Below are positions 1 through 64,000 of a stretch of DNA of 64,000 bases, one piece after another (position 1 is the first letter of the stretch; every line of letters starts with the position of its first letter). The stretch is from positions 11,541 to 75,540 of IMG/VR virus record IMGVR_UViG_3300037423_000296; one strand, written 5' to 3'. A program made the position numbers and the translations under genes. A model generated the notes under the pieces. That model was given only the letters and a program-made list of their open reading frames with translations, was not told the origin of the DNA and ran no database searches. The stretch comes from a virus (lineage: Duplodnaviria > Heunggongvirae > Uroviricota > Caudoviricetes).

Positions 1-145
1 ACAGTCTCCTGATTACCAGGATTGGGATTGATGACGAGCCAATCCTTTGGTGCTACTCAGAGTTGACAATCTTGAGACCCGGCCTTGACTTGATTCAGCG
101 TGTTCGTGCTGTTGTTACTGAGCACTATACGTGATAGACTGAATC

Positions 146-307
146 ATGCGTAATGTTGATGAGGAGAAGGTGAAGAAACTCTTGCGGAGCATTGTTGCAC
201 AGCTTGAGTCTCTTCATGACCCCAACATGTATACCAGAATGACATTCAGTGAAGTTTACCGACTAATCGATAGGACAGATATTACAAGTGAAGAAGAAAG
301 CACTTAA
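146..307 (+). CDS. small hypothetical protein (53 aa)
   Basis: ATG-initiated ORF read manually; overlaps the GTG start of the next ORF. Confidence 0.3.
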   Translation: MRNVDEEKVKKLLRSIVAQLESLHDPNMYTRMTFSEVYRLIDRTDITSEEEST

Positions 308-692
308 GGCGGTCGCTCTAGCAGCCACCGCCTTTCTCATTTTGACAGCCGAGGGATGTCCTCCCGAGGGAAGTCAGGCGAAGCGAGCCACAACGCCGGT
401 TATCACTAGGAGTGGTGACTACAAAATCACCAATAACTTCCATCCCAACATCCAGGCTCCCAAGCCGACAAAGGATTGTGAGTGGTGGATTCTTTATGAT
501 ATTCCAGGCGGAACTGCTGGAGCAGATGCCGTACAATTGAAGCATGTCACGACAACCGTGAAGACATCAGTCAACCTTGGAAGGGAATATACATTCAACT
601 ATCCAAGTCCGAAGAATGGTACCAAGGTTACTGTAATCGGTCGTGGAACTACGTTTGTGACTAAGGGTTGCGGCCCGTGGTATAAGAAGTGA
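288..692 (+). CDS. putative secreted/lipoprotein (GTG start, N-terminal signal peptide, Cys after hydrophobic stretch)
   Basis: ORF track; N-terminus MKKKALKAVALAATAFLILTAEGC. Confidence 0.5.
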   Translation: MKKKALKAVALAATAFLILTAEGCPPEGSQAKRATTPVITRSGDYKITNNFHPNIQAPKPTKDCEWWILYDIPGGTAGADAVQLKHVTTTVKTSVNLGREYTFNYPSPKNGTKVTVIGRGTTFVTKGCGPWYKK

Positions 693-839
693 GTTACAAC
701 GACGACGAGACTTGGACTATCACCGAGGAAGGGCGGGTTCTCACCAAGAAAGCCCACGTTCTCTTGGATGAAGGATGGGAAATGGACGAGGTTGCAAACT
801 TCCTTGGCCTTCCAAGTAAGCTCCATCTAATGATTCTGA

Positions 840-1112
840 TTGCTATGGATGCTGGGTATGAGTTGTGAGCATCGAGAGAGAACTCCAAAAGCCGCCGAAA
901 TGACGCTAGAGGACTCTCTCGACCACTTTCTAACCTGCTTCACACGAGAAGAGCAATTGCATTACTGGCAGTATTTCCGTGAAGACCAGCACACTGCCAG
1001 AAGGTGCCGTCAGAATGAGCATGAATATCTTATTCGTGAGCACCAAAACTACATTACTGTTTTGAGGAACCAACTTGACAAATACAGAGAGCAATCTCTC
1101 ACAGAAGATTGA
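840..1112 (+). CDS. hypothetical protein
   Basis: ORF track; overlaps thyX-like start by 38 nt. Confidence 0.4.
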   Translation: MLWMLGMSCEHRERTPKAAEMTLEDSLDHFLTCFTREEQLHYWQYFREDQHTARRCRQNEHEYLIREHQNYITVLRNQLDKYREQSLTED

Positions 1113-1785
1113 CGTACTTGACCATGGTTATGTGCGTTACATTAAGCATATGGGCGATGACCTTGACCCTGTTAATTCGGCTAAGGTCTCATTTGCGAAA
1201 GAATCCGCCGAATTCGGTGAGCGAGAAGCAAGACTTCTCGCATTCCTAGCCCGCGAAGAGCACACATCGGTATTTCGTCACTCTGCGTTAACATTTGAAG
1301 TCTATGCACCTTTGATGGTTGCCCGACAGTGGTTTAAGTACATTGTCGCTAGCTCTCACACCGAAGACCAGCAGGGGTGGAATGAATCTAGCCGTCGATA
1401 TGTGACCGAAGAGCCTACGTTCTACGTTCCTGAAGCACATCAGTGGCGCTCAGCCCCAGATAACAGGAAGCAAGGCTCCGGGGAACCGCTGGATTATCTT
1501 GAAGGAAGAGAGCAGATGCTTTCGTTGATGGAATACATTGAAGATGGCGAGCGTAGATATGAAAGGGCTTTGGAAGTAGGAGTTTGTGCCGAGCAGGCTC
1601 GACTCTTCTTGCCAGCCTACGGAATGTATGTTCGTTGGCGCTGGACTGCAAGTCTCGGTGCCGTAATGCACTTCTTGCATCAAAGACTTGAGCATGATGC
1701 TCAAAAGGAAATTCAGGATTTCGCTAAGGCAGTTCATGCACTTACAGCGCAACACTTCCCCGTAACGATGGAGACATTGGTATGA
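1075..1785 (+). CDS. thyX: ThyX-like flavin-dependent thymidylate synthase homolog with RHR motif replaced by KYI
   Basis: Recalled alignment to T. maritima ThyX: KIDVLDHGYV.., APLMVARQWF[KYI]VAS.., SSRRY, ARLFLP.., LHQRLEHDAQKEIQ. Confidence 0.85.
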   Translation: MTNTESNLSQKIDVLDHGYVRYIKHMGDDLDPVNSAKVSFAKESAEFGEREARLLAFLAREEHTSVFRHSALTFEVYAPLMVARQWFKYIVASSHTEDQQGWNESSRRYVTEEPTFYVPEAHQWRSAPDNRKQGSGEPLDYLEGREQMLSLMEYIEDGERRYERALEVGVCAEQARLFLPAYGMYVRWRWTASLGAVMHFLHQRLEHDAQKEIQDFAKAVHALTAQHFPVTMETLV

Positions 1786-1937
1786 AAAAGTTGGGAATTC
1801 TACTCTTCCCGTTGGTTTGGCTTATGGCTAGAGCACCAGGAAAGGCCGATAAGTGCCTCATTACCTTGGCTGCAATGGTCGGGTCTATGGCACTATGGGC
1901 GGCATTGGCAACCGGAGTGGTTAAGGTATTGGTATGA
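1782..1937 (+). CDS. small membrane protein (51 aa)
   Basis: manual ORF; hydrophobic; ATGA overlap with next ORF. Confidence 0.35.
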   Translation: MKKLGILLFPLVWLMARAPGKADKCLITLAAMVGSMALWAALATGVVKVLV

Positions 1938-2110
1938 ACAACAAGCACATCTATATCGGTGGACCTGCTGATGGAGTTCGGACGGAAGTCGTAATCGATG
2001 GTCAGCCTAAAGAACTGGACAGTATTAGGCGCGATGGAACCTTGTATAGATTTAATGGAGTAGTCAATCACGACGGGTATCGAGAAATGATGTGTGAGGA
2101 AGTTGGCTAA
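1934..2110 (+). CDS. small hypothetical protein (58 aa)
   Basis: manual ORF, translationally coupled (ATGA). Confidence 0.35.
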   Translation: MNNKHIYIGGPADGVRTEVVIDGQPKELDSIRRDGTLYRFNGVVNHDGYREMMCEEVG

Positions 2111-2280
2111 TGATGAATAACTTGCGGGTATTCAATGGCAACTACAGGTTCCATGTCTACAAGGGTCGCAAGCTCGTGTACAATGGGAACAGTAGGTTCA
2201 TCGCCGGGATTTATCGGCTGATTGAACGATTCGACAAAAATTATTACGTGGGTGATTTGAATGGCACAAAAGGTAGGTAG
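2110..2280 (+). CDS. small hypothetical protein (56 aa)
   Basis: manual ORF. Confidence 0.3.
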   Translation: MMNNLRVFNGNYRFHVYKGRKLVYNGNSRFIAGIYRLIERFDKNYYVGDLNGTKGR

Positions 2281-2566
2281 CCTTCACGTACACGAACTTC
2301 CAGATAACCGCGACATCGAAATTAGGTCCGAAGTTTACCAATGTAACTGTGGTAGGGAGTTCTTCGTGGAGGAGAATAAGGAGTCCGGATGGGCTAAGCA
2401 ACCTAAGAAGTGGGTTGAGGTTGACTCGTCCTCCTTCTTGGTTGAGTATGACAGGACTGTCGAAGGACAGACCTTCATCGGACGGGCCACAGCAGAAACA
2501 GTATTCGATGAGCCTGCCTCAGAGGAGGTAATCGATGGCGGAACAGAACCAGCAACCACCGATTGA
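2261..2566 (+). CDS. hypothetical protein
   Basis: ORF track. Confidence 0.45.
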   Translation: MAQKVGSLHVHELPDNRDIEIRSEVYQCNCGREFFVEENKESGWAKQPKKWVEVDSSSFLVEYDRTVEGQTFIGRATAETVFDEPASEEVIDGGTEPATTD

Positions 2567-2744
2567 TTCGGTCTTTCATCCTGATAACATTGGGCCAGTA
2601 ACAGTCATCCAGCTAACCCGGCTTTATGATGCTGCGATGGCCTTGCTGGCTATTGCTGACCCAGAGAAGGCTCTTAAGATGGCTGAGGCTCACGCCAAGG
2701 GCATCACACTCACACCAGCCCCGGCTTTTACAGAAGAGGATTAA
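2535..2744 (+). CDS. hypothetical protein
   Basis: ORF track. Confidence 0.4.
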   Translation: MAEQNQQPPIDSVFHPDNIGPVTVIQLTRLYDAAMALLAIADPEKALKMAEAHAKGITLTPAPAFTEED

Positions 2745-3185
2745 ATGCTTACGTATTACACAGATGGTTCATGCGCTCCAACCAATCCAGGTCCGGGTGG
2801 TTTCGCCGTTATTCAAGACGGCAAGCCAGTCTATCTAGGCAAGGATGAATGGACAACCAATATCCGGATGGAGGGTGAAGCGATGCTTCACGCCATTGTT
2901 CATTCCAAAGGCAAGACGTGCACCATCTACTCAGACTCCGAATTCTGGATTAACGTCCTCACCAAGTGGGCTCCAGGCTGGAAGGGTAAGGGTTGGAAGA
3001 AGTCGAGTGGCGAAATCAAGAATCTCGACCTTGTGAAGGAGCTATACTCTGCCTACGTAGCATCTGATGCCAGGCTTGTTTGGGTCAAGGGCCACGCCGA
3101 TGATGTCGGAAATATCGCGGCTGATGAGTGGGCCAACAAAGCCAGAGAAGGTGTAACCCTTGATTTTCAAGACAATCACCGTTGA
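2745..3185 (+). CDS. rnhA: ribonuclease H (RNase HI family)
   Basis: YTDGSC N-terminal motif, overall RNase H-like sequence. Confidence 0.9.
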   Translation: MLTYYTDGSCAPTNPGPGGFAVIQDGKPVYLGKDEWTTNIRMEGEAMLHAIVHSKGKTCTIYSDSEFWINVLTKWAPGWKGKGWKKSSGEIKNLDLVKELYSAYVASDARLVWVKGHADDVGNIAADEWANKAREGVTLDFQDNHR

Positions 3186-3357
3186 ATTCTATGAGCCATG
3201 GGGTAAAGGGTTTCGGACATTCAACGGCTGGGTATATTACCTGGCAACAGTAAGTGACTACGTATTTTACGAAATTAGTCCCAGTGAGCACAAGCACAAG
3301 CCTCTTGCTACAATCGATAAGTCAAGGGTAAAGGCTATTACGGAGAAATTTCTATGA
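3160..3357 (+). CDS. hypothetical protein
   Basis: ORF track. Confidence 0.4.
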   Translation: MIFKTITVEFYEPWGKGFRTFNGWVYYLATVSDYVFYEISPSEHKHKPLATIDKSRVKAITEKFL

Positions 3358-3636
3358 ATGGCAAGGTCGCTTCATTCGTCCTAAGCGCTGTAGTCGCAGG
3401 ATTCCTTATGAGCCAATCCGACCACAAAGCATTGGACGACTGTAACCATAAGGACGGGATTTACATAAGTGGAGCCTGCCAAGAAAAGGAGGTAGTGTAA
3501 TGATTAAGGTCTATAAGGCTGGTAAGCTTGTAGCTTCATATGACCCAGCGCTGTATTATGCCGACCCAGCCGGTGGCAAGCTGAACATCCGCTTGCTCAC
3601 CACTCACGCAATTACAACCACCTATCAAATCGGTCA

Positions 3637-3828
3637 ATGGACGGACGTGAAGTGAAGAAAGTATGGATTGATATTAGCGAGGGCCATGTAGTTCTCTTTG
3701 ATAGTCATACCGGCGAGCCAATCGTCGGCTGGGCTGACGATGAGGACTGGGGTCTTAAGGAAGCCTACGCATACGTTGAACGCTACGGATTCCATGTTAC
3801 GCACGAAGTGAGGCCATTAGTTGACTGA
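3637..3828 (+). CDS. hypothetical protein
   Basis: ORF track. Confidence 0.4.
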   Translation: MDGREVKKVWIDISEGHVVLFDSHTGEPIVGWADDEDWGLKEAYAYVERYGFHVTHEVRPLVD

Positions 3829-4171
3829 CAATTGTGTATTTTGTGAAATTGTGAAAACTGGGGATGCTGAAGAGTTCTACCGGCATGACAAATTTGTCGT
3901 TTCGTTCGTCCCTCTTAACCCAGTAACGCCGGGTCACAGATTGTTTGTACCAGCAAGACATGGTGATGACATTGCCGATGACCCCACATGGGGAACTCTT
4001 GCAGTAAGAGCGGCAGCAGATTACGCTAATGCAAATGGACACGACTTCAACCTGATTACTTCTGGTGGCTCATTCGCTACCCAGACAGTGTTCCATACGC
4101 ACATTCACTATGTGCCCCGTCGAGAAAACGACGGGCTCTTCTTGCCATGGACGGAGCACTGGTGTCTATGA
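3821..4171 (+). CDS. HIT-family (histidine triad) nucleotide hydrolase
   Basis: HTHIHYVP histidine-triad motif, CVFC N-terminus. Confidence 0.85.
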   Translation: MTDNCVFCEIVKTGDAEEFYRHDKFVVSFVPLNPVTPGHRLFVPARHGDDIADDPTWGTLAVRAAADYANANGHDFNLITSGGSFATQTVFHTHIHYVPRRENDGLFLPWTEHWCL

Positions 4172-4410
4172 GACTAGTAATCGAATATCTTGATGGTACC
4201 AAGGATATTACTGGTGTTCTCGATAATGTAGAAACCTGGGAAGAATTTAACAAGATGTTCAGCGGTGGACCAGTTCACAGCATGACGGTACCTAAGTCGG
4301 ATGTCGGAATGATGTGGATTCCGGGTTCAGCTATCAAGAAAATTTACGAATACGTTCCCGTGCAAGAACCTATCAAGGTAAAGAAGGTTCCAAAATGGAG
4401 TTCGAAATGA
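4147..4410 (+). CDS. hypothetical protein
   Basis: ORF track. Confidence 0.45.
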   Translation: MDGALVSMRLVIEYLDGTKDITGVLDNVETWEEFNKMFSGGPVHSMTVPKSDVGMMWIPGSAIKKIYEYVPVQEPIKVKKVPKWSSK

Positions 4411-4562
4411 ACGATATCGACAAAAGAATCGAGAGGGCAGGAGAATATCAAGACACTCGCGGCAAATGTGTAATTTGCGGCGGCTGGTTTCAGGTCTGTC
4501 CTCACAGTATGACTCAGTGTAATCTTGCGATAGAGTACTATAGAATGAGGAGGTGTACATGA
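4407..4562 (+). CDS. small zinc-ribbon protein
   Basis: CVICGG...CPHSMTQC; ATGA overlap with upstream gene. Confidence 0.35.
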   Translation: MNDIDKRIERAGEYQDTRGKCVICGGWFQVCPHSMTQCNLAIEYYRMRRCT

Positions 4563-4888
4563 ACATCGTAAAACCAACTTTGCCAGATGGATGGACATTC
4601 TCCGTTTACTTTGACGATACCCTTGGAACTTCAGTAATCCAATGCTCAGGTCCAGGGTATAACTGGTCAGCACAGGTTGTTAAAAGCGCCGACCCAAATG
4701 CTGTCGAGCAGAATGTTAATAGCATTCTCGCGGATTACGCAGATAGAGCGGCGGCTGCCGAAAAGGTTAGAGCAGACTGGTCAAAGAAGCAGCTAGCAGA
4801 AGCACAAGACAGGATTGCTGCAAAGGCTCTGTCCGATGAAATCAAGCGGGCTCTTCCAGGCACTCCACGACAGATTCAGGGAAGATAA
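4553..4888 (+). CDS. hypothetical protein
   Basis: ORF track. Confidence 0.45.
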   Translation: MYMNIVKPTLPDGWTFSVYFDDTLGTSVIQCSGPGYNWSAQVVKSADPNAVEQNVNSILADYADRAAAAEKVRADWSKKQLAEAQDRIAAKALSDEIKRALPGTPRQIQGR

Positions 4889-4890
4889 TC

Positions 4891-5085
4891 ATGATGGAAG
4901 CATACGCAGCAGTTCACGGAGTGGATGAAGATGATAAGTTTGTCATTACAATTCATGAAAGGGATACTGATACTCTACAAGTGAAGTTCCGAATTAACAA
5001 TTGCACTAAGTTCACCGTCAAGATTATGCAGTTCGTTGAAGAGGAAGCTTCAAAAAGGAATTACAACGTAGTGGAGTGGAGATGA
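4891..5085 (+). CDS. hypothetical protein
   Basis: ORF track. Confidence 0.4.
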   Translation: MMEAYAAVHGVDEDDKFVITIHERDTDTLQVKFRINNCTKFTVKIMQFVEEEASKRNYNVVEWR

Positions 5086-5282
5086 CCGTACAAAAGGGAC
5101 CGGCTCTATGCAATGAATACCTCATCCTAGATGAGGGAACAACTCTAGCCGTATGCTACACAGAGCTTCCTTGCTCAAAGGAGCATGCAACGGAGCGAGA
5201 AATCGCGGCTTGGCGTGAGCGTGTAGAATCACGTATTGCAGAACTAGAAGCAGAGTATTGGAGATTGAAGGATTCAGAATGA
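5076..5282 (+). CDS. hypothetical protein
   Basis: ORF track. Confidence 0.4.
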   Translation: MEMTVQKGPALCNEYLILDEGTTLAVCYTELPCSKEHATEREIAAWRERVESRIAELEAEYWRLKDSE

Positions 5283-5476
5283 AAGATTTCGCCGGAAAGG
5301 AATTTGAGGTCGGCCAAACGGTAGCCTTGTGTCTTCCCTACTACAAACATCTCGTAAAAGGCCGGGTTGAGAAGATTGGTAACAAGATGGTCTCCTGTTC
5401 ATACAAAGGCCCATGGGGAGAAGACACCACAGCAAGGTATCCCAATCAGGTGATTATCATGGACGACAATGACTGA
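5258..5476 (+). CDS. hypothetical protein
   Basis: ORF track. Confidence 0.4.
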   Translation: MEIEGFRMKDFAGKEFEVGQTVALCLPYYKHLVKGRVEKIGNKMVSCSYKGPWGEDTTARYPNQVIIMDDND

Positions 5477-5660
5477 CCTAGACAAGCTAAAGAGTCTTCT
5501 CGATGAATGGGAAGTCCCATACGAAGAAGAGGATAACGCCATCACGCTCGAAGCCAATCAGTGGGATGACGATGCAAAGGTAACCGGCTATAGCGGCTTT
5601 GTAACACATGTTACTTTTGATGAAGAAGGCAAATTTCGCCGGATTGGTATTTGGGAATGA
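5469..5660 (+). CDS. hypothetical protein
   Basis: ORF track. Confidence 0.4.
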   Translation: MTDLDKLKSLLDEWEVPYEEEDNAITLEANQWDDDAKVTGYSGFVTHVTFDEEGKFRRIGIWE

Positions 5661-5817
5661 CAGAAACAGAACTAGATGAACTAAAGAACAAATGGTTCCA
5701 TCTCGGATGGGAGGCGGCTCTACGAGAGGTCGTCCTTTGCGAAGAATCTACAGATTACGGCGGTGTAGAATTCGCACGGGATTGGTTGAAGAGTCATGCC
5801 AAGGAGGTAGGTAAGTA

Positions 5818-6045
5818 ATGACAGATATCGGTCCCAAGACATATGTACTCAAGGGAGGGGCTCATGACGGATTAATTCTAAGGTCAATAAGCCCTATTAA
5901 GTCGATTGCTGTCGATGACAACGCATATGCAGATATGGGCGATGTCGATGAGAACGGATTCGTAGTACTAGAGAATGCAGTCGTCCTTGGATTGTCAAAA
6001 CTCGGCAAAGACCCTCTTGGTGGAGATGGCAAGAAGCTCTTCTGA
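5818..6045 (+). CDS. hypothetical protein
   Basis: ORF track. Confidence 0.4.
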   Translation: MTDIGPKTYVLKGGAHDGLILRSISPIKSIAVDDNAYADMGDVDENGFVVLENAVVLGLSKLGKDPLGGDGKKLF

Positions 6046-6126
6046 TGCGGCGCGAATCCTAGTCAACTAGAATTTCTATTCCCCAAATGTCCAAATTTGT
6101 GTTAGATGTATGATATGGGGTTCCTA

Positions 6127-6147
6127 AATCGAAAATGCTTTCGATTA
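6127..6147. terminator. hairpin aatcgaaaATGCtttcgatt (first of two at convergent junction)
   Basis: inverted repeat read in sequence. Confidence 0.45.
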
Positions 6148-6155
6148 GTGCGCAC

Positions 6156-6192
6156 AGAAAGGCATATAGGAATTGACCCTATATGCCTTTCT
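6156..6192. terminator. bidirectional intrinsic terminator, 14-15 bp perfect stem (agaaaggcatatagg / cctatatgcctttct)
   Basis: perfect inverted repeat between convergent gene blocks. Confidence 0.7.
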
Positions 6193-6295
6193 CCGCAATT
6201 CGCCGGATTACCCTATGACCATTCCAATGAGAACAACAATTCCCATTAGAACGAATGCCAACATAACCGCATAAACCAATAGGGTAATCACTACG

Positions 6296-6547
6296 TCACG
6301 CAATTGCCTTAGCCCAATACAGGACACCGTTGCATTCTTGCTCGAATGGCAAGGGTGAATTGCGCAAGGCAGAATAGATAGGCGCGTATATCTCATCCGC
6401 ACCCTCGCCTATCTCGTCATAGGCCTTATCCCAATTGCTTTCTACCTTGAGCAATAGTTCGGCTATGCATTCGTATGGGTTATCCCTTTTGATGATGGTA
6501 AAAGGCTCATTCCCTACAGCCTGCCATCCTGCCGCGTATCCGCTCAT
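6296..6547 (-). CDS. hypothetical protein
   Basis: ORF track. Confidence 0.4.
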   Translation of the reverse strand: MSGYAAGWQAVGNEPFTIIKRDNPYECIAELLLKVESNWDKAYDEIGEGADEIYAPIYSALRNSPLPFEQECNGVLYWAKAIA

Positions 6548-6651
6548 ATCCCTATCCCTACGGTCACAGCCCTACCCATGCGGGTAGGGCTTTAGCTGTG
6601 TGCCTAAGCCTGTCTAGCTAGGCAGTGTGCCTATGCCTAAAGGCACGGGCT

Positions 6652-6924
6652 CTATGCTGGGATAGGCCTGTAGATATCCACCCTCTCACCCTTGCCTACA
6701 GACACAGGGAAAGGCTGATTGAACGAACCGAAATAGGTCTCTACTTTCTCCCCCGACACGCTAGCTACGCGGGTATAGGTGGCAATGTCGATTCCCCGTA
6801 CGGGCACTAGTACACGCAAGTAGTCACCCTCTCGGATGCTACGCACGGTCCTGTCAGTGAGCCTGTCTACCCTGAGAGTCTGCATATTCGGGAGGGTAAT
6901 CGTCGCCTTAATTGCCTTTGCCAT
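6652..6924 (-). CDS. hypothetical protein (start moved to MAKAIKAT)
   Basis: ORF track, internal ATG chosen. Confidence 0.4.
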   Translation of the reverse strand: MAKAIKATITLPNMQTLRVDRLTDRTVRSIREGDYLRVLVPVRGIDIATYTRVASVSGEKVETYFGSFNQPFPVSVGKGERVDIYRPIPA

Positions 6925-7104
6925 AGTGCTAAATGCCTTTCTAGTGGTTTTTGGTGGGTAATTGGCATTAATTGGGCCAATATCCCTTGTTTTTCGCCAA
7001 AATCGGCGCTTTTTGCGGTGAAAACAGGAACTTGTTCCTGTTTTATTACCCATAGTAACAATGGCAGAATATTGACGTTAGTTAACATTCTGCTAGGTAA
7101 AGCA

Positions 7105-7485
7105 TTAGGCAGGCTCGACTACTGCCAAAGCCAACGGTTGCGTGTCGTCGTCGGTAATGTGCAGCTTGATAACCGCATCCGGATAGTGCTCACGCGGATA
7201 CCTGAAAAGCAGTTCCGATTCGTCTGGGCTTTCGATGGGGTCGGAGTACCAAAGCCACATCTCCGAATCCTCGCCCACATTCGGAGTCAACTTCGAATCC
7301 GGCTCACGGTTGACGTAGTCGAAATCTTGCGTCAGCCAATGTCCCGACACGTACCTATCCACCAAAGCATCTTTGGCAGCTTCAAGGGTGGGGAATGTTT
7401 CTAAGTATTCCCATGGGTAGGACATGGCGTAGTTAGTGCCTCCGTACCATTCGACCCAGACCCGCGATTTTTCGTCAGTGCTCAT
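7105..7485 (-). CDS. hypothetical protein
   Basis: ORF track. Confidence 0.5.
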   Translation of the reverse strand: MSTDEKSRVWVEWYGGTNYAMSYPWEYLETFPTLEAAKDALVDRYVSGHWLTQDFDYVNREPDSKLTPNVGEDSEMWLWYSDPIESPDESELLFRYPREHYPDAVIKLHITDDDTQPLALAVVEPA

Positions 7486-7580
7486 CCTGCCTAGACCTTT
7501 CGTGATTGTCCCTAGATTCGATTCTGAGAGACTTTGGCACAGTGAGGGTAGGTCACCCCACCCTCACCCGCCATGATGCC

Positions 7581-7790
7581 TCAGACTCGCTTGTACGCCG
7601 TCCGTGGATTCGGTAGCGGCTGACTGCCTTCCGGCCACGTGTAAATGTGGTACTGGCCTGCCGGATATTTGTCTTTGCGCAGACCAAAGCGAATGACGTT
7701 ATCGACACTCGCGTAATGCTCGAAAGACTGGTCATCCGTCCCGAGCTTTTCTCGTCCGCTCTCAGTGAGTGCGACGACTAGATAGCGCAT
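7581..7790 (-). CDS. hypothetical protein
   Basis: ORF track. Confidence 0.45.
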   Translation of the reverse strand: MRYLVVALTESGREKLGTDDQSFEHYASVDNVIRFGLRKDKYPAGQYHIYTWPEGSQPLPNPRTAYKRV

Positions 7791-7793
7791 GTC

Positions 7794-8126
7794 TCAATCC
7801 CTTTCCGCATGGTCGTATTCGAACGGGCATCGTGCGGACGGGTAAAGGTCTGGGAATGACTTGCCACACTCTCCGCAAGTCACCACATCGGAGCGGGTAG
7901 GGATTCCCTCGCCTTCCCATGTCTCTACCCATTCGCTTTGGTCACCCTCACTGAAAACAAGGGTGACGCTAAAGCGGTCCTCTCCGAAGTAATCCGGATT
8001 CATTCGGGATTTCAACTCATCCCGAATTGCCACGTAGGCCGATTCCCTTCCACCATCACGGGTAACCCCGGTAACCAGCGCGTGCCAGTTACCGAAGTTG
8101 TCAGCCCATGTCTGCACGCTAGCCAT
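7794..8126 (-). CDS. hypothetical protein (Cys-rich C-terminus)
   Basis: ORF track. Confidence 0.5.
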   Translation of the reverse strand: MASVQTWADNFGNWHALVTGVTRDGGRESAYVAIRDELKSRMNPDYFGEDRFSVTLVFSEGDQSEWVETWEGEGIPTRSDVVTCGECGKSFPDLYPSARCPFEYDHAERD

Positions 8127-8373
8127 TGGTCAATTTCTCCAATCGGTATTCGGTGTCAGTGTCAAGGAAGAAATCCTCACCCTTGACGATGATGTAAACG
8201 CTCGCGGAATTGCCGTAGGCCATGGCGTAAACCCGTCGCCAAATACCCGCGTATTTCAGCATGTAGCGGGTAGGAATCTTCCCTCCGTACCCGCTCACTG
8301 TCTGCCCGCTACGCGGAACATCGGTCACCCTCGCGTCAGTCACAAGCTGACTGTCTGTGCGCTGCACTGTCAT
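8119..8373 (-). CDS. hypothetical protein
   Basis: ORF track. Confidence 0.45.
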   Translation of the reverse strand: MTVQRTDSQLVTDARVTDVPRSGQTVSGYGGKIPTRYMLKYAGIWRRVYAMAYGNSASVYIIVKGEDFFLDTDTEYRLEKLTNG

Positions 8374-8428
8374 GTCTCATCCCTTCCAAGCCTGTAAGGC
8401 ATGGGAAAGCGGTTGCTAAGGCTCTAAC

Positions 8429-8462
8429 GGGTCCGACCCTAGGGAAGGCCTAGGGTCGGACC
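8429..8462. repeat. perfect 14-bp inverted repeat ggtccgaccctagg/cctagggtcggacc (hairpin/operator)
   Basis: read in sequence; intergenic. Confidence 0.5.
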
Positions 8463-8539
8463 TTGAAATCGTCTCTGTGAGCCCTACAGGCTCACTGCCG
8501 TAGGCACAGGCTTACAGGCCTGCCTAGCGGACACAGGCT

Positions 8540-8931
8540 CTACGCGCCTGCCGGACCCCATGACGGAGACTGGTCTACGGTGCCTCCGTCGTCACCCTCA
8601 CCCTCCCAATCGGCGTATTGGTCCTCAAGCTGCCGGTAGCGACGGATGAGGTCCGATTCCGCGTGATAGCGGGTGATGTGGATAAACCCTTGCGAGTCAG
8701 TCATCACGAGAAAGTAACCGACTGCCTCACGCAATTGCTCGTCAGTCATGCCGTAAGCGCTGATGACATCAGCGAATGAGTCTTTGATTCCTCCCGGCCA
8801 TCCGAAGACTTCCGACTCACTGTTGCTAATGCGCGCGAAATGACCGGTAGGGCTTTCAACGTCTCCGTCCGATTCGTTCGCCCACCCTCCGGTAATCATG
8901 GCGTCGAATAGGGCTTCAAGCGGAGTACGCA
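8540..8931 (-). CDS. hypothetical protein (start at MRTPLEALF)
   Basis: ORF track trimmed to internal ATG adjacent to upstream stop. Confidence 0.45.
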
Positions 8932-8945
8932 TGATGTGCTGCCTT

Positions 8946-9347
8946 TCAGTCGTCGTAACGTGCCCAGTACGGGTCACTGGTTGGAAGGGATGCCGCGAGA
9001 TTGCACATCCCTTGATAGCGAGAGGTAGTGGGCGAGTAGGACACGTCAGGGATAACCCATCCGTGAGTTTCCTTTGGTCCACCCTCGCTAGTGGGTACCC
9101 ACCATGCAATAGGCGTGTCATAGGACCACACAACGTATTGCGCTCCGGAGTGAATGAAACGGTCCTGCCATTCGGCAGGCAGTTGCGTGTCTGTCGGCAG
9201 GCTGAGGCTCGCACCCTCGCGGATGTTCTCTCCCCTGTGCGAGAGGGTGGCAGTGCGGAAATTCCGCATCATGTTCACCTCTCGTGCTACCTGCCTACGG
9301 GTGACCTTGCGAGTCATGGCAATTTCCTTTCTTGGCTTTGCCTTCAT
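8946..9347 (-). CDS. hypothetical protein
   Basis: ORF track. Confidence 0.4.
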   Translation of the reverse strand: MKAKPRKEIAMTRKVTRRQVAREVNMMRNFRTATLSHRGENIREGASLSLPTDTQLPAEWQDRFIHSGAQYVVWSYDTPIAWWVPTSEGGPKETHGWVIPDVSYSPTTSRYQGMCNLAASLPTSDPYWARYDD

Positions 9348-9416
9348 TGGTCGCTAGTGAGCACTAGCTTTCGCGTCACCCGCGATTTTTCGCACGGGTG
9401 ACACAAGAGTCATTGC

Positions 9417-9758
9417 TCACTCTGGGCTGTAACCGTCCGCATGTTCCTGCTCCGTGATTTCGTACAGCCTGCCGCTCGAATGGCGCTGTCTCGCAGTAGG
9501 TGGCTTAGGCGGGTTAGTGAACAACTCCGATTCACTCGCCCACCATCCGCACCTACGCTGCAAAGCTTCAAGCGCGCTTGCCTTAGATGCGACTCGCACA
9601 TCACTGCCCGTGGAAAACACGTAGAGCGGATTCCGGTCATCGTCAATCAGCCGGATTTCCCATCCGGCATCGATGACTGTCACGTATCGACGGGTGAAGC
9701 CTGCCTGTATCGACACGCGGAATTCAATCCGGTTGTTAATGGGCTCGAATGTCGCCAT
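9417..9758 (-). CDS. hypothetical protein
   Basis: ORF track. Confidence 0.45.
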   Translation of the reverse strand: MATFEPINNRIEFRVSIQAGFTRRYVTVIDAGWEIRLIDDDRNPLYVFSTGSDVRVASKASALEALQRRCGWWASESELFTNPPKPPTARQRHSSGRLYEITEQEHADGYSPE

Positions 9759-10018
9759 TCCTTACCACCTACTCACTCTCACTAGTGATTCCGTGAGCAA
9801 CGCATTTAGCTTGCGTCCGCTCTCCAATAAATCCCGTGCGAATGCTGCCAATCGCTTGGGGTCGGTTGTGTAAATCCCGAATTCGCTACCGATAAAAGTA
9901 GCGACTCTGATTGTGTCTGTGCGTCGATTCATTCCCTCACCCCTTTGTAAGTTCCCAGCATGAGCAACGCCATGGCAGCGCTAGGCCTGCCGTAAGGCCT
10001 AGCGTCACCAAAGGTCTC

Positions 10019-10321
10019 TCAGTCTGCCGCGTACCAACGTTCCGTCATCGGGTCCAAGACAGGCATGAGAGTGACTGTGTAGTCGTTAATGACTTCATCC
10101 GGCTCATTGCCTAGCACGAAGTAAACGAATCCTTCGTGGTCATCCTTACTGACGTAAAGGTGAGCCGAATCAAGCGCCATGATTGCAGCGATTGCCTCAC
10201 CCTCCTTTGTGACTGGGATGGACTCCTCACCATCCCAGACCGAATCAAGTTCCCACCCTGCCGCACGTAGTGCGCGGATGGTTTGGCGAATACCTGCTTT
10301 GTCGCTAGTCGGCGCTGCCAT
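10019..10321 (-). CDS. hypothetical protein (start at MAAPTSDK)
   Basis: ORF track trimmed. Confidence 0.4.
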   Translation of the reverse strand: MAAPTSDKAGIRQTIRALRAAGWELDSVWDGEESIPVTKEGEAIAAIMALDSAHLYVSKDDHEGFVYFVLGNEPDEVINDYTVTLMPVLDPMTERWYAAD

Positions 10322-10335
10322 GTCAGTAGTTCCAA

Positions 10336-10641
10336 TCAGTGAGTGACGATGAATCGGTAACCAGTGTGAATCACGCGGTAAGCCTTGAGCATGCCGAACC
10401 GACGAAATCGGTAGGCGGTTGACCATGAAAGGTGAGGCAGGGTGAATCTCACGCTATGACGTGTCCACCCTGCCGCATTGTCGTAAGGCCTATCCCATGC
10501 GACGAATGCACGCGGGTAGAACGTGCCTGCCTTTGCATTCATATCTAGGCCGAACGTCACCCGTCCGTACCCGCGAACTTTCGTCTCACAATCCACGATT
10601 AGCGCTTGTGAGAGTTTGGTGGGTTTGTTTCGACGTTGCAT
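10336..10641 (-). CDS. hypothetical protein (101 aa, C-terminal part of the longer R-rich ORF)
   Basis: ATG directly after stop of upstream gene. Confidence 0.4.
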   Translation of the reverse strand: MQRRNKPTKLSQALIVDCETKVRGYGRVTFGLDMNAKAGTFYPRAFVAWDRPYDNAAGWTRHSVRFTLPHLSWSTAYRFRRFGMLKAYRVIHTGYRFIVTH

Positions 10642-10642
10642 G

Positions 10643-11155
10643 TCAGTAACCCGCCATTTCCGCGTATTGGTCATAGACCGTGTTTCTCGGAGTCTCGCAT
10701 TCGTCAGTGCACATATAGATTTCTCTGTGCCTGTATCCCTCTTCCGTGGATTCCGACCATTCCGCTTTGTAGTCGAATTGCGAATACGGGTCACTCTGTA
10801 CCCGCATCGTTCCGTCAATCGCACAGGGTGAGGACAACCAATGCACGTGGAATGACCAAAATCCGAATGCGTCGATTTCTCCGGATTCGGCATCGATGAA
10901 ACGCTCATCGTCGCGACCCCAATAAATCCCGTGGTCACCGTGCCCACCATCACAGTCACGGGATGACTCTTCCCAGTGAATGTGAACGTTGGGGAATTGC
11001 TCGCGGTCAATCTGCAAAGCCTCTGCGTGCCGAATGTCCTCCAATGACTCAGGACCAATCGGGTGACGCCATGTCGGAATTTCGCACTCGCCATCCCAGT
11101 AGGCGAGTTCGTTCCCTGTGCTGGTCGGAGTGCAGTTTTCAAGCGTGTAACTCAT
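10643..11155 (-). CDS. hypothetical protein (171 aa, Cys/His-rich)
   Basis: ORF track trimmed to MSYTLENC; preceded by repeated upstream element A. Confidence 0.5.
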   Translation of the reverse strand: MSYTLENCTPTSTGNELAYWDGECEIPTWRHPIGPESLEDIRHAEALQIDREQFPNVHIHWEESSRDCDGGHGDHGIYWGRDDERFIDAESGEIDAFGFWSFHVHWLSSPCAIDGTMRVQSDPYSQFDYKAEWSESTEEGYRHREIYMCTDECETPRNTVYDQYAEMAGY

Positions 11156-11161
11156 GTCGGC

Positions 11162-11258
11162 ACCTTTCCTGTGTTGGCTGTATGCCGTTGTGCGTGTATC
11201 TGACACGCCATGGCTGAGACAGGGATTGCATGGTCCTGTCTCGCCAAAGTCAGTCAGC
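11162..11258 (-). promoter_or_regulatory. repeated upstream element copy A (cctttcctgtgttggctg ... hairpin gagacagg-N11-cctgtctc ... gtcagtcag)
   Basis: three-copy element with covarying stems. Confidence 0.55.
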
Positions 11259-11432
11259 CTGCCTTCACTCCGAGTCCGGGCGTCCACATACCCTCGCCCA
11301 CCTTGAATTTGAAGCCTGACGAATCGACACAGAGTCGAAATCGCCTGTCAAAGTTCCGAGCATTCGTCAGCGCTTCGAGCAATTGCGCTTGCTCGCGTTC
11401 TGACAATTCGATGATGTTCACTGCACAACCTT

Positions 11433-11738
11433 TCAGATTGTCGGAATGTCGTTAGGGTGCTGCCGTACCCATTCGGCGCAATAGGCAGTGTCCTCCATGC
11501 AATCGACCCATACCGCGTATACCGACCATGCGGATACATGCGGGTAGGCAGCCGCGATAGCGGCTAGGAACAAGGCCTGTGAAGCCTTGTATGTGTCTGT
11601 CCAGCATCCCGAAACGTCATTGCTGGGATGAGCCGAAACGATGTGGTGATGCCGCCTAGCCTCCTCCGCAATCTGCCGCGCCAAATCCTGCCGCGTGACT
11701 CCGAATGACTCCTCTGTCACTGTCTCGAAAACTGCCAT
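11433..11738 (-). CDS. hypothetical protein
   Basis: ORF track trimmed to MAVFETV. Confidence 0.5.
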   Translation of the reverse strand: MAVFETVTEESFGVTRQDLARQIAEEARRHHHIVSAHPSNDVSGCWTDTYKASQALFLAAIAAAYPHVSAWSVYAVWVDCMEDTAYCAEWVRQHPNDIPTI

Positions 11739-11745
11739 GGTGGCT

Positions 11746-11824
11746 TTCCCTTTCCTGTGTTGGCTGAGTTGCCATGGTTGCGGCAGGGAATGCATGTTCC
11801 TGCCGCACCAAAGTCAGTCAGTCA
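11746..11824 (-). promoter_or_regulatory. repeated upstream element copy B (hairpin gcggcagg-N11-cctgccgc)
   Basis: see copy A. Confidence 0.55.
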
Positions 11825-12066
11825 AGGACTCCCCTGCTCCGAAGTTCCGCCACTACGTCATCACGCCGTGCGCGTTGACGCGAGGTGTGCGACTCACCGC
11901 GAGCGCATGACATCTTGTATTCGACAAACTCTCGGACTAATTCCGGAGTCGTCATGACTTGGGGGTCCGCTCCAAGAATGTCTCCGAGCAATGTCCGCAT
12001 CATTCGCATGGTCTCAATTCCTAACGAATCGGAGGGATGGGCTTTCAGTGAGTAGAGCAACCGCAT
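11818..12066 (-). CDS. hypothetical protein
   Basis: ORF track. Confidence 0.4.
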   Translation of the reverse strand: MRLLYSLKAHPSDSLGIETMRMMRTLLGDILGADPQVMTTPELVREFVEYKMSCARGESHTSRQRARRDDVVAELRSRGVLD

Positions 12067-12232
12067 TCGAATAGGGAACGTTTATCCCTACCCGTTCCCA
12101 ATGCGTACCGTTCACGCTGTATGCCGAATAGGTCGCATAAGCGTTGAAACGGTCTGTGAGCTTCAAGCCTGACAAGGCGAGTTGAGTGTCAGTCATGACA
12201 ACCGGTCTCCTACGTAATCGCCCTCGCCCCAA
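12014..12232 (-). CDS. hypothetical protein
   Basis: ORF track; overlaps neighbour. Confidence 0.3.
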   Translation of the reverse strand: MGRGRLRRRPVVMTDTQLALSGLKLTDRFNAYATYSAYSVNGTHWERVGINVPYSNAVALLTESPSLRFVRN

Positions 12233-12399
12233 ACGACACTGTTGTAACCGGGGCCGTATTCCACGTTCACCCGAAGCGCATTCACCCGCACTCCGTAACC
12301 CTCCAAAAGCAGGGTTAGCGCGAGGGAAGTAGCCTCCTCAGCATTCGGCGCTGTAATGCCTCCGCTGAAACCGTCAATCGTAATGTGCATTTCCTGCAT
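12193..12399 (-). CDS. hypothetical protein
   Basis: ORF track trimmed to MQEMHITIDG. Confidence 0.45.
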   Translation of the reverse strand: MQEMHITIDGFSGGITAPNAEEATSLALTLLLEGYGVRVNALRVNVEYGPGYNSVVWGEGDYVGDRLS

Positions 12400-12478
12400 T
12401 CCTTTCCTGTGTTGGCTGAAATGCCATTCGGGCTGACAGCGCATGTCTGTCAGCCCTAGATGACGTGTCAGTCAGTGA
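12398..12478 (-). promoter_or_regulatory. repeated upstream element copy C (hairpin ggctgacag-N7-ctgtcagcc)
   Basis: see copy A. Confidence 0.55.
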
Positions 12479-12743
12479 CCCGCTCCGCATAGGCCAAATC
12501 CTCGCGGTACTGCAAAGCCCATTGGTCACCCGCTGCCTTAACGAACGGATGGAAGTAGGTAGACACGTTGTCATCCGCTGCCACACATCCAACGTTCCAA
12601 CCAACCGTGACCCCATCCGCTTTGAAGCTGAAAGGCTCAGCCACTACGCGGAACAACGTTCCACCTTCGTTCACTACGTCACCCGGTTTCAATTCCGAGT
12701 AGTGCACTCTGTGTGTCGTCATTGCATGTCCTCTCACAGGCAA
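12468..12743 (-). CDS. hypothetical protein
   Basis: ORF track. Confidence 0.5.
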   Translation of the reverse strand: MPVRGHAMTTHRVHYSELKPGDVVNEGGTLFRVVAEPFSFKADGVTVGWNVGCVAADDNVSTYFHPFVKAAGDQWALQYREDLAYAERVTD

Positions 12744-13559
12744 GGCCTACAGACTGTCTGTCTGCCTTGTGAGTGCTAGGCATGCGTCGGAGTCCGCTTG
12801 TTTCGAGTGACTGTCTCCGAGTAGTCACTCACCCTTACCTGTGCCCACATCATCGCGTCGGTGTCTTGCATCCGCGCTAGCGCCATGTCCTAAGGGAACC
12901 TGCCGTGAATAGCATTCCGACCTTGCACGTCAGCCGGAGTATTCCAACGGGCCTTGAGATTCAGTTGTCCTGCTTACCCTGTGCGGGTTGTCCTGCTCTC
13001 CGCGCTTCCCTCGCGTGCCCGATGGGCTGACTTGCGAGTGCCTGTGCTCCGAGCGGAGCGGCTGGCGGGGTGTTTCGGTGTTGCAATGAGGACACTACGT
13101 AGGCCGTAGAGACGCACAAAGTCGTCAAGGCCCATATCCCATCATCGTTATCATTCCGTTATCAAAAACTACGCTCTGTGCATGAAATTAGCGCTCGCTA
13201 TCTACGCAGAGTGAGATTGAGCGTAGACAGTGTGTCAGTCTGTGAGACGGATTGTCTCAGCATTCGAGAAATAACCGACAATGATGTTCAATAAGGCCGA
13301 TTCCGAGCCTGTGCCTATGCAGTGTTTATCTATATGCGCTCCGCACAGGCCTGCCGTGAGCCTGTGAGCCTGCCTAGTGACTGTGCGCCTGTCTCAGCCG
13401 CAGACACTGCCGGTAGGCCTGTCGGCATGCGCTCCGAGACTGCCTGTCAGGTGACTTCGGAGGGTGCCTGTCTGTTGCTACAGGCAACATAGTTACTCAG
13501 AGTGAAAATCGCCTGTAATCGACGTTTAGCCTTCGGTAGGTATGTGACCCTAGCTAGGC

Positions 13560-13990
13560 ACTCTCAATCGCTTAGCAAGCGCTTTCCGAGATAACGCTTT
13601 CCGTAAACAACCTTTCCGATTGAAGCGGTTGTTTGAATCTTGAGCGCAGCACATTCGAACAAATGTTCGTTCGAACAGATTTTCGAAAATTCTCAATTAG
13701 TAAAGGTCCGTTCGTTTAGTAAGTCTGAGGTTACTTAGTAAAGGTTCGTTATTAATCCCGGCGGAATTAGTAAAGAAGCCTTCTTATCTATTCGAACAAG
13801 CGTTCGATTTGGTAAGCGCTTTCCCGGTAAACGCTTTCCGACAACGATTTTCATTCCCAACTGTGGGGGCCGGGGGCCATTTACGAATGGGGCTTACGAA
13901 AGCGGGAGTTTTACGACCGGGACTTTTAAAAGCGGGAGTTACGAATTACGAATTGATTTACAAAAGAGGAAAACCCCGGCTCTTTGCCGG
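13560..13990. repeat. repeat-dense non-coding hub: CGCTTTCCG x4, TTAGTAAAGGTyCGTT x2-3, CGAACA-NN-YGTTCG palindromes x2, TTACGAA x4, AGCGGGAGTT x2
   Basis: direct reading; no ORF >=60 aa from 12780 to 13809. Confidence 0.7.
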
Positions 13991-13998
13991 GGTCTCTC

Positions 13999-14190
13999 TT
14001 AGTATCTGGGAGTCACTGATTTGATTGCACCATCTCCAGCGCCGTGATTTCCGTCAGTCAGTTGCTCAAGAGTTTGCAGCAACGTTTCACGAACGTCATC
14101 CTTGACTGCCTGAGCAGTGTTGTCGATGCCGTAACAAGAAGCCCATTCGTCCTTGTCAACCTCTACAGTGACACTGAAGATTACCTTCAT
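13999..14190 (-). CDS. hypothetical protein
   Basis: ORF track. Confidence 0.45.
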   Translation of the reverse strand: MKVIFSVTVEVDKDEWASCYGIDNTAQAVKDDVRETLLQTLEQLTDGNHGAGDGAIKSVTPRY

Positions 14191-14194
14191 TTGT

Positions 14195-14334
14195 CAGTCC
14201 TCCGAGTTACGAGTCTGGACACGAACCTCAAAGCCGCCGACATAAGTGCCAGTGTTCAGGCCTTGAGTCACCTTCCGCGCTCCGAGACGAGTGTACGTCT
14301 TACGAGCCTGCGGACGACGAACGCGCTTACCCAT
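14195..14334 (-). CDS. small basic protein (46 aa)
   Basis: manual ORF MGKRVRRPQARK.. Confidence 0.3.
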
Positions 14335-14399
14335 AGCTTACTCCTTAATACGAACTTCCAGTTGAAAATCCGGGGTTTTCCCGGCTGCTTGTGAGTACT

Positions 14400-14428
14400 A
14401 CTCTAGTGCGTGAGAGTCAGCCTGTCAA
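14400..14428 (-). promoter_or_regulatory. promoter TTGACA-N17-TAGAGT
   Basis: consensus match on minus strand. Confidence 0.55.
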
Positions 14429-14634
14429 GTCCTGATTAGATGACTTCCAGTCTTGTCTAGGTGCTTCTGGTTGATGGTCCATACGAACATGTCATAGTCA
14501 ACGTTGACAGTCACGGGCTCTTGCCTGTCCCTGAGATATACGCGGGTTGTCCCATGAGGGTCTAGCTCGTCTTCCTCAGCAAATACAATGTCGTCTGTCT
14601 CAATGAATTGAGACTTGGTTACTTGTACCTTCAT
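14425..14634 (-). CDS. hypothetical protein
   Basis: ORF track. Confidence 0.45.
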   Translation of the reverse strand: MKVQVTKSQFIETDDIVFAEEDELDPHGTTRVYLRDRQEPVTVNVDYDMFVWTINQKHLDKTGSHLIRT

Positions 14635-14887
14635 CGGCGGTCCTTGTGCTGAGCCGTGCTAATCCAGTTGAGAGAATGACGCCTGATGCTATTACCCAAT
14701 CCCTCTTCTCGGAGGGTACTCATGAGTGGCAAGAGTCCCAAGATTGAGAGTGTGGACGACCCAACGCCTCCACGCAGGAGAACACCTAGGCCTTCAGCCT
14801 CCTCGCGGGAAAGCTCCAGTGTGTAACCGCCCTTTTCGACAACGACTACCTCAGTAACGTCTTCTCGCTTTGTCAGTGTTGCCATAT
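14631..14887 (-). CDS. hypothetical protein (start at MATLTKRE)
   Basis: ORF track; longer ATG at 14909 lies inside iteron array. Confidence 0.45.
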
Positions 14888-14891
14888 TTGT

Positions 14892-14966
14892 GACCGAAAA
14901 TCCTTTCAATTATGAATGCCGACCGAAAATCTGACCGAAAATCGACCGAAATCTTGACCGAAAATC
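14892..14966. repeat. iteron-like array: 5 direct copies of GACCGAAA(A)TC, last four at about 11-12 bp spacing
   Basis: copies at 14892, 14921, 14933, 14944, 14956. Confidence 0.8.
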
Positions 14967-14984
14967 CATTTGAAATCAGATTTC

Positions 14985-15344
14985 TCACTCAATTTCAAAT
15001 TTGAGACGCTTGAGAATTTCTGAATTCCAACCCGCCGTGTATTCGTGCGTGGTGACATCGTGAGTGTTGTTATTGAAAAGGACGTGCCCCCAACCATGAA
15101 TGAATTCATCCCATCGGACCATGTACCCACATTCATCACACCAAGGCTTACGACCGTTATCTAGGTACTTTTGGTATGCCTGGTCAACATAAGGCTTACG
15201 TTCGTCCAGCAAGAGCCGGTGAATCGTCTGCCGAGTCTCCCACACCTTTTCGTCAGCGTAGAGATTGCCAGTGTGTGGACTGGGTAGATTCTCTACCTCG
15301 TTGATGAGCTTGTTTAGCAGGTTGATTGCTTCCCAGTCCTTCAC
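14985..15344 (-). CDS. hypothetical protein
   Basis: ORF track. Confidence 0.5.
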   Translation of the reverse strand: MKDWEAINLLNKLINEVENLPSPHTGNLYADEKVWETRQTIHRLLLDERKPYVDQAYQKYLDNGRKPWCDECGYMVRWDEFIHGWGHVLFNNNTHDVTTHEYTAGWNSEILKRLKFEIE

Positions 15345-15502
15345 TTGGCTTCCACCATCTCAATCTGGAAATTGTCAATGGTGAACAACTGAATAACCGG
15401 GTTGTTTCCGTCGAAGGTAATCTCCACACGCTCACCAGACGGCAAGTCAACAATTACCTTGTCGTCCTCATCGTTGATACAGCGCCGGTCGATGTTCCAC
15501 AT

Positions 15503-15700
15503 TTAGACTCCTACGAGTTGACGAGCTTCACGCTCTAGCTTCTCTACCTTTAGGGACAATGCTAGGTTCTCCTGCCGTAGCCTGTCAAGCTCAGCGAGGA
15601 CGGCAATGTGGTGCGAATCGTGCCGGGTTGTGTTGCGAACATCAACGCCACATTCGGCGCACATCTTTGCCTCTCCTACGCCAATGTAGGTAGGCTTCAT
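15503..15700 (-). CDS. hypothetical protein (CxxC, possible Zn-binding)
   Basis: ORF track. Confidence 0.4.
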   Translation of the reverse strand: MKPTYIGVGEAKMCAECGVDVRNTTRHDSHHIAVLAELDRLRQENLALSLKVEKLEREARQLVGV

Positions 15701-15909
15701 TTATACTTCACCTCTTTGTATGAAAATGGTTCGGGAACCCAGCGGACTCCCTGAATTGCATATCTAGTGTTAGGCTTGCCGTGCTGTCTAATCCAAGCTT
15801 CGGCTTCCCATTCGGTCAGGTGGTCAAGGAATACCTTAGACCAGAATGGAGTGTCAGCATTGGTCACGTATTCCCATACATGCCAGTAGCGATGAGGGTA
15901 ATTCTCCAT
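15697..15909 (-). CDS. hypothetical protein
   Basis: ORF track. Confidence 0.45.
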   Translation of the reverse strand: MENYPHRYWHVWEYVTNADTPFWSKVFLDHLTEWEAEAWIRQHGKPNTRYAIQGVRWVPEPFSYKEVKYK

Positions 15910-15911
15910 CC

Positions 15912-16136
15912 TTACTCCTTGGCCGATGGTTCGGGGTTGAGGAATAGGTCAAGATAGTCAGCAGCTTGTTCGGTGTTGCCGAGAGCCCGAATGACAACCC
16001 CGCGCTCGTGGAGAGCATCAAGCGACGGAGCAATCTCAGCCTTGAGACTGTCATCCACCTCACCAAGAAGCTTGACAGCCTTGTCAAGGGCAGCTTTTGC
16101 TCGCTCAACCTTCTGCCGGTCTGACTTCTTCATCAT
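15912..16136 (-). CDS. hypothetical protein
   Basis: ORF track. Confidence 0.45.
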   Translation of the reverse strand: MMKKSDRQKVERAKAALDKAVKLLGEVDDSLKAEIAPSLDALHERGVVIRALGNTEQAADYLDLFLNPEPSAKE

Positions 16137-16324
16137 TCCTCCGGTGGATTTCTCTCGATGTATGTTTGGATTGTCGTATAGCCACCGAGAGCACTTCTCT
16201 TTGCGAAGAATTCCATCATCCGCATGTATTCTTCGGCACCCTCAATTGGCTCTTCCATGTCCCATTCAAGGAGCATGCGCATTCGCACTCTAGCCATTAC
16301 TCTTCCGGCTTCTCGCCGGTCCAC
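16133..16324 (-). CDS. hypothetical protein
   Basis: ORF track. Confidence 0.4.
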   Translation of the reverse strand: MDRREAGRVMARVRMRMLLEWDMEEPIEGAEEYMRMMEFFAKRSALGGYTTIQTYIERNPPEE

Positions 16325-16593
16325 AATTCGTGGGCCGAAATGGTAGAAGCCTGCGGAGTCTGCCTCTGCATTGCCTCAGCTTCAATTGCCTGAGCCGCCG
16401 ATGCAAGCCCGTTGACGAATACGAATGCCTCACGCAGCGAGCGCAATTCCAAGTCCGCTCCGCTAGCCAGGTGGACAATGTATCGGTCTCCCGGCTTACG
16501 CGGGTCAAGAATCCACGAGCCAATCCGGCGCTTGTCAGCGTGCATCGTGAGAGCCCGCTCGACGGATTCCTTGCTGTAACCCTTGCCTGCCAT
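16297..16593 (-). CDS. hypothetical protein
   Basis: ORF track; RBS and promoter upstream. Confidence 0.5.
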   Translation of the reverse strand: MAGKGYSKESVERALTMHADKRRIGSWILDPRKPGDRYIVHLASGADLELRSLREAFVFVNGLASAAQAIEAEAMQRQTPQASTISAHELWTGEKPEE

Positions 16594-16628
16594 GATGTCT
16601 CCCTACCTAGTGTTCCGTTGATGTATCT

Positions 16629-16657
16629 AGACTAACAGAGTCTAGCTTGAGAGTCAA
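16629..16657 (-). promoter_or_regulatory. promoter TTGACT-N17-TAGTCT
   Basis: consensus match. Confidence 0.55.
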
Positions 16658-16828
16658 TCGTTGTCGTACGGACCAAAAGTGCGGGTGACATCGAAGGTGA
16701 AAATCCGACCTTCCTCATCCTCAACGTGAACAACGGTAGGATGAAAGGCGTCAACCCGGCAGTTGAGATTCGGGTCGTCCTCATTGAGCAGTCGGACAAT
16801 CTTGGTGGCGAGCTTGATTCTGGTCATT
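16655..16828 (-). CDS. small hypothetical protein (57 aa)
   Basis: manual ORF MTRIKLATKIV.., GGGAG RBS. Confidence 0.4.
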
Positions 16829-16839
16829 GTAACTCCCTG

Positions 16840-17130
16840 TTATCGCGGGTCTTTGTGGTATTTGTAATAGAAAGCCAGGTTCGAACGAAACCGCTCTTTG
16901 TACGAGCCGATAGCTCTCTCTAGTTCGTTCTCTGGCCCGTCAGGCAATGCCTCATCCAGCTTATTGACAATGTTTGCCATGATGGCAACTGCTTCGGCTA
17001 GGTCGGAATTCGCAACCTGCCAAGCTTTTCCCTGCTCTATTGCGTAGTCCACCTCCCAGTGAAGTCGGTTCAATGCCGAACGTGCATCGCGTGCACGGAT
17101 ATCAACTCCTACGAATTGCATCTTCGGCAT
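16840..17130 (-). CDS. hypothetical protein
   Basis: ORF track. Confidence 0.5.
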   Translation of the reverse strand: MPKMQFVGVDIRARDARSALNRLHWEVDYAIEQGKAWQVANSDLAEAVAIMANIVNKLDEALPDGPENELERAIGSYKERFRSNLAFYYKYHKDPR

Positions 17131-17143
17131 TGTGACTCCTCAG

Positions 17144-17167
17144 CTAGGGTGTATAGGTACACCCTAG
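17144..17167. repeat. perfect 10-bp hairpin ctagggtgta-tagg-tacaccctag
   Basis: read in sequence, intergenic. Confidence 0.5.
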
Positions 17168-17185
17168 CCAAGAGAGCCGGGATTG

Positions 17186-17629
17186 TCAATAGGCGGCAAC
17201 CCACCGGATTAGAAAGCGAGGGTCGAAAGAGCGAGAGCACTTGCCACAAGCCCTATTGCCACTAGGCTTACGGTGCCGCTTGATGATGTGACCATTCGGA
17301 CAAAGCCCGTGCCACTTGTAAGACACCTCTACCTTGTCAGCGCTGCAACGCTTGCCGTCACAGCCAATTGAGAGAGCCTTTCGACGCCATACCGCATCGT
17401 GGCCGTGGGAAGCTCCTACAAGCGCGTGAGCGATTTCGTGGAGCATGGTGTTTCGTACTGCCTCTTCGGTACGCTGCACCGTGAGAACCCGGCTCAGAGA
17501 GATAAGCCTGTCAGAGTGGCGGCAGCGTCCAAACCGGCTTTTGGCGTTGTCCCACTCGAATCTCCAGCCGGTCAAGCCGTGTGCGGCCATCAGCAGTTTG
17601 GCCTGTCGCTCAGCTTGGAAAAGGTCCAT
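17186..17629 (-). CDS. SprT-like zinc metalloprotease
   Basis: HEIAHAL (HExxH) followed by Cys-rich zinc ribbon (CPNGH..CGKC). Confidence 0.75.
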   Translation of the reverse strand: MDLFQAERQAKLLMAAHGLTGWRFEWDNAKSRFGRCRHSDRLISLSRVLTVQRTEEAVRNTMLHEIAHALVGASHGHDAVWRRKALSIGCDGKRCSADKVEVSYKWHGLCPNGHIIKRHRKPSGNRACGKCSRSFDPRFLIRWVAAY

Positions 17630-17696
17630 CGTCTTGCCCTTTCGGTCGATTTGCTTGGTGTAAGCTTACCAGCCTAGAGAGTGTGGGTCAAGCCCT

Positions 17697-17873
17697 AATT
17701 TGTGCGGGTACTGGGATTCGAACCCAGATATCAGTACGCTCGACATTGCTAGCATTTAGTCGAGACTAGACTGAGACTGTGCACCATCTCTGCCTAGAGA
17801 ACCATACTGCATTCGACGGAATTGCTCCCTTAGCCTTGCTCTTCACAAGCGGCTTTACCATTTGCCTATACCC
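17697..17873 (-). ncRNA. tRNA-like element (7-bp acceptor GCGGGUA/UACCCGC, D-arm, T-arm CUGGG-UUCGAAU-CCCAG) with about 100-nt insertion; identity unresolved
   Basis: manual folding; perfect acceptor pairing 177 nt apart. Confidence 0.35.
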
Positions 17874-19306
17874 GCATGAAGGGCTAGATGACCCCCGTTA
17901 AGAACCCATCTAGCCCTAGTGCTCTTCCGCACGACGGTTTGAGCAGTTAACCAATCAGGCACCTGACAAATGCTATTGGTTCTCTGTGCTTCCGGTTGTC
18001 AGCCTCACAGAGTGGGCTTATGCCTCCGTTATCTCAACCACCATTAGCACGGAAGCTACACTAATGGTGTGTAAAAGTGAAGAGAGCCAGCCGACGCATT
18101 GCATCACAGCAAAGCATTCAGTCTAAATGCCTTTCATCGTTGACTAGACGATTAAGCTCTCCCCAACTTGCGCTCCCAGCGGGAGTTGAACCCGCGCTAA
18201 TACATTGACAATGTATCGTGCTGCCGTAACACTTTGAGAGCAATCGCCGGGTTTTGTTAAGTGGCTCCCTGCTAATACCCGGCTGATTAGCAGAAATCTT
18301 GAGCCGATGAGTGAATGCGCCTACCCATTCCACAGGGCTTTAGTACGCATTCGCTAGTGGAATTCCCTAACTCGCCTTGAGCGTCGGGCTAGCCTCACCA
18401 CGTGTTTTTGTCGTTGCCATGACTAGTATTGGCTTTCCCGTCTCGCCAGACGTTCCACGCAATGAGTAACCTTTGACGTTATCGCCGGTTGCGGTCCTTG
18501 AATGCTACCCGGTAAACCGGACATCTTCACCTAACCTCACTGCCGCTCTATGCCTAAGGATGCTATTTATACTCGCATAGACGAGTGTTGAGGCGCATTA
18601 GCTGTCGTATGCTATGCGAATTGATAGGTCAGTCCGGGGCTCGTTCTACAGGTTCCAGCCTTCGCCACTTCAACCCGCTTCCACCCTAACCATTCCATTC
18701 TGGCTCTCCGCACAAGGGACTAGAACCCAAGCTCTCCTCAACGTGTCACCCCATCCGGTTAATTCCGGTCCTGCCAACCCCAGTTAAAGGCTGACTATGC
18801 TTTCCTGCTTAACGGCAGGCCTATACACTAATGGGAAGCTTATGGGGTGGACGCTAAGACCAGTGTTCTTCATTCCGGGCGTACCGGACTTCCACTTACG
18901 TCTCTTATCTAACACAAGACCCCGCAGAATTTCGAATCGGTGCCAGTTCACCCTGTGATTCTCCATTCTGACCCCGGCTTTTTCTAGCAAGCGTGACCAA
19001 GCCACCGGGGATTTGCTTTTGCTGGTGTGGGTGGCGTTTATACACTCTCCCCTAATCCGGGCGTACCCAGAAGCCACATGCCCATCTTGTCTAGTGTTAG
19101 ACCAGCAATTCGCTATTCAGTTGTCAAGGTGTTGCCTAACTTCCTTGGTTTGTATATCTTAATCTTGCCTTGATTCTCGGAGCTTGTCAAGTAGCTGTGG
19201 GAAGTTTTTCATCATCTCGGCCCACTGCTCAGACTCAGCCTTGAGACACTTGGCACACCGCTCCTCGTGCCAACCAGTAGTCTCACTACCCGGCTTGCAG
19301 TCGCAG

Positions 19307-19540
19307 TCAGTCATCCCTATACCAGTCTTTCAGGAACAGAGTCCCTACCTTGTGATACCGCCTGCCATATCGCCACTGTACTTCGCAACCGGCAGGACAT
19401 TGAAGCTTTGTTCGTGGACCAGCACCCTTGTTGGAAAGGGTTCTATGCCAAGTGGCTACAGCATGGCACTCTGGACACCTGTGAGGCTTGTCCTCGTTGC
19501 GCTTAACCCACCGCATACTGAGCCAGCTTAGCCTCTGCAA
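19307..19540 (-). CDS. hypothetical Cys-rich (zinc-finger-like) protein
   Basis: ORF track; CPEC..CPAGC. Confidence 0.4.
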   Translation of the reverse strand: MQRLSWLSMRWVKRNEDKPHRCPECHAVATWHRTLSNKGAGPRTKLQCPAGCEVQWRYGRRYHKVGTLFLKDWYRDD

Positions 19541-19698
19541 TAGCCCGCAGGCTTTGCATGTGCCAATCCATGAGGTTGTGTACGTCTTGCGGGTGCATGT
19601 TCAGCTTCTTGGCTGTCATGGTCTCAGCTTCGGTTACTTCACAACCCATGTCGTTGTGGTAATCCTCGCAAACTGGAATGTTCATGAATCCTCCATCT

Positions 19699-19935
19699 TC
19701 ATAACCAACCCCGGCTTCTCAGTCGGGCGACAGCCTCTTTCTTCGTGGGGAACTCTTCCAACTCTTCCCATTCGCCATTAGGCGTTACGGGTCGCTGAGT
19801 GATTACCCAAACGGAAGATGTGGTCTCAACATATCGCTGCTCTTTGACCGACCATCCCTCACCAAGGGAGTCAATCCTCTCGACACGGTATTGTCCGTCG
19901 TTTGTCTGATAAACCCCCGATTCAATACGCTTCAT
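19699..19935 (-). CDS. hypothetical protein
   Basis: ORF track; AGGAGGA RBS. Confidence 0.5.
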   Translation of the reverse strand: MKRIESGVYQTNDGQYRVERIDSLGEGWSVKEQRYVETTSSVWVITQRPVTPNGEWEELEEFPTKKEAVARLRSRGWL

Positions 19936-19946
19936 GGATAATCCTC

Positions 19947-20150
19947 CTAAACCTTGAGAGTCTTGTCAAGGCCTTTAGCCTTCTTCAAGGCCAAATCCGC
20001 GACTTCTTCGTAGTCCCAACAGCTAAAACTCTCAGCCTTGACAGTCTCCATGGCTTCATCCCAAAGCTCATTCAGGTGGTCTACCTCGTACTGGTCGTTT
20101 CGCCTGCGAGCCTTCCAAATGAGATTGTTGAATTGCTCAAGCCGGGTCAT
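19947..20150 (-). CDS. hypothetical protein
   Basis: ORF track. Confidence 0.45.
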   Translation of the reverse strand: MTRLEQFNNLIWKARRRNDQYEVDHLNELWDEAMETVKAESFSCWDYEEVADLALKKAKGLDKTLKV

Positions 20151-20338
20151 GTCGTCAACTGCAATTCTGAGCCGTAGGCAACAAAAGTATCTGCGCCACT
20201 CATCCAGGGGTCGGTGTACCTCACGAGAAACAGGCGACCGGTGTACGCATCCTTAACTTCAGAGACGATTTCAACCAAACCCGCTGGAAAAGCCGGGTTG
20301 TTATTTTCATGCTGAAACAACAGCGCTGGCTCAGTCAA
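20147..20338 (-). CDS. hypothetical protein
   Basis: ORF track. Confidence 0.45.
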   Translation of the reverse strand: MTEPALLFQHENNNPAFPAGLVEIVSEVKDAYTGRLFLVRYTDPWMSGADTFVAYGSELQLTT

Positions 20339-20540
20339 TTGGCACCTCTGTGTCCAATTCGAAAACCCGTGCTCCCTGGCCTCCGTCGTAATGCTTCACC
20401 GGAACGAAAACCATCTTCTTTCCGTCCTCAACGCTCCACGCTACGACGGCATCGCCGGTAGCTTTCCAGTCACCGTGAATCCGACCCCTTTCGTCGCGAT
20501 TGGTGTAGGTGTTGCCGGTCTTGATGTCCTGAGCTTTCAT
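20331..20540 (-). CDS. hypothetical protein (start at MKAQDIK)
   Basis: ORF track trimmed. Confidence 0.4.
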   Translation of the reverse strand: MKAQDIKTGNTYTNRDERGRIHGDWKATGDAVVAWSVEDGKKMVFVPVKHYDGGQGARVFELDTEVPID

Positions 20541-20541
20541 G

Positions 20542-20847
20542 TCACTCTCCAAACGTCTTGAAGTGCGATTCAAGGAATGCGATTGATTCCTCAATGGTGC
20601 TACCAATGATACTACCACCACTGTGGGGTTCGCCGGTAGTGTAGTAGTAGGCAATTGCCCAGCTTTGAGACCAAACTGGATATGCCACCAACAATTGCGA
20701 TTTCCCCTCAGGTTGAAGGTTCGCATTGCAATTGACGTAGGCCGGTGCGTATCCAATCGTTGCCCGCGTCTTGCCGCCAGACTTCCGCACTGACGACTCT
20801 TCGAATTGTTGGATAAGCTCTTGAAGTCGGTCGAATTTGGTTGTCAT
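20542..20847 (-). CDS. hypothetical protein
   Basis: ORF track; GGAGGA RBS. Confidence 0.5.
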   Translation of the reverse strand: MTTKFDRLQELIQQFEESSVRKSGGKTRATIGYAPAYVNCNANLQPEGKSQLLVAYPVWSQSWAIAYYYTTGEPHSGGSIIGSTIEESIAFLESHFKTFGE

Positions 20848-20993
20848 TACTCCTCCTCAACTTCCTGAGCCGCGATTTCCTCGTCGGTCGGCGTGCACAG
20901 ATATCCCTTCATGCCATTCGCGTACTCAACCTCTACCCGCACCATTTTTCCTCCAGAGAGTAAGAGACCCTAGCTTGACTAGGTTAGGGGTAC

Positions 20994-21022
20994 AGCTTAG
21001 CGTACCGGGAGGAGCTTGTCAA
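20994..21022 (-). promoter_or_regulatory. promoter TTGACA-N17-TAAGCT
   Basis: consensus match. Confidence 0.5.
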
Positions 21023-21193
21023 CCAGTTGATTCTAAGTACCCACTCATGATAGATATAAACCCGCCACTGAAACGGGGGTTTGAAGTGGGGGCCGGTCAG
21101 CGGGACGGACATGAGGGGTTATGGGGGTCAACGTCCCGCCGACCGGTGATTAATAGTACACCAAGCGTGATTACTGGTCAAATGTGAATTTGG

Positions 21194-21394
21194 TTACAGA
21201 CCGTCACTAAGGTCGGCATGGTCCATCATACCTCGTGCCGTAGAACCCTCGTCCAGAACCCTCAGATAGCCGTCTGCGCCACGTTTGCACATCTCCCACA
21301 GTGGTGCCTCAGGACGGCTTCCCAGAGCCTTACGGACCAGCCAGTCGCCTCGGTGCCAGCCCTCATGGTCACGAGTCCAGGTAGTCTCCATCAA
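21194..21394 (-). CDS. hypothetical protein
   Basis: ORF track. Confidence 0.4.
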   Translation of the reverse strand: MMETTWTRDHEGWHRGDWLVRKALGSRPEAPLWEMCKRGADGYLRVLDEGSTARGMMDHADLSDGL

Positions 21395-21609
21395 TGCCGT
21401 CCTCGCGTAGCCTCGCTGTACGATTCGATGATGGTTTGCGCCTCTTCCAGCCCGCCCAAATGTGCGGACAATCGGGCAATCCTCATTCGGTCAACAAGAG
21501 TGACCTTCTCCTGCGCTTCGAGGGTTCGAACTTTCTTTCGAATTTTCTCGATGCGCGCTTGCAGTGCAGCTTCGGCCACCCCGTCAGGCATGGCGCTCCT
21601 TGTTGGCAC
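21391..21609 (-). CDS. hypothetical protein
   Basis: ORF track. Confidence 0.45.
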   Translation of the reverse strand: MPTRSAMPDGVAEAALQARIEKIRKKVRTLEAQEKVTLVDRMRIARLSAHLGGLEEAQTIIESYSEATRGRH

Positions 21610-21784
21610 GAGCCTCGGCCAGCTTGCCCTTCATGTACTGAAGAGCGGCGGTTCTGTTGGTGATTACCTCATCCTGAAACACGTACTTAGTCGGACCTTT
21701 CGGGTCAGGCTGAGTTGCGTAATGGAAAAGGTCTTGCCCCGTCAGGTTTACGTACTCCTGATTCAGAGCTTGGAATTCGCTCAT
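21584..21784 (-). CDS. hypothetical protein
   Basis: ORF track. Confidence 0.45.
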   Translation of the reverse strand: MSEFQALNQEYVNLTGQDLFHYATQPDPKGPTKYVFQDEVITNRTAALQYMKGKLAEARANKERHA

Positions 21785-21823
21785 GCCACCGGCTCCCTTC
21801 GACTGATTGGTACTTAGGGCTGA

Positions 21824-21853
21824 AGCCTATCAAGCGGGATAAGCCGATGTCAA
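21824..21853 (-). promoter_or_regulatory. promoter TTGACA-N18-TAGGCT
   Basis: consensus match. Confidence 0.5.
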
Positions 21854-21875
21854 GGCCTGTCTCAGCATTCAGTCG

Positions 21876-22094
21876 TCATACAACTTCAATGGGCGGGCAG
21901 TAAATGTGTATGCCACTGCCATTTGGATACGGGGTGTGTACGCAGTGATTCTTGGTCTTGTAAATTACCGCCCGGATTTGGTCATCAATCGGACCATCAA
22001 ACGTCTCAAGGTCAACAACCGATGCAAGCATAATGAGAGCCGTAACCTCTTTTCCGGTGAATACGGTGTCTCGTGAACGATTCCAGAACATCAA
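21876..22094 (-). CDS. hypothetical protein
   Basis: ORF track. Confidence 0.45.
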   Translation of the reverse strand: MMFWNRSRDTVFTGKEVTALIMLASVVDLETFDGPIDDQIRAVIYKTKNHCVHTPYPNGSGIHIYCPPIEVV

Positions 22095-22179
22095 TCCTCC
22101 CCTTTGAATCTAGCTTGAATAAGAAGCCACATGGAAATGACGATGAGGATAATGAGAGCAATAAATCCGAGAATCCTCA

Positions 22180-22398
22180 TCAGTCACCCTTATAAGGTGA
22201 AGTCCAGCCGGGTGGAAAGTCGTATGTCTCCAGTACTACACCATCCCGAATAATCCGGATTGTCGCGTAGTAATCTGCGTCATTGCTCAGGCCGTATTCC
22301 TTGACCCATTTGATTGCCTGTGCATAGGACAGGGTTTCTCCAACCTCTGCCTTAAATCCGTCGTATTCTCGCTGTACCACAAAAGGCTTAATTGCCAT
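22180..22398 (-). CDS. hypothetical protein (start trimmed to MAIKPFVV)
   Basis: ORF track. Confidence 0.4.
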   Translation of the reverse strand: MAIKPFVVQREYDGFKAEVGETLSYAQAIKWVKEYGLSNDADYYATIRIIRDGVVLETYDFPPGWTSPYKGD

Positions 22399-22444
22399 GT
22401 TCGCCACCGCATATACTTGAGCAGTTTGCCCAGGTCCGTACAAG

Positions 22445-22684
22445 TCAACTCCTATGTTCAAACGGCCACGTTGGGTCGTAATCAAATGCCCACAATGTGA
22501 CATCTCCGACATATTCAAATACCGTACCGACTAGCAAGTCGGTTGGGCCGGATGATTGTGCGTAAACAGCATACTCCGTCTTATCGCGCTCCGCAACACC
22601 TTCGGCAGCAGCAATGCAGCCTTTCAAGGTAGGGAACAATCCCGAAGTATCTTCTGTCTTAACGTTCTCGTAGTAATATCCCAC
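22445..22684 (-). CDS. hypothetical protein
   Basis: ORF track. Confidence 0.45.
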   Translation of the reverse strand: MGYYYENVKTEDTSGLFPTLKGCIAAAEGVAERDKTEYAVYAQSSGPTDLLVGTVFEYVGDVTLWAFDYDPTWPFEHRS

Positions 22685-22700
22685 ATTTCCTCCAGGGGAT

Positions 22701-23072
22701 TTATGCAGCCGCGTAACGGCTCCTATCTAGCGTTTTGTGCTGGTCCCACTTAGTGTTTACCCAGACAGTCTTGCACCGCCAAGGCTTATCCCCGTTGGGA
22801 ATCAATACTATGCAAAGGTCACGCTGGTCGTCAAGGCGACCGCGAAAAAGAATCTTGGAAACGGTTTTACCGACCATTCCAACCTCAATTACCCGCATCC
22901 TGTGCAGGCTGAGAGTCTTGGGAAGCCGGATTTCTCCGTAGCGGTCGGCGCGAGCTTCAGCGCGAGCGTGAGAGTCAGGACTGGAACCGTAGTTGATTTC
23001 GATGCGGTGAGTCGGGGCCACAAAGCCCTTGGGGAGTCCGAGTTCAGCGTGGTAAAGCGTCTCAGTCAGCAT
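22701..23072 (-). CDS. hypothetical protein
   Basis: ORF track. Confidence 0.5.
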   Translation of the reverse strand: MLTETLYHAELGLPKGFVAPTHRIEINYGSSPDSHARAEARADRYGEIRLPKTLSLHRMRVIEVGMVGKTVSKILFRGRLDDQRDLCIVLIPNGDKPWRCKTVWVNTKWDQHKTLDRSRYAAA

Positions 23073-23079
23073 GTGTAAG

Positions 23080-23109
23080 AGACTACAGCCTGACTGAGAC
23101 GCTTGTCAA
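23080..23109 (-). promoter_or_regulatory. promoter TTGACA-N18-TAGTCT
   Basis: consensus match. Confidence 0.5.
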
Positions 23110-23372
23110 CCCTTATTCAGAGACTCAAGCCAGTCTCTTACAGCAGACTCCAGCATGTCTTCGGCGTAATCGATTTCGTCGCCTGCATGAGGATTCTCCG
23201 GACGCTCGTCGGCAGACTGCCAGGCATTCTTGAGTCGCGTGGCCCAGATTACCACAATGGACAAATCGCTTGGAGGATTGCCGGTAGAAATTCCGTAATC
23301 CTCTGCCATTCCCCTAATGAATCCCCACTCCTCTTCCTGAGTCGCAAGGCGGGTTTCGTAGAAATCACTCAT
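23106..23372 (-). CDS. hypothetical protein
   Basis: ORF track. Confidence 0.5.
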   Translation of the reverse strand: MSDFYETRLATQEEEWGFIRGMAEDYGISTGNPPSDLSIVVIWATRLKNAWQSADERPENPHAGDEIDYAEDMLESAVRDWLESLNKG

Positions 23373-24007
23373 AGTGTCTTAATCCAATCTCTGATGACCG
23401 AATGGTGAACCGGCGTGTAATCGTTCACATCCACACCGACATTGAACATATTTCCTTCAATCCGGCGCTTCTCGTGAATGTGTCCGTGAATGAGAGGCAA
23501 GTTAGAGTCAGTCGGCCTCTTGTCAACGTGCCGGTCATTCTCCTGAGAATCCCCCGAGTAAGGGAAGTGACTCAGGGTAATGTAGGACTCCAGATGCGGA
23601 ATCCACGTCTGAACAATCTCAGGCCAAATGACATTGAAGACCTTACGGTATTCAGGGTCGAAGCGATTTCGAGACTTCTCCTTTTCACCAGAGAAAACCC
23701 TATCATGGTTACCCGGCACCAATACCTTGCAGCCATTCAGCAGGCCGACCAAAGGTAGACTATCAGCAATCTTGCCCAGTGCAACATCCCCCAAGTGAAT
23801 AGCCAAATCCTCCGAACGTACAACGGTATTCCAGTTGTCAATGAGAGTTTGGTCGTGAAGGTCGATGTCCGGCTCATTGTGAGTTAAGAAAGGCCGGTTA
23901 CTCAGATTGATGATATTCCGGTGACTGAAGTGGGTATCACTGGTGAACCACACATTGTCGAATTTCATGAAAAATGCGGCAATTGCGCCAGTGTTGAAAG
24001 TAAGCAT
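23369..24007 (-). CDS. calcineurin-like metallophosphoesterase
   Basis: SDTHF.., LGDV, GNHD motifs. Confidence 0.8.
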   Translation of the reverse strand: MLTFNTGAIAAFFMKFDNVWFTSDTHFSHRNIINLSNRPFLTHNEPDIDLHDQTLIDNWNTVVRSEDLAIHLGDVALGKIADSLPLVGLLNGCKVLVPGNHDRVFSGEKEKSRNRFDPEYRKVFNVIWPEIVQTWIPHLESYITLSHFPYSGDSQENDRHVDKRPTDSNLPLIHGHIHEKRRIEGNMFNVGVDVNDYTPVHHSVIRDWIKTL

Positions 24008-24013
24008 GTGAAG

Positions 24014-24042
24014 AGCCTATCTGACTAGCTAGAGTTTGTCAA
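24014..24042 (-). promoter_or_regulatory. promoter TTGACA-N17-TAGGCT
   Basis: consensus match. Confidence 0.55.
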
Positions 24043-24050
24043 TGGAGGGG

Positions 24051-24248
24051 TCACCGGTCTTGTGCATTCTTCTTCTCCATATCAATGATGAATTGGGCAG
24101 CCTCGTCTTTGACGGACTGCGGTGATTGAAGCAATAGCTCAGCAAGCCGGTTCTTTCCCGTGCCATCCGGCAGGAAATCTAGCTGCTGAAACAGAAAGGC
24201 GAATGTCCGAGCCGCCCACTCGTTGGTCTCCATAGGAAAGTCTCCCAA
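24051..24248 (-). CDS. hypothetical protein
   Basis: ORF track. Confidence 0.45.
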   Translation of the reverse strand: MGDFPMETNEWAARTFAFLFQQLDFLPDGTGKNRLAELLLQSPQSVKDEAAQFIIDMEKKNAQDR

Positions 24249-24322
24249 AATAGTAGTGATTGTGTAACGCCATTCACAGTCTATCGTAGGAGACTTGCCA
24301 TGTCAACGAAGGAAAACCTTCT

Positions 24323-24565
24323 TCACCAGAACTTTGCAATGAAGTGGATTGCCACGTAGATAATCCCGGCTGTCAGAGCAAGGCTAAGCAGTGCCCCGAT
24401 AAGCCAGACAATCACAAAGCCAATGCCAACCTTGCGTTCAATGTCACGCAATGTAACTCCTCCCTTAATCCTCGTCATCTGGAGTGCCGAATTCAAACAC
24501 AATGAAATCCGGCAGAAATATTGAGAGTACAACCACTGCAATTCCGACCATGACCAAAGCTGCAC
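24323..24565 (-). CDS. small membrane protein
   Basis: ORF track; hydrophobic. Confidence 0.4.
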   Translation of the reverse strand: MQLWSWSELQWLYSQYFCRISLCLNSALQMTRIKGGVTLRDIERKVGIGFVIVWLIGALLSLALTAGIIYVAIHFIAKFW

Positions 24566-24656
24566 CGACGAAAAGCCCGAGCACCATCAGAGCCATTCCA
24601 ACAGAGTACCCGATTTCATCCAGCGAAATGAAGTGATGCCCAATGTTGATTTTCAT
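24465..24656 (-). CDS. small membrane protein
   Basis: ORF track; overlaps neighbour. Confidence 0.3.
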   Translation of the reverse strand: MKINIGHHFISLDEIGYSVGMALMVLGLFVGAALVMVGIAVVVLSIFLPDFIVFEFGTPDDED

Positions 24657-25400
24657 TTACCGGCCCTTCTGCTTGAGCGTACTATCCAAGGAAACCTTAC
24701 CGGAGAATGCAGCCCTCATCAAGCCGGGGAACTGATTCAAGGTAATGATTGACGCAACGGTGTTGTGTCGGAACATCTTGGAAAGCTCGTCGGCAACCCG
24801 CTCATCTGCGACAGACTCAACCCCGACATGGACAGCAGGCTCACGGAGAGCGTCAGCCAAATTTATGTCCAGAGCGAATCCCTTGGTGACCGTGAATCGA
24901 ATTGCCCTGAGAGCCCTCAGCGGGTCTTCTGACAGCCTTTCTAGTGGGTCACCTACAGCCCTAACAATCCGGCGCTTGATGTCCCTAAAGCCGTCGTGAG
25001 GGTCAATGAAGTTACCAGTGCTATCCTTGGCAATGGCATTCATGGTGAAATCCCGCCGCTTTAGGTCGTCGCCAAGCTTACCCGGCTCAACCTTGTCAGG
25101 CCTGCGTCCGTCCGTGTAATCCGACTCCTTGCGAGCCAGCACAAAGTCGGCAGCCATGCCAGGGTAAGTCGGGTGATTCTTCGGGAATTGTCCACGAGCC
25201 GTCAAGAATTCGGGGGTCGTCACGAAAATGGTGAATCCCTGCTTCTTCAGCATGTCCACCATCGTTTGAAACGGATTGAATTCCAGCCCGCCAATTGGGT
25301 TCCAATCGTACTGAGCGAGAACGCAAGTGAAATCAATGTCCTTCGATGGAATACCCAGGATTTCATCCCGAACACAACCGCCTACTTCAAAGAGTTGCAT
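24657..25400 (-). CDS. cca: tRNA nucleotidyltransferase (CCA-adding enzyme / polyA polymerase head domain)
   Basis: GGCVRDEILG..DIDF and RRDFTMNAIA motifs. Confidence 0.85.
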   Translation of the reverse strand: MQLFEVGGCVRDEILGIPSKDIDFTCVLAQYDWNPIGGLEFNPFQTMVDMLKKQGFTIFVTTPEFLTARGQFPKNHPTYPGMAADFVLARKESDYTDGRRPDKVEPGKLGDDLKRRDFTMNAIAKDSTGNFIDPHDGFRDIKRRIVRAVGDPLERLSEDPLRALRAIRFTVTKGFALDINLADALREPAVHVGVESVADERVADELSKMFRHNTVASIITLNQFPGLMRAAFSGKVSLDSTLKQKGR

Positions 25401-25403
25401 AAT

Positions 25404-25589
25404 TCAGTCCAATCCCCTAGGGTCAAACTTGGTGTAATTCAGACCGTTAGCCTCAACGAAATCAACAAGTGTATCCCAGCACTCTTGCTCAGCCCGGATA
25501 TTAGCTTCAGAGTCATCATCAATCAGACGATTACTCGCCTTGACCCACAAATCTCGTAGCCTCAAAGCTTCCTTCTCAATCTCGGTCAT
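25404..25589 (-). CDS. hypothetical protein
   Basis: ORF track. Confidence 0.45.
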   Translation of the reverse strand: MTEIEKEALRLRDLWVKASNRLIDDDSEANIRAEQECWDTLVDFVEANGLNYTKFDPRGLD

Positions 25590-25596
25590 GAGACCT

Positions 25597-25626
25597 ACTC
25601 TACCTTGAGAGTCTTGAGGTTGTCAA
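25597..25626 (-). promoter_or_regulatory. promoter TTGACA-N18-TAGAGT
   Basis: consensus match. Confidence 0.5.
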
Positions 25627-25886
25627 GAGCCTTCATCGGGCCGCGTCTCCTCGCGGTTGAAACGGCGGGCTGCCCGCTCAGCGCATTTCCGGGCGGTGCC
25701 GGGGCTGTTGTGAGCATGCGGGCAACGCTCGAATTCCAAACCTTTCTCGCCCCTTCGGACGACGACCCCTCGCCAGACATTCACACGCTGATGGACAAGG
25801 CCGCCGCTGTCCCGCCGCAACATGGTGCGTTTGTCAACGAACTGGATTGGGTCTGACGCATACCAATCGCTAGGCATCGCTCTCAC
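25623..25886 (-). CDS. hypothetical protein
   Basis: ORF track. Confidence 0.45.
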   Translation of the reverse strand: MRAMPSDWYASDPIQFVDKRTMLRRDSGGLVHQRVNVWRGVVVRRGEKGLEFERCPHAHNSPGTARKCAERAARRFNREETRPDEGS

Positions 25887-26073
25887 ATTCCTGACAGCCG
25901 TACTTAGGTTGTTCCTCGTGGTCTGGGCAGATTTCTACGACGGACAAATCGTCGGCATTCGCCGGGTCTTCCGAGATGTATTCACCAAGACGTTCCTGTG
26001 CAGAAAAGTCACTGTAGAAACCTGTCTCTACAAACCCGCCGTCGCTCGCAGTCCAAATGCCGTATTCCTGCAT
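25870..26073 (-). CDS. hypothetical protein
   Basis: ORF track. Confidence 0.45.
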   Translation of the reverse strand: MQEYGIWTASDGGFVETGFYSDFSAQERLGEYISEDPANADDLSVVEICPDHEEQPKYGCQECESDA

Positions 26074-26237
26074 TATTCGCCGTCCTCACCATCAACGTGA
26101 CCTACGACTCGCCAACCCTCGGTCAGCAATTCCTTAACCTCGTCGGTGTCAGGGTCTTCGAACAATGGGCAATGCGACACGTAGGCATAGCGGGTAGGCT
26201 CGTTCTTCTCTCGCCGTAGCATCAATCTGGTTGCCAT
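26073..26237 (-). CDS. small hypothetical protein (54 aa)
   Basis: manual ORF MATRLMLRRE..; AGGAGA RBS. Confidence 0.4.
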   Translation of the reverse strand: MATRLMLRREKNEPTRYAYVSHCPLFEDPDTDEVKELLTEGWRVVGHVDGEDGE

Positions 26238-26268
26238 TGGTATCTCCTTAGCTTGAGTTGATACTCAG

Positions 26269-26297
26269 AGTCTAGTCTGAGAATGTCGGCCTGTCAA
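26269..26297 (-). promoter_or_regulatory. promoter TTGACA-N17-TAGACT
   Basis: consensus match. Confidence 0.55.
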
Positions 26298-26587
26298 GCA
26301 TCGCCGTCCATCAGCTTCCGGAAGAAACGCTTGATACCCTCGCGTCGAGCAATCCGGCGAGAATGCCTGAGTTCCTGTTCGGTCAATGGGTAATCGGCAT
26401 GCCGACTCCGGTAATTCCGGTCGTCTTGGCAGAATTGGCATGGACAAATACTCTGAAAATGCTTCATTAGATTGACCCCGGCTTTCTGCGGGAGGTACTT
26501 AGCGACTTGGCGAGAGGAAACCTGATAGCCGTACCGGGGTCTTCCGATGTTTACTGTTACCAGCTTACCAGAAAACCCCGATTTCCG

Positions 26588-26779
26588 CTACTCCATTTCG
26601 TCGTCTCGGTTGTCCTTACCCAGAAGTTCTCGGAGGACGGCATTACGTCCTCGTTCCCACGCCAGAGCTTCACGATTCGACGGAGTGAACACATCGTCAG
26701 GCTGTGCCTCAAGCTCATCCAGCCGCGCCTCAGATGCTTCGAACAATTCCAATGCTCTGAGCTTGAATTCGTCAGCCAT
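26588..26779 (-). CDS. hypothetical protein (start at MADEFKL)
   Basis: ORF track trimmed; ATGA-type overlap with upstream small ORF. Confidence 0.4.
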   Translation of the reverse strand: MADEFKLRALELFEASEARLDELEAQPDDVFTPSNREALAWERGRNAVLRELLGKDNRDDEME

Positions 26780-27035
26780 TAGCGTCCTCCTGCTCATTCA
26801 TCATTTTGGCAGTCTTCTCAGCCTCTTGCTTGGTCATCAAATCAGTGGCGTATCCGAGATGAGTGTCTTGTACGTAGAAGCGTACGGGCGTGTCATTCTC
26901 CCACGGACCAAGCTCCTTCACCACGTATCTCATCCCTCGTGCTCCTCGTCCTTGACCATGGTAATCATGTAGACGATGTGGTCATCCACTTCCTCTTCGG
27001 TGCCTTCGAATTCACAGTATGGACATTTAGGCATT

Positions 27036-27383
27036 TTACCGACCTTCCTCGCAGAGGTACTGGGTCGCTCCGTCGTAAATCCGGCGACCGGCTCCAGGGT
27101 ACTGAAGCTCAGCCATGTTTGTCAACGTAGTCTCGGAGAAGCTGTGTAGCTCCCCGCAAATCTTGTAGCCGACAAACAGCAGGTTGCCGTTCGGCTCACT
27201 GTTTAGCTCAGGATTGTTCATCCTGACATAGTTGAGGTAGGCGTCGTTGAGCTTGGCGGATTCATCCGATGTGCGACCGTGAGCGGTCATCTCAGGCTCG
27301 CTCGCCTCGTGGATGGCCAGCCCTAGGCCGACGCCTGCAAGAGCCAGCACAACGGCTCCTACGGCCAGCCACCAGCGCTTCAT
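27036..27383 (-). CDS. secreted/membrane-anchored protein (signal peptide)
   Basis: MKRWWLAVGAVVLALAGVGLGLA. Confidence 0.5.
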   Translation of the reverse strand: MKRWWLAVGAVVLALAGVGLGLAIHEASEPEMTAHGRTSDESAKLNDAYLNYVRMNNPELNSEPNGNLLFVGYKICGELHSFSETTLTNMAELQYPGAGRRIYDGATQYLCEEGR

Positions 27384-27694
27384 GACGCGCTCAACTCCCA
27401 GCCAGGGAAGTAAGCAATCAGACCGTCGCCCAGCGGGTCAATCTGAAGGTGAGCGCCGAGCAGACCAGCGTCGTCAGGATTGACGTAATCGGAGCGAGTG
27501 TGGTTCCAGTCCATCTCCCGATACATGGAATCACCGCCCAGCTTCACAAGAAAGCTACCGAGTTCTCCGAAGGTGTCGAATTGAATTCCGAAACCCGGCT
27601 CCAAGTGGGGCTTGATGTGGCTTTTGTAGGACAGGTAGAAATCTCCCGCGTGAACCGCAGCGTTCCGAATGTCCTTGCCAGTGATGGTCAGCAT
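27380..27694 (-). CDS. paralog family A member 1 (C-terminal YFPGWEL)
   Basis: shared FGI(Q/E)FD and (V/A)YFPGW(T/E)L motifs with two neighbours. Confidence 0.5.
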   Translation of the reverse strand: MLTITGKDIRNAAVHAGDFYLSYKSHIKPHLEPGFGIQFDTFGELGSFLVKLGGDSMYREMDWNHTRSDYVNPDDAGLLGAHLQIDPLGDGLIAYFPGWELSAS

Positions 27695-27739
27695 GTTATC
27701 TCCTTCTACTAATTGTTACGGTGTGTTACTGCTACTGAA

Positions 27740-27768
27740 AGTCTAACCTAGGGTCAGACTAATGTCCA
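27740..27768 (-). promoter_or_regulatory. promoter TGGACA-N17-TAGACT
   Basis: consensus match. Confidence 0.5.
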
Positions 27769-28080
27769 GCCAGGGAAGTATACAACCGTGTGAGAAGTAA
27801 GGGCACTCATCCTTCCGGCACGGGCAAGCTCAAAAGCCCTCTCGCTGGTCAGAGACTCGTCGTCATTGTCATCAGCGTATTGGTCCATAACCCCGCCCTC
27901 AATGCCAAGAGACGTGAAGAATGCAAATACGTGCGACATGGCGTCGAACTCGATTCCGAAGCCCTCTGGCAAATCCCACCCGCCACGGTAAGCCGGGACA
28001 ATTGCGTCCTCGCCTTCGAATACATTCGCGGCTTCCAGCGCGGCCAGAACTTCCTTGCGACTGATGACCTTCTCCATCAT
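27754..28080 (-). CDS. paralog family A member 2 (C-terminal VYFPGWTLV)
   Basis: see member 1. Confidence 0.5.
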   Translation of the reverse strand: MMEKVISRKEVLAALEAANVFEGEDAIVPAYRGGWDLPEGFGIEFDAMSHVFAFFTSLGIEGGVMDQYADDNDDESLTSERAFELARAGRMSALTSHTVVYFPGWTLV

Positions 28081-28109
28081 GACTCCTTAGCTTGAGATTG
28101 TGGCTTCAC

Positions 28110-28361
28110 CTACACCATAATCAGGACAACTGTCCAGTACTTCTCCGTGCCACCCCATGCACCTCTCGGCACTGATTCGGCAATTGCGTTCATGCCCTGT
28201 TTCTGCAAACGTCGAGCTTCCCGGCGAGCTTCAATTTGTGACATCGGTCGGCCCAATGGACACTCTGGCAAATGAGCCTGCGTAACCCTCGCAAAACAAA
28301 CCGGGCATTCTGGGAAATAAACATTTGCCTCATCGTTCGGAATCATCGTCGCTCTCCGCAT
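28110..28361 (-). CDS. hypothetical Cys-rich protein
   Basis: ORF track; CPVC..CPLG. Confidence 0.4.
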   Translation of the reverse strand: MRRATMIPNDEANVYFPECPVCFARVTQAHLPECPLGRPMSQIEARREARRLQKQGMNAIAESVPRGAWGGTEKYWTVVLIMV

Positions 28362-28683
28362 CCAATAGCCTGATGTAAGCGCATCCGACAGAATGAGTCA
28401 TCGTCTTGGCACCCTTACCCACCTTCGGAGTGAGTTTGAATTTCGCGCCACAGGCTGGACAATCCTCGCCTCGTGCAATTGCTTCAAACCACTCGTCCAA
28501 TGGATTGGAGACATTGCCAGTAATGTCCAGCGGGTCACCATCGGCCTTGAGAGCCCAGCGGCGAAGCTGATGGGGAATGCCGGTCATCCCTTCGACAACC
28601 GGCTTTCCAGCCTCATCGTAGCCCAGCAATTTGACTCTCGGCGTATCGAGCACTTGTCGCTGTTGCTTAGTGAGCTTGTTCAT
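28330..28683 (-). CDS. hypothetical protein with CPACG / C..C motifs
   Basis: ORF track. Confidence 0.5.
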   Translation of the reverse strand: MNKLTKQQRQVLDTPRVKLLGYDEAGKPVVEGMTGIPHQLRRWALKADGDPLDITGNVSNPLDEWFEAIARGEDCPACGAKFKLTPKVGKGAKTMTHSVGCAYIRLLDAESDDDSER

Positions 28684-28994
28684 CAGTAGAGAGTCCAGCC
28701 CTTGAAGTACACCGTCAACTTTTCGGGGGTGTATTCCAGAGAAGCATCGTCAGCGAGCCCCTGAGCCTTCTCATCCTCGTAGTTGTACGTCTCACCGGTA
28801 CCGAGAACATATCCAGCCTCTCGACCCATCTGAGTAAAGAACCGAGCCACCTGAGCGAAGTTCTCAAAGTCAATGCAGAGGCAATCTCTCACGCCATCCT
28901 TGTTGACAATCTCGTAGGGGTTCAGGTTCGAAGAGCCCCCGGCCTTGTTCAAAGCGTAAACCACGCTGTCTCGGTCAATCTTGTTCAACGGCAT
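28683..28994 (-). CDS. paralog family A member 3 (C-terminal VYFKGWTLY)
   Basis: trimmed from ORF 28683..29111 to MPLNKIDRD; GGGAGG RBS. Confidence 0.5.
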   Translation of the reverse strand: MPLNKIDRDSVVYALNKAGGSSNLNPYEIVNKDGVRDCLCIDFENFAQVARFFTQMGREAGYVLGTGETYNYEDEKAQGLADDASLEYTPEKLTVYFKGWTLY

Positions 28995-29029
28995 GATGTC
29001 CTCCCCTAGCTCGTGATTGTTACAGGTAA

Positions 29030-29070
29030 AGCCTAACAAGAAAAGAGCCGGGGCACAATGGCCCCGGCTC
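29030..29070 (-). terminator. intrinsic terminator (gagccggggc/gccccggctc stem followed by U-run on minus strand)
   Basis: read in sequence downstream of 29077..30075. Confidence 0.65.
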
Positions 29071-29076
29071 AATTTC

Positions 29077-30075
29077 TTAGACAGCCGCCAGGAAGCGCTG
29101 CCAGACTGCATTCCGGCTGTCGTTGGTCACGTTGTCGAAACCAGCGCCAGCGGCAAACAGGTTCTCGTCCTTACCGGCGCGAACCTCACGGAACCACTGC
29201 TGGTGCTCAGTGACAGCGTTGAGACCCTTCCAGACCGTGTTGTCAAGGTTGCCCATGGACTCCGTACCGTTGCTCCAAATGGTCTCCAGAGCGTCAACCT
29301 TGAATTCCCACTTGCTCATCCGGCCACGGGTGTTGTCCTCAGGCTTCGGGTAAATGTCCTCAACAATCTTGAGGAAAGCGTCCTTGGTCATCTCGGCCTC
29401 AATCATGGCCTTGGCCTCAGCCTCAAAGGCGTCGTCGTAAGCCTGAGCGAATCCAAGGGCGGCCTGAGCGTCGGCCAGCTTGGTCTCCATACCCTGAGTG
29501 TGACGAATGCGGAATTCGTCTCCACGCTCGCCCAGAGCCACGTTGAGGGTGTTCTGACAAACAACCCTCACGTTCGTCTTCTTGGCAATCAGGGTGCCGG
29601 AACCATCGTGCGAGGAGGTCAGCATCAGATAGCGCTTGATGACATCCTTGGAACCCTTCGGGTCCAGCACGATATCGTTGGTCTCAACCAGCGTGGCAAA
29701 TACCTGAGCACCACCCTTGATAGAACCGGCAGTCTCCCAGCGGCGACGGCCATTCGTGAGCTTGTCTCCGAAGTCGAAAATCGACTCGTTGGAGAAGATG
29801 TTGTAACGCTTGCCAACCGTGCCCAGAACATCCTTCTGGCCCTTCTTGAAGGGGTTGTCACGGATGACGAGCTTGGCTTCCTTGGCAAAGTTGTAGTGCG
29901 GAAGCTCTTCCTTCAGGTCAAGGAAGCGAATGTTCCAACCGTGAAGGTGAGCGAGCTTGAGCATTTCCTCAGTGGAAACCGGCTTGTCGAAGACGGTACC
30001 GAGTCGGTGCCAGGCGGGCTCACGCAGGGAAGCGAAAGCAGCCAGGTCGCCGTAGGTCTCGATTCCTGCGGGCAT
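29077..30075 (-). CDS. hypothetical protein, 332 aa, likely highly expressed (own promoter, AGGAGGA RBS, terminator); function unknown
   Basis: ORF track; regulatory context. Confidence 0.65.
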   Translation of the reverse strand: MPAGIETYGDLAAFASLREPAWHRLGTVFDKPVSTEEMLKLAHLHGWNIRFLDLKEELPHYNFAKEAKLVIRDNPFKKGQKDVLGTVGKRYNIFSNESIFDFGDKLTNGRRRWETAGSIKGGAQVFATLVETNDIVLDPKGSKDVIKRYLMLTSSHDGSGTLIAKKTNVRVVCQNTLNVALGERGDEFRIRHTQGMETKLADAQAALGFAQAYDDAFEAEAKAMIEAEMTKDAFLKIVEDIYPKPEDNTRGRMSKWEFKVDALETIWSNGTESMGNLDNTVWKGLNAVTEHQQWFREVRAGKDENLFAAGAGFDNVTNDSRNAVWQRFLAAV

Positions 30076-30112
30076 TATGTCCTCCTAGTGTCTGTTTGAC
30101 TTGGTACCTAGT

Positions 30113-30141
30113 ACTCTACCGGAGTCTACCTAGACTGTCAA
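30113..30141 (-). promoter_or_regulatory. promoter TTGACA-N17-TAGAGT
   Basis: perfect -35, consensus -10. Confidence 0.6.
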
Positions 30142-30169
30142 GCACCCAGCCTAGGTAGACTTTGTGGCC

Positions 30170-30409
30170 TCAGTCACTCAGGGTGAGCCGACGATACTCC
30201 ACCTCTGCCTCGCGGACAGCCTGAAAGAATGCCTCAATTTCGCGGGGTTCATCCGTGAATGCGTCCACGAAATCATCAGCAGTCTGGACTTTTGTCAAGA
30301 TGACAGAGACGTAGGGCTTCCGAATTCCACCACTGATATTGTGCTCCTTTACGGTGACATCAATATCAATATTTTCGTGCCCGTAGGCATCCTCGAATTC
30401 AGCAGCCAT
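30170..30409 (-). CDS. paralog pair B member 1
   Basis: shares C-terminal (E/A)FF(Q/R)xV(R/E)EA..Y(R/Y)RL motif with neighbour. Confidence 0.5.
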   Translation of the reverse strand: MAAEFEDAYGHENIDIDVTVKEHNISGGIRKPYVSVILTKVQTADDFVDAFTDEPREIEAFFQAVREAEVEYRRLTLSD

Positions 30410-30627
30410 TACTTGTCAGCCTTGAGACGGTAGTAATCCTTCTTGGCCTCTTCGACTTGCCGGAAGAACTCTTCGATGTCCTCGTGACTGTCCGTCTGAA
30501 ACTCGATGGTCTTCCCGTCGTCACTCTCGAAAATCACCGCCATGAACAGGGTCTCATCTACCTCGCAGGTAATGTCGAATCGAACCTGTTCGCTGCCGTA
30601 ATTGACATTCTCCAGAAATGCGGTCAT
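30409..30627 (-). CDS. paralog pair B member 2
   Basis: see member 1. Confidence 0.5.
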   Translation of the reverse strand: MTAFLENVNYGSEQVRFDITCEVDETLFMAVIFESDDGKTIEFQTDSHEDIEEFFRQVEEAKKDYYRLKADK

Positions 30628-30636
30628 CGCTACCTC

Positions 30637-30984
30637 CTACATCTTGAACTGGTCGAGCGTATCCTTCAGGCGCATTGCATCTCTGGCAACATCGTCTTGA
30701 TAAACCCCGTGCTCCCACTGAGACGCATAGTGCTTGATGATGCCAATAGCAATACCAAGAATCCGCCGACGCATTTCATTGCCGCCTTCTACGGCAAGCA
30801 GGTAGGCAAATGACGAAGTATCGAATGACATCTTATCCAGAAGTCCTACAAGGGTGCGTGCAGCCTTGCCTTCTGGAGTCCTGTAGTTGGTTGTACCTCT
30901 GTCGTAATGTGCGGAGCTTGGGATGTCTGGCTGGTTAATACCTCCACCACCATAGCCACCGAATTGAAAAGACCTTCCACTCAT
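30637..30984 (-). CDS. hypothetical protein (Gly-rich N-terminus)
   Basis: ORF track. Confidence 0.5.
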   Translation of the reverse strand: MSGRSFQFGGYGGGGINQPDIPSSAHYDRGTTNYRTPEGKAARTLVGLLDKMSFDTSSFAYLLAVEGGNEMRRRILGIAIGIIKHYASQWEHGVYQDDVARDAMRLKDTLDQFKM

Positions 30985-30997
30985 TCAGTACCCCGAT

Positions 30998-31579
30998 TCA
31001 GTTGTCGTCGCTGACGGAAACTCCACCCTCAGGCCATCCCTTTCGGACTCCCCAAGAGCCGTTCACCTTAGCGTGCCACTTCTTCCCAGTCTTGTCAATG
31101 AAGTGCGTGAAACCCTCGCTGTCAGGAAACTCGCTCACAACCCTGAGAGTCATGCCCTGCGGGTTGCAGACGAAGTTACCGAAGGCGAACACCTTCTCGT
31201 ACCACGAAAGCGGCGGGTGAGTCGGCTTACCATCCTCGCCAAGCTTGACAGCGTTGGACGGCTTACCCTCAACGATGACAGCCTCACGACTATTGTTCGG
31301 GGTTGAAGCCTTGCGAATCCGCTTCGGGCCACTTTCAGCCCGCTCCTGCGCCGCAAGAACGTGCGCCGGAAGCTTAAAGACGACACCCTCAGACTCAGCC
31401 TTGGCAATAGCCTCCTTGGCAGCAGGACTCATTCGGCCCCGGCCCATCTTGGCAAGTCCGAGACTCGCGGCATACTCACGCGCAGTCATCTCCGAACGCT
31501 TGTCCATAGTTGCAGTAAGCACTTTCTCTCCTTCAGTAGGTTGTGTCTCAACCCTAACAGACTCAAGTTTGGGAGTCAA
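30998..31579 (-). CDS. protein with Lsr2-type C-terminal-domain-like DNA-binding motif (REYAASLGLAKMGRGRMSPAAKEAIAKA) near N-terminus
   Basis: spacing-identical match to REWARKNGYDINARGRIPFSVMDAFTKA of the Lsr2 at 62317. Confidence 0.55.
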   Translation of the reverse strand: MTPKLESVRVETQPTEGEKVLTATMDKRSEMTAREYAASLGLAKMGRGRMSPAAKEAIAKAESEGVVFKLPAHVLAAQERAESGPKRIRKASTPNNSREAVIVEGKPSNAVKLGEDGKPTHPPLSWYEKVFAFGNFVCNPQGMTLRVVSEFPDSEGFTHFIDKTGKKWHAKVNGSWGVRKGWPEGGVSVSDDN

Positions 31580-31732
31580 GAGCTAGCTCAAAAGAATCCC
31601 GGCGATTATCGCGAGTGCAACAATCGTAAGGATACCTAAACAGCTACCACATCCGCCAGTGTTAAGAGGCAGGGTATCTCTGATTTCCCCCGCCTCTATC
31701 CGGTCGTCTCTTGTCAGAGACCGGTAAAGCAG

Positions 31733-31978
31733 TCACCGAATGGCGACGGCAAGCTCCCGAGCGGTAGCCTTCGGCAGGCGACCCTTCGACGGAACCTCCA
31801 GACCCAGGAAGTCGCCCAGTTCGCGAGCGGTCTTCGGCTGAGTCACAAGGTAGTCAGCGATGACATCTACGGAAACCCGCCCAATGCTGCCGACAGCCTT
31901 TCCAGCCTCACGAGCGTGCTCACGAGCCGCGTTCGCGATGTTGGAGGTGTCCAGTACGAGAGTAGTGTACTTAGCCAT
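31733..31978 (-). CDS. hypothetical protein
   Basis: ORF track. Confidence 0.5.
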   Translation of the reverse strand: MAKYTTLVLDTSNIANAAREHAREAGKAVGSIGRVSVDVIADYLVTQPKTARELGDFLGLEVPSKGRLPKATARELAVAIR

Positions 31979-32030
31979 TTCAGTTTCTCCTTCTTGTTCC
32001 GGTTGTGGGCTTGTTGCCCCGTTGAGTAAG

Positions 32031-32060
32031 ACTCTAGGGCCAGACTGTCTAGCTTGTCAA
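32031..32060 (-). promoter_or_regulatory. promoter TTGACA-N18-TAGAGT
   Basis: consensus match. Confidence 0.5.
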
Positions 32061-32074
32061 CCCTACTTCCCGAA

Positions 32075-32380
32075 TTAGTTTTGGGCAGTTGCCGGAAGGT
32101 AGTAGATGTCGTTGCCTACAAGGTAGGCAGCCTGAGCCTCAGTCACAGGCTGACGAGTCTGGACATCCACATACTTACCGATAGAGCAGACGTAACGAAG
32201 CCGGTTCCACCGTGACACCTCCGCGTGAGGACGGATAACCTTCTCCGTCGCCTCTGTCACGACTCCCCGCAACTTCCCATTGATTGCTACGTCCTGTAGA
32301 ACCACAGTCTTTACCTTGACAACCTTACCCTTGATGTTGAGAGCAAGTCCATCACTGGTTTGATTCACTGCACCACGCAT
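32075..32380 (-). CDS. hypothetical protein
   Basis: ORF track; AGGAGGA RBS. Confidence 0.5.
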   Translation of the reverse strand: MRGAVNQTSDGLALNIKGKVVKVKTVVLQDVAINGKLRGVVTEATEKVIRPHAEVSRWNRLRYVCSIGKYVDVQTRQPVTEAQAAYLVGNDIYYLPATAQN

Positions 32381-32424
32381 TTACGTATCCTCCTGGGGGT
32401 TGGAGCTAATTAACTTGTAGCCAG

Positions 32425-32453
32425 ACACTATCGGTAACTCTCGTGCCTGTCAA
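32425..32453 (-). promoter_or_regulatory. promoter TTGACA-N17-TAGTGT
   Basis: consensus match. Confidence 0.55.
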
Positions 32454-32510
32454 CTCTGTGTGTCTGATTAGTCGCTACTTATCTCGGTGTAATTTCGTAC
32501 TGAGTCTACT

Positions 32511-32684
32511 CGAAAGTGCGTTCGAGTGCAATCTTTCAAACGATTGATTCAATCGAACGTTTGTTCGAATACCTCGCGGGGCTGTCGAACAGGTGTTCGG
32601 TTGCTCGCGGGCACCCGAAACCAATTTTTGCCCTTTACGAAAGGGTCCAAAAGTGTACGGGACTTTTTCGCCCTTTACGAAAGG
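32511..32684. promoter_or_regulatory. regulatory region with CGAAMR-NN-YGTTCG palindromes (32511, 32554, 32586) and two CCCTTTACGAAAGG hairpin motifs 40 bp apart (32631, 32671)
   Basis: direct reading. Confidence 0.6.
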
Positions 32685-32869
32685 TCACCGATTTCGACGG
32701 GACTTAAAATCCGAGATTCGGATTGCTCGTGTGTACGTCGTCGGAATTCCGGCTCCTCGTACTCAATCTCTTCTTCCGGCCAATCAAATTCCACAAGACC
32801 ATACCAGACTTCTGTGCTGGGGTCTACAATTAACTCGACATACATGATGCCTCCCGAGTTAATTATACC

Positions 32870-33283
32870 TCAAAGACCCTCATTATCATATCTGGCATGG
32901 GCACAACGAATCTCTTCGTTCAAGTCCTTGATTTCGTTCTCAGCGTAGGCAAGGTCTTCTTCAAGAGCCCTGATTTTCTCGTATTGAGCGTAGTTGTCAT
33001 CCATGAGAACCCCGCAGTTTTTGCACAAGGTGTCCCAGTTCAGCGCGTCCTCGTTGAGAATTAGAATGCGCGTAGCCATCTCTTCCTGAGAGAACCAACC
33101 AGCCTCATCGTACTGCTGGACAAGCCTCAGTGCCTCCTTAAATGCCGGAAGCTCACGATATCTCTCTTTGAATAGCTCTGCCATATCAGCCCCAGATGAC
33201 GACTTTGGTTTCGACCTGTGGGTCGTCGCCGTACTCGCCGTTCTCGATGTCTTCCCAGGAAGCCGGGTATTCGTCTCCGTCAA
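32870..33283 (-). CDS. hypothetical protein
   Basis: ORF track. Confidence 0.45.
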   Translation of the reverse strand: MTETNTRLPGKTSRTASTATTHRSKPKSSSGADMAELFKERYRELPAFKEALRLVQQYDEAGWFSQEEMATRILILNEDALNWDTLCKNCGVLMDDNYAQYEKIRALEEDLAYAENEIKDLNEEIRCAHARYDNEGL

Positions 33284-33410
33284 CGAACTTCTCCTCCTGA
33301 ATACACCAGATGGTGTCGAAGCCGTTACCCTCTTCGTCCTTCGATTTAATGATGGGCAAGTCCTGGTTGAACTTCAGTAGTTCCTTTACCACATCTCCTA
33401 CGGTGTTCAC
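33186..33410 (-). CDS. hypothetical protein
   Basis: ORF track. Confidence 0.4.
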   Translation of the reverse strand: MNTVGDVVKELLKFNQDLPIIKSKDEEGNGFDTIWCIQEEKFVDGDEYPASWEDIENGEYGDDPQVETKVVIWG

Positions 33411-33592
33411 TCAACACTCCTTAGCTTGTCAGCGTGCTTGATAATCCATCTGGCAAGAGAACTTTCGGCATCTACCAATGCGGCGTATTCAACGTCCTGC
33501 AATTGCCACGCCTCAAACTTCTTCCTCGCCTTGTCATAGGCCTTGCGTGCCTCGGTTGCTCGTGTTATAAGCAGAGCCAGCTTCTCGTTCAT
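33407..33592 (-). CDS. hypothetical protein
   Basis: ORF track; CCTTTCGTAAAGGG motif immediately upstream of ATG. Confidence 0.45.
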   Translation of the reverse strand: MNEKLALLITRATEARKAYDKARKKFEAWQLQDVEYAALVDAESSLARWIIKHADKLRSVE

Positions 33593-33628
33593 TTTACCCC
33601 TTTACGAAAGGTCTCCAGAAGTCATGGA

Positions 33629-33656
33629 GAAACCCGGCCTTTTTCGACCGGGTTTC
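33629..33656. repeat. hairpin gaaacccgg-N10-ccgggtttc (possible terminator)
   Basis: read in sequence. Confidence 0.45.
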
Positions 33657-33727
33657 AACCAGAATACAACCAGATGACCAGAAATGCGACCGAAAATCCA
33701 GCCAAAAGCCCCAGTGTGACTAGAATT

Positions 33728-33943
33728 CTACCCAATAACTAGCAAATCCCTCGGTGCAAACCAGAGAGTGGAAATGCTACGACCAATCTCGTCTCTCGAC
33801 TCTTCAGAGAGGACTACCTTGACGGTTCGCTCGGGGTTGATTGGCCCTCTGTCACGCATCTCGCGGACGTGGCCGAAAAGTGTCTTGGTACCCCACTGAG
33901 ATGTCCATTCTGGTGTGGTTCTGACTCTATCTCCGATGTTCAT
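33728..33943 (-). CDS. hypothetical protein
   Basis: ORF track. Confidence 0.45.
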   Translation of the reverse strand: MNIGDRVRTTPEWTSQWGTKTLFGHVREMRDRGPINPERTVKVVLSEESRDEIGRSISTLWFAPRDLLVIG

Positions 33944-34176
33944 TCTACCTCCACCCGAGTGATTGCTCCACCGTCGTCAATGTAGAAGAAGCCCCCTTCC
34001 TTAGACCCGCCGACTGCCCGGTTACCATGCAAGTCGGGGTAGGCAAGGATGTCTTGAACAGTACAGCCGTTCTCTTTGTCCTGCTCTCGACGGGCATCCT
34101 CGAAGTTCCAAAAGGCTCGTGGTCCTGAGTTCCGACCTTCATAAATCCAAACTATAGCCAAATTGTTATGCCTCAA
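33940..34176 (-). CDS. hypothetical protein
   Basis: ORF track. Confidence 0.45.
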   Translation of the reverse strand: MRHNNLAIVWIYEGRNSGPRAFWNFEDARREQDKENGCTVQDILAYPDLHGNRAVGGSKEGGFFYIDDGGAITRVEVE

Positions 34177-34571
34177 ATCTTGTCGTTATAGAAATCATCA
34201 AGTAGTGAGTCAATGTCCATTACCTCTTCGCCCTCAGGCACCAGAACGCGGGTCTGGTCAAGGAAGAGGCTCACCTCATTGAGCGGGTACAGAACGTTCT
34301 GGTAGCCGCCGTCGAATCGTAGGTGCATGCCTACCATTAGCTGTGTGACCGAAAAACTGATTGAACCTTCACCGGCATATCCCATTGCTCGTTCACGGTT
34401 CACTACCGGCTGTACAGCTTCGCTCAGTAGCTCCCGGCCAAAGATAATGTCCGCGCCGGTCACGTTCTGTAGCCTAATCTCGAATGGTCGAGTCTCGTCG
34501 TAAATGAAATTGGTAACCATTTTCTGGTCACCGCCGACGCCTACATGACCTGTAATTGGGCGTGCAAACAT
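34173..34571 (-). CDS. SsgB/SsgA-like protein (SALP family) homolog
   Basis: recalled alignment to S. coelicolor SsgB: YDETRPFEI.. vs YDTADPYAV.., IIFGRELLSEAV vs WVFARDLLAEGL, SLFLDQTRVLVPEGEE vs SFLKRTDAAVPPGTE; ATG start chosen (track used GTG upstream). Confidence 0.6.
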   Translation of the reverse strand: MFARPITGHVGVGGDQKMVTNFIYDETRPFEIRLQNVTGADIIFGRELLSEAVQPVVNRERAMGYAGEGSISFSVTQLMVGMHLRFDGGYQNVLYPLNEVSLFLDQTRVLVPEGEEVMDIDSLLDDFYNDKI

Positions 34572-34798
34572 GCCCCAGTTCCCCACCTCTCGTGTCCCCT
34601 GCTCCCCCACCTTGCCCTCTGCTGGACACGATGCTGGGAGGAATCCTACCTGTTAAACGGTTTGAGCCGCAAAGCGTTACGTAACGCTTAGGTCTCGGCC
34701 TGTCCACAGCCTGTGGACATCCTATGTCACCTGTAGTGACACTACAAGTCCACGGAGTGACAAGACCGGGTTCCTTTACGAAACCCGGTCTACGACAA

Positions 34799-35686
34799 TT
34801 ACTTACTTGGTGCTACGATGCCAACACCCGAAGAGCCAGAGCAATTCCAGCCAGCGGGAAGAGGACCATTCTTGTTCTGGTCCCAGTTATTCGTGACATC
34901 AAGGCAAAAGCGCTGGTTAGCCTGAGGAGTCAGAATGCCAGACTTCTCACGAATCTCAGCAGTCTTGGCCTCAGTCAAAGCCTTTTGACGCTCAAGCTCA
35001 GCACGAGCCAAATCCTGTTGAGCAATGACAACCTTCTCAATGCTGGCCTGCGTCTTCTCGTCCAAGCCTACATTGGTAACCCGGACATTATCAACTTCAA
35101 GACCATACTTCGCAAAGTCCAAAGAAAGCTGAGTCTTGACGGCTTCAGAAATCTCATTTCCCTTTGCCTGAGCATCAGTCGGAATGTACTTGCCAGCAGC
35201 ATCACGAACTGCTGCCTCGGCACTGTTCTGCACAAGTTCCTTCTGAACCCGCTTAAAGGACTTGTAACGCTCCCACAGAGCCTTGGCTTCCTTGTCAGAA
35301 ATCTTCCAAGAGACGGTAGCAGCAATCGAACCCTGACCGCCGCCCTTGTAAGTGACATTGACGCGGTTCACGTGCACAACGTTGTCATCATTGTCGTCAC
35401 CACCATCAAGGTAGAGAGTCTGAATCTGAGTGCTGAACTCTTCGACCGAAGAAGTCGGGTTGGTCCAGTGGAATCCGTTGTCCAGCGTCTTCTGGTACTT
35501 CCCGAAGCCGGTCTGAATTCCGACAGACCGGGCTGAAACAGTGGTAGCCGAACAGATACCAAAGACCAGCAACCAGAGCATAATAACCGCTCCAGCCGCA
35601 ATCTTACCACCGGTCGTGACGAACGCAAAGCCAATTGATACGACAAATGCAATCGCCAGGATGATGGTCAGAATGATGAACAGCAA
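34799..35686 (-). CDS. SPFH/band-7 (stomatin/prohibitin/HflK-like) membrane protein
   Basis: N-terminal TM segments then band-7 core and coiled-coil (AQQDLARAELERQKALTEAK). Confidence 0.8.
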   Translation of the reverse strand: MLFIILTIILAIAFVVSIGFAFVTTGGKIAAGAVIMLWLLVFGICSATTVSARSVGIQTGFGKYQKTLDNGFHWTNPTSSVEEFSTQIQTLYLDGGDDNDDNVVHVNRVNVTYKGGGQGSIAATVSWKISDKEAKALWERYKSFKRVQKELVQNSAEAAVRDAAGKYIPTDAQAKGNEISEAVKTQLSLDFAKYGLEVDNVRVTNVGLDEKTQASIEKVVIAQQDLARAELERQKALTEAKTAEIREKSGILTPQANQRFCLDVTNNWDQNKNGPLPAGWNCSGSSGVGIVAPSK

Positions 35687-35965
35687 TTAAAACTCCTTAC
35701 ATTTTGGGCAGGCCACTGTATAGCCGCCGATTGTTTGGGGGTCATGCTTATAACCTACGAAGGCATTCTCAGACAATAGTTCATGCTCATTGTCCCAATC
35801 TCTTCGTAGCAAATCCCGCGCCATCTTGTCGGCACGCTCCTGCTTGAGCTTCCGAGACATCTCTTTAGCTTTATCTTTGGTCTTCTTCATTTGAAGACCC
35901 CAGTATACTGCAAATCCGGTCCCGCCTGTGAGGACGACACCGAGACTCACTAGTCCTTGTCGCAT
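35687..35965 (-). CDS. membrane protein
   Basis: ORF track; N-terminal TM. Confidence 0.45.
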   Translation of the reverse strand: MRQGLVSLGVVLTGGTGFAVYWGLQMKKTKDKAKEMSRKLKQERADKMARDLLRRDWDNEHELLSENAFVGYKHDPQTIGGYTVACPKCKEF

Positions 35966-36159
35966 TATTCCTCACAGTAGTCGGGGTTATCGAGCGGCGT
36001 AGGCGTTCTCGCTTTATTGCCGCATGACACACAATACATATCTAGGGAGTACGATGCAATCTCATACTCATCAAATGTTGCCAGAATCTTCCAAGTGTCA
36101 CATCCACAGATACAAATGTGGGTAACCACGCCAAGGTCAAGAGGTCTTTCGTTGGACAC
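35965..36159 (-). CDS. small zinc-ribbon protein
   Basis: CICGCD..CVSCGN. Confidence 0.4.
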   Translation of the reverse strand: MSNERPLDLGVVTHICICGCDTWKILATFDEYEIASYSLDMYCVSCGNKARTPTPLDNPDYCEE

Positions 36160-36308
36160 TTTTCTTCTTCTGGCCTTCCTTCTTATTGTGACACTTACAG
36201 TGACACTTCAAATCCCCGTTTTGTTTGGTGCACACTTCGTGCTGATTTGTCAAGCACCAGCCGAACTTGGATTTCCCCTCAGTTACAGCAGAAACGGGCA
36301 TGATTCTC

Positions 36309-36632
36309 CTATCGGCGGATTTCGGAAGCTAGCTGAAGTGCTGTACGAGCCTTAATTTCTCGACCCTCAACACCATTACGGGCGTCCTCATAGAACCAAA
36401 CCTGTGGCACTGACATGATGCCAAATTGCTCCTTGACACCTTCAACGTGGTCAACATCAGCGTCAAGGAAAGTGTAATCAGGCATGGTCTGAGCCGCTGC
36501 CTTTACGTGTGGCGCAAGTCTCTGACAAGGGACGCACCAATCAACTGCTGAGAAGGTTACCACAACATTCGGTGTAGTATCAAGTACATCCAGCAATTCG
36601 TCTAGACTCTCTACCTTGATAACCTCACTCAA
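36309..36632 (-). CDS. trx: thioredoxin
   Basis: WCVPC active-site motif in thioredoxin-length protein. Confidence 0.85.
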   Translation of the reverse strand: MSEVIKVESLDELLDVLDTTPNVVVTFSAVDWCVPCQRLAPHVKAAAQTMPDYTFLDADVDHVEGVKEQFGIMSVPQVWFYEDARNGVEGREIKARTALQLASEIRR

Positions 36633-37035
36633 AGTGAACCCGCACCTCCTTCAGCACACCGTTCGGGAATAGCCGCTCGAAATCAGCCTTGGCGTCTTCC
36701 AACGAAGTTCCCTCGAAGGTGTACTCTACTGGAGAGTGGCCCACAAGCACAAACTTGTGAGTGTTGCTCTCGGCAGCCTTACCGGCTCCGATGAAGGTCA
36801 AGCTACTGACATTCATGAACGTGTTGAACTTTCCCTTGATATTCGTGTTGTAATAGTTACCGGCAGACCCAGCCTTGATGAATGCGTCCCAAGTCCACGA
36901 AGGAACCTTGGAATATCCATAAAGACCGTTGCCAGAGAACTTCACGAATAGATTCTGCTCGCCTCGGTGATAGTAAGCCACGCTGACAAGCGTGCTGTCC
37001 GGACTGAAGCTATCCGTGTATTTGTAATCTGTCAC
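36625..37035 (-). CDS. KTSC-domain-like protein
   Basis: VKFSGNGLYGYSKVP..AGSAGNYYNTNIKGKF resembles KTSC domain (recalled). Confidence 0.45.
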   Translation of the reverse strand: MTDYKYTDSFSPDSTLVSVAYYHRGEQNLFVKFSGNGLYGYSKVPSWTWDAFIKAGSAGNYYNTNIKGKFNTFMNVSSLTFIGAGKAAESNTHKFVLVGHSPVEYTFEGTSLEDAKADFERLFPNGVLKEVRVHFE

Positions 37036-37325
37036 TCAATTTCTCCCATTCTCAAGAATACCTCTACTTTACCAGATTCAGACTGCTTAAACAAGAGGTG
37101 TCGCATGATTACCTGCGCACTTGTGTTCTTCACATGAGAATTCACGGCTTGGTATTCTACTTCAAACTTTGCCCTGTCTAGTACTGCTTGGATGTCTTCG
37201 GCAGTAGGAACTCTTTGAGACCCGCCGATTTTCCAGGTGAGATTGTGCTTTACGAAAAGCTCCGCAATCTCACCAGCTAGAGCGGTGATGGGTTCGCTTG
37301 ACGGCATCAGATACTCCCTGTGCAA
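37032..37325 (-). CDS. hypothetical protein
   Basis: ORF track. Confidence 0.45.
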   Translation of the reverse strand: MHREYLMPSSEPITALAGEIAELFVKHNLTWKIGGSQRVPTAEDIQAVLDRAKFEVEYQAVNSHVKNTSAQVIMRHLLFKQSESGKVEVFLRMGEIE

Positions 37326-37500
37326 TGTCAGTGCTTCGTAGATTTGGAATGTTGATGACTGGCTTGGAGTCGTCTAGCTTGACACTCTTCACTCCAAAGT
37401 CAGAATCCTCAATGTTGGCAAGCAAATCTCCGAGACGAGAATATACTTCACTCTCGAATTCCGTCTCAATCTCTAGCTCAAGCGTTACTTTCTTACGCAT
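37270..37500 (-). CDS. hypothetical protein
   Basis: ORF track. Confidence 0.4.
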   Translation of the reverse strand: MRKKVTLELEIETEFESEVYSRLGDLLANIEDSDFGVKSVKLDDSKPVINIPNLRSTDIAQGVSDAVKRTHHRSSW

Positions 37501-38122
37501 TTGCGTAAATCTCCTTTAGTGGTGTTGGGCTTCCGTGGACGTTAATCAAGTGGTCGAGACCCATGCGGCCTCTGCGCTGTACCGCCTTGCAATCTTGTGC
37601 TGTCCACAAGCCTTGAACAATACCCCCGGCGAATCGAGCAGGCAGGAATCTTCCGCCCCCCTTTGCCTCGTGCTGGTGATACCTTCTGTGCTCAGCAATA
37701 GCCAAGCATTGTACGGCATACAAGAATGTCTGTGGATGAAGGCTGTCTGTCCATAGCTCACCTTCATCGCCGGGGTTTTCCGGTAGAAGGTGATATGTTG
37801 GCCTATGCCAATCAAGCTTGGCAGGGTCTTCACCAAAGACTACCTTAACGTAATCCACGAAGAATTGCTCTGTGGTGTAAAGGTCGTCGCCGCATTTCTT
37901 TTCAATGTCGTGAAAGAGGTCGTCATGAGTGAACTGGTGATTTACCCAGCCTAGTCTTTCATCACTTACCATTACGACAAAATCCCCGCCTTCCGGGGTT
38001 GTGTCTTTCTGATGTCTTCCCGGCATTGCAAGAACCACGCCATTATATGGAGTCATAGTCATGACGTGGTTCTTACCACCAGTTGCGTAGGGAATCATCT
38101 TATGCAGTGTGTCGAATTTCAA
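37493..38122 (-). CDS. hypothetical protein (209 aa)
   Basis: ORF track. Confidence 0.5.
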   Translation of the reverse strand: MKFDTLHKMIPYATGGKNHVMTMTPYNGVVLAMPGRHQKDTTPEGGDFVVMVSDERLGWVNHQFTHDDLFHDIEKKCGDDLYTTEQFFVDYVKVVFGEDPAKLDWHRPTYHLLPENPGDEGELWTDSLHPQTFLYAVQCLAIAEHRRYHQHEAKGGGRFLPARFAGGIVQGLWTAQDCKAVQRRGRMGLDHLINVHGSPTPLKEIYANA

Positions 38123-38202
38123 AATTGCCTTTTAGGTCACACGGTCGATGACTGCCCAAGCCATTTCTTGACCGAATTCAAGTACCGAACGCCAGTAGAG
38201 TT

Positions 38203-38436
38203 TCAACGGGATAACCTCAATTGAGTCTTTCTATCCATGTAGATATACTCTACCTGCTTTTTTGGTACCAACTCGTGAGCCATTCGCATGGCTCCACGGA
38301 TATTCCTATGAATCCCAGAAAATTCTGCCCTATCAGGGTCAAACGGCCAGTCGTGCGGTTCGATTGGTTGCAAATGCCAACCCCAGTACTTTGATGCCGT
38401 GTTCTGAATCAAACACAGCTTGTACACAATAGCCAT
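38203..38436 (-). CDS. hypothetical protein
   Basis: ORF track. Confidence 0.45.
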   Translation of the reverse strand: MAIVYKLCLIQNTASKYWGWHLQPIEPHDWPFDPDRAEFSGIHRNIRGAMRMAHELVPKKQVEYIYMDRKTQLRLSR

Positions 38437-38448
38437 CAGTCCTCCTTA

Positions 38449-38622
38449 GAAGAGAGCCTTAATTTCCTCTGAAATGCGGTGAGAAGCTTCTTCAATACTT
38501 TCTTCTTCACCACCGGCCAAAAACTCAAACTCTTCATCATTGAGTTCCTGACCAATTCCCCAAGTGTAGACGTTATCCGTCTCCTTGGTGATGTATACAT
38601 ATAGTTCGTAAGTATCCATTAA
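38449..38622 (-). CDS. small acidic protein (57 aa)
   Basis: manual ORF MDTYELYVYITKE.. Confidence 0.35.
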
Positions 38623-38909
38623 TTCCTCTCAACAATACGACATCCGCCGTCACACGATGACCAAAACACCTTGAACAATGAATCGGGGTAACCCAGAGTC
38701 ACTGATGCAGTTTCAGGAGCGTAAGCAATGTCCATCAACTCTAGCCTGTAAGTCTCTGGGATTTGCCCGAGTTGGTACATGTATACGTTGCCAATTAGCT
38801 CAACAAAATCATCGATGCTACGTTCAGCGGATTCATATTCACTCTCATAGAGTACCACACCTTGAGGTGTAATACTAACGATATGAAAGTGTCTATCGGA
38901 GATATCCAA
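38619..38909 (-). CDS. hypothetical protein
   Basis: ORF track. Confidence 0.45.
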   Translation of the reverse strand: MDISDRHFHIVSITPQGVVLYESEYESAERSIDDFVELIGNVYMYQLGQIPETYRLELMDIAYAPETASVTLGYPDSLFKVFWSSCDGGCRIVERN

Positions 38910-39231
38910 GTGCTCGTAGCTTCCTATTCATTTCTTCCGAACTTCTAGCTTCATAGTCTACGTAGGTAGCGTAATCTCCATCGGCAGGCATTAGCTTGCC
39001 TTCGAATACTGCCACAATCGCCAGATGAAGCCCGCGCTCTTTCGCTTCCATTTGTGCAAGGTCTTCGGCCATTTGCGGGGTCAGGCAGTCATAGTGACCG
39101 GCCCAACGCTCCCACGATTCATGCCAAAACCCTACCACAGTCCACCAGTCATGGCGGATGTCATCCTGAAGTTCATTCTCAACATAGTCACTCACCCGAA
39201 CCATCTCCAAACTTTGCATACAGGATTCCAA
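38893..39231 (-). CDS. hypothetical protein
   Basis: ORF track. Confidence 0.45.
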   Translation of the reverse strand: MESCMQSLEMVRVSDYVENELQDDIRHDWWTVVGFWHESWERWAGHYDCLTPQMAEDLAQMEAKERGLHLAIVAVFEGKLMPADGDYATYVDYEARSSEEMNRKLRALGYLR

Positions 39232-39370
39232 TGGTGACCCATGGAATCATTGCTGCTGCCCAGAGAATCGGACTGTCCATAGCTAGTGCATAAATCGACT
39301 CTACCAATGAAGTAAACGAGCCGACAATAATTGAATTACGAGCTTCCGGTGTCACAAGCCCTCCTTGTAG
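39232..39370 (-). CDS. small membrane protein (46 aa)
   Basis: manual ORF, hydrophobic. Confidence 0.3.
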
Positions 39371-39442
39371 AAGTACCAGATAGTGAAAATACCCCCGCCA
39401 ACAACAAGGCCGATAGCAAGGCCAATAATTAGTTCCTTCATT
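39353..39442 (-). CDS. tiny single-TM protein (29 aa, MKELIIGLAIGLVVGGGIFTIWYFYKEGL)
   Basis: manual ORF. Confidence 0.3.
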
Positions 39443-39498
39443 TCCCCTCCTATAAAGAAAAGAGTACCACCCTTACGAGTGGTACTCCAAATCCATAG

Positions 39499-40191
39499 TC
39501 AGCGTCGGCTGGTACGAATTCCACCGGAAGAGGAAGACTTGCTACTCCAACCGGAGCTATTCCTGCTGCTACTTCCAGTCCTGTAACCGCCGCCACTTGA
39601 GGAAGGCTTCCAACTACTAGACTTTTCCTGCTTCTTGTACCACTTGTCTGCATTATTCTTCACAGACTTGCCATTGTCACCCCGAATTCCAGAGCCGCCC
39701 TTGGAGCGAACACCGCCTCCGAATTGCGAAGTCTGAACACGGTCACCATCAACCTTGTTACCCTTGTTGTCAACGTAGACAGCCTTCTTCTGAGCAACCT
39801 TAATATCCTTTGCCCAAGTGGTCTCAAAGTCACGAACATAGACCGCATAAATCTTGCGGTTCGAAGCCGGAACGTAGTAGTCGCGGTATTCAGGGGATTC
39901 GTAATACTTTACGTAACGAACCTGCCAAGACCAAGGAGCCTGAGCCGGTCGCCAGGTGGGCTGGCAAAGACCCTCTCGAATGAGCATATCTGCTTCGGCC
40001 TGAGTCTGCATGTAGTAACACATGCCATTCTCACCGAATGATGCAGGCCGATAATAATTGGTCTTGTTCCAGTTCGGACCACAGGCCGATGCACCAACGA
40101 GAACCGCCAGAACACCGAACAATCCGAGCAACTTCTTGAGCAATTTATCCTCCTCTTTGGGGGTTATACATAGCAATAACCCCGGCTTCAT
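39499..40191 (-). CDS. secreted/lipoprotein candidate with Ser/Gly-rich C-terminal tail
   Basis: signal peptide ..LVGASAC, long S/G-rich tail. Confidence 0.55.
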   Translation of the reverse strand: MKPGLLLCITPKEEDKLLKKLLGLFGVLAVLVGASACGPNWNKTNYYRPASFGENGMCYYMQTQAEADMLIREGLCQPTWRPAQAPWSWQVRYVKYYESPEYRDYYVPASNRKIYAVYVRDFETTWAKDIKVAQKKAVYVDNKGNKVDGDRVQTSQFGGGVRSKGGSGIRGDNGKSVKNNADKWYKKQEKSSSWKPSSSGGGYRTGSSSRNSSGWSSKSSSSGGIRTSRR

Positions 40192-40217
40192 CGTTGAGAG
40201 GAAATCCGGGGTTTACG

Positions 40218-40290
40218 AGCGTATGGCCGGGTTCGAACCGGCGACATCAACGTTGGCAACGTTGCACTCTACCTACTGAGTTACATACGC
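40218..40290 (-). tRNA. tRNA-Gly (GCC)
   Basis: manual cloverleaf; loop UUGCCAA. Confidence 0.8.
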
Positions 40291-40364
40291 AAAGGCAGGA
40301 TATGTAGGCGTCATCGGTATTTAGCAATGTGAGTGATAGGTAACCGATTAACTTCGACCCTGCG

Positions 40365-40441
40365 TGGGGTGACTGACGGGGTTCGAACCCGCGTACTCTG
40401 CTTCACAGGCAGATATCTGAGACCGCTCGATTACAGCCACC
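40365..40441 (-). tRNA. tRNA-His (GUG) with G-1 and encoded CCA
   Basis: manual cloverleaf; loop CUGUGAA; 8-bp acceptor incl G-1:C73. Confidence 0.8.
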
Positions 40442-40457
40442 ATAGCGCTTACGCGCA

Positions 40458-40652
40458 TTAATCCAATGGGATTATTGTTACTTCGAATCCCTGAGCATTC
40501 AGCTTCTTCCAAGCTTCCTGTCCATGGTGATTGCAAAATACTAGCATCAATGTGCCCTTTTCTGCAACCATATACCCTCGTGCGCCGCACTTGTCACATC
40601 GTTGTGACACAGGATTGTGTTCCTGCAACTTCTCTACAACATTCATTGACAT
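40458..40652 (-). CDS. small zinc-ribbon protein
   Basis: CDKCGARG..CNHHG. Confidence 0.4.
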   Translation of the reverse strand: MSMNVVEKLQEHNPVSQRCDKCGARGYMVAEKGTLMLVFCNHHGQEAWKKLNAQGFEVTIIPLD

Positions 40653-40682
40653 AGCGCCTCCTATAGAATCGGGGGTACCGAG

Positions 40683-40753
40683 AGCGGATGACCAGAATCG
40701 AACTGGCTTCTCTAGCTTGGAAGGCTAGGGCACAACCAATATACCACATCCGC
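40683..40753 (-). tRNA. tRNA-Gly (UCC)
   Basis: manual cloverleaf; loop CUUCCAA. Confidence 0.75.
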
Positions 40754-40777
40754 AATGACATTCTTTCGAATGTCTCG

Positions 40778-40848
40778 CACTCCTACGGAGAATTGAACTC
40801 CGACTAACAACTTGAGAGGCTGTCGTACTACCCTTATACGATAGGAGC
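40778..40848 (-). tRNA. tRNA-Glu (CUC)
   Basis: manual cloverleaf; loop CUCUCAA. Confidence 0.65.
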
Positions 40849-40936
40849 AAAATCGGGTTTTTAGGAGCCCGTCTCCTGCCAGGTGTTTCACTGGCTGCCC
40901 TGATGTTTCTATTCTATCAGAGCGTTTGCACCACTG

Positions 40937-41239
40937 TCAAGCCGATGTCTCAGGGGTTGTTTGTGTTGGGGCTTTTGAGGTATCTCCCTGACCCATCTTA
41001 TACTTGATGAACTCGTCCATTAGAGCGTAGTACTTCACACGCCACTTGTCAAGCTCTTCTTCTGTCTTGGCAAGCTCTAGACGAAGTTCTTTAATGTCTG
41101 ACCGCAACTCGTTACGAAAGTCTGTTGCAGTGTCATCTTTAGATTTAGACCTGTTTAGCCAGTGCTCGATGACCTTCAGTCCGGAACCCCCGAGAAGAGC
41201 ACCAATGAGTGCTAGCCAAGCCTGATTAATTTCCGGCAT
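40937..41239 (-). CDS. membrane/coiled-coil protein
   Basis: ORF track. Confidence 0.45.
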   Translation of the reverse strand: MPEINQAWLALIGALLGGSGLKVIEHWLNRSKSKDDTATDFRNELRSDIKELRLELAKTEEELDKWRVKYYALMDEFIKYKMGQGDTSKAPTQTTPETSA

Positions 41240-41663
41240 CTTGTGTATCCATCTCCCACTTTAGTCTCAAGTGGCAAACAGCCGAGATGAGTGCCAGACC
41301 AAATGTCTGCAACCAGGATAGTCTCTGGGTTCCAAAGAGAATAACCCCGGAAAAACCATAAAAGGTCAGCAACAGAAAGGACGTGAACGTTACAATTCTG
41401 CGAACCTGCTGCCTCCTAGGCCACTTCTTACGGAGCAGAGCATACAGCATCGGTCCAGCCATCAAGATTTGCACAGTACCAAACAATATTGACAGAGTAA
41501 TTCCATCAATAATTTTCAGCTGTGAAGCCGCCCCAGGATTCGGTGTGTACCACGGTGTCATAAACCAAATCCCCGTCAAGAACAGAATGAAGGCGATGAT
41601 AGACTCGATTGCTTCCATCGGTCGCTTCGCAATGGACTTGAAAAAGGTAATTGGCTCAATCAT
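41226..41663 (-). CDS. integral membrane protein (about 4 TM)
   Basis: ORF track; hydrophobic segments. Confidence 0.5.
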   Translation of the reverse strand: MIEPITFFKSIAKRPMEAIESIIAFILFLTGIWFMTPWYTPNPGAASQLKIIDGITLSILFGTVQILMAGPMLYALLRKKWPRRQQVRRIVTFTSFLLLTFYGFSGVILFGTQRLSWLQTFGLALISAVCHLRLKWEMDTQDAGN

Positions 41664-41716
41664 GGTCTAATTATAGCCCGGAACGGATTAGGTGCCAAAA
41701 AGGTAACTCTCAGTAA

Positions 41717-41962
41717 CTAGCCCAGCAATTCTTTTGCAGTGATTTCTGGACCACAATACCGGCGATGCTTGATGTATTCACGAAAAGTCTCATCGCCGCC
41801 AATACGACCGGCCAAGATGATAAAGCTTCGTGGTTCCATCTTACTGTTAATGCAGGTCTGACACAGAAGAATCTTAGTCTTCTTCCAAAGCTTTGATTCC
41901 TTGGCATGAAGCTCAGCCTTCTGCTTGCCACAACTCTGGCACTCCATTAATTCCCCTCCCAT
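41717..41962 (-). CDS. zinc-ribbon protein
   Basis: CQSCGK..CQTC. Confidence 0.45.
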   Translation of the reverse strand: MGGELMECQSCGKQKAELHAKESKLWKKTKILLCQTCINSKMEPRSFIILAGRIGGDETFREYIKHRRYCGPEITAKELLG

Positions 41963-42213
41963 TTACGGTACGGCACCGGGTTTGTAGAGCCCTGAATGTG
42001 ACACTTGGTACCGGTCAGTCTAATTGCATCTCGCAGCTTGTATAGGTAATCAGCTAGGCCTAGTTTCTGTGGTTCGCTGAATGATTCAATATTGTCTTTG
42101 TAAACCCGCAACTCAAGGTAATCTTGGTGCTCAACCATATCAACAAAGAACCCCCGATATGGACACTTTGTTGTCTTGAAGATACGCTGAACCTCAGATG
42201 TGTAAAGGCTCAT
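41947..42213 (-). CDS. hypothetical protein
   Basis: ORF track. Confidence 0.45.
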   Translation of the reverse strand: MSLYTSEVQRIFKTTKCPYRGFFVDMVEHQDYLELRVYKDNIESFSEPQKLGLADYLYKLRDAIRLTGTKCHIQGSTNPVPYRKWEGN

Positions 42214-42548
42214 GATACCTTCCTCTCAATTGCATCCCAAATTTCTTGAGTTTTGTGTGAATTCTTGTTCTTGTCTGGCTTACCGGAGCCATTCCAGTAA
42301 ACGCCACCCCAAACGCCAAACTCGCCATTCTGGAGTCCAGCAAAAAAGCAGTCTTTAATGACTGGGCATCCGAGACACACCGCGTCGGCTGCCTTAGCAA
42401 TCTCGGTGTCAGATTCGTATTTGTCGCAGAAAATTTCCGGCTCAAGATGTTGGCAGGCAGCCAAGTGATGCCATTCGAATTCTTCCGGGTCAACTCCGAG
42501 ACTTTCTAGCAGTGAAGACATCCTTCTTGCTAACCTCCCAATTGCCAT
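42210..42548 (-). CDS. whiB: WhiB-like (Wbl) Fe-S transcription factor
   Basis: four Cys (C..C..CLGCP..C) plus GVWGG motif. Confidence 0.8.
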   Translation of the reverse strand: MAIGRLARRMSSLLESLGVDPEEFEWHHLAACQHLEPEIFCDKYESDTEIAKAADAVCLGCPVIKDCFFAGLQNGEFGVWGGVYWNGSGKPDKNKNSHKTQEIWDAIERKVS

Positions 42549-42735
42549 CCGCGTTTACCGAGACGCGCTTTTCCACGCCCCAACGTCCATCACGGAAGGC
42601 CCCGTTTACATCCTTGTAACCATAGTGGGTTGGCTTGAAGAAAACCATGTCCCATCCTTCCCAGCGAACCTTATTGCCGAGGTGACGCTGCTCCCGCATA
42701 AACTTGTGGGCAGCGGAGTAATCGAGAATCAACAT
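42490..42735 (-). CDS. hypothetical protein
   Basis: ORF track. Confidence 0.45.
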   Translation of the reverse strand: MLILDYSAAHKFMREQRHLGNKVRWEGWDMVFFKPTHYGYKDVNGAFRDGRWGVEKRVSVNADGNWEVSKKDVFTARKSRS

Positions 42736-42870
42736 TGTTAGTTAATCCTTTCATTTGTAGGAAACATCATGGTTTAATATTAACATGTGCTTAACATGAG
42801 AGTCAAGCGTTTGTTTGACGCTTTTGCCAAACAAAACCCGGCAATGTCATTTTGGTGACCATTGCCGGGG

Positions 42871-42944
42871 TGGAGCCCAATACCTGAGTCGAACAGGCAC
42901 ATCCTCATTACGAAAGAGGCGCACTGCCATTATGCTAATCGGGC
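42871..42944 (-). tRNA. tRNA-Thr (CGU), CCA encoded
   Basis: manual cloverleaf; loop UUCGUAA. Confidence 0.7.
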
Positions 42945-43056
42945 AAATTCAGCTTGACGAACTGATTACGAGATGAAGGGCCTAGAAACCTTCATCACCG
43001 GGGGTTATATGGAATACCCCTCACCAGTGTGCCGTTAGGCTTTACCTTAACACACT

Positions 43057-43131
43057 TGGAGCCCACTGTGGGAATTGAACCCACGACCTTCTCCTTACCA
43101 AGGAGACATTCTACCACTGAACCAAGCGGGC
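43057..43131 (-). tRNA. tRNA-Thr (GGU), CCA encoded
   Basis: manual cloverleaf; loop UUGGUAA. Confidence 0.8.
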
Positions 43132-43399
43132 AAATTACATAACAAAGCAATAATAGCCGGGGTTCTGTTATTTCATGCAAGCATCTGTCTCGGGTTCTTT
43201 TACGAACCCGGCGATTTCGTTGCCTCCATCGCTGCCCTCTACCCGACATCCTATGGGAATGAAACCGGATGTCTGCTTGAGGTTGCTCCCATCCTACACC
43301 CTGCTTTTTCGGTTGGGCTTAGTGGACGCACCACACGGCTTTCATTCTGGGAGCCCCGAACTTGTCCTCTGCGTTAACCGCAGCGCTCGCATCATGCTT

Positions 43400-43450
43400 T
43401 GTTAAAACTATTTTAGCAAAAGAGAGGGGACTTTGGCAAGTCCCCTCTCT
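43400..43450 (-). terminator. intrinsic terminator (agagaggggac/gtcccctctct stem, U-run)
   Basis: read in sequence downstream of 43456..43758. Confidence 0.65.
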
Positions 43451-43455
43451 TAGAC

Positions 43456-43758
43456 TCACTTCTCGTTCTTCTTGGTTGCCTCGTCTGAAGTTACAACTCC
43501 AGCGTCAGAAGCACCAACCTCACGACGGAAAGCTGCATCTGCGAAAGAGGTTCCGTTTTCACGGGCACGACGCTGCTCCAATGTCTCAACGTCTGGACGG
43601 CTCTCGTAGTTCTCAAGAGCGGCCTCGTAGTCAACGTACTCCGGGGCGACCTTACCAGCCTCAGCGGCTCGTGCAGCGGCCTCCTCGTCAACCTTGTTTC
43701 CGCGCTCCTCTGGAGCTAGAAGACCTGAGTAATCGTAGTCCTTCTTGTCATCTGCCAT
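43456..43758 (-). CDS. hypothetical acidic protein
   Basis: ORF track. Confidence 0.5.
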   Translation of the reverse strand: MADDKKDYDYSGLLAPEERGNKVDEEAAARAAEAGKVAPEYVDYEAALENYESRPDVETLEQRRARENGTSFADAAFRREVGASDAGVVTSDEATKKNEK

Positions 43759-43795
43759 ATGTGTTACACCTCCTTAAGAATAGATTGCACCCTAG

Positions 43796-44566
43796 CTAGG
43801 TACCCAATCCATTCCATTCTACCTTGAATTCGTTCCTAAAGAGAAATTCTTGTGTTTCAAGGTCAAGAATTCCCCAACTATCCCATGTTCCATCCATATC
43901 TAGACCAATTGTTTTGGTGTAATGATTGTCTGCAACAAGGTTCTCCCAGACATAGCGGGTGTGCATATGTCCGTGAAAATGCATCTCTGGCCTAACCCGG
44001 CTCAAAATCGCATCGATACGCTGCCGGTTAGCCAGACTGTCCATGTCAGGCTTGAGTCGGCCCTTCCATGGAGTCCTGTTAGAACAGTCGTGAGTGACTA
44101 AGTAGTCAATCTTACCGGTCTTGATGGAGTCAACCATCTCGTCGGTGACTTCCTCATTCCGCCACCAAGTCTGGCCCTCAACTCTCCACTGCTTATCGAC
44201 CGAGACAGCCCCAGCAACCATGAGAAACTTCTTGCCTTCCCACCCCCAATAATGGACACGTGGAGCTAGCAAGATGTGAGACCGCAGATATGCAAAGCCA
44301 TGGTAGGACTTCGGCATATTCTTTACGAACCAATCCCAGTGGTCCCAATTCTCATGGTTACCGCCGACAGCGTAAATCTTTACGCCCTCTCTTCGGGCAA
44401 CCTCGTTCAATTGGTCTAGAAAACGAATGCCATCCTCGTAGTGACTCCAGAGTCCGAAATCGCCTGTCTGGATAATCTTCTTGACCCCGGCTTTTGACGC
44501 CTCCTTCACCATGTTAATGGCGTGCTTGGTGTTGCCGTGCCAGTCGCCTGCTACGAGTACCTTCAT
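43796..44566 (-). CDS. calcineurin-like metallophosphoesterase (Ser/Thr phosphatase-like)
   Basis: GDWHG, GDFG, GNHE motifs. Confidence 0.8.
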   Translation of the reverse strand: MKVLVAGDWHGNTKHAINMVKEASKAGVKKIIQTGDFGLWSHYEDGIRFLDQLNEVARREGVKIYAVGGNHENWDHWDWFVKNMPKSYHGFAYLRSHILLAPRVHYWGWEGKKFLMVAGAVSVDKQWRVEGQTWWRNEEVTDEMVDSIKTGKIDYLVTHDCSNRTPWKGRLKPDMDSLANRQRIDAILSRVRPEMHFHGHMHTRYVWENLVADNHYTKTIGLDMDGTWDSWGILDLETQEFLFRNEFKVEWNGLGT

Positions 44567-44575
44567 TTCGCCTCC

Positions 44576-44851
44576 TTAAACCCAGTCGTTTTCGTTGATG
44601 CCTTCCTTGCCATGTTTGCACAAGTCTACATGACGACCACACCTTGAGCAAATGGCTTCCTGAGATGCGTAGTAGTGCTTAGGGGGAGCGCTAGGCGACT
44701 CCCCCATTACACTCTCAGCCTTATCAGGCTCAGTAGTCGTCATCTTCGTCGTCGTCTTCATCGTACTCTGGACACTCGTAGTACTCGTGGTCATCGTCAC
44801 CGCAATTCTCACAGTACAAAGTGTCGAAGTCGTTCTCGTCCAACTCGCCAA
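44576..44851 (-). CDS. hypothetical Cys-containing protein (true start probably internal)
   Basis: ORF track. Confidence 0.35.
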   Translation of the reverse strand: MASWTRTTSTLCTVRIAVTMTTSTTSVQSTMKTTTKMTTTEPDKAESVMGESPSAPPKHYYASQEAICSRCGRHVDLCKHGKEGINENDWV

Positions 44852-45680
44852 CTACATTGGCATAATCGGACTTGAGCAGAGGAGCGCTGACCTCTTCATC
44901 GGCAACGTCAATTACGACGTAGCGACAAACGCGAATCTTCGCCTCGTTGTGCTCAGTCGGCACAGAGACAACATCGCGAGGGTTGATAGCAACCTTCACA
45001 CGACCATTTCCGTAACCACGGGCATAGTCGAACGTTCCGGCATGCAGACCAGTCGAGCATCCCTCGGCAGGGTTGAATTCAACCTCGCTACGCGGCATCT
45101 CAACCGTGTCACCAATGCGCTGGGGAATCTGCTGGTTCTCGAACAACTCGCCATTGACGATTGCCGTACCAGAGTGCCACGACTTGTAGACCTTGCCGTT
45201 CTCATCCTCCTCAACGTAGAGACCCTTGTAGGCAACAAGGTCACCGTCAGAGGTAATCGTGATTGACGGACGAGCCTTGACCCAGCCGTAAAGCTGCTCA
45301 CGGCTGTGAGGCTCAGGGTTGAGAGACACCTTGTCTAGGAAGTTGACCAAAGGCATGAAGTCTTCGTCAGCCTCAAGCATTCGCAGAATGTGGTCAGTGA
45401 TGGCGTTGTCAACGTGGTCACCGTCGAAGTATACCTTGCCATTGGCAACGGAGATTCGGTCGGTCAGACGCTCAAAACGCTTTGCCACCTCTTCAGCCGG
45501 GTCAAAGAGTCGGACGACAGACTCATCACCGGAAGTAATCCCGGCAACAATCTGGTCCCAATTCTTGTGGTCCTGGTTTGCAACGTACATCTCACCGTCA
45601 ATAAAAGCGGTGACGCTGGACTCATTTCCAACGCTTACGAGATTATACTTGATTGTTCTTCTCCTTCTGGTAAATTGCAT
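44730..45680 (-). CDS. rIIB: rIIB-like protein (by size and position immediately downstream of rIIA-like)
   Basis: 316 aa, overlaps rIIA-like end; acidic C-terminus; no motif-level confirmation. Confidence 0.5.
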   Translation of the reverse strand: MQFTRRRRTIKYNLVSVGNESSVTAFIDGEMYVANQDHKNWDQIVAGITSGDESVVRLFDPAEEVAKRFERLTDRISVANGKVYFDGDHVDNAITDHILRMLEADEDFMPLVNFLDKVSLNPEPHSREQLYGWVKARPSITITSDGDLVAYKGLYVEEDENGKVYKSWHSGTAIVNGELFENQQIPQRIGDTVEMPRSEVEFNPAEGCSTGLHAGTFDYARGYGNGRVKVAINPRDVVSVPTEHNEAKIRVCRYVVIDVADEEVSAPLLKSDYANVVGELDENDFDTLYCENCGDDDHEYYECPEYDEDDDEDDDY

Positions 45681-47559
45681 TCATGTATAGGTAGACATGC
45701 TCTTTATTGCTACCACAGTTACCCCTGGCAAGCGGGTACTTATTGAATGGGTCGGTAATATCTTCCGACTTAATCTCTCCGTGAGCGTACTCGATTGCCC
45801 TGGCAAATTCACACGCCGCGTACCAATCCTTCATGGTGTCGGTGAGCGGTTCCTGCTTCGCATTGCATGCATTGATGAATGCGACCATCTCAGGGTCGTC
45901 AATGCGAGTGGGGTCAAGCTTCTGAGCGTTGACTCTGGAGTAGTAATCTACGTCAGTCATTCTACGCCTATCGGTCTTGGTAAGTCCAGCCTTCGCGAAC
46001 ATTACCTTGTCCTTAATCCACTGCTCCAAATCCTCAGAGTCAGGGTTGGCTTTCTTGAACCTATCAAGCTCATTCTTGTACAGAATGACGATTTCGTAAT
46101 CCTTGAGAATAGTGGTGAGGTTCTTCCACTTAATCTTCCGGCGACCCGGCACAATGTACATGACATTCTTGGTGTCATCCAAATCAGCCTTGGTTGTCGT
46201 GTATCCGTGCGCAGTCAGGGTGTTGTACTCAACAACCTTCTTGTCAGACTTGGCACGAACTAGCTTGATAGCCTTGATAGTCTCAAAGGGCACCGTCCGA
46301 ATTTCGGCCAGACGCTTCGTGTCAGGGTGCTTCTCCATCAAGAATACCTTGTACGGACGCTCGCCTGCCGGAAGATTCTCAATGTAGTGACGAATCTTCT
46401 GTCGGTAGTTCGTAGGAAGCTTCTCACCAGTAAACCCAGTGATGGTCAGATATTGAGAGAAATTCTTCCAGTCGATGTGCCTCGGGAAGGTTACTGCATG
46501 ACGCTCATGGCTGTGAGCGAAAGACATCGCTTCCGGCGCTTCACCGTAATTGAATTCCCACGTCTGCTTCAGTTCCTCACCCTTGTAGGTGTAATTGTGA
46601 GAAATCATGAATGAACGCTTGTCATGAGTCTTGAGAGCTTCAAGGTAGGTGGGCTGGGCATCAATCTCGGCCTGGATTTGGTTGGCAATTCCTGCCTTAG
46701 CCTCTGCCGACAGCTTGGAGATTGTCTCCTTGGTCTTGTCGGTGTACATCAATTCCTCGCGGTTCGGAGGAAATGCCACATCACCAATCTCGACAAAGGC
46801 TACCAAGTGATAATCGCCGTAGTGTTCGGCAAGACCGTCAGCCTTGTAGGGAACATTTCCCATAACTACGTACGATGTACCCTGACCGGGAAGAGCGACA
46901 ATGTTGTCAGTGACCCACAAAGCATCCTTGTGGTCTCCGATGAATTCCGGCTGCTTGTCGTCAACAAGAACAGTACCCGGAGTCCAGTACTTGAAGAAAT
47001 GCTCCACCCTTGCAGTGAAGTCACTAGTGTACTTGACGGGAATGATGATTTCCACACCAGACGGCTCATCGGTAATCGACGTGTCAACAATCTCCATTAC
47101 GCCAGAGCCGTACTCATCCTTGCTCACCATTACAAGAATCTTCACACCTTGGTGAATGGATACAATCTGGAATTGAGCCGTGTAAGTCAAGCCAGACTTA
47201 CTTCCAAGACCCAGCATTCCAACCTGAGAATCAGTATCTCTCTTGGTTGAATTCCAGTATTGAGAGTAGACGTTCTCAATGAAATCTACAGACATTCCAT
47301 TGCCAAAATCCCGAATTTTGAAGAACGGGCTAAGCGCGCTGGGACTGTGAATCTCGATTGGAACATTTGCCTTGCCAGCGTCAATATGAGCATCACGAGC
47401 ATTCGTGCTGTATTCTCGAATGATTGCCTTGATTGGGTCTGCGTACATATCTGTCAAGGTGCTCATGGCGAATTGTAGACTGTGCATATCCATCGTCATC
47501 TCAATACGCTTACCGCCGAGATTGCCGCTGGTTTGAATGTCTAGTGGTGCTGGACGCAT
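45643..47559 (-). CDS. rIIA: rIIA-like protein with N-terminal GHKL (HATPase_c) ATPase domain
   Basis: N box REYSTNARDA, G1 box IRDFGNGMS, G2 box GMLGLGSKSG. Confidence 0.75.
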   Translation of the reverse strand: MRPAPLDIQTSGNLGGKRIEMTMDMHSLQFAMSTLTDMYADPIKAIIREYSTNARDAHIDAGKANVPIEIHSPSALSPFFKIRDFGNGMSVDFIENVYSQYWNSTKRDTDSQVGMLGLGSKSGLTYTAQFQIVSIHQGVKILVMVSKDEYGSGVMEIVDTSITDEPSGVEIIIPVKYTSDFTARVEHFFKYWTPGTVLVDDKQPEFIGDHKDALWVTDNIVALPGQGTSYVVMGNVPYKADGLAEHYGDYHLVAFVEIGDVAFPPNREELMYTDKTKETISKLSAEAKAGIANQIQAEIDAQPTYLEALKTHDKRSFMISHNYTYKGEELKQTWEFNYGEAPEAMSFAHSHERHAVTFPRHIDWKNFSQYLTITGFTGEKLPTNYRQKIRHYIENLPAGERPYKVFLMEKHPDTKRLAEIRTVPFETIKAIKLVRAKSDKKVVEYNTLTAHGYTTTKADLDDTKNVMYIVPGRRKIKWKNLTTILKDYEIVILYKNELDRFKKANPDSEDLEQWIKDKVMFAKAGLTKTDRRRMTDVDYYSRVNAQKLDPTRIDDPEMVAFINACNAKQEPLTDTMKDWYAACEFARAIEYAHGEIKSEDITDPFNKYPLARGNCGSNKEHVYLYMNAIYQKEKNNQV

Positions 47560-47568
47560 TATGCTCCT

Positions 47569-47916
47569 TTACGCTGGTGTTTGAACTGTTGGCGGGTATG
47601 TTGTACCCAATTCAATGAGAAAGCCTTCCAATGGAAGTCCTCGCAAATTCTCGAAGACAAACCCACCAATGAAAGGCAAGTAGTTGATTCTAACAGCAGT
47701 CCATGGCTCTCCGCAACCCGGCTCACCGGAGCGCTCAGAGTATTCTGCAATCGTGATATGACCGTCTTCGCTTGGTCTGGCTCCTCTGTTACAGGCTAGA
47801 CACAGTGAGCTACTTCTGTCAATCTGAATCGTTGCCATAGTACTTTCCTTCATTCTTCTTAGCCTCAACCCAGGCTTGGTGCCGGTTCCATAGCTTCCTG
47901 GCCTCCGCAAGAACAC
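47569..47916 (-). CDS. hypothetical protein
   Basis: ORF track. Confidence 0.4.
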   Translation of the reverse strand: MFLRRPGSYGTGTKPGLRLRRMKESTMATIQIDRSSSLCLACNRGARPSEDGHITIAEYSERSGEPGCGEPWTAVRINYLPFIGGFVFENLRGLPLEGFLIELGTTYPPTVQTPA

Positions 47917-48097
47917 TGTTGTTGGTCAAGTCGTTGGAGACACCGGCCTCTTGAGGTTCCCACCAAAACCAATTCTTTTTCTCAAGAATGATGTAGTAGC
48001 AAAGAACTCCTGAGAGCTTTTCAGTAACCTCAACCTTCCAGCGGAAGTTCTTCGGCAATTCGGGGAGATTCAAGTTAGTCATTATCCTCCAATGCAA
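47819..48097 (-). CDS. hypothetical protein
   Basis: ORF track. Confidence 0.45.
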   Translation of the reverse strand: MHWRIMTNLNLPELPKNFRWKVEVTEKLSGVLCYYIILEKKNWFWWEPQEAGVSNDLTNNSVLAEARKLWNRHQAWVEAKKNEGKYYGNDSD

Positions 48098-48106
48098 AAA
48101 CCGCCA

Positions 48107-48307
48107 CTACTTAGAGTGACGGTTCTTTCGGTTCGGGTCTTTCATTAGTCTGGCAACGTGGTCAATCTCTTCCTGACCTCGCTTTGTCTTGCCCTTTGCA
48201 TGCAATAGTAGCGCAATGAGCAACGGTTCGCCAGTATGAACTAGGTCACCATCTCGAAGATAAGCTCTGTCCATCAATCGATAGCCAGGCTTGATATAAG
48301 TACTCAT
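48107..48307 (-). CDS. hypothetical protein
   Basis: ORF track. Confidence 0.45.
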   Translation of the reverse strand: MSTYIKPGYRLMDRAYLRDGDLVHTGEPLLIALLLHAKGKTKRGQEEIDHVARLMKDPNRKNRHSK

Positions 48308-48312
48308 TCTTA

Positions 48313-48342
48313 TATCATATCCTATAAGACTCTAGCCTGTCA
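48313..48342 (-). promoter_or_regulatory. promoter TTGACA-N18-TATGAT
   Basis: consensus match. Confidence 0.5.
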
Positions 48343-48423
48343 ACGTGGACGCGGCGGTGGAGGAGGTGGTGGTGCAGGTAGTTGTGACGGGTCATCATGT
48401 GGTTCCCATGGATTTCTCATAAG

Positions 48424-48506
48424 TAGCGACTGTGGGAGTCGAACCCACACCCCATTTCTGAGACTGCATTTTGAGTGCAGCGCGGCTGCCGTTACGCCAA
48501 GTCGCC
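48424..48506 (-). tRNA. tRNA-Leu (CAA), long variable arm
   Basis: manual cloverleaf; loop CUCAAAA. Confidence 0.75.
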
Positions 48507-48588
48507 AAATTCCTAGAAATCGGTCCCATTACTATTCTAGGCGGATTTCGGTTGCCACTAATGGGTTGAGCGAACCTACTTTCGTCTG

Positions 48589-48660
48589 TGGATGGTGAGG
48601 GAATCGAACCCCCGACGACTTGCGTGTCGAGCAAGCATTCTACCGCTGAATTAACCATCC
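48589..48660 (-). tRNA. tRNA with anticodon GAC (Val?) and non-canonical C33
   Basis: manual cloverleaf; loop UCGACAC; acceptor and T-arm perfect. Confidence 0.5.
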
Positions 48661-48661
48661 A

Positions 48662-48814
48662 TGGCCCCTCGTCTGGACTCGATACCAGAACCCCCGGTTT
48701 ATGAGACCGGAATGCTAACCGTGCGGGAACACGGGTTATGCCATTCGTTCAACCAGGGACTTGTACAGGTTCCCGCCCGTACAGAGGCTTAATTGAATAG
48801 AGGCATACTTACAC
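48662..48814 (-). ncRNA. unresolved tRNA-like segment (anticodon-arm-like hairpin CCGGU-CUCAUAA-ACCGG with CAU; T-like arm with 8-nt loop; no canonical acceptor)
   Basis: manual folding failed to give a canonical cloverleaf. Confidence 0.25.
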
Positions 48815-48886
48815 CATCTCGGGGTGCTCCCAGGGAATTTCGAAATCCCGGCCTTCTGTGTGTAAGACAGACGCTCTTCCTCTGAG
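48815..48886 (-). tRNA. tRNA-Val (UAC)
   Basis: manual cloverleaf; loop CUUACAC. Confidence 0.7.
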
Positions 48887-48972
48887 CTACAGGAGCTTGG
48901 AAGCGCGGTTTTAGAGCCCGCGCTACTTATCTCGTTACACTGTGTCACATTCTAGACTGCTCAACAATGCCT

Positions 48973-49046
48973 TGGCTGGGGAAGTAGGATTCGAACCCAC
49001 ACAGCAGGAACCAAAATCCTGCGTCCTGCCATTAGACGATTCCCCA
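48973..49046 (-). tRNA. tRNA-Gln (UUG), U1-A72, CCA encoded
   Basis: manual cloverleaf; loop UUUUGGU. Confidence 0.75.
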
Positions 49047-49115
49047 ATAAATGCAGAGGCTCTATTTGAGCTACACCCAACGGGGATGGGATTACACCCA
49101 CATCTCTCTGCACAG
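49047..49115 (-). pseudogene. possible tRNA remnant (acceptor/D-arm-like GGGUGUAGCUCAAAUAGAGC, no 3' half)
   Basis: manual reading. Confidence 0.25.
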
Positions 49116-49198
49116 TACGGATAACAGGAGTCGAACCTGCACGCCCTCTCGGGCACTGCGTTCTAAGCGCAGCGTGTCTGCCATTTCACCATATCCGC
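49116..49198 (-). tRNA. tRNA-Leu (UAG), long variable arm
   Basis: manual cloverleaf; loop CUUAGAA. Confidence 0.8.
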
Positions 49199-49286
49199 AT
49201 GTTCGGAGGGATGCTCAACCCTGAAGGTCTCTTGCCATTCCCTCCGAAGTACTTCTATTCTAGCACAGTCTCTCTGACTAGTGCAA

Positions 49287-49790
49287 CTACGGAAGAGCAA
49301 TCCACTTGGTGACAGTTACTTCCTTGCCGACAACCGGGAAAATCGTGCAGTTGCCGTGCCAGGGCTCAGTGCCATCGTAGGAAGAGTAGAAGTGGTCGAA
49401 CTTATAGTGCTGGTCGCCAATCTTGACGATAATCCACAACTCCTCGCCCATTCCCTCCCCACCGTAAGAATCTACCAAAGTAGCAATCCCAAGGCCGGGA
49501 AGCTCAACACCTTCCTTCGGGAAATCGTACGCCTCGTAGAAGCCTTCCGCAAGCTGGGTTGCAACATCTTCACGGTTGAACTCTTCGGGAGTCGTTGGGT
49601 AAGGAACCTTCTTAGGTTCACCCCTATAACCGCCGTAGCTGTACACCGTACGACCGCCGTACTTCTCGTTGTATTCCTTGTTATTCTTGATTGACTCGGC
49701 AATGCTAGCATCCACCTGAGACTCAGCCCAGGCATTGATGGCATTGTGAATCTGAGTGCCGGTGAAATAATTCACTTCTTGACCTTCCAA
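49287..49790 (-). CDS. paralog family C member 4 (C-terminal HYKFDHFYSSYDGTEPWHG)
   Basis: shared FFKK(T/E)G.Y.SY(D/E)G..WDG motif across four tandem ORFs. Confidence 0.5.
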   Translation of the reverse strand: MEGQEVNYFTGTQIHNAINAWAESQVDASIAESIKNNKEYNEKYGGRTVYSYGGYRGEPKKVPYPTTPEEFNREDVATQLAEGFYEAYDFPKEGVELPGLGIATLVDSYGGEGMGEELWIIVKIGDQHYKFDHFYSSYDGTEPWHGNCTIFPVVGKEVTVTKWIALP

Positions 49791-50128
49791 TCCGTAACAG
49801 TCTTCTCGAAAGGCTCGACCTCGAAAAGCTCGCCATCCCAGTTACTACCGTCATAAGACATGTAGTAACCCTCCTTCTTGAAGAACTGAGTGTTGCCTTC
49901 GCCATCCGTGACAGACCAAACCTGCCAGATGTACTCGGCAGAGCCCTCTCCACCAGTCTCACCGTCGATGTACTTGGCAAATCCGAATTCACCAAGATTC
50001 AGGTCTTCCTTGCCATAGTGAGCCTCGTGCCAGAATTCAGAGCCCTCTAGCTCGTAGTCGTCACCATCGTCAATACCCTCATCAATGAGGTTTTCGAACT
50101 GCTTTGCGGTAATCAAATCTCTACCCAT
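49772..50128 (-). CDS. paralog family C member 3
   Basis: FFKKEGYYMSYDGSNWDGE. Confidence 0.5.
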   Translation of the reverse strand: MGRDLITAKQFENLIDEGIDDGDDYELEGSEFWHEAHYGKEDLNLGEFGFAKYIDGETGGEGSAEYIWQVWSVTDGEGNTQFFKKEGYYMSYDGSNWDGELFEVEPFEKTVTDWKVKK

Positions 50129-50394
50129 TCCTCTCGTAGAACCTCGCGCTTTTCAACCTGCACGAGTGGACCGTCCCAGACAGCCCCTTCGTATGACTGG
50201 TAATAGCCGGTCTTCTTGAATGTCTGACCGTTCAAGCGGACGACCTTGTAAAGCTCGCCTTCATTGTTCTCGCCACGCTGGTTCTCTTCGACAATCTCCA
50301 CCAAGCCGTACGGAGTCGAAACTTCGTCTTCTTCGTAGTGGAGAAAGTACCAGTTAATGGCGCAATCTAGGTCTGTCAGCGTAAAGCTCATCAA
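50113..50394 (-). CDS. paralog family C member 2
   Basis: FKKTGYYQSYEGAVWDGP. Confidence 0.5.
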   Translation of the reverse strand: MMSFTLTDLDCAINWYFLHYEEDEVSTPYGLVEIVEENQRGENNEGELYKVVRLNGQTFKKTGYYQSYEGAVWDGPLVQVEKREVLREEWVEI

Positions 50395-50696
50395 TTACCC
50401 TTCGGGACAAAGACTATTACAGTCTTGGTGGTTCCGAATACCTCGGTGACTGGGCCGTCCCAACTACGGATTTCATCGTAGGAATCCATTCGACCAGTCT
50501 TCTTGAAGAACCGGTTGCCAACCTGGAAGATGACGTAAATCTCATCCTCACTCTGGAGGTAATCTCCATAGCCATCAGTTGGCCGGTTGTGAACTTCCAC
50601 AACGGTAGCCTCGGTTCCCTGAGCCAGCGGGACTACATTGTGCTTAGAGCCCAGGCCACTTCTGAACATGGCGTCCCAATTGTCTGTCGTGTACAT
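50391..50696 (-). CDS. paralog family C member 1
   Basis: FFKKTGRMDSYDEIRSWDGP. Confidence 0.5.
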   Translation of the reverse strand: MYTTDNWDAMFRSGLGSKHNVVPLAQGTEATVVEVHNRPTDGYGDYLQSEDEIYVIFQVGNRFFKKTGRMDSYDEIRSWDGPVTEVFGTTKTVIVFVPKGN

Positions 50697-50704
50697 TTTC
50701 TCCC

Positions 50705-51451
50705 TTAGAGTAGAATCAGTTTGTGTGACTTCGCCTTGTGTTGCGCTACGTAGTCAAAGTCAGGCTTGTAAAGGTCTTTGTAGTTCAAAATAATGAACAA
50801 AGCCCATTCATTCTTGAACAGCGACGTAATGGATTTCTTCATGGCCTTAGCATATGCCATGCGCGGGCTAACCCGGTAATCTGCTGGGATTACCCAGCGC
50901 TCAAGTGCTGTCGCATAGACTTCCTCGCGGATAGTCTTGAGCTTGTCCTCGTGGCTCATTGCCCAGAACTTATCGTTATCGACAAGGACATCTGAGCCCT
51001 CTTTCAGAATCCTAATATACATGGCTTCGTCGCCGTATGCAACACTGTCATGCAGAGAATCGTGGTCATACTTTCGGATAACCGCGTCTCCGAAGAAGTC
51101 TTTCTTGGTCTTGTTAAGGTTGACTCTCTTCTGGCCGTGAACTTCCATCCACACGGGATGGAGAATTTCCCACATAGCCCGGTCGAATTGTACGCCGTTA
51201 TGCTGGAAGAAGAGGATGTCATTCATGTGCTTCTCCCACGAGCCATTCTGCAATGCCCACGGAGAGTGACTGACCTTGATGGTGTAAAGCTCTCGCGGCC
51301 AGGCTACTCGATTGGTGCCCCACTCTTCCGGAAAAGACTCATGCCAGAAGTTGTCACCTGGCAAATCCGGGTCAGGAGAGAAATGGTCCTCATCCTTTGG
51401 CTCACGAAAGTCTGGATACCAACCCTTCATTGCTTTAGAACCGATTAGCAT
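50705..51451 (-). CDS. hypothetical protein (248 aa); weak nucleotidyltransferase-like GS...DED signature at N-terminus
   Basis: ORF track; IGSKAMKGWYPDFREPKDEDHF. Confidence 0.5.
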   Translation of the reverse strand: MLIGSKAMKGWYPDFREPKDEDHFSPDPDLPGDNFWHESFPEEWGTNRVAWPRELYTIKVSHSPWALQNGSWEKHMNDILFFQHNGVQFDRAMWEILHPVWMEVHGQKRVNLNKTKKDFFGDAVIRKYDHDSLHDSVAYGDEAMYIRILKEGSDVLVDNDKFWAMSHEDKLKTIREEVYATALERWVIPADYRVSPRMAYAKAMKKSITSLFKNEWALFIILNYKDLYKPDFDYVAQHKAKSHKLILL

Positions 51452-51465
51452 TTCTCTCCTAACTC

Positions 51466-51684
51466 TTAGATAAGACCCTTGGACTTTGCTGCAATTGCGG
51501 CGGCACTAAGAGCGCAAGCGCTATTCTCAGAACCCCAGCAACGAGCCTTCTTCGTAACCTTAATGCCATCACGAATTGCATCTGCAAGACTGTAGGGCTT
51601 GGTAAGAAGGTCAAGCTCGATGTTTGCCAGGTCGGCCTTCATAAGCTCAGAAAGCTCATCAGCCTTTGTCTCTCTAGTAATCAA
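51466..51684 (-). CDS. hypothetical protein
   Basis: ORF track. Confidence 0.45.
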   Translation of the reverse strand: MITRETKADELSELMKADLANIELDLLTKPYSLADAIRDGIKVTKKARCWGSENSACALSAAAIAAKSKGLI

Positions 51685-51685
51685 T

Positions 51686-52681
51686 TTAGTTCTCCTTTTC
51701 AGTGGTAGTACTATTGTCTCTCAAGGAGAGGTCTACGTCAAGACTCTCAAGCCAATCCGCGATTTCTTCTCGTGACCATTCTCCACTGCCATTCTCATGG
51801 TAACCCTTGTCATTAAGATGAATGATGATTGCCTGAATGGTATTAGATGTGCTCAGGCCCATCTTGCATCCACAGGGATACTTTACCTTCTCGTTGAGGC
51901 CGGGGCAAATCTCTCTCAGAAGGACGGCAGAGTCACCGTAGTCATCTCCTCCCATGTGCCCGCCAGTCGCCAAGTCCTTGTCAAACTTGGGAACAATGTC
52001 ACCCTTCTTCACTCCGTGATGCCACCAGTCCTTATTGACATCATTCATAATACCAAATTGGCGAGCCCGTTTATACGGATAGTAACCATTCGGGTTGTCC
52101 CAAAAGAAGTCTAGCTGGTCAAGGTAGCCCTTGGATTTTAGATATTCATAGGACTGCATGGTATGTGGGAATGTAGATGCAACCTGGTCAATGTCACCGA
52201 CATCCTTGGCAAAAATCGAATGCGCATTGTGAAGTGCATACATTATATGAAGTTTATCGTCACACGTCATGCACATCTTGCGCAGGGTGTCAAAGAAAGC
52301 ATCCTTGGTATTATTTCCAATAAAGTACTCAGAGGTAAACTTCATTGCAAAGATGGAAGTTTTTTGCATTGCCATAACACTGATAGCGAGTGAGAACATA
52401 TCAGTCTTCGGATGGTAATGCCATTCTTTGGTGACATTATCCACACCCCATAGATGAGCGGCGGCTTGTCCAAGGTAATCCGCCATTTTCTTAATGGCGT
52501 CATGTGGCAACAGCCACTCGGGCTCCGTGTATTGAAATGCAGAGATAATAGCCTCCCCGGACTCTTGTGCAGTTTTCTTCATGGCAAGCATACCGGCAGT
52601 CATACCGCCAAAATCAAAAGACACACTATCAATATCGATTTTCGAAATGATGTGTGTCTTCTTTGGAAATTCTTTTGTCAT
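51686..52681 (-). CDS. hypothetical protein (331 aa; start at MTKEFPKK because longer ORF overlaps tRNA-Ser)
   Basis: ORF track trimmed. Confidence 0.55.
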   Translation of the reverse strand: MTKEFPKKTHIISKIDIDSVSFDFGGMTAGMLAMKKTAQESGEAIISAFQYTEPEWLLPHDAIKKMADYLGQAAAHLWGVDNVTKEWHYHPKTDMFSLAISVMAMQKTSIFAMKFTSEYFIGNNTKDAFFDTLRKMCMTCDDKLHIMYALHNAHSIFAKDVGDIDQVASTFPHTMQSYEYLKSKGYLDQLDFFWDNPNGYYPYKRARQFGIMNDVNKDWWHHGVKKGDIVPKFDKDLATGGHMGGDDYGDSAVLLREICPGLNEKVKYPCGCKMGLSTSNTIQAIIIHLNDKGYHENGSGEWSREEIADWLESLDVDLSLRDNSTTTEKEN

Positions 52682-52704
52682 TACTAATCTTTCGGTCAAT
52701 GAAG

Positions 52705-52789
52705 CGGCGAGTGTGGGATTCGAACCCACGGTGGTTTTACCCACACAGACTTAGCAGGTCTGCCTAATCAGCCTCTCTAGCAACTCACC
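52705..52789 (-). tRNA. tRNA-Ser (GCU), long variable arm
   Basis: manual cloverleaf; loop CUGCUAA. Confidence 0.8.
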
Positions 52790-52912
52790 AAGTGGAAGTG
52801 GGCACATGACCGTTTGTCGTTTAAGTCAACGTGATTCCCGAATCCGGCCTTACCCGAGAGCCACCTTATCCTAGGTTGGTGGTCGGTGACACGTTAAACC
52901 CCTACTCCCAAG

Positions 52913-52995
52913 CGGTGGGTAAGGGATTCGAACCCTTGGGAGTTTCCTCCGCTGCCTTTCCAAGACAGTGCACTAGACCTCTATGCGAACCCACC
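52913..52995 (-). tRNA. tRNA-Ser (GGA), long variable arm
   Basis: manual cloverleaf; loop UUGGAAA. Confidence 0.8.
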
Positions 52996-53147
52996 AATAA
53001 GCAGCGCTCTTCCGCTGAGCTACCCGAACTTTTACATAAGGGGCTGGATTCGAACCAGCGACCTCTGCTGTCGGTAGCGCTCTGCCATTGAGCTACAACC
53101 CCGGTTGCCCGAAGCTGGCGGGACTCGAACCCGCAACCTCTACCACG
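52996..53147 (-). pseudogene. cluster of degenerate tRNA-like pieces (5' half GUUCGGG-UAGCUCAGCGGAAGAGC; near-complete tRNA-like with T-arm GCUGG-UUCGAAU-CCAGC but acceptor missing about 4 nt; T-arm GCGGG-UUCGAGU-CCCGC)
   Basis: manual folding; no canonical cloverleaf recoverable. Confidence 0.35.
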
Positions 53148-53229
53148 TGCACACAGAGAGATTCGAACTCTCACGCCACTAGGACACAGCGCCCTCAACA
53201 CTGCGCGTCTACCGTTCCGCCATGCGTGC
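53148..53229 (-). tRNA. tRNA-Leu (GAG), long variable arm
   Basis: manual cloverleaf; loop UUGAGGG. Confidence 0.75.
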
Positions 53230-53310
53230 AAATGCTACCATTCTGAGTTTCACAGTGTTTGGTAGCAGGAGTAAACTGAGCTTGATATTATCTCCTCAGC
53301 AATTACCCCT

Positions 53311-53388
53311 TGGAGCCCAGTGTCGGTTTCGAACCGACCGCCTCGAATTTACAAGATTCGCGCTCTACACCAAATGAGCTAACCGGGC
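53311..53388 (-). tRNA. tRNA-Thr (UGU), CCA encoded
   Basis: manual cloverleaf; loop CUUGUAA. Confidence 0.8.
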
Positions 53389-53481
53389 AGGACCGTACGT
53401 GCTATCTACACTACTTAGAGTCTCAGAGTTTGCAACCTCAATCAACCCTTACAGGGATTCTCACCACTGCTCTTTACGGAT

Positions 53482-53557
53482 GGCTGGCCTAATAGGACTC
53501 GAACCTATAACCGGTCGGTTAACAGCCGACTGCTCTGCCAATTGAGCTACAGACCAA
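53482..53557 (-). tRNA. tRNA-Asn (GUU), CCA encoded
   Basis: manual cloverleaf; loop CUGUUAA. Confidence 0.85.
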
Positions 53558-53936
53558 TATGTGCACCCCTCCACCAACTTAGGATGATGCACTGCTAAGT
53601 TTCCACCCGCCGTGGTAACGAATCTCAACCTAGCTTATTTATTGTATCACTCTTCTGATGTCCGCGTCAACTCTGCATTACAAGCCAGAACCATGATAAT
53701 CGCACCGAACATCAACAGGATTTCTGCCTGACACAAGAGAATAAAGCTTGAGACTGACATGCTCCAGAAGCCAAACCAGAGAGTTTTCCTATACACGATT
53801 TGCTTCTACTTCCTGCCGTAGTTGTGCAAGTCGCTCACTAAGCCGGTCGGCCTGCGACGTTTCGGCTTTTAGCACCTGCGCCTTCGGGTCTTTCAGAGAA
53901 TCGCGGTTCTTGTAACGTCTCGGGTAATACTCCACG

Positions 53937-54437
53937 TCACTCCTTAGCTAGTACCTGAAGAAGATGGTCTCCGTAACGTTCACTATCTAGACTCAGTTTA
54001 GTCTTTCTACCTAGTGTCTTTAGTTCGATAGAGACATCCTCTAGAAAGTCTTGCTTGTAGTCTACCAGAGCTACCTCTGTCGGTACAATTCTGGCGGCTT
54101 TCCGAAAGAGAGCCCGCGATGGTTCGTCATGCGGATGAGTGATGATGTTTCCCAGCTTAGCCGCTCTTTTGACCATAGCCATACCAATGCCCTTACCTCG
54201 GGCTTCCCGGCGAGTCCAGAAGCCAACTTCTCCGTCACTTCTCCTTAGACCCCAGCCAAGAAAAATGCCATCCTCTTCAACGAGAATGGCCTTAGTGTCT
54301 GCCCAATCGTCCCAGTGTCTAGCTTGATAGAGCCATTCACTGAGGTCTCCATATGACCGAAAACTGCTATTGTAGCAGTATCTTAGCTCCTGAGTGTCAA
54401 GTGACCTTGCAAGCTTAGTCAGAATCTTACGCGCCAA
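53937..54437 (-). CDS. GNAT-family N-acetyltransferase
   Basis: ARGKGIGMAMV acetyl-CoA binding motif. Confidence 0.7.
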   Translation of the reverse strand: MARKILTKLARSLDTQELRYCYNSSFRSYGDLSEWLYQARHWDDWADTKAILVEEDGIFLGWGLRRSDGEVGFWTRREARGKGIGMAMVKRAAKLGNIITHPHDEPSRALFRKAARIVPTEVALVDYKQDFLEDVSIELKTLGRKTKLSLDSERYGDHLLQVLAKE

Positions 54438-54697
54438 CTACCTCTCCTATAAGGAACTGTGTATCGGCCAAGAGTTGCCTCACGACCTGTAGGGCTGAGT
54501 CACAGTTGCGGATTACATCCTCTGTGGACCCGCCGTAAAAGAGCGGCGAAGTGTACTCAATGTTACCGTTCTTCGAAATTGCGAAGTATCGAGCATATCC
54601 CACATTCATTTCAAATGGGTTTGCTTCAACGGTGATTAATCGCACCTTCGTGTCGAGAGAGAAGAAGTCTTCCTTCTTGACAATCGTATCTGACATG
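54427..54697 (-). CDS. hypothetical protein (start at MSDTIVKK)
   Basis: ORF track trimmed to avoid tRNA-like element. Confidence 0.45.
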
Positions 54698-54712
54698 CTC
54701 TTCCTCTCTAAT

Positions 54713-54790
54713 TGTGGAGTCGCGGGGAATTGAACCCCGGTCCTTTGCATTCAATCGTACATCCGAATTACAGCCATCCCTATTCTTTAG
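54713..54790 (-). ncRNA. tRNA-like fragment (perfect T-arm CGGGG-UUCAAUU-CCCCG; no acceptor partner found)
   Basis: manual reading. Confidence 0.3.
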
Positions 54791-55108
54791 ACCTTTACGA
54801 TTGAAGGTGGTCCCAGGATAAGTCCGTCTACCTCTGGCCTTTTAAACTGATGCCGAGCAGTAGGGGGGGTGAACAGTTTGTAGGCGAAGCCACTGTTCGA
54901 TTTCCACCACTGACCTTTCTGTTCCTAGGCAGTCAGCGCCCGATGCTCAATCCTCAGACTGAAGCAAGGTCGTACTCAGCGCAAAGCGCCTCGTACTCTG
55001 CATCAATGTTGTCAGTTGCAGTTATTGTTTGTCAAGTGTTTAACGACTCTCTCAACGAAGTCGGGCTGCGTTCATACTCTCTAGTTCAAAGTCGATACCT
55101 TTCGACCC

Positions 55109-55423
55109 CTAAGGCAAATATACTTTTGCCAAGTTATTGTCTACAAGTAGTTTATTGAGACTTTCAGTACCGGCGAAAACCTCTGCCAGCCAGCGACCGT
55201 ACTTCTCTTTCTTGTAGGTATTGATTGTAACTGTTGGATTCTTTGCAAAGAAGGACTTTACGAAGGCTGTTGCCTCTGCCCATCCTACCTGACCACGCTC
55301 TGGCGTGTCAATTCCATACAATCTGAAAACCGTATCAACTCTAATATCAAATCCCAGGTCTACTGTTAGTTCTACAGTATCACCATCTACCGCTCTAACA
55401 AAGTCTGCCTTGTATTGGTACAT
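55109..55423 (-). CDS. thermonuclease (staphylococcal nuclease-like, SNase domain)
   Basis: VRAVDGDTVEL..RLYGIDTPE..KYGRWLA motifs. Confidence 0.8.
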   Translation of the reverse strand: MYQYKADFVRAVDGDTVELTVDLGFDIRVDTVFRLYGIDTPERGQVGWAEATAFVKSFFAKNPTVTINTYKKEKYGRWLAEVFAGTESLNKLLVDNNLAKVYLP

Positions 55424-55445
55424 GTTTCAATTATATCAGATTGCG

Positions 55446-55517
55446 TGTCCCTGCCCGGACTCGAACCGGGAATAGCTCCTTAGGAGGGAGCGGGTTTATC
55501 CATTAGCCTACAGAGAC
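55446..55517 (-). tRNA. tRNA-Arg (CCU)
   Basis: manual cloverleaf; loop CUCCUAA. Confidence 0.75.
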
Positions 55518-55588
55518 ATTCGCCAAGCCGTTGCAACCAGCAGGAATCGAACCCCGACTTGACTGAGCGTATTTCGAACTACGCTTTG
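55518..55588 (-). pseudogene. degenerate tRNA-like spacer with two T-arm-like hairpins (GCGUA-GUUCGAAA-UACGC; GGGGUUCGAUUCC)
   Basis: manual reading. Confidence 0.25.
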
Positions 55589-55659
55589 CTCTCCCACCTG
55601 GACTCGAACCAAGAAGACTTCGTTAACAGCGAAGCATGTTGCCATTACATCATAGGAGA
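55589..55659 (-). tRNA. tRNA-Asn (GUU), second copy with different backbone
   Basis: manual cloverleaf; loop CUGUUAA. Confidence 0.7.
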
Positions 55660-55698
55660 AAGAAAGGATTCTCATGAAAGGGGTAACTGAGAATCCTA

Positions 55699-55771
55699 GA
55701 GGTGCGTACCGGATTCGAACCGGTGTTTACAGCTTTGCAGGCTGCCGCCTAACCAGACTCGGCCAACACAC
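55699..55771 (-). tRNA. tRNA-Cys (GCA)
   Basis: manual cloverleaf; loop CUGCAAA. Confidence 0.8.
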
Positions 55772-55849
55772 CATAATGCAATCTTCTACTTTACCCATTA
55801 AGGGAGGCACTGCGCACCATTTGCTAAAGTAAAGTGACTGCAACTTGCG

Positions 55850-55921
55850 TGCCCCCAGAGAGATTCGAACTCCCGACTTACTGGTTCGAAGCCAGTTACT
55901 CTTCCGCTGAGTTATGAAGGC
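55850..55921 (-). tRNA. tRNA-Arg (UCG)
   Basis: manual cloverleaf; loop CUUCGAA. Confidence 0.75.
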
Positions 55922-56035
55922 ATTGGTGGGCGCGTGCTCAAGAAATCATCCTCAGCATCTTCCGTATAGCCGTTTCTCGGGATATTGTACAATTACCTCC
56001 GACGTACTACACGACATGTCTTTCGACGCGCCCAG

Positions 56036-56107
56036 TGGACCATACAGGATTTGAACCTGCGACTTCTTCCATGCCATGGAAGCACTCTACCGCTGAGTTA
56101 ATGGCCC
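56036..56107 (-). tRNA. tRNA-Ala (GGC) with G3-U70
   Basis: manual cloverleaf; loop AUGGCAU; G3:U70 identity pair. Confidence 0.8.
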
Positions 56108-56137
56108 ATTGCCATTTGAGGCATGGCTGCCGCGTTA

Positions 56138-56407
56138 CTATGCTTGAGTTGGAGTGAATGTTCCGAACTGTGGACCTGATACGCTTGCATATGCATATTG
56201 GAATTGCCAGCCATCGGCACCCAATAGTTCTGTCAGAGAATCAATGATTGCCTGATAACCCTCTTCCTGAGTTCCTGGCAACGTTCCAAAGCTAGGCTTA
56301 ATTTCAAGCCAATCCGCTGCCCATTCTTGAGGGTCTTGTGGGTCGTAATACCTAACAAATCTAACTGTAAGTTCCTGACCCATTGTGACAGTCTCAGTAA
56401 ATGGCAC
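56138..56407 (-). CDS. hypothetical protein
   Basis: ORF track. Confidence 0.45.
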   Translation of the reverse strand: MPFTETVTMGQELTVRFVRYYDPQDPQEWAADWLEIKPSFGTLPGTQEEGYQAIIDSLTELLGADGWQFQYAYASVSGPQFGTFTPTQA

Positions 56408-56424
56408 TTTTTCACCTCCCCTTA

Positions 56425-56805
56425 CTACGTGCGCGCTGATGGAGTCGAACCACCCGAGCCCGAAGACAACTGTTTTACAGACAGTCCCGCTACCTCTACG
56501 GAATAAGCACGCATTGCAAGTTGGTTTCTAATCAACTTGCTCTTGTAGTAGCTTACTCGACGCCTTCTCAGTCTGTCAAGCTTATCCGGCAGAGTTTCTG
56601 TAGTTTCATCTTGAACTACTTCTGTTCTTGCCGCTTGCCAGCTTGAGAATGACCCCAAGAACAAGGCTACCATGGATACTACACTTACGAAAACCACACT
56701 CTCAAGCCAGCCAATGTAGTAACTCAAGATAGTGAATGGCAACCAGAATAGTGTACACCATCCGTGGAATGCTCTCAAAACCCGTGGATTTTCGTAAAAT
56801 TTCAT
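56425..56805 (-). CDS. membrane protein (2 TM); 3' part of ORF overlaps tRNA-Tyr so true end uncertain
   Basis: ORF track; overlap with 56430..56512 tRNA. Confidence 0.35.
   Translation of the reverse strand: MKFYENPRVLRAFHGWCTLFWLPFTILSYYIGWLESVVFVSVVSMVALFLGSFSSWQAARTEVVQDETTETLPDKLDRLRRRRVSYYKSKLIRNQLAMRAYSVEVAGLSVKQLSSGSGGSTPSART
56430..56512 (-). tRNA. tRNA-Tyr (GUA), long variable arm
   Basis: manual cloverleaf; loop CUGUAAA. Confidence 0.8.
56560..56590 (-). promoter_or_regulatory. promoter TTGACA-N18-TAAGCT upstream of tRNA-Tyr
   Basis: consensus match. Confidence 0.45.
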
Positions 56806-56838
56806 GATACATCTAGCTTACCATAGTAAGCACGTGGG

Positions 56839-56906
56839 GGCAGGGCCGGATTCGAACCGGAATACGAGATTATGAGCCTCGTGTGATGCCGTTTCACTAC
56901 CCTGCA
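56839..56906 (-). tRNA. tRNA with anticodon CAU (Met or Ile2), short/non-canonical T-stem
   Basis: manual cloverleaf; loop CUCAUAA; acceptor GCAGGGU/GCCCUGC. Confidence 0.55.
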
Positions 56907-56908
56907 AG

Positions 56909-56981
56909 TAGCTGAGGTCAGAATCGAACTGACTATATAGTTCCTTATGAGAGAACTCGGATACCTTATCTCGTCCCAGCC
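56909..56981 (-). tRNA. second tRNA with anticodon CAU (Met or Ile2), atypical D-arm
   Basis: manual cloverleaf; loop CUCAUAA; acceptor GGCUGGG/CUCAGCU. Confidence 0.5.
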
Positions 56982-57056
56982 ATACTTCATTTATTCTATC
57001 ATACTTTCTTGATGCGAGTCAAGAAGGGCGGGCTTCCCCAGATAGCCCGCGCCATC

Positions 57057-58277
57057 TCACTTGTCTAGAACATTGAACTTCGTGAAGTCCCAGCGCTTGA
57101 ATACTCCCTTGGTATCAACAGGCTCAACACCATAAGAAATCTGACCAACGTGAGGGTCTGATGCGGCAGTGCGCATAATACCTCTGTTTGCCATATCCTT
57201 GGCGAATGCCTTGACATCAATTGTGCCACTGGTAATTGCTTGTGGAGCACCATCTGCCGGTACGTATGCAACGTAGTCAGGAGCACCATAATATACATCC
57301 CACTGGCGTCCATCAACTGTCACATTCTTGGCCTTGAGGTCACCATATGGTGACTGCCCCTGATTGTGAGTCCAAATCATCAACTCGGTCTGGTAATTTC
57401 CATCACCAATACCATTGAGCCAAATGTCGAATGCCTCTTCGTAAACACATCCGGCGCAATCAGTTGGGCTTTGGTGAGCAAACTCTACCTTTAGCTGTGG
57501 GAATGAGGATAGCTTAGGGTCAAGCGTGTAATCCTCTGGACCTCCCCAGTCGTGGTAAATCTTCCTAATGGAAGGGTAAGCCTGAACTGCTCCATCGCCA
57601 TGGTCGGTAGCCTTGATTTCGACGTACCAATCGTCCTTGGAGTAGGCACAGAGATTGGAGCTATAGTCATTCTTTACTGCCCACTGTTCGGCAGAAATGT
57701 CATACCCGTCTCCAATTGCGTCTGAGCCTTCTCCAGTGAAGTGGGCAATTGTGTTTGTTGGGCTGCATGACTTGTCAGCAGGAATCGTTGGACTTGCGGT
57801 TGGTGTTACCGTTGTCGTAGGAGTTGGCGTATTTGTCTCCGTTGGTGACGGAGTTGAGCTAGTCACTGTCGGTGACGGACTTGGCTCGATTGGCGCTCCC
57901 ACATAAGTGTAAACAACGTAATACTTGATGACAATTCCAGACTTGAACTTGGTGCCATCATGCCACAAGAACTTCACTGTATAGCTTGTGTCTGTGGTCT
58001 TGGATGGGTCAACCGTTGCATTCTGCCCCGGTCCTCCAGGGGTTACAACGATTGATGTTGGCTTGACTCCCAAGCCATGATTCACCGTACATGCGCTAGA
58101 AACATTGACTGTACACTGTTCGCTACGGCCAAGTGTCTGCTGAGTCGGTGGTGTTGTTGAATCATTAGCCTTTGCATTGAATGCGCTCATTAGCGCAATA
58201 ATGAAAGCTAGAGCCAGGGCGGCTACGAAAACTACTCGTACATTTGGCTTGCTAATGGCGGGCTTAGCGTGCTTCAT
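57057..58277 (-). CDS. secreted glycoside hydrolase, GH12-like catalytic domain, with N-terminal domain and Pro/Thr-rich linker
   Basis: signal peptide; PT linker; ELMIWTHNQG motif characteristic of GH12; AAGGAGA RBS before MKHAKP. Confidence 0.65.
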   Translation of the reverse strand: MKHAKPAISKPNVRVVFVAALALAFIIALMSAFNAKANDSTTPPTQQTLGRSEQCTVNVSSACTVNHGLGVKPTSIVVTPGGPGQNATVDPSKTTDTSYTVKFLWHDGTKFKSGIVIKYYVVYTYVGAPIEPSPSPTVTSSTPSPTETNTPTPTTTVTPTASPTIPADKSCSPTNTIAHFTGEGSDAIGDGYDISAEQWAVKNDYSSNLCAYSKDDWYVEIKATDHGDGAVQAYPSIRKIYHDWGGPEDYTLDPKLSSFPQLKVEFAHQSPTDCAGCVYEEAFDIWLNGIGDGNYQTELMIWTHNQGQSPYGDLKAKNVTVDGRQWDVYYGAPDYVAYVPADGAPQAITSGTIDVKAFAKDMANRGIMRTAASDPHVGQISYGVEPVDTKGVFKRWDFTKFNVLDK

Positions 58278-58352
58278 GTATTTCTCCTTATTTGTGATTG
58301 ACCTCACGGGTCTCTCACAAGCATAACATTAAGGTTACGATGAAGCAAGATG

Positions 58353-58425
58353 TACCCCTGACAGGATTCGAACCTGCATACGCGCTGGGTAGAAACCAGC
58401 CGTTCATCCTTTGAACTACAGAGGC
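58353..58425 (-). tRNA. tRNA-Arg (UCU)
   Basis: manual cloverleaf; loop UUUCUAC. Confidence 0.7.
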
Positions 58426-58678
58426 AAGACTGCCGGGTATTGTATCCCCATTTTCCCGGCAGCTTTCTATCGGGCAATTTTCCGGGTTCCCGATGGTTGT
58501 TACTGCTTCAGAGCTTTGTACAACTTTTCGAACATCGATTTAGCTCCCCGCTCACACGATGGTGAGCAGTAAACCAGCCCTCTCATGACCCACCGATGGG
58601 TGGTAATCTTTGTTCTGCACTTGCTACAATTCACATTATTGATTTATACCGTCTCTCGACGTGTGAGGTGTTACGGTA

Positions 58679-59113
58679 TCAGTAGTGATACCACCAAGAG
58701 GTGTCATTGCTGTGGTCAGCCTTCATCCTCTTCTTACCGGACTTTTTCAAGCATCCGGCGCAAATCTGAATTTCACGAGCCTCAAGCCAAGCTGCGTGCT
58801 CTTCTTGAGAATCGAACGGCATGTATCCGTGGAACATGCCGTCGTAGTTGGGGTTGTTGCGGTAGCACCACTTGTCTCGTACCTGGTCAAGGTAGATTCC
58901 GTTGTGAGTCGGCATGTAACGTGCGCCAATCCAGACGTAAACGTGGTTCTTACCGTCGTTTCCAGGGCAACCCGGCTTTTTCTTGGGTGCCTTCTTGGAC
59001 TTGTTCTTCTTGTGAGGTGTTTCCTCGTAACCGGCGCTCTTGTCGTGCCGGTTGTCTCGGGTGATGAGACTTGTTGCGTTCCAGTTGTCAGAACGTTCTT
59101 TCAATGTTGCCAT
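58679..59113 (-). CDS. hypothetical basic protein with Cys/His and aromatic-rich C-terminus
   Basis: ORF track. Confidence 0.5.
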   Translation of the reverse strand: MATLKERSDNWNATSLITRDNRHDKSAGYEETPHKKNKSKKAPKKKPGCPGNDGKNHVYVWIGARYMPTHNGIYLDQVRDKWCYRNNPNYDGMFHGYMPFDSQEEHAAWLEAREIQICAGCLKKSGKKRMKADHSNDTSWWYHY

Positions 59114-59192
59114 GTTAAGTATCCCTCCTTAGGTTACCTATACATGGCCGTCAACCTTTCGCATTACAAACCTCCTTTGAATAGAAGTTACG

Positions 59193-59266
59193 TAGGCCCC
59201 GTGGGATTCGAACCCACACTCTGACAGGGTAAAAGCCTGCGGTTTTGCCAATTAAACTAGAGACCC
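59193..59266 (-). tRNA. tRNA-Lys (UUU)
   Basis: manual cloverleaf; loop CUUUUAC. Confidence 0.8.
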
Positions 59267-59450
59267 AAAAACCTCAAGACCGCTAATCTTGAGGCTGTAA
59301 GCAATCACAGTACCTAGGATTGATTGCCCTTTGTGAGTTTTGGCTTCTCACTGCGCCACGGTTTTCTCTAACATTCAGAACCGCTCTGAACGGCTGCGCT
59401 CTGGTGTACAGCCACCATCTGTATTTTGCATCGCGTAATGCTCAACATTG

Positions 59451-59526
59451 TACTCCGGACGGGAATCGAACCCGCACCCTCTGGGGTGAAAACCCAGCGA
59501 ACCTGACCAATAGATTCTACCGGAGC
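59451..59526 (-). tRNA. tRNA-Glu (UUC)
   Basis: manual cloverleaf; loop UUUUCAC. Confidence 0.75.
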
Positions 59527-59636
59527 ATAAGCGGTAGTCCGCTAGCCAGTCGGTCTTTATACACAATAGCCCTATCCGACGACCTTGCTATTGCGTGGCC
59601 CGTTTATCTCGTGCCAAAACGGTTTCCATAAAAGCG

Positions 59637-59709
59637 TACCCCCAGACGGACTCGAACCGCCGACCCGATGATTAAGAGTCATCTGCTCTACCAACTGAGC
59701 TATAGAGGC
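59637..59709 (-). tRNA. tRNA-Lys (CUU)
   Basis: manual cloverleaf; loop CUCUUAA. Confidence 0.8.
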
Positions 59710-59725
59710 ATATTCAATTATTGCG

Positions 59726-59798
59726 TGGGTCGCCGGGGAATTGAACCCCGTCCCGAAGGGTAAGAGCCTTCTGTTGCTAACCGTTACACCCGCGACCC
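59726..59798 (-). tRNA. tRNA-Lys (CUU), second copy, different backbone
   Basis: manual cloverleaf; loop CUCUUAC. Confidence 0.65.
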
Positions 59799-60047
59799 AG
59801 AACCGGGCTGACTTCTTAACCCGGCCATCTTACTTTACAACTGTGGAAGAAGCAATAGGCAAAATACCAGACCCAATGCGAATCCAATTACTACTGCTAG
59901 CCAAAGGGGCATCATTTACCCCCTCACAGGATTAGTGATAGTAGCCATACGATTAGCAATACTACCACAACCACCATAAGAATGTAACCAATACTCATAT
60001 TACACACCTCCACTATCATGTTACCCAAGTTAGTGGAGGTTGAAACG

Positions 60048-60118
60048 TGGACCGTGTGGGAATCGAACCCCTCTTCTTCCTTGCAAGGGAAGTTTGCAAC
60101 CATTACAACTCACAGCCC
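60048..60118 (-). tRNA. tRNA-Ala (UGC) with G3-U70, imperfect T-stem
   Basis: manual cloverleaf; loop CUUGCAA. Confidence 0.55.
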
Positions 60119-60183
60119 AAAACCCGAACCACGAGGGAGCGGGTGGTTAATAACTCAAGTTTACCAGAACCCGCGCATTCTTG

Positions 60184-60390
60184 TCAACTAACAATGTGGA
60201 CGACGAACCATGCGAAGAAGATTCCAGATACAACCAACCATACCGTGCGTCCAAGGTGAGTGTCAACCCTGAACCACTTACGAAGATGCTCTGAGAGCGT
60301 GTCTTCGTCTACGTCATTGGAGATTGCTACAGCCTCAATAATAGCGAAGCTGACAATCCATAATACCCACAAGACATTCCAGATGTTCAT
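60184..60390 (-). CDS. small membrane protein
   Basis: ORF track; two hydrophobic segments. Confidence 0.45.
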   Translation of the reverse strand: MNIWNVLWVLWIVSFAIIEAVAISNDVDEDTLSEHLRKWFRVDTHLGRTVWLVVSGIFFAWFVVHIVS

Positions 60391-60629
60391 TCTTCTCCCA
60401 GGGATAGCTTATGTTCTACACTGATTAGGTCTAGACACTTCTGGCATACTGGGATAACGATTGGACCAAATTCTGTTGATGCAGTAATTTCACCAACCGC
60501 TGGATTTCCGTCAGTGAACAGTACCTCTGGGTTTTCAGAGTCAGTCCAAGTAATCCCGCACATCTGCTGAATCTGGATGTTATTACCCATTGCTTCGATG
60601 CTACTTTTGATTTGGCTTAGGTCGTTCAC
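60387..60629 (-). CDS. hypothetical protein
   Basis: ORF track. Confidence 0.45.
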   Translation of the reverse strand: MNDLSQIKSSIEAMGNNIQIQQMCGITWTDSENPEVLFTDGNPAVGEITASTEFGPIVIPVCQKCLDLISVEHKLSLGEE

Positions 60630-60780
60630 TGTCTACCTTGAAACTGTTGATGTCTACTCCGCACGTAGAGCCCTCGCCAAATGCGTCATGGACAGCATCA
60701 ATGGCATCGGCAAGGTCGAATGCTTCGACCTCAACCTCTAGGCTTACGTGCAACACATATCTTTCCATGCCTCTATTGTA

Positions 60781-60975
60781 CTACGAATTCTTTCCTCGTA
60801 GCCACCAGTCGGCCAAATCTACAGAGCAGTTTCCGCAGATTTCTCCTCTATCATCCACTGCCAGAACCGGCCCATTCTCATTGAACTGAGACTCAAGCCT
60901 TAGACTGACAATGCCAAGCGCCTTAAACTGAGAGACTACCTTGTTACAGTTCGGCCTTGCGCAAATTGTTGCCAT
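60781..60975 (-). CDS. zinc-ribbon protein (start at MATICARPNC)
   Basis: CARPNC..CGNC. Confidence 0.4.
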   Translation of the reverse strand: MATICARPNCNKVVSQFKALGIVSLRLESQFNENGPVLAVDDRGEICGNCSVDLADWWLRGKNS

Positions 60976-61516
60976 CAAGCACCTCCTTAAGATAGTTGTA
61001 TCTAACAATGTTAAACTTAGCATCTTCAAGAGCGTTGTGCAAGCCTTCCGGCTGCTTAGGCATGTCACAGTACTTAGCTAGTTTGTGTAGCTGCTTGATA
61101 TCGTAGGTCACCATCGGTACCTCGGGTGGAAGGTCAACCATCTTGCCAAAGAGTTGGGCTAGGCATACATGGTCATAGGCACTGTACCATGCCCATAGTT
61201 CTGCTGGCTGTCCTTGGCCGACAAATTCCAAGACCCCGCGCTTAATCTCCTCGCGGCTCATGGCTGCCGGGTCTGTGATGTCGAAGTCTCGATAGACAGG
61301 AAATCCTTCGGCATCGACAACAGCGTACGACTCATGGTCAATAGAAGACATAACATTCTCCATGAGCCACCAATGAGTTGCTACCCTGGAAGTGTCGAAT
61401 TCATTAGACACAGCGTAGAAAGTCTCATCTGTCTCGTAGTTCACGATTCCGATACTGATAAGGTCGATAATCTTTCCATCTTCATGGAATTCACAGTCAT
61501 AGAAAAACTTACTCAT
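60944..61516 (-). CDS. DEDDh-family 3'-5' exonuclease (DnaQ/RNase T-like)
   Basis: Exo I YDCEFHEDG, Exo II AWYSAYD, Exo III HNALEDAKFN motifs. Confidence 0.8.
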   Translation of the reverse strand: MSKFFYDCEFHEDGKIIDLISIGIVNYETDETFYAVSNEFDTSRVATHWWLMENVMSSIDHESYAVVDAEGFPVYRDFDITDPAAMSREEIKRGVLEFVGQGQPAELWAWYSAYDHVCLAQLFGKMVDLPPEVPMVTYDIKQLHKLAKYCDMPKQPEGLHNALEDAKFNIVRYNYLKEVLDGNNLRKAEL

Positions 61517-61691
61517 TACTCACAATCCAAAATAGTATTCAATTCGATGCCCTCCAGAACAAAAGTATAGCGTCTCCTGAGGAACTTCACCGGCTGCCGC
61601 GACGACTCCATTTGTAATGAATGCCAGCTTGAAAGTCCTGATACCAACCAGTCTGTCATCACAAGTAGCTCCGCACCACGCACACTCTTTC

Positions 61692-61958
61692 TCAGACATT
61701 GAAAGTCAGTGTTTCCTTTAGTGTAGTTGTGTCGATATCCCAATCAACAACCCCGGCTGTCACTGCGTTGAGAATCGCTAGGTCAGCTTGGTTGCGATGA
61801 GCCCAGTAGATTTCTGGGCAAAGTTCTAGTGCCTGCTTGATATTCAGCACGTACAGTGGCTCTCCGTTATCATCTGGTCCCACATAGTCATACACACCCA
61901 TAGTAACCAGTGCATCGAAATCTGTAACTGCGTCCATATTGTGAGACCTCCATATCAT
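61692..61958 (-). CDS. hypothetical protein
   Basis: ORF track. Confidence 0.5.
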   Translation of the reverse strand: MIWRSHNMDAVTDFDALVTMGVYDYVGPDDNGEPLYVLNIKQALELCPEIYWAHRNQADLAILNAVTAGVVDWDIDTTTLKETLTFNV

Positions 61959-61992
61959 AGAGAAAGGCCACTACCGAAGTAGTGGCCTCTTG

Positions 61993-62065
61993 CGCGCTAG
62001 AGAGGATTCGAACCTCCGACCGCTTGATTCGTAGTCAAGTACTCTATCCGCTGAGCTACTAGCGC
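61993..62065 (-). tRNA. tRNA-Arg (ACG)
   Basis: manual cloverleaf; loop CUACGAA. Confidence 0.85.
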
Positions 62066-62093
62066 ATGCTTTATACTAGCCCTTATGGGGCAG

Positions 62094-62166
62094 TGGGAAC
62101 TTAGGGAATCGAACCCTACTCTCTCGGGCTTCAACCGAGCGCATCTACCACTTCTACTTAGTCCCC
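62094..62166 (-). tRNA. tRNA-Phe (GAA)
   Basis: manual cloverleaf; loop UUGAAGC; D-arm imperfect. Confidence 0.7.
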
Positions 62167-62206
62167 TTGTAACAAGTAGTACCAGTGTAGCATCTGATTC
62201 AAACGC

Positions 62207-62235
62207 TTGTCAAGTAACGACTTCAGAACTAGTGC
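62207..62235 (+). promoter_or_regulatory. promoter TTGTCA-N17-TAGTGC upstream of lsr2
   Basis: same consensus as minus-strand promoters. Confidence 0.5.
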
Positions 62236-62316
62236 TTGACTTGCTGCGTGTTGCCCTGTACAACTGGTTGTGTACCAAGTAGTGCAACACCAACCGCAAC
62301 AGTTAGGAGAAACATC

Positions 62317-62673
62317 ATGAGCAAGCGGCAGATGGAAGTTCTCGTTGATGACATCGACGGAACCCCAATCATGGACGAGAGCCAGGGCCGGTCCATCCCG
62401 GTCAAAATCGGAGACGTGGAGACCACGCTCGACCTCACCAACGAGAACATCGCACGACTGGAGCAAACGTTCCGCGAATTCATCTCGGCAGGAGAGGGCA
62501 ATGTCGCCACTCGAAACACCGCCGCACCTCGTCGCACCGCACAGTCCACGGAAGACCTCTCAGTCATCCGCGAGTGGGCACGGAAGAATGGGTACGACAT
62601 CAACGCCAGAGGGCGTATCCCATTCTCTGTCATGGATGCCTTCACCAAGGCTCACATGGGCAAGCTCCGCTGA
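62317..62673 (+). CDS. lsr2: Lsr2 nucleoid-associated protein
   Basis: N-terminal VLVDDIDG dimerisation-domain pattern, C-terminal REWARKNGYDINARGRIP motif; AGGAGA RBS; track ORF had upstream extension. Confidence 0.85.
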   Translation: MSKRQMEVLVDDIDGTPIMDESQGRSIPVKIGDVETTLDLTNENIARLEQTFREFISAGEGNVATRNTAAPRRTAQSTEDLSVIREWARKNGYDINARGRIPFSVMDAFTKAHMGKLR

Positions 62674-62684
62674 ATTCCCAGAGT

Positions 62685-62716
62685 AAACCCCCGACCGTTT
62701 GGTCGGGGGTTTCTCG
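62685..62716 (+). terminator. intrinsic terminator aaacccccgacc-gttt-ggtcgggggttt followed by T-rich tract
   Basis: perfect 12-bp stem immediately after lsr2 stop. Confidence 0.8.
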
Positions 62717-62767
62717 TTGCCCTACCCGGCGTGTGCGACCCACCGCAAGTGCAACGGCGTAATCGTA

Positions 62768-62950
62768 TCATTCCAAAATGTTACTGTCAAGCTCTGAATC
62801 AGACTGTAGCATGTCACGTTTATGGTTGTCAAGGTCACGCAGAGCTATTGGTACGTTCTCAAAGCTGAGAGATACAACTCCATGGTCGAAGCAGTACCAG
62901 TACCAATTGTACATATCGTCATGAAACAATCGCGCCCTGCAAGTAAGCAT
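62768..62950 (-). CDS. hypothetical protein
   Basis: ORF track. Confidence 0.4.
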   Translation of the reverse strand: MLTCRARLFHDDMYNWYWYCFDHGVVSLSFENVPIALRDLDNHKRDMLQSDSELDSNILE

Positions 62951-62979
62951 ACACTTATTATTCCCAAGAATTACAAGGG

Positions 62980-63255
62980 TTAAACTAGAGCAATTCCGTA
63001 CTCGTGTTCGATGACTCCAGTATAGTTCCTGCGTTCTTCATGCCAGAAGTCGATATTGTATTCTCCAGCGGGAAGCACTGTCAACTCATCCGGCAACCCG
63101 GCTTCATCGATAAACCAGCCGACTGGACAAATCCACTCCAGATAACCCCGGCTAGCTTGAGTAGGGCATTCGGTAAGATGCTCAATTTCACACTCCCGAC
63201 CATGTTCGTCATCAACGATTGTCAGAATGTGGTGCATCATGATACCACCGGGCAT
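62980..63255 (-). CDS. hypothetical protein
   Basis: ORF track. Confidence 0.45.
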   Translation of the reverse strand: MPGGIMMHHILTIVDDEHGRECEIEHLTECPTQASRGYLEWICPVGWFIDEAGLPDELTVLPAGEYNIDFWHEERRNYTGVIEHEYGIALV

Positions 63256-63438
63256 TGTCCGGTATGGCCTCCGACCTCTCCGCAGTATTTGCAGCGTTCC
63301 GGTGTACCCTTGCCCCCAGCAAGGGTCTTATCCGTCACCAATCCCAGTACTTGCGCATCGCGGCCACCAGCTTTCATCTTCATTATATTCCCCATCCTTT
63401 CGTTAAAAAGGCGGGGTGACCAAAGCCACCCCGCTCAA

Positions 63439-64000
63439 TTACAGACGACCGGCTGAGAAGTCTGCGAAAACCTTTGGCGCGTTGCTGTCAAAGCCAACGA
63501 AATCCATCTGGTTCGCGTCCTTAGGGTCGGCCACAGTGTACTCGGTAGCAGCTACACCGAAGCTTGCCAGCTTCGCATTAATTCCCATCTTCTGGCGGTA
63601 GTCGGCCAAGGCCTGGGTAGGCTTACGACCGGTGTTAGCCTCGTTGTCGGTAATCATTGCGAACGTGTCAACCTCAATACGGTTCTTGATAGCGTAGTCG
63701 ATTGCAGCGGAAATGTTCGTTGCTCCGAAGGAACGCTGAACCCTTTGCATTGCACCTTCCAAGTTAGTCTTGGCCGTAATTCCAAGGTCAACGATGCTGG
63801 TTCCGAACCCTACAATCTCGCTGTACTTTTCAGTACGAGCAAGGTTCATTCCCATAGCCGCTGCAACCTGCGCGGCAGAAAGGTCTAGACCGTTAGCAGC
63901 GAATCCGGCCATGGAGCCAGAAACGTCAACTGCGAGCATAGTCCTCTTGCCGGAAGGCTCGACGTGCTTGAAAGCCTCGTAGAAGCCCTCGTTGAGAGCG
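63439..64000 (-). CDS. von Willebrand factor A (VWA) domain protein, 5' end beyond window
   Basis: MIDAS motif DVSGSM; reading frame stays open to the window edge. Confidence 0.7.
   Translation of the reverse strand, partial: ALNEGFYEAFKHVEPSGKRTMLAVDVSGSMAGFAANGLDLSAAQVAAAMGMNLARTEKYSEIVGFGTSIVDLGITAKTNLEGAMQRVQRSFGATNISAAIDYAIKNRIEVDTFAMITDNEANTGRKPTQALADYRQKMGINAKLASFGVAATEYTVADPKDANQMDFVGFDSNAPKVFADFSAGRL

What the first reader, a model, noticed from the sequence alone, without database searches (positions are those of the whole stretch)
32631..33612. CCCTTTACGAAAGG hairpin motif in three 5' leader positions
Exact copies sit at 32631 and 32671, 40 bp apart in the leader of gene 32075..32380. 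A third sits at 33596, 4 nt upstream of the ATG of gene 33407..33592. On the mRNA it reads CCUUUCGUAAAGG(G), a perfect 5-bp stem with a CGU loop. The 3' arm AAAGGGG is where the Shine-Dalgarno sequence should be. That fits a translational operator, or an RNA-binding regulator site, that sequesters the ribosome-binding site.
Basis: partly seen in the sequence, partly recalled or inferred. Interest (0 to 1): 0.6.

Follow-up and report, generated by a model that had tools for sequence, protein, structure and literature searches.

The report
Conserved two-part actinophage regulatory motif
The repeated "hairpin" is real, but it is one lineage's form of a two-part signal about 35 bases long that a whole group of large Streptomyces-type phages place between genes; it looks more like a phage-specific promoter or protein-binding site than a hairpin that hides ribosome-binding sites.

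Summary
The 14-mer is real. Exact copies lie at 32631, 32671 and 33598 (not 33596), far more than chance gives. Genes here run on the minus strand, where the motif reads (G)ACCTTTCGTAAAGGG. The window is a large tRNA-rich actinophage distantly related to Streptomyces Stanwilliamsviridae. Relatives at 40-90% protein identity carry the same element. The invariant part is the linear core (T)TCGTAAAG(G). A second block (TCCCGTGA here, TTCYGGCA in Gilson-like phages) sits at a fixed distance upstream. Non-coding sites are on the sense strand wherever gene orientation is clear, and one tandem pair is conserved. The palindrome is not required: one relative keeps block, spacing and core without it. 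The hairpins of copies 1-3 are no more stable than shuffled controls. Copies 1 and 2 lie about 200-260 nt upstream of a predicted sigma70-like promoter, not at a ribosome-binding site. Only copy 3 overlaps one. In relatives the element also sits directly before tRNA-Gln. In Gilson-like phages the core caps hairpins with covarying stems. Best reading (about 0.4): a phage-specific bipartite promoter-like DNA element. Rivals are an RNA hairpin read by a protein and a stoperator-like DNA operator. The motif did not turn up in my literature searches; interest is moderate.

The parts
32631..32644 (-). Copy 1 (c1). Sense strand reads GACCCTTTCGTAAAGGGC, with core TTCGTAAAG at 32633-32641. It is the downstream unit of the tandem pair.
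   Evidence: Exact match. Invariant in relatives L197, L199, L212, L214 and L169 while the flanks diverge.
32657..32665 (-). Upstream block of c1: AAGTCCCGT. Twelve nt separate CCCGT from CCTTTCG, and 17 nt separate it from CGT.
   Evidence: YYYG[TCG] sits at exactly -21..-17 in 28 of 42 TCGTAAAG sites, against a 2.5% background.
32671..32684 (-). Copy 2 (c2), the upstream unit of the tandem pair, 40 bp from c1.
   Evidence: A tandem pair spaced 34-46 bp is conserved in L019, L169, L197, L199/L201, L212, L214 and L215. L143, L213 and Gilson-like phages have a degenerate copy plus an intact one.
32697..32705 (-). Upstream block of c2: AAGTCCCGT.
33598..33611 (-). Copy 3 (c3). GACCTTTCGTAAAGGGG is followed by TAAA and the ATG of gene 33407..33592. 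The 3' half serves as the Shine-Dalgarno sequence.
   Evidence: Orthologues in L199, L201 and L212 keep the core with 7 nt to the start codon. L197 has a 1-nt insertion in the core.
33624..33632 (-). Degenerate block of c3 (TTTCTCCAT) at the standard distance. Orthologues read TCCCGGTC (L199) and ACCCACGA (L212).
33629..33656 (-). Terminator-like hairpin GAAACCCGG...CCGGGTTTC just upstream of c3.
32708..32724 (-). Hairpin AATCCGA-atc-TCGGATT followed by TTTTAA, just upstream of c2.
34763..34791 (-). A 10-bp-stem hairpin with the core in its loop (AGACCGGGTT-TCGTAAAGG-AACCCGGTCT), after the Band_7 gene 34799..35686.
   Evidence: One search gives -23.3 kcal/mol, z -5.5. One search gives a covariance-model hit at 37.5 bits (this site was in the model's training alignment). 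The L197 orthologue is a canonical terminator with loop TCGTAAAAAGG.
37236..37274 (-). Core at 37248-37256 flanked by a perfect 10-bp inverted repeat (GGTGAGATTG...CAATCTCACC), lying inside overlapping called ORFs.
32425..32453 (-). Sigma70-like promoter TTGACA-N17-TAGTGT for gene 32075..32380, downstream of c1 and c2.
   Evidence: Read. L169 has TTGACA-N18-TAAGGT between the tandem pair and the same gene. Similar sites at 32060-32031 and 30141-30113.
32510..32600 (.). Three SOS-box-like palindromes (TCGAAC-N4-GTTCGA) between c1 and the promoter.
   Evidence: 12 in the window against 2.7 expected, 0 of 100 shuffles. A box directly after c1 is conserved in L197, L199, L212 and L214.
13886..13951 (-). 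Cluster of five TCGTAA boxes with TCCCG blocks, after terminator 13973-13993. It looks like a second, degenerate array of the same element.

Best explanation
The 14-mer is the core of a two-part, orientation-specific cis-element about 35 bp long. In this lineage it reads A-rich / TCCCGTGA / 14 nt / TCGTAAAGG(G). Large Streptomyces-type phages (Stanwilliamsviridae, the window's own lineage and some other actinophage-like contigs) carry it a few times per genome between genes. I think it most likely works on DNA as a phage-specific promoter. The block would act as a -35-like element and CGTAAA(G) as a -10-like element, 17 nt apart. A factor not found in host genomes would read it: a phage-encoded sigma-like or sigma-appropriating protein. 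Transcription would start about 7 nt downstream. That places the start at or just before the adjacent tRNA or start codon, or inside the 3' arm of the hairpin that also closes the upstream gene. The hairpin and palindrome are secondary. Shown: conservation of the core, the fixed spacing, the strand bias and the positions. Inferred: that it is a promoter, and what reads it.
For: (1) The core TTCGTAAAG is invariant at 46 non-coding sites in 11 phage sequences whose flanks have diverged. In phage Gilson it occurs 11 times on the sense strand and once on the antisense strand, against about 0.6 expected per strand. (2) There is an upstream block at fixed distance. In Gilson-like phages G is at -17 in 35 of 46 sites, C at -16 in 29 of 46 and T at -10 in 37 of 46. 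The block's PWM score has median 9.8, against a random 99.9th percentile of 7.8. In the window lineage YYYG[TCG] sits at exactly -21..-17 in 28 of 42 sites against 2.5% background, and it is absent from coding-region copies. The spacer sequence varies while its length does not. (3) Block-to-core geometry matches a -35/-10 pair: 17 nt between CCCGT and CGT, about 22-23 bp centre to centre. A CGT-type -10 is typical of ECF sigma promoters (background in PMC12019637). (4) The placement suits a promoter. Sites follow terminator-like hairpins or stop codons and precede genes. Six to nine nt separate the core from tRNA-Gln in six phages. Tandem copies occur. (5) The palindrome is dispensable. L215 has TATCGTAAAGGG with the left arm lost and the block spacing kept. 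The hairpins of c1-c3 are no better than shuffles. (6) These genomes do embed promoter elements in hairpins. Several TTGACA -35 elements in Gilson sit in hairpin loops or arms, with the -10 right after AAGCTT. (7) The bipartite pattern is at chance level in 185,579 bacterial species genomes, with no hit in Actinobacteria. This points to a phage-supplied reader.
Against: (1) No sigma factor or RNA polymerase was found. Thirty window ORFs were scanned against Pfam, and the Gilson annotation lists none. Only a WhiB-like protein is present, and half of the genome was not seen. (2) TAAAGG or CGTAAA is a poor -10 for the housekeeping sigma, and the block lacks the AAC typical of ECF -35 elements. 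(3) At start-adjacent sites the core plus GAG forms a strong Shine-Dalgarno sequence (6 of 11 sites, against 0 of 35 elsewhere). So transcripts read through the core there, which is awkward if transcription starts downstream of it. (4) At one orthologous site (Gilson 99425 and relatives) the core sits where a -35 would be for a TATACT leaderless-type promoter, so its position relative to other promoter parts is not uniform. (5) In Gilson-like phages the core sits at the apex of hairpins with covarying stems and purines that pair with UU. Sense-strand folds are more stable than antisense folds. That fits RNA-level recognition at least as well. (6) In L184 three units point toward a convergent gene and DnaA boxes.
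Confidence: 0.4

Rival explanations
1. RNA-level element. The transcribed core forms the apex of a hairpin: stem-UUC[GUAAA]GRR-stem', a GNRNA pentaloop like lambda boxB. A linear block lies upstream. A phage protein reads the element. At sites that overlap a Shine-Dalgarno sequence, such as copy 3, binding would repress translation. At other sites it would affect termination, antitermination, processing or stability.
For: Stems covary at 18 Gilson-type sites: 77% of cells paired against 60% in shuffles (0 of 500 reach it), covariation score 0.54 against 0.22, and slid controls at most 0.24. C3-G9 pairs in 35 of 35 sequences, U2-R in 35 of 35 and U1-R in 34 of 35. Positions +10 and +11 are purines in 45 of 46 sites. 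The sense fold is more stable than the antisense fold in 27 of 35 sites, by a mean of 2.9 kcal/mol, Wilcoxon p 6e-5. G-U pairs number 48 of 343 in sense folds against 21 of 316 in antisense folds. The Shine-Dalgarno sequence is built from the core at start-adjacent sites, with conserved spacing. Non-coding sites are sense-strand only wherever gene orientation is clear.
Against: The hairpin may be only the generic gene-end hairpin. Gilson has about 45 GC hairpins followed by AAGCTT, and the core hairpin is usually the only hairpin in its intergenic region. Window-type outer stems show no covariation beyond shuffles. The hairpins of c1-c3 are weak. L215 lost the palindrome but kept block, spacing and core. 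Exact block-to-core spacing with a free spacer sequence is less expected for RNA recognition. No RNA-binding protein was identified. No Rfam family matches.
Confidence: 0.27
2. DNA operator or iteron. A phage DNA-binding protein binds block plus core as an asymmetric two-part site. It would block or modulate transcription in an orientation-dependent way, like the stoperators of mycobacteriophage L5. At the tandem arrays it might instead act in replication or partition.
For: The site is two-part with fixed spacing of about two helical turns. There are several co-oriented intergenic copies per genome. Tandem arrays of 2-4 units spaced 34-61 bp occur. The arrays lie next to other DNA-level sites: SOS-box-like palindromes in the window lineage and inverted DnaA boxes in L184. 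The tandem pair always lies upstream of a promoter-like site and an operon that includes Lsr2-like DNA-binding proteins.
Against: These relatives are lytic phages with no annotated repressor. Strand exclusivity is stronger than most operators need. R rather than a specific base at +10 and +11 fits pairing better than base readout. Array spacing is irregular, unlike iterons. DnaA boxes are not enriched in the window.
Confidence: 0.2
3. Mimic of an anticodon stem-loop. In the window-type form, CCU[UUCGUAA]AGG has the 7-nt anticodon loop of tRNA-Thr(CGU). A tandem pair could bind dimeric threonyl-tRNA synthetase, as the E. coli thrS operator is reported to do (my recollection, not checked in a paper here), or act as a decoy for an anticodon nuclease.
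For: The loop UUCGUAA is identical to the anticodon loop of the phage's own tRNA-Thr(CGU) at 42871-42944. The sites occur in tandem. The phages are tRNA-rich and carry RNA-repair genes.
Against: The 7-nt loop closure is not conserved. Gilson-type sites close on a 5-nt loop or leave an 11-nt loop. About 1 random 7-mer in 16 fits the general anticodon-loop pattern (my estimate). The upstream block is unexplained.
Confidence: 0.03
4. No specific function: a chance repeat or recent local duplication.
For: Only three exact copies in 64 kb, two of them adjacent.
Against: 0 of 100 shuffles reach the count. The core is invariant across relatives with 40-90% protein identity while flanks diverge.
Confidence: 0.02

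Closest known systems
Start-associated sequences (SAS) and extended SAS of Cluster K mycobacteriophages (Pope et al. 2011; from my own knowledge, not checked in a paper here)
   Same: A conserved asymmetric motif about 13 bp long in an actinophage, present in several intergenic copies and co-oriented with the genes. At some sites it lies a few bases before the start codon and contains the Shine-Dalgarno sequence. Some copies have an extra upstream element with inverted repeats. Function is unproven.
   Different: The sequence differs (GGGATAGGAGCCC against TCGTAAAGG). Here most copies are not start-associated: there are tandem pairs far from genes, sites before tRNA-Gln and sites in hairpin loops. 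There is also a second block at fixed spacing.
Stoperators of mycobacteriophage L5 and Cluster A (gp71 repressor sites; from my own knowledge)
   Same: Many asymmetric 13-bp sites in short intergenic regions, all in one orientation relative to transcription.
   Different: Stoperators are single-part and are read by the prophage repressor. These phages appear lytic with no known repressor. The copy number is much lower (about 4-8). The sequence is unrelated.
Phage-specific and alternative-sigma promoters: T4 middle and late promoters (from my own knowledge) and actinobacterial ECF promoters such as sigma-ShbA/SigD, CGTAAC-N16-CGATGA (PMC12019637)
   Same: A two-part motif with promoter-like spacing, placed after terminators and before genes, with strict orientation. 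A CGT-containing element like ECF -10 regions. CGTAA also occurs in the sigma-ShbA -35 element.
   Different: No AAC-type -35. No CGATGA lies 16 nt downstream of the core. No cognate sigma was found. No start sites have been mapped.
Lambda nut sites (boxA plus the boxB GNRNA-pentaloop hairpin bound by N; from my own knowledge)
   Same: A linear block a fixed short distance upstream of a small hairpin whose conserved purine-rich pentaloop (GUAAA against GAAAA) and closing pairs are invariant, on the sense strand, in genomes full of terminator-like hairpins.
   Different: There are more copies. Some overlap Shine-Dalgarno sequences or abut tRNAs. The hairpin is absent or weak in some conserved sites. 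No N-like protein is known. The block does not resemble boxA.

Membership tests
Translational operator hairpin that sequesters the Shine-Dalgarno sequence | The hairpin overlaps the ribosome-binding site of the regulated gene. | tested here: inconclusive
   True for copy 3 and similar sites in relatives. False for copies 1 and 2, which lie 250-300 nt from the ATG and upstream of a promoter-like site. False for the sites before tRNA-Gln.
Translational operator hairpin that sequesters the Shine-Dalgarno sequence | A structure more stable than chance, or supported by compensatory changes. | tested here: not met
   Copy 3: -3.8 kcal/mol, z -0.41. Copies 1-3 against flank shuffles: p 0.20, 0.08 and 0.63. 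Window-type outer pairs show no covariation beyond shuffles. L215 lost the left arm without compensation.
Bipartite bacterial-type promoter (alternative or ECF-like sigma) | Two conserved elements separated by a spacer of fixed length (16-18 nt) and free sequence. | tested here: met
   The block sits at an exact distance: 17 nt between CCCGT and CGT. 28 of 42 sites have it against 2.5% background. Spacer sequences diverge.
Bipartite bacterial-type promoter (alternative or ECF-like sigma) | A cognate sigma or polymerase encoded by the phage or host. | tested here: inconclusive
   No sigma domain in the 30 window ORFs scanned. None is annotated in Gilson. Only 64 kb of this genome was available. 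The pattern is at chance level in bacterial genomes.
Bipartite bacterial-type promoter (alternative or ECF-like sigma) | A transcription start about 6-9 nt downstream of the -10-like element. | not testable with these tools
   Needs 5'-end mapping. The positions of tRNA-Gln and of start codons 7-11 nt after the core are compatible but do not prove it.
Sigma-ShbA/SigD promoter (CGTAAC-N16-CGATGA) | A CGATGA-like -10 located 16-18 nt downstream of CGTAAC. | tested here: not met
   Inspection of the sequence downstream of the cores found no conserved CGAT. The only case is one CGATAA at 19 nt in Gilson 102411. The consensus is from PMC12019637.
Lambda-type nut site (boxA plus boxB) | A hairpin with an invariant GNRNA pentaloop and closing pairs, with variable lower stem. 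| tested here: inconclusive
   Met at Gilson-type sites. In the window type a CGU-triloop register is equally possible, and L215 has no hairpin.
Lambda-type nut site (boxA plus boxB) | An N-like arginine-rich antiterminator, with sites placed between a promoter and terminators. | not testable with these tools
   No candidate protein was identified, and the transcript architecture is unknown.
Cluster K SAS | The motif lies 3-8 bp upstream of start codons, and its sequence is GGGATAGGAGCCC. | tested here: not met
   Only a minority of sites are start-adjacent, and the sequence is unrelated.
L5-type stoperator | An asymmetric site, many copies in one orientation, read by a phage repressor. | tested here: inconclusive
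   Orientation bias is met: 11 to 1 in Gilson, and all non-coding sites are on the sense strand where orientation is clear. No repressor gene is known and copy number is low.
Intrinsic (rho-independent) terminator | A GC-rich hairpin directly followed by a U-tract. | tested here: not met
   Copies 1-3 are followed by GGGC-AAAAA or by the start codon. The L197 orthologue of site 34774 does fit, and so does the variant at 39462-39487.
Rfam RNA families | A match to a curated covariance model. | tested here: not met
   Only two sub-threshold chance hits in 31500-35500.

The most novel reading that the evidence does not exclude
The element is an RNA signal of the nut type. A boxA-like block and a boxB-like GNRNA-pentaloop hairpin (C-GUAAA-G) would be read by a small phage protein. 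That protein would make RNA polymerase read through the many inter-gene hairpins of these genomes, and would repress translation where the hairpin overlaps a Shine-Dalgarno sequence. This would be N-type antitermination in actinophages, outside the lambdoid phages.
Probability: 0.1. Interest if true: 0.8.

Novelty: new variant of a known kind. Interest (0 to 1): 0.45.

Why it matters
Gene regulation is largely uncharted in large lytic Streptomyces phages of the BE/BK type (Stanwilliamsviridae) and their uncultured relatives, which carry dozens of tRNAs and hundreds of small genes of unknown function. This analysis defines a short cis-element with an invariant core and fixed geometry. It gives a map of sites in several sequenced phages, including Gilson, Comrade, Faust, Sham and Blueeyedbeauty. 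That is a concrete handle: the element marks a small regulon, including a conserved tandem site upstream of an operon that encodes Lsr2-like proteins. It can be tested directly by 5'-end mapping, reporters and pull-downs. If it is a promoter, it points to an unidentified phage factor that redirects the host RNA polymerase. If it is an RNA signal, it would be a new protein-RNA switch in actinophages.

Tried and rejected
1. Nucleotide similarity of 31500-34500 to 50,697 phage records: none, in near or distant mode.
2. The search for related loci with the 101-aa and Band_7 proteins in IMG/VR: nothing. Relatives were found by an exact motif scan instead.
3. Near-identical metagenome contigs L001-L005: 99% identical, so uninformative except for a 2-bp indel.
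4. Rfam: no family.
5. Literature: no paper pairs this motif with phages. Stanwilliamsviridae papers were listed by title and abstract only, not read.
6. The core as a -35 element for TAnnnT or for sigma-ShbA CGATGA: the downstream element is not conserved and the spacing varies from 14 to 19 nt.
7. Sigma-54-like and housekeeping -10 readings: rejected on sequence.
8. A covariance model built from Gilson-type sites (R1): at E below 0.01 it recovered only its own training sequences. The weaker hits were mostly sites already found by the core scan, all on the sense strand. Copies 1-3 of the window were not detected.
9. Metagenome scan for tandem 12-mers: 30 hits, mostly unrelated (a coding PPFVK repeat, and GGGGGATTTT hairpin arrays between convergent genes). 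I take these as chance for a 12-mer. Only the hits sharing the TCCCGTGA block were used.
10. Genome scan for the bipartite pattern: 10 hits in unrelated taxa, about the number chance gives by my estimate.
11. DnaA boxes in the window: not enriched.
12. The upstream AT-rich inverted repeats as a conserved second hairpin: the pairing register is inconsistent between sites, so I dropped it.
13. The 101-aa protein downstream of the tandem site as a candidate reader: no Pfam or PHROG hit. The AlphaFold model is confident (pLDDT 90) and all-beta, but has no PDB match at E<=0.001 (best E 1.4).
14. The phage WhiB-like protein has no AT-hook.
Full report
**1. The observation**

CCCTTTACGAAAGG occurs exactly at 32631, 32671 and 33598 on the + strand. 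A fourth site at 13877 has 2 mismatches. Shuffles expect 0.44 matches, and 0 of 100 reach 4.

Nearly all genes from about 6.3 kb to the end of the window run on the minus strand. The sense form is therefore (G)ACCTTTCGTAAAGGG. In copy 3 the run GGGG is followed by TAAA and then the ATG of gene 33407..33592.

Copies 1 and 2 are 250-300 nt upstream of the ATG of gene 32075..32380. That gene has its own AGGAGG Shine-Dalgarno sequence. It also has a TTGACA-N17-TAGTGT promoter-like site at 32453-32425, which lies downstream of both copies. A TTGACA promoter-like site (N18, TAAGGT) also lies between the tandem pair and the same gene in relative L169.

The hairpins are weak. The copy 3 hairpin is -3.8 kcal/mol with z -0.41. 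With the core fixed and the flanks shuffled, copies 1-3 give p = 0.20, 0.08 and 0.63.

**2. What the window is**

- It carries 32 tRNA genes and a tmRNA.
- It encodes rIIA and rIIB, Lsr2-like proteins, a DUF932 protein, an SsgA-like protein, a WhiB-like protein and a fragment of a Ro60-like protein.
- Its rIIA is 36% identical to that of Streptomyces BE/BK-cluster phages of the family Stanwilliamsviridae.
- It has no nucleotide-level match in 50,697 phage records.

It is an uncultured, distant relative of those phages, known otherwise only from metagenome contigs.

**3. Relatives carry the same element**

An exact scan of IMG/VR recovered syntenic relatives at 50-70% amino-acid identity: L019, L016, L024 and L143. 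Protein-anchored fetches then added:

- Gilson-like phages: L148-L151, Comrade (L152) and the whole Gilson genome (L160-L162);
- Faust and Sham;
- Jay2Jay and Rhodococcus phage Trina;
- closer relatives of the window lineage: L197, L199-L201, L212-L215 and L169.

The invariant sequence across all of these is the linear 9-mer TTCGTAAAG, or TCGTAAAG in the widest set. It is not the palindrome.

In Gilson the core occurs 11 times on the sense strand and once on the antisense strand, against about 0.6 expected per strand. Five copies are intergenic, between 87.8 and 104.6 kb. The GC-39% group (L154, L155) has no core copy in the parts held. Trina also has none, and Jay2Jay has two near its left end.

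**4. Anatomy of the family**

*A second block at fixed distance.* Over 46 non-coding sites, positions -23..-9 relative to the first T of the core read wTTyCGGCrnRnTTT. G is at -17 in 35 of 46 sites and T at -10 in 37 of 46. A block-only PWM scores a median of 9.8, against a random 99.9th percentile of 7.8. The PWM was trained on the same sites, so the gap is somewhat inflated.

In the window lineage the block reads (A)AGTCCCGT(G/C)A. The same block occurs in other actinophage-like contigs: L183, L188, L184, L185 and L176. YYYG[TCG] sits at exactly -21..-17 in 28 of 42 TCGTAAAG sites, against 2.5% background. The exceptions are coding-region copies, hairpin-loop copies and near-variants. The 12-nt spacer diverges between close relatives, while block, core and spacing stay the same.

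*Orientation.* Every non-coding site is on the sense strand wherever gene orientation is clear.

*Positions.*
- After a stop codon or a terminator-like hairpin.
- Six to nine nt before tRNA-Gln in six phages.
- Seven to eleven nt before a start codon. Here the core plus GAG makes the Shine-Dalgarno sequence AAAGGAG. GAG follows the core at 6 of 11 such sites and at 0 of 35 hairpin-type sites.
- As a tandem pair spaced 34-46 bp, conserved upstream of a TTGACA promoter-like site and of the homologue of gene 32075..32380. An Lsr2-like gene follows within the next one or two genes.

*Hairpins.* In Gilson-like phages the core caps a hairpin whose stems covary. 77% of cells are paired against 60% in shuffles (0 of 500 reach it). 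The covariation score is 0.54 against 0.22, and slid controls reach at most 0.24. The best register is stem-UUC[GUAAA]GRR-stem'. C-G pairs in 35 of 35 sequences, and the two U-R pairs in 35 of 35 and 34 of 35.

Sense folds beat antisense folds in 27 of 35 sites (Wilcoxon p 6e-5), with more G-U pairs on the sense strand. So an RNA hairpin is under selection there.

That hairpin is usually the only hairpin in its intergenic region. Gilson has about 45 generic hairpins of the form "GC stem + AAGCTT" after genes. Several of them hold the TTGACA -35 element of a sigma70-like promoter in the same way. The hairpin can therefore be the generic gene-end hairpin, with a second signal lodged in it.

In window-type sites the outer stems do not covary. 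In L215 the left arm is lost (TATCGTAAAGGG) while block, spacing and the downstream GGGC-AAAA are kept.

**5. The copies in the window**

- **Copy 3.** Orthologues in L199, L201 and L212 keep the core. The Shine-Dalgarno sequence improves to AAAGGAG, and 7 nt to the ATG or GTG are kept. L197 has a 1-nt insertion in the core and an 8-nt insertion before the ATG.
- **Copies 1 and 2.** They are conserved in all close relatives, usually followed by an SOS-box-like palindrome.
- **Further members.** Site 34774 sits in the loop of a 10-bp-stem hairpin (-23.3 kcal/mol, z -5.5). Site 37248 has a 10-bp inverted repeat around it. Looser variants lie at 39462-39487 and 43191-43210. A cluster of five TCGTAA boxes with TCCCG blocks lies at 13886-13951.

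**6. Mechanism**

Three models remain.

*Promoter (my choice, about 0.4).* It explains the fixed two-part geometry, the strict orientation, the placement after terminators and before genes or tRNAs, the tandem copies, the dispensable palindrome and the absence from bacterial genomes. Against it:
- no sigma factor or polymerase was found (Gilson annotation);
- the hexamers are unusual;
- the core is used as a Shine-Dalgarno sequence at start-adjacent sites;
- the core's position relative to a TATACT -10 at one orthologous site is inconsistent.

*RNA hairpin read by a protein (about 0.27).* It explains the apex position, the R-U pairing, the sense-strand bias in fold stability and the Shine-Dalgarno overlap. 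It copes poorly with L215, with the weak window hairpins and with the exact block spacing.

*DNA operator of the stoperator type, or iteron (about 0.2).* It fits the neighbouring DNA-level sites: SOS-like boxes in the window lineage and inverted DnaA boxes beside three units in L184. It also fits the tandem arrays.

An anticodon-loop mimic is a low-probability curiosity. UUCGUAA equals the anticodon loop of the phage's own tRNA-Thr(CGU).

**7. Comparison with known systems**

The nearest described things in actinophages are the Cluster K start-associated sequences and the L5 stoperators (both from my own knowledge, not checked in a paper here). The element shares with them orientation, intergenic position and, in part, the link to start codons. 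It shares neither their sequence nor their architecture.

It resembles ECF-type promoters in spacing and in having a CGT element. It is not a sigma-ShbA promoter: no CGATGA lies downstream (PMC12019637). It resembles lambda nut in having a block plus a GNRNA hairpin. Full-text searches (97 papers contain the 9-mer; the 10 top-ranked that were listed are unrelated to phage regulation) found no description of the motif.

**8. Verdict**

The feature is real and conserved. The general function is unresolved between a DNA-level and an RNA-level signal, and I lean toward a phage-specific promoter. I rate it a new variant of a known kind, of moderate interest.

Noticed in passing
window 32510-32600 and 13655-13807: SOS-box-like palindromes (TCGAAC-N4-GTTCGA, which I recall as the actinobacterial LexA-box consensus) are enriched: 12 against 2.7 expected, 0 of 100 shuffles. 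They cluster in the same two non-coding regions that hold the motif. One box directly after copy 1 is conserved in relatives L197, L199, L212 and L214. This suggests coupling of phage gene expression to the host SOS response, or a phage protein with the same specificity.
   Followed up: partly
window about 12500-14000: A large, mostly non-coding region after terminator 13973-13993. It holds five TCGTAA boxes with TCCCG blocks (13886-13951), CGGAAAGCG repeats, TTCGAAC palindromes and many ACAGGC repeats (13300-13500). Gilson (120.3-122.0 kb) and Faust have comparable gaps of 1.5-1.8 kb without annotated genes, and the Gilson gap holds a variant core (ATCGTAAAGGG). It may be a regulatory hub or an origin.
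   Followed up: partly
window 14921-14974 and 33676-33706: Tandem 11-12-bp repeats of GACCGAAAATC (sense strand GATTTTCGGTC). There are four copies at 14.9 kb and two to three copies about 70 nt upstream of copy 3. The unit resembles the upstream block of Gilson-like phages (ATTTTCYGGC).
   Followed up: no
window 40217-62166: Thirty-one tRNA genes and a tmRNA gene (54714-55109) lie here, all on the minus strand and interspersed with small ORFs. One more tRNA lies at 18170.
   Followed up: no
window 63439-63939: This ORF matches the Ro60 vWA domain (E 7.6e-45). It is probably the C-terminal part of a Ro60-like RNA-binding protein, like the 'RNA-binding protein' gp106 annotated in Gilson. A Y-RNA-like gene might lie nearby.
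   Followed up: no
window 34173-34610, 42210-42548, 31733-31978, 30998-31579: Phage-encoded SsgA-like protein, WhiB-like protein (no AT-hook) and two Lsr2-like proteins. SsgA-like proteins point to a sporulating, Streptomyces-like actinomycete host.
   Followed up: partly
L160-L162 (Streptomyces phage Gilson), e.g. record positions 108737, 109481, 110190, 116614: About 45 sense-strand 'GC-rich hairpin + AAGCTT(CC)' elements follow genes (51 hits on + against 17 on -). Several sigma70-like promoters have their TTGACA inside such a hairpin and their -10 directly after AAGCTTG. This compact terminator/promoter design and the AAGCTT tail are unexplained.
   Followed up: partly
L184 6560-6745: Three tandem block+core units are followed by TTGACA and by an inverted pair of perfect DnaA boxes (TTATCCACA / TGTGGATAA). 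The contig is actinophage-like (DUF932, Lsr2-like, L5 gp82-like), and the units point toward a convergent gene. This may be an origin.
   Followed up: partly
window 32675-32845: The C-terminal part of this 56-aa ORF differs between near-identical metagenome strains by a 2-bp (AC) indel that shifts the frame (52 against 56 aa). Its overlap with copy 2 (stop codon in the motif loop) is therefore not constrained.
   Followed up: yes
window 32075-32380: The 101-aa protein downstream of the tandem site has 17 homologues at 65-100% identity. Its AlphaFold model is confident (pLDDT 90) and all-beta, with no Pfam or PHROG hit and no PDB fold match at E<=0.001 (best E 1.4).
   Followed up: yes
window 11163-11189, 11200-11257, 11749-11821, 12401-12427: A 58-nt direct repeat (81% identity) and three copies of CCTTTCCTGTGTTGGCTG, spaced about 590-650 bp apart. 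I did not examine them.
   Followed up: no
window 37273-37500 and 37032-37325: Two called ORFs overlap by about 50 nt in different frames around the hairpin that carries the core at 37248. The start of the downstream ORF is doubtful. In relatives this position is an intergenic site: core hairpin, then TATACT, then 6-7 nt, then ATG (leaderless-type).
   Followed up: partly

What the first reader, a model, noticed from the sequence alone, without database searches (positions are those of the whole stretch)
34173..34571. Phage-encoded SsgB/SsgA-like (SALP) protein
The 133-aa product aligns by recall with Streptomyces SsgB across its length (YD..P, the FxRxLLxE block, and ..FL..T..VP.G.E near the C-terminus). 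SALPs recruit FtsZ to sporulation septa. To my knowledge they are confined to morphologically complex actinomycetes. A phage copy suggests manipulation of host cell division or sporulation. It also implies a developmental actinomycete host despite the phage's moderate GC.
Basis: partly seen in the sequence, partly recalled or inferred. Interest (0 to 1): 0.8.

Follow-up and report, generated by a model that had tools for sequence, protein, structure and literature searches.

The report
Phage copy of sporulation-division protein SsgB
A large tRNA-rich phage, distantly related to known Streptomyces phages, carries a real but very divergent copy of the actinomycete SsgA/SsgB cell-division protein, probably to tamper with host sporulation septation; such phage copies are already on record, so this is a new member of a known kind.

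Summary
Window 34173-34571 (minus strand) encodes a 132-aa acidic protein of the SsgA-like (SALP) family. It matches Pfam PF04686 over the full profile, only just above threshold (25.1-25.5 vs 25 bits), but all 9 members of its clade match. A clade profile finds the SsgB crystal structures, and the top seven PDB matches of an AlphaFold model are all SsgB (TM 0.66-0.73). Most SALP hallmark residues are kept, including the R55/V115/G118/E120 network. The gene is under purifying selection (dN/dS 0.15).

The window is phage: rIIA/rIIB, ThyX, a CCA enzyme, about 32 tRNAs, a tmRNA and WhiB. It is a distant relative of the roughly 130-kb Streptomyces phages of Stanwilliamsviridae, which have similar GC.

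Novelty is modest. An ssgA homologue was reported in Streptomyces phage Dagobah in 2020. I also found SALPs at a similar genome position in 38 Stanwilliamsviridae records. GenBank calls them hypothetical; UniProt already names one as SsgA family.

New here is a rare, tight metagenomic clade. It has invariant N- and C-termini (MFAxxIxG, LDDFYND[KR]I), has lost W51 and D70, and has a conserved promoter-like, G-rich leader.

Function is inferred: interference with host SsgA/SsgB/FtsZ-driven sporulation septation.

The parts
34173..34571 (-). SALP (SsgA-like protein) coding sequence, 132 aa, pI 4.4
   Evidence: ORF. Pfam PF04686 match. Profile match to the SsgB structures 3cm1 and 6slc. SsgB fold. 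dN/dS 0.15 against L005. It is the only SALP in the window.
34224..34265 (-). Codons for residues 103-116, FLDQTRVLVPEGEE: end of helix alpha2 plus the alpha2-alpha3 loop. V111, P112, G114 and E116 correspond to SsgB V115, P116, G118 and E120.
   Evidence: Column comparison with 60 SALPs of cellular-like composition. Role of these residues in SsgB from PMC8061694.
34176..34205 (-). Codons for the clade-invariant C-terminal helix tail LLDDFYNDKI (residues 123-132). L124 to D130 and I132 are invariant; residue 123 is L or M and residue 131 is K or R.
   Evidence: Conservation across sequences only 45-52% identical overall. Predicted helix 120-129.
34548..34571 (-). Codons for the clade-conserved N-terminal strand MFAxxIxG (residues 1-8)
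   Evidence: M1, F2, A3, I6 and G8 are invariant. Predicted strand beta1, residues 2-10.
34643..34672 (-). Promoter-like element: TTGCGG (34667-34672), an 18-nt spacer, then TAGGAT (34643-34648)
   Evidence: CAGGTAGGATTC is invariant in all five aligned upstream regions and has no other exact copy in the window. The resemblance to the actinobacterial TANNNT -10 box is my own knowledge. The E. coli-type consensus scan did not call it.
34674..34687 (.). Perfect 14-bp palindrome GCGTTACGTAACGC just upstream of the -35-like box; a possible operator
   Evidence: The core CGTAACG is invariant in relatives. There is a single exact GTTACGTAAC in the window.
34573..34617 (-). G-rich 5' leader abutting the start codon, with a G3 run followed by G5, G4, G4 and G4 runs; candidate RNA G-quadruplex and/or ribosome-binding region
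   Evidence: It holds the only motif of four runs of at least four G in the whole window on either strand. At least four G-runs are kept in L003-L006 despite divergence. RNAalifold gave no convincing hairpin alternative.
34799..35686 (-). Context: SPFH/Band 7 membrane protein (295 aa), the gene immediately upstream
   Evidence: Pfam Band_7 E 2e-29. phrog_200 E 2.4e-49. It lies upstream of the SALP in L003-L005.
35687..35965 (-). Context: 92-aa protein with a predicted N-terminal membrane segment, conserved partner upstream of the SPFH gene
   Evidence: ORF. A 92-aa gene sits in the same position in L003, L004 and L005. No family hit.
36309..37035 (-). Context: KTSC-domain protein (36625-37035) and thioredoxin (36309-36632)
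   Evidence: Pfam KTSC E 2.4e-14 and Thioredoxin E 6.6e-14. Same order in L003-L005. Patelgo also has a thioredoxin upstream of its SALP.
33728..34176 (-). Two small downstream ORFs (about 73-78 aa and 71 aa), tightly packed behind the SALP and probably co-transcribed
   Evidence: ORFs. Equivalent 73-aa and 71-aa genes follow the SALP in L005 and L006. No family hits.
31733..31978 (-). Context: Lsr2 DNA-binding-domain-like protein (81 aa), sub-threshold
   Evidence: Pfam Lsr2_DNA-bd E 4.9e-5, 23 bits against a cutoff of 26.9. Lsr2-like genes lie downstream of the SALP in Patelgo, Faust, Wakanda and BillNye.
42210..42548 (-). Context: WhiB-like regulator, a marker of an actinobacterial host
   Evidence: Pfam Whib E 7.3e-12, 46 bits against a cutoff of 23.6. 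WhiB lies at the same relative position in L003 and L004.
44730..47559 (-). Context: rIIB (44730-45680) and rIIA (45643-47559), phage hallmark genes
   Evidence: PHROG rIIA E 1.2e-90 and rIIB E 6.1e-58. rIIA is 35-36% identical to Streptomyces Stanwilliamsviridae phages.

Best explanation
The gene encodes a genuine, functional, phage-borne member of the SsgA-like protein (SALP) family. It sits in the small-gene, non-structural arm of a large lytic-type actinophage, alongside WhiB, an Lsr2-like protein, rIIA/rIIB and the tRNA array. It appears to have its own host-type promoter.

Shown:
- Family membership, the SsgB fold, retention of the residue network that fixes helix alpha3 in SsgB, purifying selection, and conserved gene order within its clade.
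- Homology to SALPs at a similar genome position in Streptomyces phages of Stanwilliamsviridae.

Inferred:
- During infection of a sporulating actinomycete, most likely Streptomyces or a close relative, the protein enters the host SsgA-SsgB-FtsZ pathway that positions sporulation septa.
- It keeps the SALP scaffold and the alpha2-alpha3 geometry, but its surface has diverged strongly (about 20% identity to SsgB) and it has clade-specific invariant termini.
- The most likely action is therefore as a decoy or dominant-negative. It would co-assemble with host SALPs or bind their partners, and so delay or misdirect developmental septation. That would keep hyphae in the vegetative, phage-permissive state.

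Identity as a SALP has confidence of about 0.95. The specific interference mechanism has about 0.4.
For: - Identity: Pfam SsgA match, profile match to the 3cm1 and 6slc SsgB structures, and Foldseek top seven hits all SsgB.
- Viral structural matches: the BFVD top hits are Streptomyces-phage SALPs, including BillNye, which UniProt names as SsgA family.
- Link to cultured phages: hhalign probability 97.6% against Patelgo gp216, which itself scores 52 bits on Pfam SsgA.
- Hallmark residues (SsgB numbering): Y29, D30, P34, R55, L57, L58, G67, G69, F107, V115, P116, G118, E120, D125 and D127 are all kept.
- Relevance of those residues: in SsgB the R55/V115/G118/E120 network sets the alpha3 angle. 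E120G gives ectopic septa and weaker SsgA binding (PMC8061694).
- Functional constraint: dN/dS 0.15 and invariant termini.
- Expression signals: a conserved promoter-like block and leader.
- Selective rationale: sporulation at the plaque rim gives transient phage resistance, and development is repressed early in infection (PMC10117723).
- Precedent: actinophages carry whiB, ftsK, parB and ssgA homologues (PMC7650747, PMC10117723).
- Host range signal: SALP hits in 50,697 phage records are Streptomyces phages, apart from one unverified fragment.
Against: - No experiment or interaction prediction was possible. The direction of the effect, inhibition or activation, is not addressed by any result here.
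- The FtsZ-binding surface of SsgB is unknown, so its conservation could not be checked.
- The clade has lost two residues conserved in at least 85% of the cellular-like SALPs compared: W51 is I or M, and D70 is S, H or W. This could mean a changed partner.
- Host SsgB is almost invariant within Streptomyces (PMC2440963), whereas the phage copies are very divergent. That argues against precise mimicry.
- The host is not identified.
- The single-sequence Pfam score is borderline.
- Four of the five AlphaFold models had low confidence, with mean pLDDT of 41-66.
Confidence: 0.45

Rival explanations
1. Activator mimic. The phage SALP works like SsgA or SsgB. It would recruit FtsZ or mark sites of cell-wall remodelling, driving extra or ectopic septation or local peptidoglycan turnover. 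That could compartmentalise the infected hypha or help lysis and release.
For: Cellular SALPs are positive regulators. SsgB recruits FtsZ, and other SALPs control septum synthesis, spore-wall thickening and autolytic separation (PMC2440963, PMC8061694). The core SALP residues and the E120 network are kept.
Against: Sporulation and maturation reduce susceptibility to phage, so promoting developmental division looks costly for a lytic phage. There is very low identity to the near-invariant host SsgB, and W51 and D70 are lost. NCBIfam places it in no SsgA-G equivalog.
Confidence: 0.25
2. Repurposed scaffold. The SALP fold has been co-opted for a phage-specific job unrelated to host division. Examples would be binding another phage protein, such as the adjacent SPFH membrane protein, or acting as an anti-defence factor. 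The invariant termini would be the new interface.
For: The clade-specific invariant N- and C-termini and the EIRLQNV strand are not conserved in cellular SALPs. Adjacency to the SPFH and 92-aa membrane-protein pair is constant in the clade. W51 and D70 are lost.
Against: The whole region is syntenic in this clade, so adjacency carries little information. Stanwilliamsviridae SALPs have no SPFH annotated within the roughly 3-6 kb of flank examined. The protein is acidic (pI 4.4), which argues against the nucleic-acid-binding version suggested by the whirly-like fold. SALP-bearing phages in the phage collection are Streptomyces phages, as expected if the target is host-specific.
Confidence: 0.2
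3. Recently captured, decaying host gene (a passenger) with no role in infection.
For: The Pfam score is borderline and two hallmark residues are lost.
Against: dN/dS is 0.15. Position and regulatory blocks are conserved across clade members only 45-52% identical. GC matches the phage rather than a 70%-GC host. Homologues occupy a similar position throughout Stanwilliamsviridae. The scan of 185,579 species genomes confirmed no cellular close relative.
Confidence: 0.03
4. Chance resemblance: not a SALP at all.
For: The single-sequence Pfam score is only 0.1-0.5 bits above threshold. phmmer of the single sequence against the PDB did not find SsgB.
Against: All 9 clade members hit PF04686. The clade profile hits SsgB structures. 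Fold searches hit SsgB and phage SALPs. hhalign gives 97.6% against a strong SALP. Most of the 34 conserved family columns are kept.
Confidence: 0.02

Closest known systems
SsgB of Streptomyces coelicolor (PDB 6slc/6suj) and Thermobifida fusca (PDB 3cm1), the FtsZ-recruiting archetype of the SALP family
   Same: Same Pfam family and size class. Same fold (TM 0.66-0.73). Acidic. Keeps Y29, D30, P34, R55, LL57-58, G67, G69, F107, V115, P116, G118, E120 and the DxD start of helix alpha3.
   Different: Only 18-23% identity in the structural alignments. W51 and D70 are replaced. The termini are clade-specific and invariant. It is encoded by a 50%-GC phage rather than at the conserved chromosomal ssgB locus. 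It is not an NCBIfam equivalog of any SsgA-G protein. FtsZ recruitment is untested.
Streptomyces phage Dagobah gp31 (QMP84409), annotated 'SsgA family sporulation/cell division regulator' (Hardy et al. 2020, PMC7650747)
   Same: A phage-encoded SALP noted as a possible manipulator of host development. Function untested in both.
   Different: Dagobah is a 47-kb, 70%-GC phage whose SALP is much closer to cellular SsgB (75 bits on Pfam, 38% identity to SsgB). That suggests a separate and more recent capture. The genome context is unrelated.
SALPs of Stanwilliamsviridae Streptomyces phages (e.g. Patelgo gp216, Faust gp210, Wakanda gp230, BillNye YP_009622766)
   Same: Same phage type: roughly 130 kb, about 50% GC, many tRNAs, rIIA/B, WhiB and Lsr2. 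The SALP lies in the same small-gene arm, upstream of Lsr2-like genes, and in Patelgo downstream of a thioredoxin. Homologous at hhalign probability 97.6%.
   Different: 27% identity. Those proteins keep W51 and D70 and score 44-60 bits on Pfam. They lack the MFA and LDDFYNDKI termini. No SPFH gene is annotated within the roughly 3-6 kb of flank examined. GenBank calls them hypothetical; UniProt names the BillNye one as SsgA family.
Phage-encoded copies of host developmental regulators, e.g. WhiB of mycobacteriophage TM4
   Same: Same strategy: a phage copy of a host development or division regulator. WhiBTM4 blocks septation by interfering with host whiB2, as cited in PMC7650747.
   Different: Unrelated protein family. 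It acts at the level of transcription, not divisome assembly.
Phage FtsZ-targeting division inhibitors (lambda Kil, T7 Gp0.4); from my own knowledge, not tested here
   Same: A possible functional analogy: a small early phage protein that perturbs Z-ring assembly.
   Different: No sequence or fold relationship. Those are not derived from host division proteins.

Membership tests
SALP / Pfam PF04686 (SsgA family) | Full-length match to the family HMM at or above the curated threshold | tested here: met
   25.1-25.5 bits against a gathering score of 25, profile positions 3-98 of 98. All 9 clade members match, best E 9e-9. The margin is small for the single sequence.
SALP / Pfam PF04686 (SsgA family) | SsgB-type alpha+beta ('whirly-like') fold in a single domain of about 120-150 aa | tested here: met
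   AlphaFold2 model with pLDDT 79.9 and pTM 0.75. Foldseek PDB top seven hits are all SsgB, E 2e-7 to 2e-5, TM 0.66-0.73. A profile of the clade hits 3cm1 and 6slc.
SALP / Pfam PF04686 (SsgA family) | Family-wide conserved residues | tested here: inconclusive
   Most of the 34 columns conserved in at least 60% of 60 SALPs of cellular-like composition are kept. These include R55, G67, G69, F107, V115, G118 and E120, each conserved in at least 92% of that set. W51 (to I or M) and D70 (to S, H or W) are not kept.
SALP / Pfam PF04686 (SsgA family) | Occurrence restricted to morphologically complex actinomycetes (PMC2440963) | tested here: not met
   The gene is on a phage. The host is only inferred to be such an actinomycete, from WhiB and from its Streptomyces-phage relatives. 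This is a distribution feature, not a molecular one, and phage exceptions are already known.
SALP / Pfam PF04686 (SsgA family) | Interaction with FtsZ, other SALPs or SepG, and control of sporulation septation | not testable with these tools
   No interaction prediction or experiment was available.
SsgB, SsgA or SsgD-G orthologue groups (NCBIfam equivalogs) | Score above the equivalog cutoff | tested here: not met
   The only NCBIfam match is SsgD, at 15 bits against a cutoff of 185.
SsgB, SsgA or SsgD-G orthologue groups (NCBIfam equivalogs) | Chromosomal ssgB-type locus (SCO1540 homologue upstream, tRNA-Val nearby; PMC2440963) | tested here: not met
   The neighbours are phage genes: SPFH, thioredoxin, KTSC and small unknown ORFs.
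Phage SALPs of Stanwilliamsviridae-like actinophages | Detectable homology to the phage SALPs | tested here: met
   BLASTP E 8e-8 and 27% identity against Patelgo gp216. hhalign probability 97.6%. BFVD hits to TunaTartare, BillNye and Ibantik.
Phage SALPs of Stanwilliamsviridae-like actinophages | Same genome neighbourhood: small-gene arm, Lsr2-like gene downstream, thioredoxin upstream, rIIA/B, tRNAs | tested here: met
   Window: thioredoxin at 36309-36632, SALP, Lsr2-like at 31733-31978. Lsr2-like genes lie downstream of the SALP in Patelgo, Faust, Wakanda and BillNye, and Patelgo has a thioredoxin upstream. The Lsr2 match in the window is sub-threshold.

The most novel reading that the evidence does not exclude
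SALP genes may be an old, conserved host-takeover component of a whole lineage of large tRNA-rich actinophages, comprising Stanwilliamsviridae and uncultured relatives such as this one. They would have radiated into phage-specific subfamilies. The clade found here keeps the alpha3-positioning network but has new invariant termini. It would act as a dominant-negative anti-sporulation factor that blocks SsgB/FtsZ ladder formation, and its translation would be gated by an RNA G-quadruplex over the ribosome-binding site. That would be the first phage division modulator built from the host's own Z-ring recruiter in a multicellular bacterium.
Probability: 0.25. Interest if true: 0.7.

Novelty: new member of a known kind. 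Interest (0 to 1): 0.42.

Why it matters
How phages cope with, or exploit, the developmental programme of filamentous sporulating bacteria is largely open. Sporulation at the plaque rim gives Streptomyces transient resistance, and development is repressed early in infection (PMC10117723), but no phage effector acting on the sporulation divisome has been characterised. A phage SALP is a ready-made candidate.

SsgB's partners and its FtsZ-binding surface are also still undefined. A naturally diverged set of phage SALPs keeps the E120/R55 network but changes the surface. That set could serve as a mutational map of what matters for SALP function, and as a tool to perturb septation.

The practical point from this work is annotation. 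At least 38 deposited Streptomyces phage genomes carry an SsgA-family gene that GenBank labels hypothetical, and PHROGs has no SALP family.

Tried and rejected
- Megablast of 10 kb around the gene, and tblastn of the protein, against 50,697 GenBank phages found nothing. The link to known phages only appeared through rIIA and through SsgB and Patelgo queries.
- PHROGs gave no hit for this protein or for any known phage SALP.
- phmmer of the single sequence against the PDB gave no SsgB hit. A profile was needed.
- Scans of IMG/VR, GTDB species genomes and JGI metagenome contigs with clade patterns confirmed no relative. This is despite JGI contigs being known to carry the gene, so these scans under-sample.
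- Cluster look-ups of the next-nearest relatives gave no useful names.
- The longer GTG start at 34610 was rejected, because the upstream stretch has frame-breaking indels.
- The E. coli-consensus promoter scan found nothing upstream of the gene, and the two terminator-like hits lie inside the coding sequence.
- Rfam found nothing credible in the leader, and RNAalifold found no covarying hairpin.
- A nucleic-acid-binding role, suggested by the whirly-like fold, was considered and down-weighted because the protein is acidic.
- MT838510, 'Bacteriophage sp.' from human faeces, is a 70%-GC unverified 5-kb fragment. I did not count it as a phage SALP.
- The amino-acid-composition proxy for phage versus cellular origin of metagenomic SALPs is only a rough indication.
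Full report
**1. The observation**

The ORF lies exactly at 34173-34571, on the minus strand. It runs from ATG at 34571 to TGA at 34175-34173 and encodes 132 residues. A longer reading from GTG at 34610 exists on paper. All eight database homologues begin MFA, and the upstream stretch differs between relatives by indels that break the frame, so ATG 34571 is the start.
- YD..P at residues 24-29
- F.R.LL.E at residues 44-51
- FL..T..VP.G.E at residues 103-116

**2. Is it a SALP?**

Pfam PF04686 (SsgA) scores E 1.7e-5 and 25.1 bits against a gathering score of 25, over profile positions 3-98 of 98. Five independent lines make the assignment secure:
- All nine members of its clade hit PF04686, best E 9e-9.
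- A profile of the clade finds the two solved SsgB proteins: T. fusca 3cm1 (E 1.4e-5) and S. coelicolor 6slc (E 9.3e-5).
- An AlphaFold2 model (pLDDT 79.9, pTM 0.75, from only nine sequences) has SsgB chains as its seven best PDB matches. These score E 2e-7 to 2e-5 with TM 0.66-0.73, and the next hit is four orders of magnitude worse.
- Against viral models, the four significant hits include three named Streptomyces-phage proteins. One of them, from BillNye, is named 'SsgA family sporulation/cell division regulator' by UniProt.
- I compared 34 columns conserved in 60 SALPs of cellular-like composition. In SsgB numbering, the clade keeps Y29, D30, P34, R55, L57, L58, G67, G69, F107, V115, P116, G118, E120, D125 and D127. 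It has replaced two residues conserved in at least 85% of that set: W51 by I or M, and D70 by S, H or W.

NCBIfam places the protein in none of the SsgA-G equivalogs; the only match is SsgD at 15 bits against a cutoff of 185. It is therefore a family member but not an orthologue of any cellular SALP.

**3. What carries it**

The window is phage DNA.
- All ten large ORFs tested hit PHROGs, including ThyX, RNase H, tRNA nucleotidyltransferase, rIIA and rIIB.
- There are about 32 tRNA genes and a tmRNA.
- A WhiB gene lies at 42210-42548, and a sub-threshold Lsr2-like gene at 31733-31978.
- rIIA is 35-36% identical to that of roughly 130-kb Streptomyces phages of Stanwilliamsviridae, although there is no nucleotide-level match.
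- The window has 50.6% GC, and the sampled Stanwilliamsviridae loci have 48-55%. The moderate GC is therefore typical of this group of Streptomyces phages and does not argue against an actinomycete host.

**4. Relatives of the protein**

The protein belongs to a small, tight clade. Eight proteins are 45-98% identical to it. They form only three representatives with E below 1e-30 among 1.84 billion. There is then a gap to E 4e-14, and 344 proteins reach E 0.001 or better.

All four long contigs carrying clade members are about 50% GC. The two longest (L003, L004) show this gene order, and the shorter L005 and L006 show the parts they cover:
- WhiB, then KTSC, thioredoxin, a small gene, a 92-aa membrane protein and an SPFH/Band 7 protein
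- an optional 158-162-aa gene
- the SALP, then small ORFs, DUF932 and, in L003, L005 and L006, a CCA-adding enzyme

The window has the same order.

No clade member was confirmed in the scans of IMG/VR or of 185,579 species genomes.

Using SsgB and then Patelgo gp216 as queries, I found SALP homologues in 38 Streptomyces phage records of Stanwilliamsviridae. GenBank labels them hypothetical protein or leaves them unannotated. Four representatives score 44-60 bits on Pfam SsgA. They are homologous to the window protein: BLASTP E 8e-8 at 27% identity, and hhalign probability 97.6%. They sit in a comparable position, with Lsr2-like genes downstream and, in Patelgo, a thioredoxin upstream. This points to an old SALP gene in this phage lineage.

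Dagobah's copy is different. It comes from a 70%-GC, 47-kb phage and scores 75 bits on Pfam SsgA, so it looks like a separate capture.

**5. Evidence that the gene is in use**

- dN/dS against the 86%-identical relative is 0.15, with dS 0.50.
- The N-terminus MFAxxIxG (predicted strand beta1) and the C-terminal tail LDDFYND[KR]I (predicted helix alpha3) are conserved in sequences that are otherwise only 45-52% identical.

The 130 nt upstream contain blocks that are invariant across the clade:
- A palindrome, GCGTTACGTAACGC, at 34674-34687.
- TTGCGG, an 18-nt spacer, then TAGGAT (34672-34643). This resembles an actinobacterial housekeeping promoter; that comparison is my own knowledge. Its core, CAGGTAGGATTC, has no other exact copy in the window.
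- A G-rich leader running up to the ATG. It holds the only motif of four runs of at least four G anywhere in the 64 kb on either strand, and at least four G-runs persist in every relative.

The last feature may be an RNA G-quadruplex or simply a G-rich ribosome-binding region. That is conjecture. RNAalifold and Rfam gave nothing further.

**6. How it most likely works**

Established knowledge:
- SsgB recruits FtsZ to future sporulation septa, and SsgA positions SsgB. Other SALPs govern later cell-wall steps (PMC2440963, PMC8061694).
- In SsgB, R55, V115, G118 and E120 hold helix alpha3 at a fixed angle.
- E120G, G118V and V115G give tilted or longitudinal septa. E120G weakens the interaction with SsgA.
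- FtsZ binding survives even deletion of the C-terminus.
- SsgB is nearly invariant within Streptomyces, which suggests a tightly co-evolving partner.

The phage clade keeps exactly this alpha3-positioning network and an invariant alpha3. It is otherwise about 20% identical to SsgB and has lost W51 and D70.

Sporulation at the infection front gives transient resistance, mature mycelium is less susceptible, and development is repressed early in infection (PMC10117723).

Putting these together, I think the most likely role is interference. The phage SALP would join or compete with the host SsgA/SsgB/FtsZ assembly and delay or misplace developmental septa, keeping the hypha permissive.

The shown steps are family, fold, residue retention, selection and context. 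The inferred steps are the host, the timing of expression, the partner and the direction of the effect.

Rivals:
- A true activator mimic that promotes septation or wall remodelling.
- A repurposed scaffold with a phage-specific partner, for which the new invariant termini and the adjacent SPFH gene are weak hints.
- A decaying passenger gene, disfavoured by selection and synteny.
- A chance match, excluded.

A nucleic-acid-binding role, suggested by the whirly-like fold, is unlikely for a protein of pI 4.4.

**7. Comparison with what is known, and novelty**

SALPs are described as exclusive to morphologically complex actinomycetes (PMC2440963). A phage ssgA homologue was nevertheless reported in Streptomyces phage Dagobah in 2020 and is cited since as a candidate manipulator of development (PMC7650747, PMC10117723). 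GenBank annotates that gene as SsgA family, and UniProt names the BillNye homologue likewise. In the searchable library I found no functional study of any phage SALP. I also found no paper noting SALPs in Stanwilliamsviridae.

So a phage-encoded SALP is a known kind. What is new here:
- A rare, highly divergent clade at the edge of HMM detection, with its own invariant features and conserved regulatory leader.
- The finding that SALPs recur at a similar genome position in many of the large Streptomyces phages while GenBank labels them hypothetical. PHROGs has no family for them.

**8. Verdict**

Function is inferred only. I rate it a new member of a known kind, with an interest score of 0.42. 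It would not surprise a specialist, but it is a good experimental handle on phage control of Streptomyces development.

Noticed in passing
window 18533-18586 (-): Match to the Pistol self-cleaving ribozyme (RF02679) above Rfam's gathering score, 37.9 against 34.5 bits. The conserved 5' hairpin and the AUAAAUA linker are well aligned. It sits about 290 nt from an isolated tRNA-Asp at 18170-18241.
   Followed up: partly
window 40217-62166 (-) and 54712-55109 (-): A very large translation-related set: about 32 tRNA genes (ARAGORN 32; Rfam 31, including one at 53037-53102 that ARAGORN missed) and a tmRNA. ARAGORN reads an unusual tag for the tmRNA, ATDNIDAEYEALCAEYDLASV. There is also a CCA-adding enzyme at 24657-25400.
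   Followed up: partly
window 34573-34617 (-): The only motif of four runs of at least four G in the whole 64 kb, on either strand. It lies in the SALP leader, directly against the start codon, and the G-runs are conserved in relatives. It is a candidate RNA G-quadruplex controlling translation.
   Followed up: partly
window 34572-34798; L005 2730-3218; L003 8922-9398: Relatives L003, L005 and L006 carry an extra 158-162-aa gene, with no Pfam hit, between the SPFH gene and the SALP. The window and L004 lack it cleanly, while the SALP upstream block is retained.
   Followed up: partly
window 34799-35965 (-): An SPFH/Band 7 membrane protein (295 aa; phrog_200, labelled 'lipoprotein') preceded by a 92-aa membrane protein. 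The pair is conserved upstream of the SALP in L003-L005. It resembles a flotillin/NfeD-type pair; that comparison is my own knowledge and is untested.
   Followed up: partly
window about 8500-22000: This stretch has few convincing ORFs, slightly higher GC (0.51-0.56) and repeated leader-like modules. Examples are 11163-11257, 11749-11821 and 12401-12427, each with a CCTTTCCTGTGTTGGCTG box next to a hairpin. They look like reiterated promoter and ribosome-binding cassettes for small minus-strand genes.
   Followed up: partly
window 57057-58307 (-): A 416-aa protein with an N-terminal hydrophobic segment and a C-terminal glycoside hydrolase family 12 domain (Pfam E 1e-9), embedded in the tRNA array.
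   Followed up: no
window 63439-63939 (-): An ORF matching phrog_850, 'RNA-binding protein' (E 9e-34), with a vWA-like DxSxS start (MLAVDVSGSM). It may be a Ro/TROVE-type protein associated with the tRNA region.
   Followed up: no
L001 5944-6324 (Patelgo gp216); L007 2986-3363; L008 3001-3387; L009 3001-3375: 38 deposited Streptomyces phage records carry an SsgA-family gene (Pfam 44-60 bits for the four tested). GenBank labels it hypothetical protein or leaves it unannotated. PHROGs v4 has no SALP family.
   Followed up: yes
L010 (MT838510.1) 4610-4906: An 'UNVERIFIED Bacteriophage sp.' 5-kb fragment from human faecal samples encodes a 70%-GC SALP 45% identical to SsgB. It is more likely an actinomycete or prophage fragment than a gut phage.
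   Followed up: partly
proteins P0009-P0155: By amino-acid composition, roughly a third or more of the metagenomic SALP representatives look low-GC and phage-like rather than actinomycete-like. Several begin MF[AST]Q like the window clade. A broad phage SALP radiation may exist, but context was not checked.
   Followed up: partly
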